From Edaphobacter aggregans (GTDB taxonomy: Bacteria; Acidobacteriota; Terriglobia; Terriglobales; Acidobacteriaceae), in contig NZ_RSDW01000001.1 in the NCBI RefSeq assembly GCF_003945235.1, positions 4,680,001-4,712,000 of the forward strand: DNA of 32,000 nt, in the 5' to 3' direction. The notes below the pieces were generated by a model, which worked only from the letters and a program-made list of their open reading frames with translations, was not told the origin of the DNA and did no database searches. This document shows positions 1 to 32,000 of this stretch, one piece after another (position 1 is the first letter of the stretch; the number at the start of each line of letters is the position of its first letter). Made by a program: the position numbers and the translations under genes.

Positions 1-518
1 GGTGCAGCTACTTCAGCCTCTACAATCAGCACTGGCGCATCCTCGGGTTAGATACGGCGTGGGACGACAATGGACTGAAGGATCCACAAGGCGTCTGGGC
101 TAAAGACCTCGCATCGAGAGACGACCGAAAGCTGCTTTTGCTGAGCCATCATCAGTTGTTCAGCGCTTATGAGAGCACTGGAACGGTGATCGGAACCAAG
201 CTTCGACCGGTGCTCGACACAAACCGCGTTCGCGCCTGGTTTTGGGGTCACGAGCATCGGTGCATGCTGTTCGATGATCATCAGAAGGTTGGATTCGCCC
301 GCTGCATTGGACACGGAGGCGTCCCCGTCTACATGTCGCACAAGCAGAATGACCCATATCCATCCCCGGGCGCTTACGAATACCGCGCCGTGATCGAGAA
401 GGGTCTGGAAAAATGGGCGCTGTTTGGTTTTGTGGTTATCGATTTCGAGGACTCTCGGCTGCACGTGCGTTATATTGACGAGAACGGTTTTCAATACAAG
501 GACGAAAAGATCGAATAA
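1..518 (+). CDS. calcineurin-like metallophosphoesterase, C-terminal portion (5' end outside window)
   Basis: The frame is open from base 3 (CSYFSLYNQHWRILGLDTAWDD...) to TAA 516-518. Motifs LLLLSHHQ, WFWGHEHR and IGHGG fit the distal metal-binding motifs of the metallophosphoesterase fold. Track ORF 138..518 is only the first in-frame Met. Confidence 0.8.
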   Translation, partial: CSYFSLYNQHWRILGLDTAWDDNGLKDPQGVWAKDLASRDDRKLLLLSHHQLFSAYESTGTVIGTKLRPVLDTNRVRAWFWGHEHRCMLFDDHQKVGFARCIGHGGVPVYMSHKQNDPYPSPGAYEYRAVIEKGLEKWALFGFVVIDFEDSRLHVRYIDENGFQYKDEKIE

Positions 519-554
519 CGTCGCAGGCAAGCGGTTCGTCCGCCAGGGAAAGAC

Positions 555-2480
555 ATGAGCACGATCGCCATTTTGAACCCGGAGCAGTCGGCGTGGCTCT
601 TGCGCGAAGCTATCAGTCGCTTTGAAGAGGGGGACGATTCCGAGGCTGTTCTGCTGTTCCATCAGGCGCTCGAGGCGCACTCTGAATTGTCAGACCGGGC
701 AGGCCCCTATCTCGACCTCATCGCGCGACGTTCCGATGAGCTTCTTTTTCTTTATGGTGAAAAACTCTGGAATGCCGCGAACTACAAGGCCGCCTGCACC
801 TGCTTCAACAAGGTAGCAGCTCTGAACGGGAGTCGCCGCGAGGCAGCTCTGAAATATCTGAACCGCGTCGAATGCGTTCCCATCGTCCCTGAGTTCCGCT
901 CGCCCACTAGCGGGGAAGTTAGCGGATCCGTTCACATTCTTGATTCCGTGCTCGAGACACGGCCTGAAGACCTGATCCGGCGCACGCCGCACATGGACGC
1001 GGATTGCCCCTGGCCCGCGGAAGCGGGCATGAGTTTCCTAGTCAGAATATACGCGGACCAATCCGGGGCGCGCCCGGGCGAGGAATCGTCAGATGTTGAG
1101 ATTCGGGCGCGGGGGGACGTCACCGAATTCCCGGTCGATGTAGAACTGCTTGCAACGGAGCATTTCCGGATTGAAGGCAGCAGCACCACGCAAATCATCA
1201 TTTATCGCGGAAGGCCCATGTCCAACTCAGCCGCGTTTACTGTGACGGTGGTCTCTCCGGATGCGGATTCCAAACCGGGTTTGACCGCGCTTTTCAGTTA
1301 CCGGGGACGCCCATCCGGCAAGGTCACCCGCGACTTCCATACCTATGCGGCCGACGTAAAGCCGCGACGTACGGTGCTAGATTTCGACATTATTGCTCGA
1401 CCATCGGGCCTGACCGTCACAATCGTCGCGCAGCCAGCGAATGATGGCCGTCAATACTGGTGTACCGTACGTACTCCATCACTCCTCGAATACGCCGCGG
1501 GTGTTACCGAGGCATGGAATCTCTCCAAAACCTCGCGCGAATTCGTCGGCGACTGCATGATCGACTTTACGGACCAGACCACGAAGCAGCAGCTCATAGC
1601 GACATTAAAAGGTGCGGGACGCGCGCTCTTCAAGGGTTCACCTGCAATCTTTCAGAAAATCTTTTGGGCCCTCATCGATGCTGGCAAACCTCCCCGAAGT
1701 ATCGCGATCGTCTCCGAAGAACCATTCATTCCATGGGAACTGATGCTGCCGCATCGTCAACTCGGCGGCATGCTCCAGAAGCGAGAGCCACTGGGTGTCG
1801 AGTTCCGAATCGGCCGCTGGATCTCGGAAGCCCTAGCGGCACGTCAGGCCGTTCCGATCACCGGAAGTTACGTCATAGCGCCCATCTATCAGGGGCCGCG
1901 CGCCCTTCCTTTCGCTCAGGATGAATCAAGACTTGTCGTCGAGAAATTTGCTGGAAGTGCAATTATCCCAGCGGACTTTGATCACATCAAAGCCGCATTC
2001 GAGGCTGGGGGCCGGACCCTCGTGCACTTCGCATGTCATGGCGTAGATGATCCGATCGATCAGGCGATCTACCTCGATGGCGACGCAAAGCTCAGCGCCA
2101 AAACCTTTGACGGGTTGGACGCGGCGGATACCGCTTTCCAGTCCGCGCACCCCCTTGTATTTCTGAACGCTTGTGAGGCGGGCCGCTTGAAACCGGCGCT
2201 TTCCGGGGTTGGTGGTTTCGCCGCTTCCTTCATCGAAAAAGGCGCCAGCGCCGTGATTGCGCCCCTCTGGAGTGTGAAGGATACTCTTGCTCACGAGATC
2301 GCAACCGGATTCTATGAGAACATCGCGATAAAGCCGTGGGCGGAAATCATGCGCGAGTTCCGAGCTAAAGCTTATGACCCCTCGTTCGCAGAAGATACAT
2401 ATGCCGCCTACTGCTTTTACGGAGATCCGGATGCCGCCCTTGTCGTGCCGAAAGGGTTTATAGCGACGGTCGAACAGTGA
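555..2480 (+). CDS. TPR-like N-terminus + CHAT-domain (caspase-fold) peptidase
   Basis: 641-aa ORF with an AGGGA SD-like element just upstream of ATG 555. The first ~110 aa are helical/TPR-like and the middle is beta-rich. The C-terminal ~270 aa carry an ordered His...Cys dyad, LVHFACHG (His codon 2037-2039) and LVFLNACEAG (Cys codon 2172-2174), followed by GASAVIAPLWSVKD. This is the signature layout of CHAT domains. Confidence 0.85.
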   Translation: MSTIAILNPEQSAWLLREAISRFEEGDDSEAVLLFHQALEAHSELSDRAGPYLDLIARRSDELLFLYGEKLWNAANYKAACTCFNKVAALNGSRREAALKYLNRVECVPIVPEFRSPTSGEVSGSVHILDSVLETRPEDLIRRTPHMDADCPWPAEAGMSFLVRIYADQSGARPGEESSDVEIRARGDVTEFPVDVELLATEHFRIEGSSTTQIIIYRGRPMSNSAAFTVTVVSPDADSKPGLTALFSYRGRPSGKVTRDFHTYAADVKPRRTVLDFDIIARPSGLTVTIVAQPANDGRQYWCTVRTPSLLEYAAGVTEAWNLSKTSREFVGDCMIDFTDQTTKQQLIATLKGAGRALFKGSPAIFQKIFWALIDAGKPPRSIAIVSEEPFIPWELMLPHRQLGGMLQKREPLGVEFRIGRWISEALAARQAVPITGSYVIAPIYQGPRALPFAQDESRLVVEKFAGSAIIPADFDHIKAAFEAGGRTLVHFACHGVDDPIDQAIYLDGDAKLSAKTFDGLDAADTAFQSAHPLVFLNACEAGRLKPALSGVGGFAASFIEKGASAVIAPLWSVKDTLAHEIATGFYENIAIKPWAEIMREFRAKAYDPSFAEDTYAAYCFYGDPDAALVVPKGFIATVEQ

Positions 2481-4558
2481 CAGAAGCGAAAAACAACGGA
2501 CTCAGCGATAGCGTCGCGGCTCTCGATAACAAACTGGCGAGTTCGCAGTTAAAGCCGGAAGACGTCGAGGAGGTCTCCGACCTCCTGACGCCCATCGAGA
2601 GGAAGGTGGCGGCTCTCGATGCGCCGCCGGACGTGCCCGAGTCTCCGGCGGGCAAGCTCTTCAAACTTCTCTGGTGCAAGACCCATCCAGTCGAGGCCGA
2701 CCTCCGGCTCATACTCAGGTTGATGCCAGATTCTTCGCCGCTGGTTCGCTACACCGCGACCCAAGCATTCAAATCCACCCTGGACGTAGCCTTGGATCGC
2801 TGGAGCGATCCAAAATTTTCAATCGCCGCCTCTGAGAGGGTCACGGAGTGCGCCCGACAGGAGTCCTCTCCCCTGATTTCGTACGAACTGGATCAGATAC
2901 GTCCGCGGCTGTTGGACGCCACGCCCAAACGGCGCCGTTCGCGCCCTAAAATGGCGCAGAATCCGTACATCGTCGGACCGCCGATTCGGGATTCGAAGGG
3001 TTTCTTTGGTCGCCAGGACATTCTCGACCGGTTGCGAAAAATGGTGGCCTCGCATGGGGGCATGCGGGCGGCAGTTCTCTATGGGGCTCGCAGAACCGGA
3101 AAGACCTCGATCCTGTTCCGTATCGAGGCGGGCGAGTTCGGCGACTCGGTGGTTCCAGTTTATCTCGACATGCAGGGGGTTGCCGGCTCCCCGCTTGGCA
3201 CGTTTCTCAGGATTCTGGTCCGCGTAATCAGGAAGGCGGCCGCCGATCTCACGGATTTGGCTGTCGGCGATCCCGACGTAATCTCGGTGCGCGAGTATAT
3301 CGAATCCACCCTCCACCGCCTCGGTACCAAATCGCTGCTTCTGCTGATCGATGAATTCGAGTTGCTCGAGGCATATCTCTCTTCAGGCTTTGCCGCTCAA
3401 CTGCAGAGCCTGCTTGATGTCTCGCCCAATCTGTTTATCATATTCGCGGGTTCGCGAAAATTGGAGTCGCTTCGTGGTGGCGCGTTCAGCAATCTGCTGG
3501 ATTCGGCCACTTACATCAAGATCAGTTTCCTCGACCGCAACGATGCAACGCGCATGATTACGGAGCCCATCGGAGACGCTATCTCATTTCCACCGGAGGT
3601 GGTGGAGAAGATCCTCACACTCACGAACGCCCACCCCTTCTACACACAGTTGATGTGTCTGAGTATTTTCGATCTTGCCCTGAAATCCGGGAAGGCGACG
3701 CCGGAGAATGTGGATGAAGCTGTCGGGCGATTCCTCCAGAATCCGGCGCCGCATATGATTCTGACCTGGAATGCCATGCGGCTGGGCGAAGCGGCGGTCG
3801 GTTCCACAGTGGCCCTGCTTCAGTCCGGTGATAGCCAATGGGTCACGCCAATAGTGATTGCCATGCGATTGCACACGGAGCGATTTCCTGTCGATCTTAC
3901 GGCAGCCGATATCCAGCGGGCGCTCGCCTCGTTGTGCGATATCGATTGGATCGAACAGCGGAGAGGAGGCGGCGAATACCGCTTCACCATGGAGCTGGTG
4001 CGGCGTTGGGTATCTGAGAACAGATCTATTTCCTACCTCGCCAGCAAGCATCAGGAGGAACTGGCCGCGAGGGCGGTTGGTTTCTGGAAACAGCGGAGCG
4101 CTTCGCTAATCGACTGGATAGTCTGCGGCCTCCTGATGACCTCCGCTGCGAATGCCACGAGTTGGGATCCCTTCCCGCAAATCCTACTTGCATTCATGGT
4201 GCCGCTCGCATTCCTAATGATTCTGCTTTTTGCAGGACGTGCCACTGCGGGTATGTTCGTCCTTCGGCTCCGCTCTGCCCCTGCGCCCGGGAAGTCGTTG
4301 GGCAAAGGACGTACTGCAATCCTCGGGTTTGCATACACGATCCGCTTCTTCGTCGAATTCGCTCTTTTCAAATTCATCGTGACTTTGCCGCATAGCTGGC
4401 GGTATATTGGCTTCGGCCGTCTTTCGGTTGCGGTGATGCTGGCTGCATTGGTAGCGCTGGATCAGGTCATGATGCTGCGCGGCAGTAGGCATCGAGGGCT
4501 TTACGACAAGATGGCCGGCACAATGGTCGTACCTTCCGAGGCCCTGACATCATGGTGA
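2477..4558 (+). CDS. P-loop NTPase (ORC/Cdc6- or STAND-like, ATPase_2/AAA_35-like) fused to a C-terminal RDD-type membrane domain
   Basis: 693-aa ORF; GTG 2477 overlaps the upstream TGA (GTGA). It carries NPYIVGPP...FFGRQ, Walker A GARRTGKTS (3083-3109) and Walker B LLLLIDEFE (3335-3361). The last ~150 aa contain FWKQRSASLIDWIV, several hydrophobic helices, GRATAGMFVLRLR and a terminal RGLYDKMAGTMVV, which is the RDD-family pattern. Confidence 0.8.
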   Translation: MTEAKNNGLSDSVAALDNKLASSQLKPEDVEEVSDLLTPIERKVAALDAPPDVPESPAGKLFKLLWCKTHPVEADLRLILRLMPDSSPLVRYTATQAFKSTLDVALDRWSDPKFSIAASERVTECARQESSPLISYELDQIRPRLLDATPKRRRSRPKMAQNPYIVGPPIRDSKGFFGRQDILDRLRKMVASHGGMRAAVLYGARRTGKTSILFRIEAGEFGDSVVPVYLDMQGVAGSPLGTFLRILVRVIRKAAADLTDLAVGDPDVISVREYIESTLHRLGTKSLLLLIDEFELLEAYLSSGFAAQLQSLLDVSPNLFIIFAGSRKLESLRGGAFSNLLDSATYIKISFLDRNDATRMITEPIGDAISFPPEVVEKILTLTNAHPFYTQLMCLSIFDLALKSGKATPENVDEAVGRFLQNPAPHMILTWNAMRLGEAAVGSTVALLQSGDSQWVTPIVIAMRLHTERFPVDLTAADIQRALASLCDIDWIEQRRGGGEYRFTMELVRRWVSENRSISYLASKHQEELAARAVGFWKQRSASLIDWIVCGLLMTSAANATSWDPFPQILLAFMVPLAFLMILLFAGRATAGMFVLRLRSAPAPGKSLGKGRTAILGFAYTIRFFVEFALFKFIVTLPHSWRYIGFGRLSVAVMLAALVALDQVMMLRGSRHRGLYDKMAGTMVVPSEALTSW

Positions 4559-5604
4559 AGCGCTTCAGCTTGCCGAATCCCTACACGAATCGGGCAGCCA
4601 TTCGTTCCTCCAACCATTTTTTCGGTCGCGAACTTGATCTTAGGGATATCTATACCAGAATCGCAGGCGGTCAGTCAGTCATGATCACAGGCGAGCGGCG
4701 CATTGGCAAGTCTTCGCTGCTGAACGCGATAGGGTTCTCTCGGGAAGAGTACGAGCTCGATCCGGGATTCGGCTTTATTCTGTTGGACATGCAATCAATC
4801 GCCGGATGCACGGAAGAGGCGTTCGTCGAGAATCTGCTGACTCTTATTTCCCGGGAAATGGGAATAGCCTTACCCGAAATGGGCCGCAGGACTTTGGAGG
4901 ACGCCGCCGAGAGGATCCATTCCCACGGCCGGCGTCTCATTATTGCCCTCGATGAATTCGATGTCCTCGTATGGAATGAAAAGATCTCACCCGAGTTCCT
5001 GGTCGTGCTTCGATCCTGGACAGTACGACATGGATTTCCGTTCGTCGTCGCGTTTCGAGAGGGCTCCATCGACCGTATCGTCAGCGATGAAAAGTTTGGA
5101 TCCGCTTTTCTCAACCTGTTCGGCTCGGTATATGTGGGGCCGCTGCGAGAAGAAGAGGCCAGGGAACTGATACGTACGCCCGCCCGCAATCACGATGTGG
5201 AGTTCACAGACGAGGAAGTGGAAATGGTGCTCGATATTGCCGGCTATTTCCCGCTCTATATACAGATCGCGTGTTATCACCTGTTCGAATTCAAAAAATT
5301 GGGGAAGACAGCGGAAGAGATCGCAGTGCAACTGCCGCGTTCCTTCGCGTTCGAAGCATCCCCTCATTTCGAATACATGTGGTGGCGGCTTAGTCCGCGG
5401 GAGCAGGAAGCCCTGCGCTGGTGGGTGAAAGCCGGAAACACAGAGGATATGGCGGCTGAAAAGGACCTGCTGATGAAAGGCCTCCTGATTGAGGAGCGCC
5501 GCGCCATTCGTATCTCCTGCAGTCTGCTCGGTGAGTGGATGGACAAATGGGAGGCGCCGGCGAAGACTGTCCGGCAGACTGTCAGGGACGCTTTGTTGAT
5601 GTGA
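4552..5604 (+). CDS. P-loop NTPase (same superfamily as the flanking two), stand-alone
   Basis: 350-aa ORF; ATG 4552 overlaps the upstream stop (ATGGTGA). It carries NPYTNR...HFFGRE, Walker A GERRIGKSS (4690-4716) and Walker B LIIALDEFD. The C-terminal part is helical (possible winged helix). Confidence 0.8.
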   Translation: MVKRFSLPNPYTNRAAIRSSNHFFGRELDLRDIYTRIAGGQSVMITGERRIGKSSLLNAIGFSREEYELDPGFGFILLDMQSIAGCTEEAFVENLLTLISREMGIALPEMGRRTLEDAAERIHSHGRRLIIALDEFDVLVWNEKISPEFLVVLRSWTVRHGFPFVVAFREGSIDRIVSDEKFGSAFLNLFGSVYVGPLREEEARELIRTPARNHDVEFTDEEVEMVLDIAGYFPLYIQIACYHLFEFKKLGKTAEEIAVQLPRSFAFEASPHFEYMWWRLSPREQEALRWWVKAGNTEDMAAEKDLLMKGLLIEERRAIRISCSLLGEWMDKWEAPAKTVRQTVRDALLM

Positions 5605-5608
5605 GGCA

Positions 5609-7924
5609 TTGAGGATGGCATCAGTAAGAATGATCTACGATCGCGAGGCGCTGCTAAACACGCTCGAGGCCGAGTGTTTCAGCGACATCGGCGCGAGCGC
5701 CGTCATAATCGGCGGTCACAAGGTCGGCAAGTCCTATCTGCTCGAACATATCCTGACGCGGCCTTCAGATTCATCCGGAAATCTCTATTGCCGTATTAAT
5801 GTGGATCTGCTGAAGGCGTCGGGCAACGGCACGCTGTCCGATCACGTATTTCTGCGGTTCTTTCTGGTCCTTCTACTGCGGCAAATCGACGACCTGCTCG
5901 AACGGCAGAGGGGCGAAGTGACCGAGTGGTCCGGGTTGCTCGCACAGGCCGAGCAAAAGGCGATCGCGCTTGCCGACGTGATGCCTGACCCAGCGATTGA
6001 CGCGATCCGCCTGAGTCAGCTAAACCTCGCGGCCGCTTACCGCAAGAAAATTTCCCAGCGCCAGAACGAAATCGAAGAACTCGCATCGGCGGCGGAAGCT
6101 CTCCGAAGGCTCACAGCTGGCGGAAAACAGGTTGCCGTCGACGAGCTCACCGAGGTGCTGCTGCAGCTCCGCGGGCTGCGCAAGAGAATCATCCTTGTGA
6201 TCGATGACTACGATCACATGGTCAGCCAGCCGGGTTTCACGGATAATCTCTTTTCCTTTCTTCGCGGCGCCAATAACGAGAAGAAAATCATCGCCCTAGT
6301 GAGCTCACATAAGCGCCTGATGGATCTCAAACCGGAAGAACACGGGGCAGGGGGCAAGGAAAGCAGTGCAAACGGCAAATCGCTGGATCGAACGAGCCTC
6401 TTCAATCACTTCCAGATCCAGCGGCTCATTCCTTTCCGCGGAAAGCAACCCGAAGCATTTCTTGAATGGCTGGGGCGTCCGGATGGCGGCGATTCCTTGG
6501 CTCTGGGTGCTGAAGAGAAAAAATATCTTCGCTCGCTCGGTGGTGGCTGCCCTCATTTCCTCCGCTACGCAAGAAGTCTGTACCTTCAAAAGAGGCCGCT
6601 CGAGAACGATGCGGCGCGGCGTCAGTTCGAAAATGACCATCTAGTTGATGAGTTCCATCAAGTTTTCGAGCAGATCTGGACCGGTTGTGACGAGGCCGAG
6701 AGGGCAACGCTGCGAGCCATAGCCGACGGAGCAACCATCGAGCCCGGGTCGGCGGATCGACTCGAAACCGAGGGCTATCTCATGGAGGACGGCCCGTGTC
6801 TGACCATATTTTCGAAGCTTTTCGCCGATTTCATCCGAAAGAAACCCAAGCCCTCCGCCTCAGCTCTGGTAAAACCCGCTACCCCTGAAACCGGCGTCCC
6901 GGAGACGCTCTCGGTGGATGAACCTCTCCGCTTCGAGACGAATATTCCATGGGATGTATTTCCATCCGCCCTCTTCTTCGCGACCGCCGATGCGGCGGCG
7001 AACGTAGGGGAAATCAAAATCGAAAACTGCACAGGGAAGAAAGCTTCCATCGAGGTCACTTGCCAGCTCGGCCCCTGGTCCGAGGTGTCCACCACGGCCG
7101 ACGCGTTTGATCCGGGCCCCAGCCTGCTTCCGCTACAGGTAGATCTCAGAGAGTCGGTCAAGACGATTCGCGACCCTGTCTGGACCCGGGTCGACTATTC
7201 CGTAACGCTCGATCCGGGCGGCGCTAACAGTGTGGCAAAGAAGCGTTTCAAAAAGGTCAGACTGCTGCCTCCCGATCATTTTTTGTTTGCCAGATGGGAT
7301 TCGGTCAGAATGGAACTTGAGGATTTCAGCTGGCTGATATGCGCTTGGGTCAACTCGCAAGAGCCCCGACTCGCGCCCGTGCGCGAACGGGCGCTCGATC
7401 TTTTTCCGCGGCTGGGCGTTCCAACGGAAGCAGTTGGGGATCCCGGGCATTTCGCCCGGCAAAAGGTGGCAGCGATCTATGAGGCACTCCAGGGGCAGAA
7501 AATCCGTTATTTCGATAATGCCGTGGTCTTCCACAGCGGCAACGATCAGTACATGCAGAGAGTGCAGTCCTGCGGGAAAACTATAGAGATCGGGACGGGC
7601 AACTGTCTTGATGGCTCGGTACTGTTCGCCAGTCTGCTGTCGCTTTGCGGCGTCGATCCAGGGATTCTGTTGATGCCGGGCCACGCGATCGCAGCCTGGA
7701 GGGCGCCCGGCGCGGCCGAAAACGATTGGCAATACGTCGATACGACAGGCCTGCCGGGACTGGCATTCGAACAAGCCACCGCACTCGCCACAGCTCGAAT
7801 CGACGAACGGCAGAACGGCGTGCAAATCCTAGCTCCGGCTGCCACGCTTCCGGATCCCGAAAACTTCGCTACTATCGTCGACGTGCACCACACGATCAGA
7901 ACCCGACGCATCGCCCAGATCTGA
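5609..7924 (+). CDS. P-loop NTPase with long helical insert, fused to a C-terminal transglutaminase-like (papain-fold) Cys-His-Asp domain
   Basis: 771-aa ORF from TTG 5609. ATG 5615 with GAGG 8 nt upstream is the more likely start. Walker A is GGHKVGKSY (5711-5737) and Walker B is ILVIDDYDH (6190-6216); they are separated by ~160 aa including a coiled-coil-like stretch. The C-terminus reads GTGNCLDGSVLFASLL...PGHAIAAW...WQYVDTTG (Cys codon 7604-7606, His 7682-7684, Asp 7739-7741), which is the transglutaminase-core order. Confidence 0.75.
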   Translation: MRMASVRMIYDREALLNTLEAECFSDIGASAVIIGGHKVGKSYLLEHILTRPSDSSGNLYCRINVDLLKASGNGTLSDHVFLRFFLVLLLRQIDDLLERQRGEVTEWSGLLAQAEQKAIALADVMPDPAIDAIRLSQLNLAAAYRKKISQRQNEIEELASAAEALRRLTAGGKQVAVDELTEVLLQLRGLRKRIILVIDDYDHMVSQPGFTDNLFSFLRGANNEKKIIALVSSHKRLMDLKPEEHGAGGKESSANGKSLDRTSLFNHFQIQRLIPFRGKQPEAFLEWLGRPDGGDSLALGAEEKKYLRSLGGGCPHFLRYARSLYLQKRPLENDAARRQFENDHLVDEFHQVFEQIWTGCDEAERATLRAIADGATIEPGSADRLETEGYLMEDGPCLTIFSKLFADFIRKKPKPSASALVKPATPETGVPETLSVDEPLRFETNIPWDVFPSALFFATADAAANVGEIKIENCTGKKASIEVTCQLGPWSEVSTTADAFDPGPSLLPLQVDLRESVKTIRDPVWTRVDYSVTLDPGGANSVAKKRFKKVRLLPPDHFLFARWDSVRMELEDFSWLICAWVNSQEPRLAPVRERALDLFPRLGVPTEAVGDPGHFARQKVAAIYEALQGQKIRYFDNAVVFHSGNDQYMQRVQSCGKTIEIGTGNCLDGSVLFASLLSLCGVDPGILLMPGHAIAAWRAPGAAENDWQYVDTTGLPGLAFEQATALATARIDERQNGVQILAPAATLPDPENFATIVDVHHTIRTRRIAQI

Positions 7925-8326
7925 TAATCTCCCGATCTGAATTCAACCCGAACAGATTGCAAATTGACATGAGACCAGTGGCTTTCATTGACTTACTTTG
8001 TATTCAGTTAAAGGGGGCACTTCAAAAAAAGGAAATTTATGTACGTTTAGGGTTGCAGAGGAGCGTCGCGGCTCCAAGAACACCACTCTTATTCGGGGCA
8101 TTTTGGGACGGCTTGTGAGACAGTTCCAAGCCGTGAACCGAGCCGTTTGGCAGTTTCTGAACCTTGTGCTGAAACATTCATTTTCACGAGATAGTGCGGT
8201 TTTGGGCACTTCTTCGCCTCAGAAAATCTTTGAATTCTTCGCCAGCATATCGTTTTTGCCAATAATGCCGTTTATTCGTCAAGGCATTCCTGATGTCTGT
8301 TGACATGAGAGAACACGCGAGATGCA

Positions 8327-9181
8327 TCACTGGGCGGCGAACTTCCCTGCCATGAAATATGAAGGCAGGAGCAATCCGGATAGAAAACCGGTAGCCAGAA
8401 AGTACGCAATGACCACGCCAGCCATGATGAAGTTCGTCTTCTCGTCAGAACTCAACGCCGGCGCCAGGGCGTGACAGAGCTGAGAGAAGTGTTCAGCCAC
8501 TTGGCTTGCCTTGGCAAGGGTAAAGCCAGTTAGCACTTTTCCTAACGTGGAAGCGGACTCGGCAAGCAGGTTCTGATTCTGGTGCGGTGTAGTGTCAACA
8601 CTGGCATCAATTGGCTTTGCGGAACTAGTAGGTGTACCCGACGACGGTGTCGCGGCACGAGGCTTGTTTGCCGTTTGTGCAACCCCGGATGGATAACCGA
8701 ACAACAGACCGAAAAAGCCGCCAATCAGTAGGCAAGCGTTCGCCAGTATGAGAGGCATAGCCCAAGACTTGCAGGCAACAATGAGCAGACCATTACCAAC
8801 GATGACAAAGGTCAAACAATTGAAAGCGATGACATAGCGAACGTTCGCTGGATCAGCGTTTACGGGTCTGAAAGTAAATATGGCCTTTCCAGCCAACGTG
8901 AGAAGCCCAGTGGCCGCAAAGATAGCAATCCAAGTCCGAACACTCTCCGGTGAGAAAAGCACGTCTCGATAGCGGAAAAGCACAAACGCAATTAGGAGAC
9001 CGCTGCAGGTGACTAGTACGTAGGTTAGTGGAGGTTTTAGAGCGGACCAGGAAGCAGCGATTTGCTCCCGCAGTTCACCCGTCTCCCACCGATCCGGCTT
9101 GGAACCGTCCTCGCGCGACTGCTCGGAGTCAGGCGGCGAGGCCTCTTCTGGCCTGTCACGACGATCTTCTTCTGTGGACAT
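8327..9181 (-). CDS. hypothetical polytopic membrane protein (no family recognised)
   Basis: The long ORF starts at TTG 9187 in the track, but ATG 9181 has GAGG 7 nt upstream. It has an acidic/charged N-terminus (STEEDRRDRPEE...), ~5-6 hydrophobic helices, a Pro/Ser/Thr-rich linker and a final helix. Confidence 0.6.
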   Translation of the reverse strand: MSTEEDRRDRPEEASPPDSEQSREDGSKPDRWETGELREQIAASWSALKPPLTYVLVTCSGLLIAFVLFRYRDVLFSPESVRTWIAIFAATGLLTLAGKAIFTFRPVNADPANVRYVIAFNCLTFVIVGNGLLIVACKSWAMPLILANACLLIGGFFGLLFGYPSGVAQTANKPRAATPSSGTPTSSAKPIDASVDTTPHQNQNLLAESASTLGKVLTGFTLAKASQVAEHFSQLCHALAPALSSDEKTNFIMAGVVIAYFLATGFLSGLLLPSYFMAGKFAAQ

Positions 9182-9476
9182 GGTCAAACCTCACGGAGCA
9201 GGATCACTAAGGGGAAGGACGAATAATTGCACGACCCATGGGTCTCTGCCAACAGATATTTGCGAACACCCCAAGGGTCGTATCAGAATACGAAATTAGA
9301 GCACGGTAGGCTGAATTTTTTAGCTTCGAAAGCTACATAACTTTCCGGGGCCCCAAAATGTCGCATATGCATCAGACTGTGCCGTATCGATCTTTCATGT
9401 CTGGCGGGAGTAATAATTCGATGCGCTGCTTCCGACAGCGATCACTCTGACAGAAGCTTGCTCGAGAAGAAGTGTT

Positions 9477-9680
9477 AGGCTGACCCGCCACAGGCAGCCC
9501 TTTGCCCACGGTTGAGAATTTGGTGCCAATTTGGTGCCAAATCTAACCCGGAATACCGGTTTATACCGACTTTACCGGCTTATAACCTCTTTACGATGTG
9601 CAGCCGACCGATTCGTCGCCATTCACACGGTGGAAGTCGTAGGTTCGAATCCTGCTGTGCCCACCATATAATCAACAACT
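9477..9680 (+). repeat. att-like repeat module, copy 1 (hairpin + tandem 11-mers + tRNA 3' fragment)
   Basis: By eye this is ~80% identical to 25168-25373 over the left ~100 nt. Shared elements include tandem ATTTGGTGCCA x2 (9518-9539), GAATACCGGTTT and ACCGGCTTATAACC. It then carries a 45-nt perfect match (9622-9666) and a shared TCAACAACTTAG just after the CCA. Confidence 0.85.
9622..9666 (+). other. tRNA 3' fragment (parses as tRNA-Val, anticodon CAC); candidate att core
   Basis: The sequence is TTCACACGGTGGAAGTCGTAGGTTCGAATCCTGCTGTGCCCACCA. Read back from the CCA it gives discriminator A, acceptor 3' strand TGTGCCC, T-arm GTAGG/TTCGAAT/CCTGC, variable AAGTC, anticodon-stem 3' strand GGTGG and loop TTCACAC. 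No GGGCACA 5' acceptor strand or D-arm lies upstream, so it is not a full gene. Confidence 0.7.
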
Positions 9681-9735
9681 TAGAGCAAACACGACGGAAA
9701 GCCGCCACGCCACACCACGCCACACTCAGGCTAAA

Positions 9736-10956
9736 TTATTCAATCAATGTGAGATCCCGCGATCCATGGATTACTGGTGGAAGCGGTTCAGGGCTCTCAG
9801 CGAAGAGACATTCGACGACCCGTTTTTGCGCTTGCCGCTTCGCGACTAATCGGGCCTGCGTGTAAAGATCCAGCGTCGTCCAGGCTTTCGCATGCCGCAT
9901 GAGTTCCTGCACCACTTTGACGTTCTCGCCATTCCCAACCAAAAGAGTCGAGTATGTGTGCCGGAAGGTATGCCATCCTACTTTCTTGCAAATACCTGCC
10001 CGAACGGCTGCGGGTTGAATAATCTTTGCCAGCACCGTTCCAGGCCAATACGGATCCTTCCCGCTCTTATGAGGACTGGCAAAGATCCAATTCTCCGAGT
10101 TGCAATGTCTGGTCGTCTCTTTCCACAGCCAGAGATCAGCGGCCACTCGTTCATCCAAGGGCATTGGTTTGCGCGAGGTTTCTGTCTTGCAATTGCCGAT
10201 GATGCCGTGATAAACGGAGCGCTGAATCGAGATCACTAGATCAGAGAAGTTGACATCGCCCCACCTCAGAGCAAAGAGTTCGCTTCGCCGCATGCCCGTG
10301 GTAACGGCCAACTCGACCATCAGGCGAAAACAAGGTTGCAACTGCGAAAGGATGGCCCGAATCTCTTCTGATTCGAGAACCATGGGTACTTTCTTACGTC
10401 TCGCACTCTGCCGAACGAACGTAATGGGATTCCGGCCCTGTTCGAGCCACTCGCAGCGGATTGCATGATTGAAGAGCACACTGAAGATATTGCGGATCTT
10501 CCCCTTCGTTGCATCTGCTAAGGGGCCGCCATCTGCTCGTCGCAGCCCTCTGAGCCAGTGTTCCACGGCCAGAGTCCGAACCGAATGGAGAGCTATCTCG
10601 CCCCAGCCAGGTCGAATCTACCTATCTAGAAAATAGAGGTAGATCGTCCTTGTCGCGTGAGAGTGCCAGCCAGTGTCCGCGGAGAGATCGGTATGCACGT
10701 AATGATCGATCAAATCCCGAATGGGAATGGGTTTACCCGAATAGTGATTTCGACTGCCGTTCAGATACACTCTCAAACCATTTGCTGCTGTCCAAGCGAG
10801 TTCTTCGGTTGGGTATTGCTCGACCGTTCCGACGATAGCCGTGCGATGGACTCGTCTTCCCCTCTCGTCCGTCTCCCGCCAAAGAAACTCCCATACATGT
10901 GGTCCCGATTTCCGTCGTGCGCGACGAAGATGCCCCGTCTGATAGCGTTGGCTCAC
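9736..10956 (-). pseudogene. tyrosine recombinase/phage integrase interrupted by one in-frame TAG
   Basis: Track ORFs 10618..11007 and 9736..10566 are in the same frame. Translating across the gap gives ...IYLYFLDR*IRPGWGEIALHSVRTLAVEHWLRGL..., with TAG at 10618-10620 (codon 113 from GTG 10956). Catalytic motifs are present downstream (TGMRRSEL, WHTFRHTYST, LMRHAKAWTTLDLYTQ). The likely start is GTG 10956, with AGGAGG 7 nt upstream. Confidence 0.8.
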
Positions 10957-10960
10957 TGAG

Positions 10961-10981
10961 TACCCTCCTGTAAGGAGGGTA
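10961..10981 (-). promoter_or_regulatory. perfect 9-bp stem hairpin that includes the integrase Shine-Dalgarno
   Basis: TACCCTCCT-GTA-AGGAGGGTA. On the mRNA strand the 3' arm AGGAGGGUA is the SD of the GTG at 10956. Confidence 0.5.
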
Positions 10982-11287
10982 GTAGCAACCCTTGCAGAGG
11001 TCCGCAATTAGGGTTTCGTTTGGAAAAGGGATACCTGATCGAGCACCTTTGCAACAGTTGAAGAAAGTGAGACTATGGCGCAAGCGACGTGGCTCCGTAG
11101 GGACCTACAGCCAGAGAGAATAGGGATTACTTCCGAGAAGCCGACTTCCGGGTAATGATTTAGTGTCAATGAGTGTAGTTGGCGATTTATCACTCACTGA
11201 GAGCTCAAACGAACTTCTAACCTCCGTTTAACTGAAAACGGAATTCAAACAACCTTTAGTCAATTTAAGAGCGACGTGTTGGTTGGG

Positions 11288-11872
11288 CTATTTCCTACCA
11301 CCTCTGAAGAGGACCCCTGCGCCGAGTCGCACCTGATTCTGGCGATTCTCCCGGAGGTTACGTAGTTCGGAGTAGAAATAGTCTGCCTGAACGGCGCGTA
11401 TCCAGACATGCTTTGAGACTGCGATGTCCACTCCACCACCCAACGTGTACGCATACGAGGTGTCGTAGCTGGTGGGCAGCTTTCCGACTGGCGCCGGAAA
11501 GTATCCATCAAAGCCATGCACCCCGCCGAACAGAGCTTGTCCAAAGGGCTGAAATCGGGTGTGATTGGCTACGCGCAATCTCAACCCTCCCATACCATAG
11601 AAGAGGCTAAGGCCCGTGTTGAAGCCCGGAATGTGGTCGGTTATATTGCCACCGACCTCAACGACTGCCGAGAAATTGCCCCACACCGGAACGGACAACC
11701 CGCCCACACCTCCACTCATCCAGAAGCAACCGCAGCCACCGACAGGCGCGTTGGCGTACATCTCGCTGAAGGTGGCATAGGCGTCGATCGTGTTGGCGGG
11801 ACGCTGGGCCAGTCCTGTCATGGAGAGCAACGAAAGCAACGCGCAGACGAAGACACGAGTCAGCTTGTTCAT
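11288..11872 (-). CDS. small outer-membrane beta-barrel protein (OmpA-like/OMP_b-brl type) with signal peptide
   Basis: The true start is ATG 11872, not track start 12034. It lies 8 nt after the upstream stop, and that spacer is GAGGAGCG (SD). The signal peptide is MNKLTRVFVCALLSLLSMTGLAQ. The body has alternating Gly/aromatic beta-strand patterns and a C-terminal ...VRLGAGVLFRGG. Confidence 0.8.
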   Translation of the reverse strand: MNKLTRVFVCALLSLLSMTGLAQRPANTIDAYATFSEMYANAPVGGCGCFWMSGGVGGLSVPVWGNFSAVVEVGGNITDHIPGFNTGLSLFYGMGGLRLRVANHTRFQPFGQALFGGVHGFDGYFPAPVGKLPTSYDTSYAYTLGGGVDIAVSKHVWIRAVQADYFYSELRNLRENRQNQVRLGAGVLFRGGRK

Positions 11873-11880
11873 CGCTCCTC

Positions 11881-14800
11881 CTATTGAACGGTGAGAGTTA
11901 CAGTGCTGCTGTTCGCCACACTTCCGCTGGTGGCGGTGATAGTGATTGTGTAGGTCTGCTGGGGCTGGTTGAAGTAACCTCCCGATCCGCAGCCCGAGAT
12001 AGCTCCAGAGGATGTCAAGCCAAGCAGCAGCCACAGCAGCAGCCGTGGTGGCCTTGCTCGGGTTCGCCTCAAAAATGCAAGAGGCAATAGCAATACTGCA
12101 AGTGCGAACGGCGTCTTCGAGATGCGGCGCAACGCTGCACTCTGTTTGGGCACGTTGACGGTGAAGGTGGAAGTTGCTGCAGCGGAGCCGGGAGTCAGGA
12201 TGGGGGGTGCGAAGGAGTAGCTTGAGCCAGGCGGTAAATTCGTCGCCGTCAGTGTGACCACATTGTTGAAGGCACCGTTTACGGGGGTGACGGTGATGCT
12301 GTAGCTCGCCGACGCTCCTGGAGGAATCAACTGCGGTCCCGTAGTCGAGGCAACGGTGAAGGTAGGCTGAGTGCCGCCTACTGTCTGTACTACCTGAGAG
12401 ACAGCACTTGAAGTAGCGCCGTTATAGGTTGCATCACCGCTATACACCGCTGTGATCGAATGGGTTCCCACGGACAGCGTCGTGGTCGACAAACTCGCCG
12501 TGCCGCCGGACACTGTCCCGGCGCCCAGCACCGTCATTCCGTCAAGAAACTGTACCGTGCCTGTCGATCCGGCAGGTACCGTCGCGGTGAAGGTTACGGA
12601 ACTGCCCGATGGTACTGGGTTGCGCGACGATGCCAGGGTCACGGTCGCCGCAGTTTTGTTCACTACCTGCGAGAGCGCCGGAGAAGTCACACCGTTGTAG
12701 TTCCCATCACCGTTATACGTCGCCGTGACCGAGTGTGTTCCTACCGATAGCGTCGAGGTCGAGAAACTCGCCGTGCCGCTGGACACTAGCCCGGTGCCCA
12801 TCACCGTTGTTCCATCCATGAAGGTTACCGTTCCGGTGGCGCCTGCGGAGAGCGTCGCGGTGAACGTCACTGATGCCGCAGGCGTCGATGGATTCTGTGA
12901 GGAGGCCACCGCCACCGACGGAGTTCCCTTGCTTACCGTCAGGATGCCGTTCACGAAAGCGATCGAGTAATTGGGAGAACTGAGACCTCCGATAATCGAT
13001 ATCGGATAAGTTCCCACCGGAGATGTCACCGTCGCGGTCGTCGAATAGACCGGCACGCCGGTCACTGCCGTGGAATATGTGTCGCCGTTGACCAGTGTGC
13101 CCGTCACGGTATAGCTGAACGCCGGGTTACCCTGCCCATACTGGCGACTTGCGTTCGTCACCGTAACTGTAAGCGCCGCTCCACCGTTCGGACCAGTTCT
13201 CGGTGTCACGATTGCGGTCACCGGTGAGCTCGTACTTGCCGCATAGTTCCCGTCGCCCTCATAGGACGCCGTGATAGTGTTTGTGCCCGCACTCAGTGCC
13301 GAGGTGGATAACGTCGCGGTCCCGCCCGATACCGCAGCAGTGCCCAGCACCGTGGAGCCTTTAGAGAAGACGACTGTTCCGGTCGCGCCGCTCGCAGCGA
13401 CCGTCGCGGTCAGAGTGAGCGGATCGCCGTACTGCGTCGAGGTCGCGCTCGTGGTCAACGTCGTCGTTGTGGCGGCGGTCACGATCGTCAAGGTTCCAGG
13501 AACAGTGGTTAGCGTGTAGTTCTGACTCGCCAGCCCGCTTACGTTGATCGGGAAGGTCGAACCTACTGGAGAGTTCGGAGAGCCCGCCACACTGTAAACC
13601 GGAACTCCGGTCACCGCCGTGGCATACGTATCTCCGTTTAACAGCGTGCCCGAAACAATATAGGAAAACTCAGGATTCGCGGTTCCGTACTCACGGCTTT
13701 CATTTAACACCGTCACGGTCAGCGCGGGCGCTCCACCCGCAGCAGTCTTCTTCGCCACCGTCACCGTCGTTGGCTCGCTCATGCTGCTTGCATAAGTCGC
13801 ATCACCGTTATAGGTCGCCGTGATCGTATGCGTGCCCGCATTCAATGTCGTCGTACTCAGGGCCGCAACACCACCGGTTACCGTGCCCTGGCCCAGATAC
13901 ACCGAACCGTCGTAGAAGCTCGCCGTACCCGTTGCGCCTGAGGTGACCGTTGCCGTCAGGGTCACCCGATCACCGTACTGCGATGAGTTCGGAGAGGCTG
14001 CCAGCGTCGTCTTCGACGAGGACGGCACCACCGTCAAAGTGCCGGGAACGAACGCAAGCACATAGTTTTGGCTGGTCAGCCCCGACACCGTAATCTCAAA
14101 GGTGCCCGTCGTCATTCCGGCGGTCGTTGAGTAAGTCGGCGTGCCTGTCACTGCGGTGGCATAGGTATCACCGTTGACCAGCTCGCCCGCAACCGTATGG
14201 CTGAACGGCGGGTTCGCCTCTGTCGTCGTTCGCGATGCATCGTTGACCGTCACGGTCAACGATGCTCCCCCACTAGTGCCCGTCCGTTGCGTCACCGTCA
14301 GTGTCACCGGGTTGCTCGTGCTCGCAGGAAAACTCAAGTCCCCGTTATAGGTAGCCGTGATCGTATGCGTCCCCGCGTTCAGTGTGCTGACTGATAGCAC
14401 CGCCGTAGCACTGCTATCCAACGACGACGTGCCCAGCAGGGTGGTGCCCTCGTGGAAGCTCACCGTGCCCGTTGCCCCGGCGGTAGGCCCGACGACTGCC
14501 GTCAGTACCGCAGGATTCCCATACATCACCGTTGTGGGGTTCACGCTCAGCGTCGTCGTCTCTCCTGCCGCTGGTGTTACTGTTAGTGTGCCGTTGACGT
14601 AGGTGAAGATGTAGTTGTTGTTCGTGGCAAGGTCTCCAGGAGCCGCAGTGATGGGATATGTCCCTGCAGGGGAGACCGTCGTTGCCGTCGTCGTCAGGCT
14701 TGGTGATCCCGTAACCACCGACTCCTGCGTGTCGCCGTTCGCAAACCCGATCATCGTGCTGGTGAAGGGGGGATCTGGGGTTCCGTAAGGACGGCTGGCG

Positions 14801-17800
14801 TCGTTCGCCGTCACGGTCAGCGTCGCCTGGTTCACGACCTGCGTCAGTACGGACGAAGTCGCTCCGTTGTAGTTACTGTCTCCGCTGTACACCGCGATAA
14901 TCGGATGCGTACCCGCAACCAACGTTGAGGTCGTGAAGGTGACCGTAATGCCGGAGATCGGCACCGCACTGCCGATCTCCGTGCCGTTATCCTCGAAGGT
15001 CACCGTCCCCGTGGCACCCGACGGAACCGTCGCCGTAAAGATCACAGAACTCCCGTAGCTCGATGGATTCAGCGAGGATGCTACCGTCACGGTCGGAGTT
15101 CCCTTGCTTACGGTCAGGGTACCGTTCACGAAAGCGAGCGAGTAGTTCGCCGAGTTTAGACCTCCGGTAATCGATACCGGATAAGTTCCCACCGGCGCGG
15201 TCACCGTTGCGGGCGTAGAGTAGACGGCCACGCCGGTCACTGCCGTGGCATACGTGTCCCCATTGACGAGCGTGCCCGAGACGCTATAGCTGAACGCCGG
15301 GTTACCCTGCCCATACTGACGACTTGCGTCCGTCACCATAACTGTAAGGGCTGCCACGCCCCCCGGACCGGTTCTCTTTACCACGGTTACGGTCACCGCT
15401 GAACTCGTACTTTCCGCATAGTTCCCGTCGCCCTCATAGGACGCCGTGATGGTGTATGTTCCCACACTCAGCGCCGAGGTCGACAACGTCGCTGTCCCGC
15501 CAGATACCGTACCGGTGCCCAGCGCCGTGGAGCCGCTAGAAAAGACGACCGTTCCGGTCGCGCTACTCGGACCTACCGTTGCCGTCAGCGTAACCGGATC
15601 GCCATATTGCGTCGAGGTCACGCTCGTAGTCAGCGCAGTCGTTGTGGGGGCAGTCACGATCGTCAGGGTTCCAGGAACAGTGGTCAGCGTATAGTTTTCG
15701 CTCACCAGACCGCTTACGTTGATGGGGAAGGTCGAACCCACCGGAGAGGTCGGAGTGTCCGTCGAAGTATAGACCGGAACTCCGGTCACCGCCGTAGCAT
15801 ACGTATCTCCGTTCACCAGCGTGCCCGAAACGATATACGCAAACTCCGGATTCGCGGTCCCATACTCACGGCTTGCGTTTTCAACCGTCACCGTCAGCGC
15901 GGGACCTCCACCGGCAGCCGTCTTCTTGGCCACAGTCACCGTCGCTGGCCCGCTCGTGCTGCTGGCATACGTAGCGTCGCCGTTGTAGATCGCCGTGATC
16001 GTATGCGTTCCTGCATTCAATGTTGTCGTGATCAATGTCGCCACGCCGCCGGTGACCGTGCCCTCGCCCAGAAACACCGAACTATCATAGAAACTCGCAG
16101 TGCCCGTTGCGCCTGATGTGACCGTCGCCGTCAGCGTCACTGGACCGCCGTACTGCAATGAGTTCGGAGAGGCTGTCAGCGTCGTCGTCGACGAGGACGG
16201 CACCACCGTCAAAGTGCCAGGAACGAACGCAAGCGTATAGTTTTGGCTCGTCAGTCCCGACAGCGTAATCTCAAAGGTGCCCGCCGTCGTTCCGGCGGTT
16301 GTCGAATAAGTCGGCGTGCCCGACACCGCGGTGGCATAGGTATCACCGTTGACCAGCTCGCCCGCCACCGTGTGGCTGAATGGCGGGTTCGCCTCGGTCG
16401 TCGTCCGCGTCGCATCGTTGACCGTCACGGTCAATGCAGCTCCCCCGCCCGGCGCGGTCCGCTGCGTCACCGTCAGGGTCACCGGGTTGCTCGTGCTCGC
16501 AGGAAAGTTCACATCCCCGTTATAGGTCGCCGTGATCGTATGCGTGCCCACGTTCAGTGTGCTCACTGGCAGCACCGCCGTAGTACTGCCATCCAGCGAC
16601 GACGTCCCCAGCAGGGTGGTGCCCTCGTGGAAGCTCACTGTGCCCGTGGCCCCAGACGGAGGTCCCACGACCGCCGTCAGTACCGCAGGGTCCCCATACA
16701 TCGCCATCGCCGGGCTCACACTCAGTGTCGTCGAAGGCCCGGTCGTTGCCATGTTCACTGTCTGCGTCAGTACGAGTGAAGTCGTTCCGTTGTAGTTCGT
16801 GTCTCCGCTGTACACCGCGGTGATCGCATGCGAACCCGCCACCAGCGTCGAGATCGCGAAGGCGGCCGTGGTGCCGGAGATCGGCACTGCACCGCTGATC
16901 GCCGTGCCGTTATCCTCGAAGGTCACCGTCCCCGTGGCGCCCGCCGGAACCGCCGCCGTCAAGGTTAATGAAGTGCCGTAGGTCGATGGGTTCAGAGAGG
17001 AGGCAAGAGTGACGGTCGGGATCGCCTTGTTCACCACCTGGGATACCGGCGTTGACACCGCGGCGGTGTAGTTGGCATCCCCGCCGTATTGCGCGGTGAT
17101 CGAGTGCGTGCCCACTGCCAGCGAACTGGTCGCCAGAGTGGCGACGCCACTGTTGATCGTCCCCGTGCCGAGGGACGTCGTGCCGTCCTCGAAGGTCACC
17201 GTTCCGGTGGCTCCGGACGTGACCGTCGCCGTAAGAGTCACGCCAGTACCGAAAGTCGAGGGGTTCAGCGAGGTAGCCAGAGCGACAGTGCTGGACGCCT
17301 TGTTCACCACCTGGGACAGTACGGACGAAGTTGCTCCGTTGTAGTTCGTGTCTCCACCGTACTGCGCCGTGATCGAGTGCGTTCCCGCTGCAAGCGAACT
17401 GGTCGTCAGGCTGGCGACGCCACTGCTAATCGTCCCTGTGCCAAGGGACGTTGCGCCGTCGTCGAAGGTCACTATCCCGGTGGCTTCGGACGGGACCGTC
17501 GCCGTGAGAGTCGCGCTCACACCGAAGGTCGATGGGTTTAGAGAGGAAGCCAAAGTGACGGTCGGGCTCGCCTTGTTCACAATCTGGGATACCGCCGTGG
17601 AGGCGGCGGTGGTGTAGTTGGTATCTCCTCCATACTGCGCCGTGATCGAGTGCGTGCCTGCTGCAAGCGAGCTAATCGTCAGCGTAGCGCCGCCGCCGCT
17701 AATCGCTCCCGTCCCAAGGGACGTTGCGCCGTCGTCGAAGGTCACTGTCCCGGTGGCTCCGGACGGGACCGTCGCCGTGAGAGTCACGCTCACACCGAAG

Positions 17801-20800
17801 GTCGATGGGTTCAGAGAGGAAGCCAAAGTAACGGCTGGAGTCGCCTTGTTCACAACCTGGGAGACCCCCGTGGACACCGCGCCGATGTAATTGGTATCCC
17901 CGCCATACTGTGCCGTGATCGAGTGCGTTCCCGCGGTGAGCGAGCCAGTCGCCAGCGTAGCGACGCCTCCGCTGATCGTCCCCGTGCCCAGGGATGTTGC
18001 GCCGTCGTCGAAGGTCACTGTCCCGGTTGCTCCGGACGGGATCGTTGCCGTAAGAGTCACGCTGGTACCAAAGGTCGAGGGATTCGGCGAGGATGCCAGA
18101 GCAACAGTGCTGGACGCCTTGTTCACGACCTGGGATACCGGTGTTGACACAGCAGCGCTGTAGTTGGAATCCCCTCCATACTGCGCCGTGATGGAGTGCG
18201 TTCCCGCTGCAAGCGAACCGGTCGTCAGTGTGGCGATACCAGTGCCGATGGTTCCGGTGCCAAGAGCCGTCACGCCATCGAGAAATGTCACTGTGCCTGT
18301 GGCATCCGTCGGAAGTGTAGCCGTAAAGGTCACGCTGGCACCGAAGGTCGAGGGGTTCAGGGAGGACGCCAAGGTGACGGTCGGGGTAGCTAGACTAACC
18401 ACCTGAGAAACCGCTGTTGAGACCGCGCTGCCGTAGTTGACATCCCCTCCATACTGCGCCGTGATCGAGTGGGTGCCGGCCGTAAGCGAACTGGTCAGCT
18501 GGGTTGCGACTCCACCACTGATGCTTCCTGTACCGAAAATCGTCGGGCCGTCGTAGAAGGTGACCGTGCCCGTCGCATCGATCGGGAGGGTAGCAGTGAA
18601 GAGCACCGCGCTGCCGTATGCCACTGGGTTCGCCGATGAAGCCAGGGAGACCGTAAGCGACGTCGGTGTTACGGTGAAAGTGCCGTCCTGGAACTCTGTC
18701 AGGTAGTTGAGCGAGCTTAGGCCGCCGACGATCGATACCGGATATGTTCCAGCTGGTGATCCCAGCGACGCCGGTGTTGAGTAAATGGGCACTCCCTTGA
18801 CGGCGGTGGCCGGTGTATCTCCGTTCAGCAGCGTGCCCGACACCGTATAAGCGAAGGCCGGGTTTGCCTGACCATATATACGGCTCGTGTCATCTGCGGT
18901 GACGATCAGGTACGGGTCTCCGCTGGGACCGGTTTTCGGGGAAACAACGATAGTGACAGGCGTGCTAGTGCTTGTACCGAGGTTGTTGTCTCCGAGATAT
19001 GTCGCGGTGATCGTATGCCGACCCGCCTGAAGAGTACTTAGCGCCAGAGTCGCGATGCCGGTTCCGGAGCCGACTTGCGCTGTGCCGAGTACGTTCTGCC
19101 CCTCTTGGAAGACTACGGTCCCTGTCGCCGTCGTCGGTGCAATGGTGGCAGTCAGTGTTACCGTGTCGCCGTATTGAGCTGCCGTGAAGCCCGTGGTCCC
19201 AACTGAGGCTGAGGCCAGAGTTGTCGTGGACGAAGCAGCCACGATCGACAGCGTACCTGGGACAGTGGCAATCTCGTAGTTCTGACTGACCTGCCCGCTC
19301 ACGGTAATCGGGTACGTCGTGCCCACGGGCGAGGACGGAGTGTCGGTCGTGGCATAGACAGCTGCTCCGGTTACGGCGGACTCAAAGCTATCGCCGGGCA
19401 GAAGAGTACCAGTAACGATGAAGGCAAAGTACGGATTCGCGGTCCCGAACTGACGGCTGGCGTTCTGCACGGTTATCGTCAGGGCAGCGCCACCGCTAGG
19501 TCCTTGTTTCTTAGCTACAGTCACAGTCGACGGCAGGCTTAGGCTGGTGGAGTAAATCCCATCGCCGGAGTAGGCCGCCTCAACTGAGTGAGTTCCGGCG
19601 GTCAGGGTGGATGTCACGAACGTCGCCGTGCCACCGGACAGCGTCGCATCCCCCATGAACACCGTGCCACCGGATGGCAACACATCGTAGAAGCTCACCC
19701 TTCCAGACGCTACGGTAGGGCTCACCGTTGTGGTGAGGGTAATTGGATCACCGTACTGGCCCGAGCTTGGATTGACCGTAAGCGTGGTGGTCGAGGGCTT
19801 GCCGATTGCATCATCCGTTACGATCAGAGTTCCGGGGACGCTTGTTAAGGTGTAGTTGTTTGAGGTCAGACCCGATATGGTGATCGGGTATGTGCCCGGA
19901 TCCGAACCTGCTGGCGACGCTAAACTTGGCGTTCCAGTGATCGCTGTTTCGTATGTGTCGTAGTTGAATAACTGACCTGTGACGTAATAGGTGAAAACTG
20001 CAAACTGCCCATTCGCAGGGCGCGTTGCGTTTCTGACGACGATGGTTAGCGCCGCCGTTCCCCCGATACCAGTCTTTTGCGTGACGGTCACCGTCGCTGG
20101 AGAACTGGTGCTGGGCAGCAGATTCGGACCACCATTGAAGGTCGCAGTGATTGTATGAATGCCCACTGGCAGGTTGTCGAACGGCAACTCGGCCTGGGTG
20201 GCGCTGTCGAGCGACGCGGTTCCCAGCAGCGTAGACCCCTCGTAGAAGCTCACCGTTCCGGTAGCTCCCTGGGTAACGGCTGCTGTCAGCACCTCCTGGT
20301 CCCCATACATGATGTTTGTCGACGCGGTAGCAATCGTCGTAGTGGAGTTCCCTTGCGTGACCGTGACGGTACCATCCTGAAAGGCGATCTCATAGTTCGC
20401 CGAGACCAACCCGGAGACCGACAGGGGGTATGTGCCCACAAGAGAGGAAGGCACTGCGCTGGTCGTGTACACGGCGGTTCCCGTCACGGCGGTGGCGGAG
20501 GTGTCCCCAGGTACAAGAGTTCCCACGACCGTATAGCTGAAAGGAGGATTCGGCTCGCCGAACGGTCTGGTCACGCTATTGGCCGCCACCGTCAGCGCGG
20601 GGCCACCAGCCACCGTCTTCTTGGTTACGGTGACCTGCACCGGCCCTGAAGAGCTGCCACCGAAGTTGTTATCCCCTGTGTAAGTCGCCGTGATGTTGCT
20701 GTACGTTCCCACCGGAAGATACTGCCCTGTTCCCGGTATCTGATTGAGCGCCAGAGTTGCGGACCCGGCGTTGAGCGTTGCGCTGCCGAGCAGCTCCGTT

Positions 20801-23800
20801 CCCATAAAAAAGTTCACTGCACCGGTCGCGGCAGGCTGATTTACGTTGGCAATGAAGTTAATCGTATTGCCGTATATCGCTGTCTGTGTAGTCGGCGTCA
20901 ACGATGTAGTCGTGCCTGCTGTATTGTTCGTGAGATCAAAGTTCGCCGATCCCACAGATCCAGCCGTCGCTCTGACCGTATAAGTTCCGGTGGTTCCGTT
21001 GGCCGTAGCGATCACGTGCGCAAATCCGTCGATGTCGGTCACCGCGGATGGCGCACTCAGGCTGGCGTTGGCTGCCGTGCCGTTGGCCACATAGGTGACA
21101 GTCACGCCCTGGACAGGGTTGTTGCCCGCATCGGTGACCAGTACCGTCAGCGGTTGTTGGAACTCTGCATTGATCACCGCAGCCTGTGGGGAACCGCTAC
21201 TGATGGTAATCGCGTTGGCAGCACCGGCCGTATTGGTGAGAGTGAATTGCGCTGGAGTCCCAACCGCGGACGCCACCACCTTGAAAGAACCGGTCTTGCC
21301 GTTGGCTCTGACGGTGACCGATGTGAGCCCATTGGCGTCCGTGTTGGGGTTGGCCACCGTAAGCGTCCCGTCGGCCGTGGTTATGGTTCCATTGGTCGCC
21401 CACGTGACAGGGACATTCGGCACAGGATCACCGGCTGCGTCCTTCACGATAGCCACCAGCGGGCTCGCGTAGCTCGTATTTACCGCCGCAGTCTGTGGTG
21501 TGCCGCTGGAAACAGTGATCGAAGTCGGGAGACCGTAGATGATCTGGGTCAGGCTGGCTGAGTTCTCCAGGAACTGGTCGGTGCCGAGGTAGACAGCCTC
21601 GATGATGTGCGAGCCGGAGGTAAGCGTATTGTTCGTGTCTGTAGCCACGCCATTCGAGTTGACCGGGATGGGATCGCCCTGGGTTTTACCGTCTGCTTTG
21701 AACTGAACCATGCCGGCAGTAACAGGACTGCTGTTGGCTGTGACGGTAGCCGTAAACGTAATCCTGGTGTTCTCCTGTGCTCCGTTTGGAAAGTCCGAGA
21801 TAAGAGCCGTCGTCGTAGCGGTCGGCAGCACGAGTAAGGGCAATCTCTGAAGATTGCTGATCTCGGGTGAGTTCCCTGTGCCGTTGTTAGAGGAATTATG
21901 TCCCCCCGCGTTCCCATAGGTGGCAAAGACATACAGCGTGTGCAATCCAGAGTCTAGTGGACTCAGAGTGATCGCGAAGCTCGCCGGATTAGCGCCGCTG
22001 GCGCTGGTCGGGTTTGCGAGGCTCCACGGAGTTACCCCGTCCACCGAAAAGTAGACCTGCGTAGGTGGTGGATTAGTGGTGGTGACAATGCTGGCGTAGG
22101 GAGGGCTGCTACTGTAGGCACTGGTGACGGTGACGTTGAAGCTCGGCGTCTCGTTGAAGGTCGAAAAGATGCCGCCGCTCGTGAAGCTATCTTTATCCGA
22201 AACCACAGGAGTTAATGCAATGTTCAACGGAACTGGCTGTTGCGCCCCCACGGTGATTTCCGTCACATTCGCGCTACCGCGGTTGGAGACGTAAACCTTG
22301 TTCGTGACCGGATTCACCGCGACTCCGGAGGGGGCCGTCCCGGTCGGTACTGTCGCACTAAACGTGTCACCTGTTCCGTCGATCACCGTTACGGTGTTGC
22401 CGTTCTGGTTCGTCACATAGATCTTGTTGGTAAGAAGGTTCAGATCGAGCGCGTAGGGTAGACTCCCGGTGCCAACCGTGGCGATAACGTTCCCTCTTCC
22501 CCCATCGATTACGCTCACGCTGTTGCTGCCCTGATTGGCGACATAGATCTTGTTCGTAAGTGGATTTACAACCGCAGCCCCCGGACTGGTTCCCACGCGG
22601 ATTCGATCGATTGATCGCAATGTGTCTCCGTCGATGACGGTTATGTCGTCACTGCCCTGATTGACAACGTAGAAGTTATTCTCCGCAGTGTTCACCCCCA
22701 CGGCGACAGGGCTGTTGCCAACTTGCACAGTGTCAAGTGTTTTGGCTTTGCCGTCGAAGGCCGTAATGTCGTTCGACCCTTGGTTGGCGACAACAATCGT
22801 GTCGGTCACTTCGTCAACTACCAGGCCTCGCGGTGTGGTTCCAACGGTTAGATTGGAGGTCTCGTTAGTAATTCCGTCGATAACGGTCACGTTATTCGAA
22901 TTGGAGTTGGTAACGTAGGCCTTGTTAGTTACGGTATTGACAGCTACCGCAAAAGGCCCCAGACCTGCGCTTACCTGCGTCGTCGCGTTGCCATTAAGCC
23001 CATCAATGACAGTCACATCACCACTGCGGCTGTTGGGCACATAGATCTTGTTGGTCGCCGGATTCACTGCCACCGCTGTCGGACCGGTTCCCGCAATCAC
23101 GGTGGATGTAGTGCTGCCATTCGCCGCATCGATTACTGTAACGGTGTTGTCCCCGAAGTTGGGCACATACACCTTGTTTGTCACCTGGTTCACCGCCACC
23201 GCGTTCGGGTTGCTTCCGGCAATAATGGTGCTCGTCGTCTTGGTTGCCCCATCGACAACCGCAACATTATTGTCACGAAAGTTGGCGACATAAACACGAT
23301 TCGTTACAGGGTTAGCTGCGACCGCGCCTGGGCTGTTGCCCGTTAAAAAGGAATCCACCCTGTTGTTGCTACTGCCATCAATTACGACTACATGTCCAGT
23401 CGTCGCATTGTCAGTGACGTAGATCAGGTTCGTCAGGGAGTTCACCGCCAACGCTGAAGGGCTGCCTCCTATGAGAGCAATCCCGGATAGAGCAAGCGTA
23501 TCGGTCGCGCCGTTGACCGCCATTACAATGCCAATGCTCTGGGTAGTGATGTAAATGAAGTTTGTAACCGGATTGACTGCGATCGCTGTGAGGTTGTTGC
23601 TGGGGAGTGGCGTCGTGGTTACAACGGTATTGCTTACTCCCGAGATGACGCTTAAGTTGCTGCCATTCGTGACATAAATCTTATTGGTCACTGGATTGAC
23701 AGCCAGGGCACTAGGAGTACTTCCAAGTCTTACGGGAGAGCCCACGGGCAAATCAATGGAACCGTCAATCACGTTCACCGTGGCGTTACTGCCATTGGCT

Positions 23801-24366
23801 TCATTCGCCACATAAATGCGGTTGGTAACCGGATTAAGAGCGATGGCAAAAGGATTTTTCCCCACGGGAAACGTAGTCTTTACCGTATCGTCTGTTCCGT
23901 CGATTACGCTGACGTTGCCATTCGGGTTGAATTCCGAGAAGATGCTGCCGTTGGCAGCGGCAACGTAGATTTTGTTCGTTAATGGATTGACAACGATGGC
24001 CTGGGGATTCAGATCTACTCTGATGGTTTTTGTAATGAACTGCCCTTCGTCGATAACCGTCACAGTGCCGTCGGAGCCGGCAACATAAGCTTTATTGGTG
24101 ACGGGATTGACTGCGATCGCTACCGGGATACCGCCAACTCTCTCGGTCTCCGTCGTGTTTGTCGCACCATCGATGATGGTGACCGTACCCTGGCGGTTGA
24201 CGACATAAATCTTGTTGGTTGCCGTATTAACTGCCACGGCAAATGGCTGGGAGCCGGTACCAACCAGACTTTGCCCCATTAGCTGGGCACTGATGGCCAT
24301 GAGGCCCAGCAGCAGGAAGCCCGCCCGTCTTCGTAAGATCCAACTGAGAACCTTAAGCAGAACCAT
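11881..24366 (-). CDS. giant (4161 aa) secreted/surface repeat protein: YVTN beta-propeller repeats + Ig-like + MBG-like modules (putative adhesin)
   Basis: A single uninterrupted 12,486-nt ORF. The N-terminus is a signal/anchor (MVLLKVLSWILRRRAGFLLLGLMAISAQLMG). About 16 repeats of ~41 aa follow (P.A.AVNP.TNKIYV.N...N.VTVIDG; nt ~22250-24260). Two invasin-like Ig domains lie at ~20940-21540. Many ~91-aa Ig-like domains (..YG..VT.TATV...ATGTV.F.DG...LG...GTH.ITA.Y.GD.NY) alternate with ~11 modules of the form R.YG..NP.F.Y.V.G.L.NGDT....G.P.Y......P.G.YPI...GL.S.NY...F..GTLTV. Confidence 0.95.
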   Translation of the reverse strand: MVLLKVLSWILRRRAGFLLLGLMAISAQLMGQSLVGTGSQPFAVAVNTATNKIYVVNRQGTVTIIDGATNTTETERVGGIPVAIAVNPVTNKAYVAGSDGTVTVIDEGQFITKTIRVDLNPQAIVVNPLTNKIYVAAANGSIFSEFNPNGNVSVIDGTDDTVKTTFPVGKNPFAIALNPVTNRIYVANEANGSNATVNVIDGSIDLPVGSPVRLGSTPSALAVNPVTNKIYVTNGSNLSVISGVSNTVVTTTPLPSNNLTAIAVNPVTNFIYITTQSIGIVMAVNGATDTLALSGIALIGGSPSALAVNSLTNLIYVTDNATTGHVVVIDGSSNNRVDSFLTGNSPGAVAANPVTNRVYVANFRDNNVAVVDGATKTTSTIIAGSNPNAVAVNQVTNKVYVPNFGDNTVTVIDAANGSTTSTVIAGTGPTAVAVNPATNKIYVPNSRSGDVTVIDGLNGNATTQVSAGLGPFAVAVNTVTNKAYVTNSNSNNVTVIDGITNETSNLTVGTTPRGLVVDEVTDTIVVANQGSNDITAFDGKAKTLDTVQVGNSPVAVGVNTAENNFYVVNQGSDDITVIDGDTLRSIDRIRVGTSPGAAVVNPLTNKIYVANQGSNSVSVIDGGRGNVIATVGTGSLPYALDLNLLTNKIYVTNQNGNTVTVIDGTGDTFSATVPTGTAPSGVAVNPVTNKVYVSNRGSANVTEITVGAQQPVPLNIALTPVVSDKDSFTSGGIFSTFNETPSFNVTVTSAYSSSPPYASIVTTTNPPPTQVYFSVDGVTPWSLANPTSASGANPASFAITLSPLDSGLHTLYVFATYGNAGGHNSSNNGTGNSPEISNLQRLPLLVLPTATTTALISDFPNGAQENTRITFTATVTANSSPVTAGMVQFKADGKTQGDPIPVNSNGVATDTNNTLTSGSHIIEAVYLGTDQFLENSASLTQIIYGLPTSITVSSGTPQTAAVNTSYASPLVAIVKDAAGDPVPNVPVTWATNGTITTADGTLTVANPNTDANGLTSVTVRANGKTGSFKVVASAVGTPAQFTLTNTAGAANAITISSGSPQAAVINAEFQQPLTVLVTDAGNNPVQGVTVTYVANGTAANASLSAPSAVTDIDGFAHVIATANGTTGTYTVRATAGSVGSANFDLTNNTAGTTTSLTPTTQTAIYGNTINFIANVNQPAATGAVNFFMGTELLGSATLNAGSATLALNQIPGTGQYLPVGTYSNITATYTGDNNFGGSSSGPVQVTVTKKTVAGGPALTVAANSVTRPFGEPNPPFSYTVVGTLVPGDTSATAVTGTAVYTTSAVPSSLVGTYPLSVSGLVSANYEIAFQDGTVTVTQGNSTTTIATASTNIMYGDQEVLTAAVTQGATGTVSFYEGSTLLGTASLDSATQAELPFDNLPVGIHTITATFNGGPNLLPSTSSPATVTVTQKTGIGGTAALTIVVRNATRPANGQFAVFTYYVTGQLFNYDTYETAITGTPSLASPAGSDPGTYPITISGLTSNNYTLTSVPGTLIVTDDAIGKPSTTTLTVNPSSGQYGDPITLTTTVSPTVASGRVSFYDVLPSGGTVFMGDATLSGGTATFVTSTLTAGTHSVEAAYSGDGIYSTSLSLPSTVTVAKKQGPSGGAALTITVQNASRQFGTANPYFAFIVTGTLLPGDSFESAVTGAAVYATTDTPSSPVGTTYPITVSGQVSQNYEIATVPGTLSIVAASSTTTLASASVGTTGFTAAQYGDTVTLTATIAPTTATGTVVFQEGQNVLGTAQVGSGTGIATLALSTLQAGRHTITATYLGDNNLGTSTSTPVTIVVSPKTGPSGDPYLIVTADDTSRIYGQANPAFAYTVSGTLLNGDTPATAVKGVPIYSTPASLGSPAGTYPVSIVGGLSSLNYLTEFQDGTFTVTPTSLTVSLASSANPVAYGSAVLFTATLPIDATGTVTFYDGPTIFGTGSISGGVATQLTSSLTAGTHSITAQYGGDVNYGSAVSTAVSQVVSLATPTVTLASSLNPSTFGASVTFTATLPTDATGTVTFLDGVTALGTGTIGTGIATLTTGSLAAGTHSITAQYGGDSNYSAAVSTPVSQVVNKASSTVALASSPNPSTFGTSVTLTATIPSGATGTVTFDDGATSLGTGTISGGVATLATGSLTAGTHSITAQYGGDTNYIGAVSTGVSQVVNKATPAVTLASSLNPSTFGVSVTLTATVPSGATGTVTFDDGATSLGTGAISGGGATLTISSLAAGTHSITAQYGGDTNYTTAASTAVSQIVNKASPTVTLASSLNPSTFGVSATLTATVPSEATGIVTFDDGATSLGTGTISSGVASLTTSSLAAGTHSITAQYGGDTNYNGATSSVLSQVVNKASSTVALATSLNPSTFGTGVTLTATVTSGATGTVTFEDGTTSLGTGTINSGVATLATSSLAVGTHSITAQYGGDANYTAAVSTPVSQVVNKAIPTVTLASSLNPSTYGTSLTLTAAVPAGATGTVTFEDNGTAISGAVPISGTTAAFAISTLVAGSHAITAVYSGDTNYNGTTSLVLTQTVNMATTGPSTTLSVSPAMAMYGDPAVLTAVVGPPSGATGTVSFHEGTTLLGTSSLDGSTTAVLPVSTLNVGTHTITATYNGDVNFPASTSNPVTLTVTQRTAPGGGAALTVTVNDATRTTTEANPPFSHTVAGELVNGDTYATAVSGTPTYSTTAGTTAGTFEITLSGLTSQNYTLAFVPGTLTVVPSSSTTTLTASPNSLQYGGPVTLTATVTSGATGTASFYDSSVFLGEGTVTGGVATLITTTLNAGTHTITAIYNGDATYASSTSGPATVTVAKKTAAGGGPALTVTVENASREYGTANPEFAYIVSGTLVNGDTYATAVTGVPVYTSTDTPTSPVGSTFPINVSGLVSENYTLTTVPGTLTIVTAPTTTALTTSVTSTQYGDPVTLTATVGPSSATGTVVFSSGSTALGTGTVSGGTATLSTSALSVGTYTITASYEGDGNYAESTSSAVTVTVVKRTGPGGVAALTVMVTDASRQYGQGNPAFSYSVSGTLVNGDTYATAVTGVAVYSTPATVTAPVGTYPVSITGGLNSANYSLAFVNGTLTVSKGTPTVTVASSLNPSSYGSSVIFTATVPSGATGTVTFEDNGTEIGSAVPISGITVTFTTSTLVAGTHPIIAVYSGDSNYNGATSSVLTQVVNQATLTVTANDASRPYGTPDPPFTSTMIGFANGDTQESVVTGSPSLTTTATTVSPAGTYPITAAPGDLATNNNYIFTYVNGTLTVTPAAGETTTLSVNPTTVMYGNPAVLTAVVGPTAGATGTVSFHEGTTLLGTSSLDSSATAVLSVSTLNAGTHTITATYNGDLSFPASTSNPVTLTVTQRTGTSGGASLTVTVNDASRTTTEANPPFSHTVAGELVNGDTYATAVTGTPTYSTTAGMTTGTFEITVSGLTSQNYVLAFVPGTLTVVPSSSKTTLAASPNSSQYGDRVTLTATVTSGATGTASFYDGSVYLGQGTVTGGVAALSTTTLNAGTHTITATYNGDATYASSMSEPTTVTVAKKTAAGGAPALTVTVLNESREYGTANPEFSYIVSGTLLNGDTYATAVTGVPVYSVAGSPNSPVGSTFPINVSGLASQNYTLTTVPGTLTIVTAATTTTLTTSATSTQYGDPLTLTATVAASGATGTVVFSKGSTVLGTAAVSGGTATLSTSALSAGTNTITASYEGDGNYAASTSSPVTAIVTPRTGPNGGAALTVTVTNASRQYGQGNPAFSYTVTGTLVNGDTYSTAVTGVPVYSTTATVTSPVGTYPISIIGGLSSPNYSIAFVNGILTVSKGTPSVAVASSQNPSTPAASVTFTATLSAGATGTVTFMDGTTVMGTGLVSSGTASFSTSTLSVGTHSVTATYNGDGNYNGVTSPALSQVVNKTAATVTLASSRNPVPSGSSVTFTATVPAGSTGTVQFLDGMTVLGAGTVSGGTASLSTTTLSVGTHSITAVYSGDATYNGATSSAVSQVVQTVGGTQPTFTVASTTGPQLIPPGASASYSITVTPVNGAFNNVVTLTATNLPPGSSYSFAPPILTPGSAAATSTFTVNVPKQSAALRRISKTPFALAVLLLPLAFLRRTRARPPRLLLWLLLGLTSSGAISGCGSGGYFNQPQQTYTITITATSGSVANSSTVTLTVQ
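12925..16735 (-). repeat. segmental duplication inside the giant gene, period 2175 nt (~725 aa super-repeat of Ig/MBG-like modules)
   Basis: ~14561-16735 versus ~12925-14560. Antisense track ORF pairs 15446/13271 and 16532/14357 are both offset by exactly 2175 nt. The protein blocks TTLSVSPAMAMYGDPAVLTAVVGP... and TTLSVNPTTVMYGNPAVLTAVVGP... stay about 90% identical (by eye) for ~545 aa. Confidence 0.85.
16745..18665 (-). repeat. 7 tandem copies of a ~273-bp (91-aa Ig-like domain) coding repeat
   Basis: The period is 270-276 nt, also mirrored by antisense track ORFs at 16799, 17072, 17348, 17618, 17891 and 18164. Long identical runs link the copies, e.g. CCAAGGGACGTTGCGCCGTCGTCGAAGGTCACT in the 17.4k and 17.7k copies. 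Confidence 0.9.
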
Positions 24367-25160
24367 GGACCCGCCTTGTGCAGATTGGTTATCTGGAAGA
24401 AGAGCCCTTGCAATGATTCAAAGCATTGCCTCGAGCCGATTTGCGCAAGGGGTACAAATCGGGGCTTTCAGACACAACCCCTTACGTGGGCCCAGAGCAA
24501 ACGAGGATGTTAAGAAACTACTGGACGAAACTCTATCCCGGACAAAGCGGATTGTCATACTAGGGAAAACGATAGTTGCGCTGCCGGGTAGGAAGCCTCT
24601 AATGAGCGGACGGTTGGTGCTGAAGGCATAGCGCGAAAGCCGAATCGGCAGAAGACATGCATCCTGAGGAAGATAGAATCCAGCCTGCGTAAGGGCCCCG
24701 CCAAGTTTCTTTTCCGGGGCCTTCGACCCTTCCACGTCAGGCTCTGAACACGTCTTTGCTCACGCGCAGATCCAAGAGCAAGCATCAATAAGCGGAGTTC
24801 CGGTGCGCTGCTTCTGCTTCTTCCACTTCTTCTTGCAAATCGTTCTGTCAATCGTCTCCGTCAGTCAATCCAACTCCGGAGAAGTCGGATTCTCTTGCCG
24901 ACTCGTTACGTAACTCCGAGGGCAAAGAGATTCACATCCTTTATATCTATGAGATAGAGTCCGACGGCCCCAATGAATATGACTCCGTTGCACTGAGAAG
25001 CAGCATTTGTACCTTTCTCAGAGACTGTACCTCCCAGATGGAGTTCCGATTGGTAAACGGGTTATTCCGATCAAGATCATTTCCGCTCGACGCTCCCTTC
25101 CGGAGCTTGAGTTGGCGAACCGGTTTGGAAAAGCGCGAATGGCGCCCTGCCTAGGCAAAG

Positions 25161-25191
25161 AAAAAAAGGGCCGATCCGCCACGGTCGGCCC
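25161..25191 (-). terminator. rho-independent terminator-like hairpin (reads on the minus strand)
   Basis: GGGCCGA-N10-TCGGCCC, a perfect 7-bp GC-rich stem at 25168-25191. It is preceded on the plus strand by A7 (25161-25167), giving a T7 tail on the minus strand. It lies ~125 nt downstream of the integrase stop and upstream of the giant-gene leader. Confidence 0.6.
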
Positions 25192-25373
25192 TGCCCACTG
25201 GTTAGAAATTTTGGTGCCATTTTGGTGCCAAATATAGCCCAGAATACCGGTTTTCGGACACTCGACCGGCTTATAACCCTTTTAGAATCAAAATCCGGCT
25301 ACTTCTAGGACACCTTCACACGGTGGAAGTCGTAGGTTCGAATCCTGCTGTGCCCACCAATCCTTTCAACAAC
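25168..25373 (+). repeat. att-like repeat module, copy 2
   Basis: This is the counterpart of 9477-9680. It carries tandem TTTTGGTGCCA x2 (25209-25230), GAATACCGGTTT, ACCGGCTTATAACC, the identical 45-mer at 25315-25359 and then TTCAACAACTTAG. Confidence 0.85.
25315..25359 (+). other. tRNA 3' fragment (tRNA-Val CAC-like), identical to 9622-9666; candidate att core
   Basis: 45/45 identity with copy 1. In this copy the preceding CACC also pairs with GGTG (anticodon stem), but no D-arm or 5' acceptor strand lies upstream. Confidence 0.7.
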
Positions 25374-26572
25374 TTAGCGGGTTTTTCACTTCGGGGTTTT
25401 GTTGCATTTTGTTGCAAATCGTCAGAATCGTTTTTTTCCTCTCCTCCTTTTTCGAGCATTAGGTACATTGAGCCGACCATCCCCTGAACGCTCTCCGGGA
25501 GCGCCTGCATGTACTCGTTGGCGGTGGTGTCAGCCTTCGCATGTCGGAGGTGCGCCTGAATGTCTTTCACCGATCCCATGTTCTGCGCCTGTGTAGCCAT
25601 CGTCCGGCGTAGCACCTGGAAGTTCAGCTTCGGAATTCCCAGCTTGTCCGCCAGGGGTTTCAAAACCCGATAGCGGTAGTTGCCCACGTCAAGGAATCCT
25701 CCTGTCGCGTTCGGAAACATGAACGAATCGGGAGAGGGATCGGGAGACTCGCTCTTCCAGAGCAGAAGCTCATGCGCGAGTCCGTCCGGAAGGTGTACTT
25801 TGCCGAGGCTCTTTTTGGTCTTTCCGAAGGGACGGATCTGTCTCCGGTAGACGGTTTCGGTCAGCGACAACGTATTACGGTTGTCGAACGAACGCCAGCG
25901 CAAGACGAACAACTCGCTGGGGCGAAGCGCCTCGGTCATATCCAGGATCAGCAACAGTCGATCCCGACGTGAGGCGTGAGCCAGAATCAGCCAAAGTTGT
26001 TCCCACTCCAGGATCTGTTTGTCCTTCGGCCGGAGATTCTTGGGAATCTTCAGCTTTCGGGTAGGGTCCTTGAGTAGAAACTCCTGTTCGATGGCTTCGT
26101 CGAAGATTGATCGCAGGTAGGAGCGAGCTTGTTTGACCCGGTCCTGACAGTAACGATCCGCTAGTTGATTAACATGCGTCTGCAACATGAATCGGTCGAT
26201 TGATTCAAGCGGAAGTTCTCCGAATTTGCCGATCAAGTCCAACTCAATCTGCGACATCTTTTCCTTCGCCGTTTCCGGCCGCCAGTCCCCCTGTCGAAGG
26301 GGGAAATACCGGTTGCGAACGAACCACCCGAACGACGTCGAGCTATCCTTCTGGACCCGCCCGCTGAGGTTCTGGCCCGTCTGTTTGGCTACCTCCATCC
26401 GGAGAGCTTCACGCGCGCCGGACTTCGTAAGCCTCGTTTTGGGACCGAGCTGAACGCAAACGATATCAACCCGGTTCTCTTCGGTTTTAGGATCGAGGAC
26501 CCGCCGGCGGAAGTATCCGTACCACATCTTTCCGCGCAGCGAGACCCATCCCGCTTGGTGCGTTTTGCCCAT
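25316..26572 (-). CDS. tyrosine recombinase/phage integrase (intact)
   Basis: 418-aa ORF carrying ALRPSELFVLRW, VLRRTMATQ and HLRHAKADTTANEYMQ (catalytic Tyr region). The last 14 codons (..GTAGFEPTTSTV) and the TGA (25316-25318) are the antisense of the tRNA fragment. Confidence 0.9.
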   Translation of the reverse strand: MGKTHQAGWVSLRGKMWYGYFRRRVLDPKTEENRVDIVCVQLGPKTRLTKSGAREALRMEVAKQTGQNLSGRVQKDSSTSFGWFVRNRYFPLRQGDWRPETAKEKMSQIELDLIGKFGELPLESIDRFMLQTHVNQLADRYCQDRVKQARSYLRSIFDEAIEQEFLLKDPTRKLKIPKNLRPKDKQILEWEQLWLILAHASRRDRLLLILDMTEALRPSELFVLRWRSFDNRNTLSLTETVYRRQIRPFGKTKKSLGKVHLPDGLAHELLLWKSESPDPSPDSFMFPNATGGFLDVGNYRYRVLKPLADKLGIPKLNFQVLRRTMATQAQNMGSVKDIQAHLRHAKADTTANEYMQALPESVQGMVGSMYLMLEKGGEEKNDSDDLQQNATKPRSEKPAKLLKGLVGTAGFEPTTSTV

Positions 26573-26617
26573 AGATCACTCGTTTTCTGTGGAGGAAAAA
26601 TGTGGGCGCCTATTATT

Positions 26618-27037
26618 TTACCGGCGTCCCGAGCGTAGCGACGAGACTCGTTCTCGCTCGCTGATAAAGTCTTCAATGCCGCTCGCGCGGTATCGTAGCG
26701 TACCGTCTCCCATACGGATGACCGGGAGTCGCGGCATCTTCCGCGAAGAGTGATCCCATACCCAGTCTTTGCTAACGTTGAGCCGCCTGGCCACATCATC
26801 CACCGTAAGCAATGGGTCACTCACCAACGGACCATAGGTGGAAGCCCCAAGCGGAGGCTTGCGAGTCGTGCTCTTCGGGACGGTCAAGGCATCGGGTGGC
26901 GCGGTCGTAACATCTGCTAAACGAAGCGCCGGAAGGGATTCTGTCGATGGCATATCGTCTCCGTAATGGTGTTCAAGCATCGAGTCGAGCGTTGTCGATA
27001 AGCATTCCCCCGGAATCGTCTGTGTGTCCAATTCCAT
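26618..27037 (-). CDS. excisionase-family helix-turn-helix DNA-binding protein (start uncertain)
   Basis: The C-terminal part reads LLTVDDVARRLNVSKDWVWDH...LPVIRMGDGTLRYRASGIEDFI, the excisionase/MerR-like HTH pattern. It lies 45 nt upstream of the integrase on the same strand. Confidence 0.7.
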   Translation of the reverse strand: MELDTQTIPGECLSTTLDSMLEHHYGDDMPSTESLPALRLADVTTAPPDALTVPKSTTRKPPLGASTYGPLVSDPLLTVDDVARRLNVSKDWVWDHSSRKMPRLPVIRMGDGTLRYRASGIEDFISERERVSSLRSGRR

Positions 27038-27046
27038 TTAGTTTTG

Positions 27047-27071
27047 CCGTTATTCCGAAATGGAATAACGG
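27047..27071. promoter_or_regulatory. perfect 10-bp inverted repeat CCGTTATTCC-GAAAT-GGAATAACGG in the divergent xis / lysR intergenic region
   Basis: Seen directly in the sequence. The inner TTCCGAAATGGAA fits the T-N11-A dyad typical of LysR-type boxes. It lies 9 nt from the excisionase ORF start and ~160 nt from the LysR start. Confidence 0.5.
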
Positions 27072-27231
27072 TGCGAAGCTGCTTCGATATGCAAGCCACA
27101 TTTGAGGATGTCGCCGCATCAAAAACCAACCAGTGACAGGCTGTCGAGATGACCTTCAGCCACGAAATCAAGTGTTCGCCGATTTCATCGTGCTCGAATT
27201 CGCTCTTATGGCCTTCTGATCCCACGTAGAG

Positions 27232-28182
27232 ATGGTAGGGATTGCTATGATGCGGAATGAAATAAGGCTCATGGAAGCAGCAATCGCCCTGGCAGAGGAG
27301 TTAAATTTTTCCCGCGCCGCACATCGTCTGCATATCAGCCAACCCGCTCTCACAAAACAAATCGCAGAACTCGAGAGCCGACTCGGGTTTTCACTTTTCG
27401 AACGCGACCATCAATCGGTCGCGGTCAACGAGGCGGGTAGGGCTTATGTTCAGGAAGCGCGTATGTCGGTGTTTCATAGTGAGAGAGCGGTGCAAGCAGC
27501 CCGCGCCGCGCTCAATAATGCCGAAGTCGTATTGCGCGTCGGAAGATCTCCCTATGGCGATCCCTTTCTTACCTCGACCCTGTTGTCAGTGCGCTTACCG
27601 CTCTTTCCGCAACTAAAGGTCGAACTTACAAGCGGATTCTCGTGCGATTTAGTTCACGATGTTCTTTCGGGACGAGTAGATCTTGCGCTCGTGACGGAGC
27701 CTCCAGAGTCCCCAATGCTCACGATGACAAAAGTAGATGAAGCGCCGCTTTACATTGCTCTTTTGGAAGAGAACGAATTGGCGAAATTGCCGCAGTTGAG
27801 TATGAGTGATCTGAACCATGAAAATTGGATAATCTTCGGCCGCTCCGTCCATCCGCCTCTGTATGACCGTATCTTGCGGTTTGCTTCCGACCTGGCCATC
27901 CGGCCTCGGGACATGAACCACATCATGGTTCCCGAAGAGGCCTACCAACTTATTGCAGAAAAGAATGGGGTAGCATTGCTCTCGAAGACGGGCGCGCTCA
28001 AAAATGCGCGAGATGGCGTCACGATTCGCCCTCTTGTAGAACAACGGCTGATACTCAAAACCTTCCTGGCTTCGCGAGTGGACAATCAGTCGAAGTTAAC
28101 CAGCGAGATCGTGCGAGCGTTTGGACGGAAGATGCGGACGCTTGATGGGGATCCCCAACTCAATCTTCCGATTTCTGCATGA
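27232..28182 (+). CDS. LysR-family transcriptional regulator
   Basis: The N-terminal HTH is IRLMEAAIALAEELNFSRAAHRLHISQPALTKQIAELESRLGFSLFERD, followed by a substrate-binding-like domain. The start could instead be ATG 27247. Confidence 0.9.
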   Translation: MVGIAMMRNEIRLMEAAIALAEELNFSRAAHRLHISQPALTKQIAELESRLGFSLFERDHQSVAVNEAGRAYVQEARMSVFHSERAVQAARAALNNAEVVLRVGRSPYGDPFLTSTLLSVRLPLFPQLKVELTSGFSCDLVHDVLSGRVDLALVTEPPESPMLTMTKVDEAPLYIALLEENELAKLPQLSMSDLNHENWIIFGRSVHPPLYDRILRFASDLAIRPRDMNHIMVPEEAYQLIAEKNGVALLSKTGALKNARDGVTIRPLVEQRLILKTFLASRVDNQSKLTSEIVRAFGRKMRTLDGDPQLNLPISA

Positions 28183-28360
28183 TTTCATTGTTCGTTCGGA
28201 TGTCCTGACGAGTCAGTATCTGAATATTGATTGGACCTGATGATCCGCATCGCGGACAGGTGATGATACCAGTCGAAATCGCCTTCAGGTCGATGTCGTT
28301 TCCTCGTACGACAAATCCACACTTCTTGCATTGATGCGTATGTTCCAACTCTGCGCGCAT
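28160..28360 (-). CDS. possible small zinc-ribbon protein
   Basis: 66-aa ORF with CKKC...CPRC (two CxxC pairs) and a GAGG a few nt upstream of the ATG. It converges on and overlaps the LysR 3' end by 23 nt. No family recognised. Confidence 0.35.
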   Translation of the reverse strand: MRAELEHTHQCKKCGFVVRGNDIDLKAISTGIITCPRCGSSGPINIQILTRQDIRTNNEIMQKSED

Positions 28361-28542
28361 CTGTCCTCGGCCCGTGTACGTTAATCAGACTACGCGTCTT
28401 GGGCCTCACCATAAGCCGTCCCGTCTGCTTCTAAAGTTGTAGTTCCATGTCCAGCAGCCGGAACAACAGGGAAACATCCGAAAGAAGGCCCACATGTACA
28501 ATTCGTAACTGCGAATGGACATAAAGAGTGAGGGATCTGAGA

Positions 28543-28926
28543 ATGGCTGAAAAGACGATAGTGGAAAAGGCTGCTGAGGCGGTCGGGTACGGAATTGCGA
28601 TGGCAGAAGATGTGGCAGGCTCCGTCAAAACCGCAGTAGGTGCAGCCGTGACCACGGTTACAGGGGTTCTGACGAAGTCACCTGAGACGAAAGCCCTGGT
28701 CAAAAAGACAGCCCAAAAGGCGCCTGCGAAGAAAGTTGCGGCAAAGAGAGCTGTCAAGAAAGCATTTGCCAAGAAGGCCGCGAAAAAAGCCGTGGGCAAG
28801 AAGACCGCCAAGAAAAGCCCTGCAAAAAAGGTTGCTAAAAAAGTTGTAGGCAAAAACGCGCCCGCCAAGAAGGCTGCGAAGAAATCCGTAAAGAAGACTG
28901 CGAAAAGGGCTGCCCGAACGCAGTGA
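28543..28926 (+). CDS. Lys/Ala-rich histone-H1-like (nucleoid-associated-like) small basic protein
   Basis: ATG 28543 has GAGGGA 7 nt upstream; the track start 28528 is less likely. The N-terminus is MAEKTIVEKAAEAVGYGIAMAEDVAGS... and the tail is AKKVAAKRAVKKAFAKKAAKKAVGKKTAKKSPAKKVAKK.... Confidence 0.7.
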   Translation: MAEKTIVEKAAEAVGYGIAMAEDVAGSVKTAVGAAVTTVTGVLTKSPETKALVKKTAQKAPAKKVAAKRAVKKAFAKKAAKKAVGKKTAKKSPAKKVAKKVVGKNAPAKKAAKKSVKKTAKRAARTQ

Positions 28927-28941
28927 TGATTGTGAGGGAAT

Positions 28942-29133
28942 ATGGCCAACGATAAGGCGAAGAACAAGGCTGCTAAGCGAGTCGAAAAAGCGGTCAGGAA
29001 AGCTGTGAAGAAGGGTTTGACTGAAGTCGCGGTAGAGAAGGCCGTCTCGAAGGGAATGGCTAAGGCTGCTCCCAAGAAACCGATCGGCAAAGCGGCTGCA
29101 AAGGCTGATGAACTTGAAGCCAAAAGAGCCTGA
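28942..29133 (+). CDS. small Lys/Ala-rich basic protein
   Basis: 63-aa ORF with the same GTGAGGGA SD context just upstream of its ATG as the previous gene. The sequence reads KNKAAKRVEKAVRKAVKKG...AAPKKPIGKAAAKA. Confidence 0.6.
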   Translation: MANDKAKNKAAKRVEKAVRKAVKKGLTEVAVEKAVSKGMAKAAPKKPIGKAAAKADELEAKRA

Positions 29134-29361
29134 AAGGGTTTCATTCCGAGCCTGCCAGTCTGAGAATTTCATTCCGAAGAGGTCCGGTCTCAAGGGGTGG
29201 ATTTGGTTCCTCGCCACGGTGCGCCAGGAGAAACGATCGCGTTATGCGCCGATAGCGGCAGATAGCTAGGAACAGCTGCGGCAGGCATCGGCAACAGTGA
29301 TGGAACGTGGACGCGCCCTTTCTAGCTGTTTTATATTGAGGCTGTTGCCGAACGGCGGAGT

Positions 29362-30366
29362 ATGGCTCGGATGCAAAATCTTGCAAAGAAACCGTTGTTG
29401 ACAGGTACAGATCCCGTTCCGAAGTTCTACGGCGCCAACCTAGCCGAGGTATTCCGGACGCCGATCTATGACTGCTCCCTCAAGAATGTTTCTGGCGTGC
29501 CCGACTTCGCCCTCACCAGGCTCAAGGGTGGATCGATGGAGATGCAGCGGGCGCCGGCCTACCCTGAGGACCGCGCCATGCTCATCTGCGTGGCTTTAGC
29601 TCCAACTCCGGTTGACGGGTGGCGCGCACGAATCGCCGGACAAGAAGTCAGCGTCTCTCATTCGATCGCATTCGCAACAACAGTAATCGATCTTATGAAG
29701 CCGATGGAGATGTGGGCGGCAGGTCCGTTCGACTATCTACACTATTATGTGTCGCGCGATCTGCTGGACAGAGTTGCAGCAGACAACAGGATTGCCCCAG
29801 TTGATTCGTTTCGGATGGTCTTCTTTGAAAGGGATCTCGTCATTGCTCAATTGACCAAGACCATCCTCAGTCAGGTGCGCAACCGTGAACCGCTCAACAT
29901 GCTTGCATTAGAAGATGTCTCACTTCTTGTGAGCACACATCTTCTGCAACACTATGGAAGCGGTAAGGGAATTCTCCGGGCACAGCCGAGCCTGGAGATC
30001 TGGCAAAAGATTCGCACCGAGGAGATGTTGCGTGCGCATCTTGAAGGCGAGATCAGAATTGCGGACCTTGCAACCGCCTGTCAGCTCTCCCCGAGTCACT
30101 TCTCTCGTTGCTTTCGCCAGAGCTTTGGCACTTCAGTTCATCAATGGCTCATCAAGCTTCGAATCGACACGGCGAAGAATCTGCTTCGCGAACCCCAACT
30201 GAGCCTGGCAGAGGTGGGATTTCGGTCGGGATTCTGCGATCAGGCTGCCTTCACACGCGCGTTTACCACGCTCGAAGGGACAACGCCGTTTCGCTGGCGC
30301 AAACTGAACGGTCGTGGCGCGGTTGCTACTGACCACCTTGTCTATGGTGAGTTGCGCTCTCGCTAG
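29362..30366 (+). CDS. AraC/XylS-family transcriptional regulator
   Basis: The C-terminal dual HTH reads IRIADLATACQLSPSHFSRCFRQSFGTSVHQWLIKLRIDTAKNLL...LSLAEVGFRSGFCDQAAFTRAFTTLEGTTPFRWRK. Confidence 0.9.
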   Translation: MARMQNLAKKPLLTGTDPVPKFYGANLAEVFRTPIYDCSLKNVSGVPDFALTRLKGGSMEMQRAPAYPEDRAMLICVALAPTPVDGWRARIAGQEVSVSHSIAFATTVIDLMKPMEMWAAGPFDYLHYYVSRDLLDRVAADNRIAPVDSFRMVFFERDLVIAQLTKTILSQVRNREPLNMLALEDVSLLVSTHLLQHYGSGKGILRAQPSLEIWQKIRTEEMLRAHLEGEIRIADLATACQLSPSHFSRCFRQSFGTSVHQWLIKLRIDTAKNLLREPQLSLAEVGFRSGFCDQAAFTRAFTTLEGTTPFRWRKLNGRGAVATDHLVYGELRSR

Positions 30367-30952
30367 TCGCTTCTATAGAAGCAACGATCCGCTTCACCGA
30401 GAACTGTGCTTTTCTGTCCGCGTCCGGGTCCCGAAGAGAATGGCTGGAGACATGGTGGCTCAGATAGATCCCGAGCAAGTCCCACGCCAGCTGGGTGACG
30501 TCGGTATCCTGCAATAAGTGTCGCTTGTCGATCGCATCACGGATCAACATAATCAGGGTCTGCCGCCAGACCGATTCCGCCGCAGCGGCAGCCTCTCGAA
30601 CAGATCCCGGCAAGAAACTCAACTCAACAATTGCTTGAGCGATCGGACAACTACCCGGCAGTCCTGCCCTCCTCGTCCATCCGATCCATACATTTAGGTA
30701 GCGAATCAGCGACGGCAACCCGCCTCCAATGCCAGTGTCGACTCCGAGGCAGGTACGGCTCCAAAGGTCCAATGCAACATCAAGAATGGATCGCTTTAGG
30801 TCGACCAAATGCGGAAAATGCGCGACGACGCCACCCTTTGACAGGCTCGCGCGTCCGGCAACCGAACCAAAGGTGATCCTGCAGAGCCCCTCTGCGCTTG
30901 CCAAATCAAGTCCTACCCGAAGAATGCGGGTTCTAGTTACTTGACCAGACAC
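30326..30952 (-). CDS. TetR/AcrR-family transcriptional regulator
   Basis: GTG 30952 has GAGGA 6 nt upstream. The N-terminal HTH is TRTRILRVGLDLASAEGLCRITFGSVAGRASLSKGGVVAHFP. The gene converges on the AraC gene with a 41-nt overlap. Confidence 0.85.
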   Translation of the reverse strand: MSGQVTRTRILRVGLDLASAEGLCRITFGSVAGRASLSKGGVVAHFPHLVDLKRSILDVALDLWSRTCLGVDTGIGGGLPSLIRYLNVWIGWTRRAGLPGSCPIAQAIVELSFLPGSVREAAAAAESVWRQTLIMLIRDAIDKRHLLQDTDVTQLAWDLLGIYLSHHVSSHSLRDPDADRKAQFSVKRIVASIEATSESATHHRQGGQ

Positions 30953-31190
30953 TGATCGTCCTCTACTTGTCCTCTACAAAAGCCCTTCTCATTCCCGACG
31001 AGGTAAGCTACGCCGCCAGACGACTTCGAGAGGCATAGTACGCGGTACACCATCTCGGAGGATTGCTGATATCCGTCCTATTTGTCGATTCGGACTCCGT
31101 TTTCGAGTCCAAACGCAGCGCGTTAATCAGTGAAAGGACCATAAATCCTGCTCAGCACCAGCATTTCTGGGAGCTATCTCATTCAACCAT

Positions 31191-31213
31191 GGTCATTTTG
31201 TACAAGAATGACC
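31191..31213. promoter_or_regulatory. near-perfect 23-bp palindrome GGTCATTTTGTACAAGAATGACC (candidate operator)
   Basis: Arms GGTCATT/AATGACC flank a TTGTACAA core. It sits in the TetR (-) / AraC (+) divergent region, ~95 nt upstream of ATG 31308. Confidence 0.4.
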
Positions 31214-31307
31214 GTTCTTTTTGGCGCTACGCTACACTCCGGCGCAATTCGACGTCCACATTGTTCCCTGTAATTCGACAAGGGCACTTGCCGCAACAGA
31301 GCTATCC

Positions 31308-32000
31308 ATGACTACATCATCGAACTCAGCAAACGCTTACGGTGCGCAGATGGCGAAGTATTTCACCATGAACCAACCGCCCCATGTTGCCATCGATTCT
31401 GTGGTTTCCGTCGTCCGGCCGCAACTGGCGATCACCCGGCTGATTGCACGGAGCGGCATCCCGGAACGAACTGCATCCATCCCATCTGAAAAGGCCTACG
31501 TTGTTTCGGTCCATCTCAATCATGCGAATTCCGGGGAATGGGAACTGTGGACCGATGACAAGTACACAAAGACGGGGGCGTGGCCAGTCGGCGGAGTCGC
31601 AATGTGCGACCTGGAGTCAAATTCGAGTATTCGAAATCCGGGCCCGATCGATTGGATTCATTACCATGTTCCGCGTGCAACTTTGGATTCTCTTTCGGAC
31701 GATGCTGGAGTGCCTAGAGCCAAGCGCCTCTACTGCGTTTATGGAACTCCCGACCCCACGCTCCATCACCTAACGCAAACGATTTTGCCGTGCCTAAATA
31801 GGCCGGAGATGTTCTCTCAGTTGTTCATGGATTCTTTTACCTTGATGATCTGTTCGCACCTTGTTGGTCGCTACGCTCAAACTCACGAAGCCTTCCCGCG
31901 ATTCAAGGGCGGTCTGGCGCCGTGGCAAAGTCGTCGCGTTGTGGATTTGTTCCATGAGCACTTGGACGGCGACATAAAACTGGAAACACTTGCCGATGAA
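31308..32000 (+). CDS. AraC/XylS-family regulator, N-terminal 231 codons (3' end outside window)
   Basis: Not in the track because there is no stop in the window. The frame is open from ATG 31308 to the window end: MTTSSNSANAYGAQMAKYFTMNQPPHVAIDS...HYHVPRATLDSL...FKGGLAPWQSRRVVDLFHEHLDGDIKLETLADE. The layout parallels 29362..30366 (HYYVSRDLLDRV...LEIWQKIRTEEMLRAHLEGEIRIADLA). Confidence 0.75.
   Translation, partial: MTTSSNSANAYGAQMAKYFTMNQPPHVAIDSVVSVVRPQLAITRLIARSGIPERTASIPSEKAYVVSVHLNHANSGEWELWTDDKYTKTGAWPVGGVAMCDLESNSSIRNPGPIDWIHYHVPRATLDSLSDDAGVPRAKRLYCVYGTPDPTLHHLTQTILPCLNRPEMFSQLFMDSFTLMICSHLVGRYAQTHEAFPRFKGGLAPWQSRRVVDLFHEHLDGDIKLETLADE

Follow-up and report, generated by a model that had tools for sequence, protein, structure and literature searches.

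The 32,000-nt stretch of DNA analysed here (the window), from the soil bacterium Edaphobacter aggregans, begins with an operon, g1 to g5, that we consider a conserved, unnamed candidate immune system. Our reading, which we hold to be somewhat better than even, is that it specifies a composite conflict system under ATP control, probably directed against phages or mobile elements and built from two modules in one translationally coupled operon. The first module pairs a phosphoesterase with a CHAT protease, and the second comprises three paralogous STAND-type ATPases. The operon recurs with the same gene order, its active sites are conserved, its history is modular, and it shares domains with proteins of the immune type.

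Layout of the operon

The preliminary description had placed five close-packed same-strand genes at 1-7924, and the gene calls and junction spacings confirmed this (Table 1). The junctions are a 36-nt gap (g1/g2), a 4-nt overlap (g2/g3) and a 7-nt overlap (g3/g4). At g4/g5, the gap is 4 nt with the TTG start, or 25 nt if g5 starts at ATG 5630 (5630-7924), which gives the 764-aa NCBI product. The motifs that had been quoted for g2, g3, g4 and g5 were all found in place.

Table 1. Coordinates of the operon genes, predicted catalytic centres and att-like modules in the window
Feature	Coordinates	Strand	Description
g1	1..518	+	Metallophosphoesterase, 3' part, 171 aa; 5' end beyond the window edge
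g2	555..2480	+	CHAT protease, 641 aa
g2 catalytic dyad region	2025..2183	+	HFACHG (H491/H495), FLNACEAG (C540)
g3	2477..4558	+	STAND-type ATPase with RDD tail, 693 aa
g4	4552..5604	+	Minimal STAND ATPase, 350 aa
g5	5609..7924	+	Divergent STAND-type ATPase, 771 aa from TTG 5609
Predicted catalytic centre of g5 tail	7598..7750	+	GNCLDGS (C659), PGHA (H685), VDTT (D704)
att-like module, copy 1	9480..9666	+	Arm with TTTGGTGCCAA repeated twice, then 38-nt core (9629-9666)
att-like module, copy 2	25173..25359	+	Core 25322-25359

The CHAT protease and its phosphoesterase partner

In the g2 protein, residues 9-107 form a TPR-like helical N-terminus, residues 139-322 two β-sandwich domains and residues 323-630 a CHAT module with a caspase fold. 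The CHAT call, first made from the motifs, passed the Pfam cut-off (68.3 bits against 24; E = 1e-18). HFACHG occupies residues 491-496 and FLNACEAG residues 536-543; H491, H495 and C540 are invariant across 26 homologs. The AF2 model of g2 had a pLDDT of 84.8 and a pTM of 0.75, and Foldseek ranked Csx29/TPR-CHAT at the top (E = 4e-11), followed by separase and DdvA.

A complete g1-type protein has about 473 aa and is of the purple-acid-phosphatase type. The fragment in the window matched positions 304-473 of the g1 ortholog HMM with 307 bits. Against Pfam Metallophos (cut-off 21.5), it scored 20.6 bits, and a full-length ortholog scored 43.9 bits. The motifs GDWG, GDvYY, GNHD, HH and GHEH are kept in 32 orthologs, the seven metal ligands are intact, and among solved structures purple acid phosphatases come closest (E = 6e-4).

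This metallophosphoesterase is the tightest partner of the CHAT gene. The earlier suggestion that it might belong to the set was borne out: of the 51 relatives that could be assessed, 35 have a g1-type gene immediately upstream of the CHAT gene, and elsewhere the two are fused (L003/P0030/P0031). The standalone pair is widespread, with about 170 species representatives and relatives in Acidobacteriota, Proteobacteria, Actinomycetota, Verrucomicrobiota, Gemmatimonadota and Planctomycetota. Among relatives of g2, the core (β-sandwich plus CHAT) is constant and the N-terminus is variable; those without the phosphoesterase bear a Ser/Thr kinase, DUF7379 or GMC oxidoreductase there instead. A variable effector combined with a constant protease is typical of predicted conflict systems (PMC7159879).

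On the conjugative Ti plasmid pTiCFBP5877, the pair lies between TIR, caspase and more CHAT genes and HipA, and in Rhizobium leguminosarum it sits within a similar TIR/caspase cluster. Ordinary genes surround several pairs, which counts against the conflict reading. Homologs were also looked for in a phage collection and none was found.

The ATPase trio

The claim that g3, g4 and g5 are paralogous STAND NTPases held. The g4 protein passed the Pfam cut-offs for nSTAND1 (55.7 bits; cut-off 27.1) and nSTAND2 (44.9 bits; cut-off 24). Although g3 (ATPase_2, AAA_22, AAA_16, nSTAND1) and g5 (ATPase_2, nSTAND2) gave only matches under cut-off, sequence comparison indicates that both are paralogs of g4: g3 and g4 share 27% identity (E = 2e-19), and the HMM cross-matches of g4 and g5 range from 1e-7 to 1e-17. 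Walker A and B are intact in all three, and NPY...FFGR(Q/E) is present in both g3 and g4, with IYDRE in g5.

The g3 protein opens with a conserved helical region (residues 1-160) and carries Walker A GARRTGKTS (203-211), Walker B LLLLIDEFE (287-295), a sensor-1-like GSR (325-327) and a winged-helix region; its motifs are kept in 6 orthologs. It ends in an RDD membrane domain (~535-690) with hydrophobic segments at 564-598 and 643-669. The window protein scored below the Pfam RDD threshold (16.2 bits; cut-off 24.1), yet RDD is annotated on record for its orthologs, and we retained the original RDD call. The g4 protein carries GERRIGKSS (47-55), LIIALDEFD (129-137) and a winged helix, with no extra domain; its Walker A, Walker B and REG motifs are invariant in 6-7 orthologs. 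In g5, a coiled-coil hairpin is inserted between Walker A (GGHKVGKSY) and Walker B (ILVIDDYDH). After the ATPase core, a winged helix leads into an Ig-like β-sandwich at ~433-546, and the C-terminal domain (~560-764) is of the Cys-His-Asp/Glu type. Foldseek matched the ATPase part to ORC2 and the sandwich to Ig/MG domains.

The thiol-enzyme-like tail of g5

Neither C659 nor H685 varies across 7 g5 orthologs or across 26 members of the broader domain family. In the AF2 model of g5, which is of modest quality (pLDDT 67), the Cys opens helix 659-672, the His opens strand 685-691 and the acid follows strand 701-703. This predicted topology is papain/transglutaminase-like. The tail had been described as transglutaminase-like; the Cys-His-Asp motif and the predicted topology agree with this, but profile and fold searches gave no significant match, the weak ones being to Transglut_core2 in homolog P0196 and to a transglutaminase-like PDB chain (E = 0.5). 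Elsewhere, the tail domain is fused to TIR+SIR2 and to NACHT(+FGE-sulfatase), and it is N-terminal in NACHT proteins such as P0191 and P0196.

Conservation and modular history

The preliminary description had proposed checking whether the block is conserved as a unit. We found it at seven distinct assessable loci, with g5 identities of 34-76%, and the loci of known taxon belong to Acidobacteriota. The window shares the order g1-g2-g3-g4-g5 with L002, L007, L094 and L089 (to which L095 is identical); L091 breaks off inside g2, and g1 is missing from L013. Recurrence of the gene order in seven loci puts the arrangement far beyond chance. All g4/g5 family members with enough flank lie in the block (6/6 metagenome matches and 3/3 look-ups); among the members with assessable flanks, neither family was found away from a CHAT gene.

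The relationship between the two modules bears on whether they work together. Conceivably, though we consider it improbable, the phosphoesterase-CHAT pair and a three-ATPase system with RDD and thiol-enzyme effector tails are independent, uncoupled systems that happen to adjoin. The pair is indeed autonomous in most genomes, g3-like/g4-like NTPase operons occur without any CHAT gene (L096, L097), and the parts of the block are separable, because L001, inside the trio-bearing clade, retains the pair but lacks the trio, and L013 has the trio but no phosphoesterase. Independence is harder to reconcile with the confinement of the g4 and g5 families to CHAT loci and with the position of g2 directly upstream of g3 in 7/7 assessable loci, where the two genes overlap by 4 nt in the window and L007 and are 9-53 nt apart elsewhere. 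In addition, the trio-bearing CHAT genes form one clade in the CHAT tree, so the modules have been co-inherited down to 34% identity. From these comparisons, the block is a widespread autonomous phosphoesterase-CHAT pair to which an ATPase trio was added once, in a single clade.

Genomic setting

The att-like module reported at 9477 is real, and a second copy has the same 38-nt core. The core of copy 1 is perfect and resembles a tRNA 3' end, and the whole module spans ~190 nt. The two copies are 83% identical overall, with identical cores. No intact tRNA or tmRNA was found within the window. Between them, the copies delimit a 15.7-kb element on the right-hand side of the operon, and the block lies outside it.

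Mobile elements are associated with the block, but the proposed defence-island setting was not borne out. The att/integrase element adjoins the block in the window, and transposases or IS66 flank it at L007 and L094. Defence-gene neighbours, however, were absent at the five loci examined: no known defence gene lay within 10 kb of these blocks, and defence-specific PADLOC models had no match among their 42 neighbouring ORFs, where PADLOC hit only a generic Ser/Thr kinase and TPR repeats. The neighbours are mostly regulators, peptidases and metabolic genes.

The nearby att/integrase and IS elements, together with the HipA toxin-antitoxin genes adjoining the pair on the Ti plasmid, would suit a module that stabilises a mobile element or makes the cell addicted to it, or a toxin system acting between bacteria, in place of anti-phage immunity. 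We give this very little credence. The block contains no secretion signal, Rhs/PAAR, T6SS/T7SS marker or small antitoxin-like gene, it stands apart from the att-bounded element, and the phage collection held no homolog.

The most serious competitor to immunity, though one that we judge unlikely, is a role in housekeeping or stress signal transduction and regulated proteolysis. The STAND ATPases would then be membrane-associated signal integrators, MalT/AfsR-like, that control the CHAT protease and a protein phosphatase and remodel self proteins, for example in envelope stress, starvation or development. STAND ATPases, including those fused to PP2C or cyclase domains, also serve in ordinary signal transduction. 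Around the block lie genes for two-component regulators, σ54 activators, ECF sigma factors, kinases and metabolism. Relatives of g4 carry fused PP2C phosphatase or nucleotide cyclase domains, both of them classic outputs of signalling. The Ser/Thr kinase fusions of CHAT relatives and the closeness of the phosphoesterase to purple acid (protein) phosphatases point to phospho-signalling, and DdvA, the anti-sigma factor matched structurally by g2, uses a CHAT domain. A housekeeping role is at odds, however, with a block that is rare, patchy and tied to mobile elements, with a pair that a conjugative plasmid carries alongside TIR and caspase genes, and with enzymatic domains that vary fast on a constant protease core. 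Moreover, the g5 tail domain is common to TIR-SIR2 proteins, NACHT proteins and an NCBIfam anti-phage protein.

Proposed function

The immune reading argues from shared domains, from a patchy distribution linked to mobility and from the plasmid setting. The assembly of the trio, its trigger, the order of events and the phenotype are proposed as follows. The purple-acid-phosphatase-like phosphoesterase and the cytoplasmic CHAT protease form an autonomous unit. In the second module, g3 is predicted to be anchored in the membrane through RDD, g4 is a bare ATPase, and g5 contributes the Ig-like and thiol-enzyme-like domains. At the membrane, the three may come together as an ATP-dependent hetero-oligomer with both sensing and switching roles. 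Once triggered, it would activate or recruit the CHAT protease, which could cleave cellular or invader proteins and/or free the enzymatic tails. The phosphoesterase, thiol enzyme and membrane domain would serve as further effectors, and the infected cell would arrest or die, in line with the abortive-infection-like outcome suggested in the preliminary description.

Comparison with known systems

We searched the system models of PADLOC v2 and NCBIfam (June 2026), and none matched the block above threshold. This supports novelty, but it also provides no independent defence call. The operon was thus rightly described as matching no named system. As an undescribed five-gene set it is new in part: it is unnamed, but the pair is widespread alone, the trio has predicted nSTAND2 precedents, and the component protein families have already been predicted in bacterial conflict.

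The NCBIfam model NF058533, 'anti-phage protein ProA' (1903 aa), aligns at positions 12-309 with the C-terminal 300 residues of g5 (E = 9e-17), and the g5 ortholog at L007 likewise matches the ProA N-terminus. The match scores 59.8 bits (cut-off 1500), so the two proteins have a single domain in common.

Like Csx29, the TPR-CHAT protein of the type III-E CRISPR Craspase, g2 has a helical TPR-like N-terminus followed by CHAT with a His-Cys dyad. However, identity is 12-16%, the NCBIfam Csx29 model gave 14.8 bits (cut-off 300), and g2 has two β-sandwich domains that Csx29 does not. The partner of Csx29 is an RNA-guided effector, whereas those of g2 are a phosphoesterase and STAND ATPases, and no cas-type family was found in the block and the scanned adjoining ORFs.

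In NLR-like/Avs/NACHT immune proteins, as here, a STAND ATPase switch is joined to effector domains. Each of those immune proteins is one polypeptide whose C-terminus carries repeat sensors (TPR, WD40, LRR, FGS). By contrast, the trio consists of three short separate paralogs without repeat sensors, one of them predicted to be membrane-anchored, and the protease and phosphoesterase are encoded by separate genes. The PADLOC Avs and bNACHT models did not match the block.

The EACC1/EACC2-caspase two-gene systems and the VMAP ternary systems (Kaur et al. 2020/2021, PMC7159879, PMC8195603) likewise couple a caspase-fold protease that stays constant with enzymatic domains that vary greatly; in both cases effectors are predicted to be released by proteolysis, and these include calcineurin-type phosphoesterases. 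The block differs in having neither the EACC1 single-TM partner nor the MoxR-vWA pair, and its variable domain either precedes the protease at the N-terminus or is encoded by a gene of its own upstream. Term searches of both papers did not find a phosphoesterase-CHAT pairing.

The trio resembles the nSTAND2 two-gene counter-invader system predicted by Kaur, Iyer, Burroughs & Aravind 2021 (eLife, PMC8195603, Fig. 6C). Such operons contain two or three paralogous nSTAND2-type NTPases to which variable domains are fused. The likeness lies in adjacent paralogous nSTAND1/2-type NTPases with variable fusions, g4 passing both Pfam models, and in a mobile, patchy distribution. Unlike the two-gene system, there are three paralogs here, not two. 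In the nSTAND2 system, as described there, one eroded, inactive member bears the effector, whereas here Walker A/B is kept in all three. The fusions are GT4 or HEPN there, and RDD and a thiol-enzyme domain here. The trio always comes with a CHAT protease and usually with a phosphoesterase, neither of which is mentioned in the nSTAND2 description. Pairs of g3-like and g4-like genes with other fusions exist (L096, L097), and relatives of g3/g4 build other paralogous-NTPase operons with PP2C, cyclase or Ank fusions and adjoining IS elements. These relatives match the predicted nSTAND2 counter-invader operons (PMC8195603).

Gene layout and conservation of the operon

The five genes g1 to g5 lie on the same strand with almost no spacing between them (see the table of features). 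The genes g1 and g2 are 36 nt apart, g2 and g3 overlap by 4 nt, g3 and g4 overlap by 7 nt, and g4 and g5 are 4 nt (or 25 nt) apart; these coordinates bear out the tight five-gene cluster of the preliminary description. The two values for the last gap correspond to an ambiguous start of g5. The longest ORF begins at TTG 5609 and encodes 771 aa, the NCBI product begins at ATG 5630 and has 764 aa, and the g5 orthologs align from around the ATG. The products of g2, g4 and g5 were 100% identical to NCBI proteins of Edaphobacter aggregans (Acidobacteriota). All the motifs quoted in the preliminary description were found at the residues it had named.

Features of the window and of the plasmid cluster discussed in the text
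Feature	Position	Strand	Remarks
g1	1-518	+	Phosphoesterase; 5' end beyond window edge
g2	555-2480	+	CHAT protease
g3	2477-4558	+	STAND-type ATPase with probable RDD tail
g4	4552-5604	+	Bare STAND ATPase
g5	5609-7924 (TTG) or 5630-7924 (ATG, NCBI annotation)	+	Divergent STAND ATPase with C-terminal enzyme-like tail
Multi-TM protein	8327-9187	-	286 aa; local G+C low (~0.50)
att-like module copies	9480-9666 and 25173-25359	+	~190-nt direct repeat, 83% identity
Tyrosine (phage-type) integrase	9736-11007	-	One in-frame stop; 129-aa and 276-aa ORFs in the same frame
Repeat protein	11881-24366	-	4161 aa; cargo of the att-bounded element
Cluster on pTiCFBP5877 (L098, NZ_CP039902.1, Agrobacterium Ti plasmid)	695-13950		HTH-HipA, two TIR proteins, two more CHAT proteins, wHTH, caspase-family protein

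The same gene order was returned by the contexts of CHAT homologs, by a metagenome scan using g5 alignment and by look-ups of g4 homologs. Besides the window, the block order was found at the loci L002, L007, L013, L089 (identical to L095), L091 and L094. The fragments L088, L090, L092 and L093 and one JGI contig were consistent with the block order as far as they extend. The CHAT gene was directly upstream of g3 in 7/7 distinct loci where this was judgeable, and g1, the first gene of the block, was present or the contig was cut before it in 6/7, the exception being L013. At this locus of an Acidobacteriota MAG (9848-17453), the CHAT gene is split into two ORFs, g3 to g5 are intact, and no phosphoesterase gene was found within 10 kb; L013 is either a decaying copy or the product of long-read frameshift errors.

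An exhaustive search of 1.84 billion representatives returned about two dozen full-length g5 relatives, and the hosts of the block were Acidobacteriota wherever the taxonomy is known. No conservation of the genes downstream of g5 was found between loci, indicating that the operon ends at g5. In the promoter and terminator scan of the window, terminator-like sites were fewer than in shuffles. The block is a real, conserved and unnamed operon; its conservation as a unit, a check named in the preliminary description, was seen as the same order at seven distinct loci.

Two membrane proteins are encoded close to the block. At L089 (9304-9864; L095, 9319-9882), the same-strand gene after g5 encodes a DUF4231 protein predicted to have two TM helices; it is not conserved at the other block loci. 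The SLATT membrane effectors of nucleotide-signalling conflict systems are relatives of DUF4231. In the window, the gene of the 286-aa multi-TM protein separates the operon from the att module; the protein had no Pfam, PADLOC or NCBIfam match and no counterpart beside the block elsewhere.

The phosphoesterase g1 and the CHAT protease g2

The window holds the C-terminal third of g1, a metallophosphoesterase of ~473 aa. Against Pfam Metallophos (PF00149), this truncated fragment scored 20.6 bits and a full-length ortholog 43.9 bits (cut-off 21.5). The GDxG, GDxxY, GNHD, HH and GHxH metal-ligand motifs were kept in 32 g1 orthologs. Both the profile and the five metal-binding motifs place g1 among the calcineurin-like metallophosphoesterases, and the earlier Metallophos call is upheld. 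The nearest solved structures were purple acid phosphatases (E = 6e-4).

The CHAT call for g2 also stands, as evidenced by a score of 68.3 bits on Pfam CHAT (PF12770; cut-off 24, E = 1e-18). H491, H495 and C540 were invariant among 26 homologs, which confirms the proposed His...Cys dyad of H495 (with H491) and C540. The AlphaFold (AF2) model of g2 was good (pLDDT 84.8) and comprises a TPR-like helical N-terminus (9-107), two β-sandwich domains (139-322) and the CHAT module. The top structural matches in Foldseek, with a probability of 1.00, were Csx29/TPR-CHAT of type III-E CRISPR, separase and the anti-sigma factor DdvA; the model and these matches together assign g2 to the caspase/CHAT fold. 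No CHAT-protein homolog was found in the phage collection.

The ATPases g3 to g5 and their tails

Among the three ATPases, g4 exceeded the Pfam cut-offs for nSTAND1 (PF20703; 55.7 vs 27.1 bits) and nSTAND2 (PF20702; 44.9 vs 24 bits), and the nSTAND scores of g3 (19.6) and g5 (19.5) were below the cut-off. The products of g3 and g4 are clear paralogs (27% identity, E = 2e-19). The more distant g5 matched g4 with a BLAST E of 0.018 and with reciprocal HMM matches of 1e-7 to 1e-17. Walker A (GxxxxGK[ST]), Walker B (hhhhD[ED]) and an SR/TSR-type motif after the Walker B strand (GSR, (F/S)RE or TSR-type) were kept in g3, g4, g5 and every ortholog (6-7 each). We take this arginine motif to be the sensor 1 of STAND proteins. 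The identity, the reciprocal matches and the conserved Walker motifs substantiate the claim of three paralogous P-loop NTPases.

The C-terminus of g3 is probably a multi-TM RDD domain, the tail claimed for it in the preliminary description. RDD matches are on record, unmarked, for the orthologs in L002 and L007 and a weak one for that in L094; the window protein itself was sub-threshold for RDD (PF06271; 16.2 bits vs a cut-off of 24.1). Hydrophobic segments, at 564-598 and 643-669, and an RQGLYDK-type motif are conserved.

In the g5 model, a coiled-coil hairpin is inserted in the P-loop domain, followed by an Ig-like sandwich and a C-terminal domain. The NCLDG Cys of this tail is invariant, the PGHA His is invariant in the orthologs and nearly so in the wider family, and an [ED]TT acid follows. 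Across 26 family members, the Cys and His were invariant or nearly so and the acid was D or E. C659 starts the helix 659-672 of the model, H685 starts the strand 685-691, and D704 follows the strand 701-703. As modelled, this placement matches the papain/transglutaminase topology, in which the Cys begins a helix and the strands after it bear the His and the acid. The tail domain is probably papain/transglutaminase-like. The earlier proposal of a transglutaminase-like tail thus agrees with the Cys-His-acid motif and the model topology, but profile and fold matches were weak or absent. The Pfam search with g5 returned no transglutaminase-like match, and Transglut_core2 matched weakly in P0196, a homolog of the g5 tail (E = 0.006). 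A profile of the tail domain gave only weak matches in the PDB, with a transglutaminase-like chain aligned over the Cys motif (E = 0.5). The PDB sequence search gave no match for g5 and nothing useful for g4. In the fold search, the low-confidence g5 model gave matches for its ORC-like and Ig-like parts but none for the catalytic tail, which is poorly modelled (residues 626-657 below pLDDT 50). Elsewhere, TIR+SIR2 and NACHT(+FGE-sulfatase) occur as fusion partners of the g5 tail domain, which also matches the N-terminal part of NCBIfam 'anti-phage protein ProA' (NF058533).

Composite origin of the block

When a single genome of each GTDB species was scanned, 170 relatives of the CHAT protein were found. 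The pairing with g1 was scored in 54 non-redundant close relatives, 51 of them assessable and three not judgeable. A g1-type phosphoesterase was immediately upstream on the same strand in 35/51, fused to CHAT in one, and nearby on the opposite strand in two; 13 had none. Further Metallophos–CHAT fusions are the proteins P0030 and P0031. The suggestion that the upstream metallophosphoesterase belongs to the set is therefore well founded, given its position directly upstream in most of these relatives and its fusion in others. No description of a CHAT and metallophosphoesterase pairing was found in the searchable literature.

The phosphoesterase-less relatives often carry another N-terminal enzyme, namely a Ser/Thr kinase, DUF7379 or a GMC oxidoreductase. 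At L037 (7108-9975), a Ser/Thr protein kinase is fused N-terminally to the CHAT relative and replaces the separate phosphoesterase; DUF7379 does so at L014 (8372-11554) and L016 (1940-5125). Other CHAT homologs carry a GMC oxidoreductase (P0021), Cpn60 (P0048) or a cold-shock domain (P0053).

The ATPase trio was limited to the CHAT clade that contains the window. In a neighbour-joining tree, the trio-bearing CHAT genes were all together, with the trio-less L001 nested among them. Because the trio-bearing genes form one clade, we conclude that the trio joined a widespread two-gene module a single time. The block is thus not one undivided invention but a widespread pair plus a trio gained in one clade, and the phosphoesterase–CHAT pair is a more general lead than the block itself. 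An alternative is that the locus comprises two independent neighbouring systems, which we regard as quite improbable. The pair is widespread outside the trio-bearing clade; all g5/g4 family members with sufficient flank sit in the block.

The integrative element to the right of the operon

The preliminary description had placed the operon in an integrase/tRNA-associated island. The att-like repeat is real and the att/integrase element adjoins the operon, but this element does not include the block. Both att-like modules end in a perfect 38-nt core, GGTGGAAGTCGTAGGTTCGAATCCTGCTGTGCCCACCA, which is tRNA-3'-end-like, and the module arm contains TTTGGTGCCAA twice. No intact tRNA, tmRNA or Rfam family was found in the window. 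The two cores bracket a 15.7-kb integrative element (9629-25359) to the right of the block, and a location of the block inside this element was therefore rejected. Since the arms beside core 1 and core 2 are alike, the region left of core 1 may be an older tandem element. The integrase carried by the 15.7-kb element is probably a pseudogene and the element is thus likely immobilised. Its cargo protein starts with a signal or TM segment, ends with a TM segment and contains YVTN-type β-propeller repeats and dozens of Ig-like repeats; it is encoded at a G+C of ~0.60, above the flanks.

Genomic context and proposed function

On the conjugative plasmid pTiCFBP5877, a phosphoesterase–CHAT pair whose genes overlap by 4 nt lies between TIR, caspase, further CHAT and HipA genes, and this cluster looks like an uncharacterised immune island. 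In Rhizobium leguminosarum, the pair is within a similar TIR/caspase cluster. Such TIR/caspase-rich contexts concern the g1-g2 pair alone and were seen in Rhizobiaceae. Transposases or IS elements border the block at L007 and L094. The combination of a variable enzyme with a constant protease is a pattern typical of predicted conflict systems. An addiction or toxin module, to which the HipA genes beside the pair on the plasmid might point, is in our estimate very unlikely.

Other observations count against a conflict role. Several phosphoesterase–CHAT pairs are surrounded by ordinary genes, and ordinary signalling proteins, too, include STAND ATPases with PP2C or cyclase outputs. The expected enrichment of defence genes beside the block did not appear: among 42 neighbouring ORFs (within about 10 kb) at five block loci, none matched a defence-specific PADLOC model, and the matches were to a generic kinase and TPR repeats only. 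An endogenous signalling and regulated-proteolysis system would accord with these observations, and the TIR/caspase clusters of the pair stand on the other side; we consider such a system unlikely. If it were the case, STAND ATPases would here control regulated proteolysis at the membrane, which would be unusual.

A candidate conflict system is the general reading of the locus that we favour by a little. In this system, g3, g4 and g5 would assemble at the membrane into an ATP-dependent hetero-oligomer, which would sense a trigger and switch on the CHAT protease. The thiol enzyme, the membrane domain and the phosphoesterase would then be deployed or set free by proteolysis, and the cell would arrest or die. 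If functional in immunity, the operon would be a new multi-effector defence system from Acidobacteria, to our knowledge a phylum almost unexplored for defence, and the far more widespread pair would be flagged as a candidate immune module. An immune pair would connect proteolysis by a caspase-fold enzyme with phospho-ester chemistry in a setting other than CRISPR type III. With three STAND paralogs that all look active, the operon is also a tractable bacterial model in which to study heteromeric NLR-type switches.

A more tentative, and rather doubtful, joint reading is that the pair is a widespread unrecognised immune module and that, in Acidobacteriota, it is controlled by a membrane-anchored hetero-oligomer of three STAND paralogs. 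Its first part covers about 170 species representatives in at least six phyla, with the phosphoesterase swappable for a kinase or other enzymes; its second concerns three different STAND paralogs, all catalytically competent. If true, this would be a bacterial counterpart of plant sensor/helper NLR networks that deploys four effector activities, namely a protease, a phosphoesterase, a thiol enzyme and a membrane domain.

Comparison with known systems

No named system was matched in PADLOC-DB v2.0.0, which returned nothing for g1, g2 or g3, and no NCBIfam (June 2026) system model was matched above threshold, in agreement with the earlier view that the architecture is unnamed. The block proteins had weak P-loop-level PADLOC matches to mad8 (22 and 17 bits) and GajA. 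MADS membership was rejected, because the mad8 matches (17-22 bits) covered the P-loop region and the other mad genes are absent, and so was membership of the EACC1 system, whose single-TM EACC1 partner is missing. Unlike the type III-E Craspase protease, g2 scored 14.8 bits on NCBIfam Csx29 (cut-off 300); no cas-type family was among the matches in the block or the neighbouring ORFs scanned, and the flanking genes are the phosphoesterase and the ATPases. The match of g5 to ProA (~1900 aa) was 59.8 bits vs a cut-off of 1500 and covered profile positions 12-309 only. No literature description of ProA as an anti-phage protein was found, only the NCBIfam name.

The two-gene nSTAND2 operon has been predicted to be a mobile counter-invader system in which one paralog is inactive, with eroded NTP-binding motifs, and carries GT4 or HEPN (Kaur et al. 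2021, PMC8195603). As in these operons, g3, g4 and g5 are adjacent paralogs, and g3-like/g4-like pairs recur at the loci L096 and L097. In contrast, g3 to g5 all keep Walker A and B and look active, and the fused domains of the trio are a probable RDD domain and the Cys-His domain rather than GT4 or HEPN.

In the L096 operon (2780-8806), a g3-like ATPase carries a PEGA/β-sandwich tail and is accompanied by a DUF5683 protein, a minimal nSTAND2 protein and an nSTAND2–PP2C (SpoIIE) fusion; an nSTAND2–σ54-activator fusion lies ~5 kb downstream (14275-15806). These fusions indicate that NTPases of this family are joined to signalling outputs as well. At L097, next to IS66, the genes are for an Ank–g3-like ATPase and an nSTAND2–cyclase fusion. 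The ATPase operons of L096 and L097 belong to the class predicted by Kaur et al. 2021 (PMC8195603). The component families and the multi-paralog NTPase logic have already been predicted computationally, and the operon described here is a candidate variant within a known kind, the NTPase-regulated, caspase-fold-protease conflict systems, and is not categorically new.
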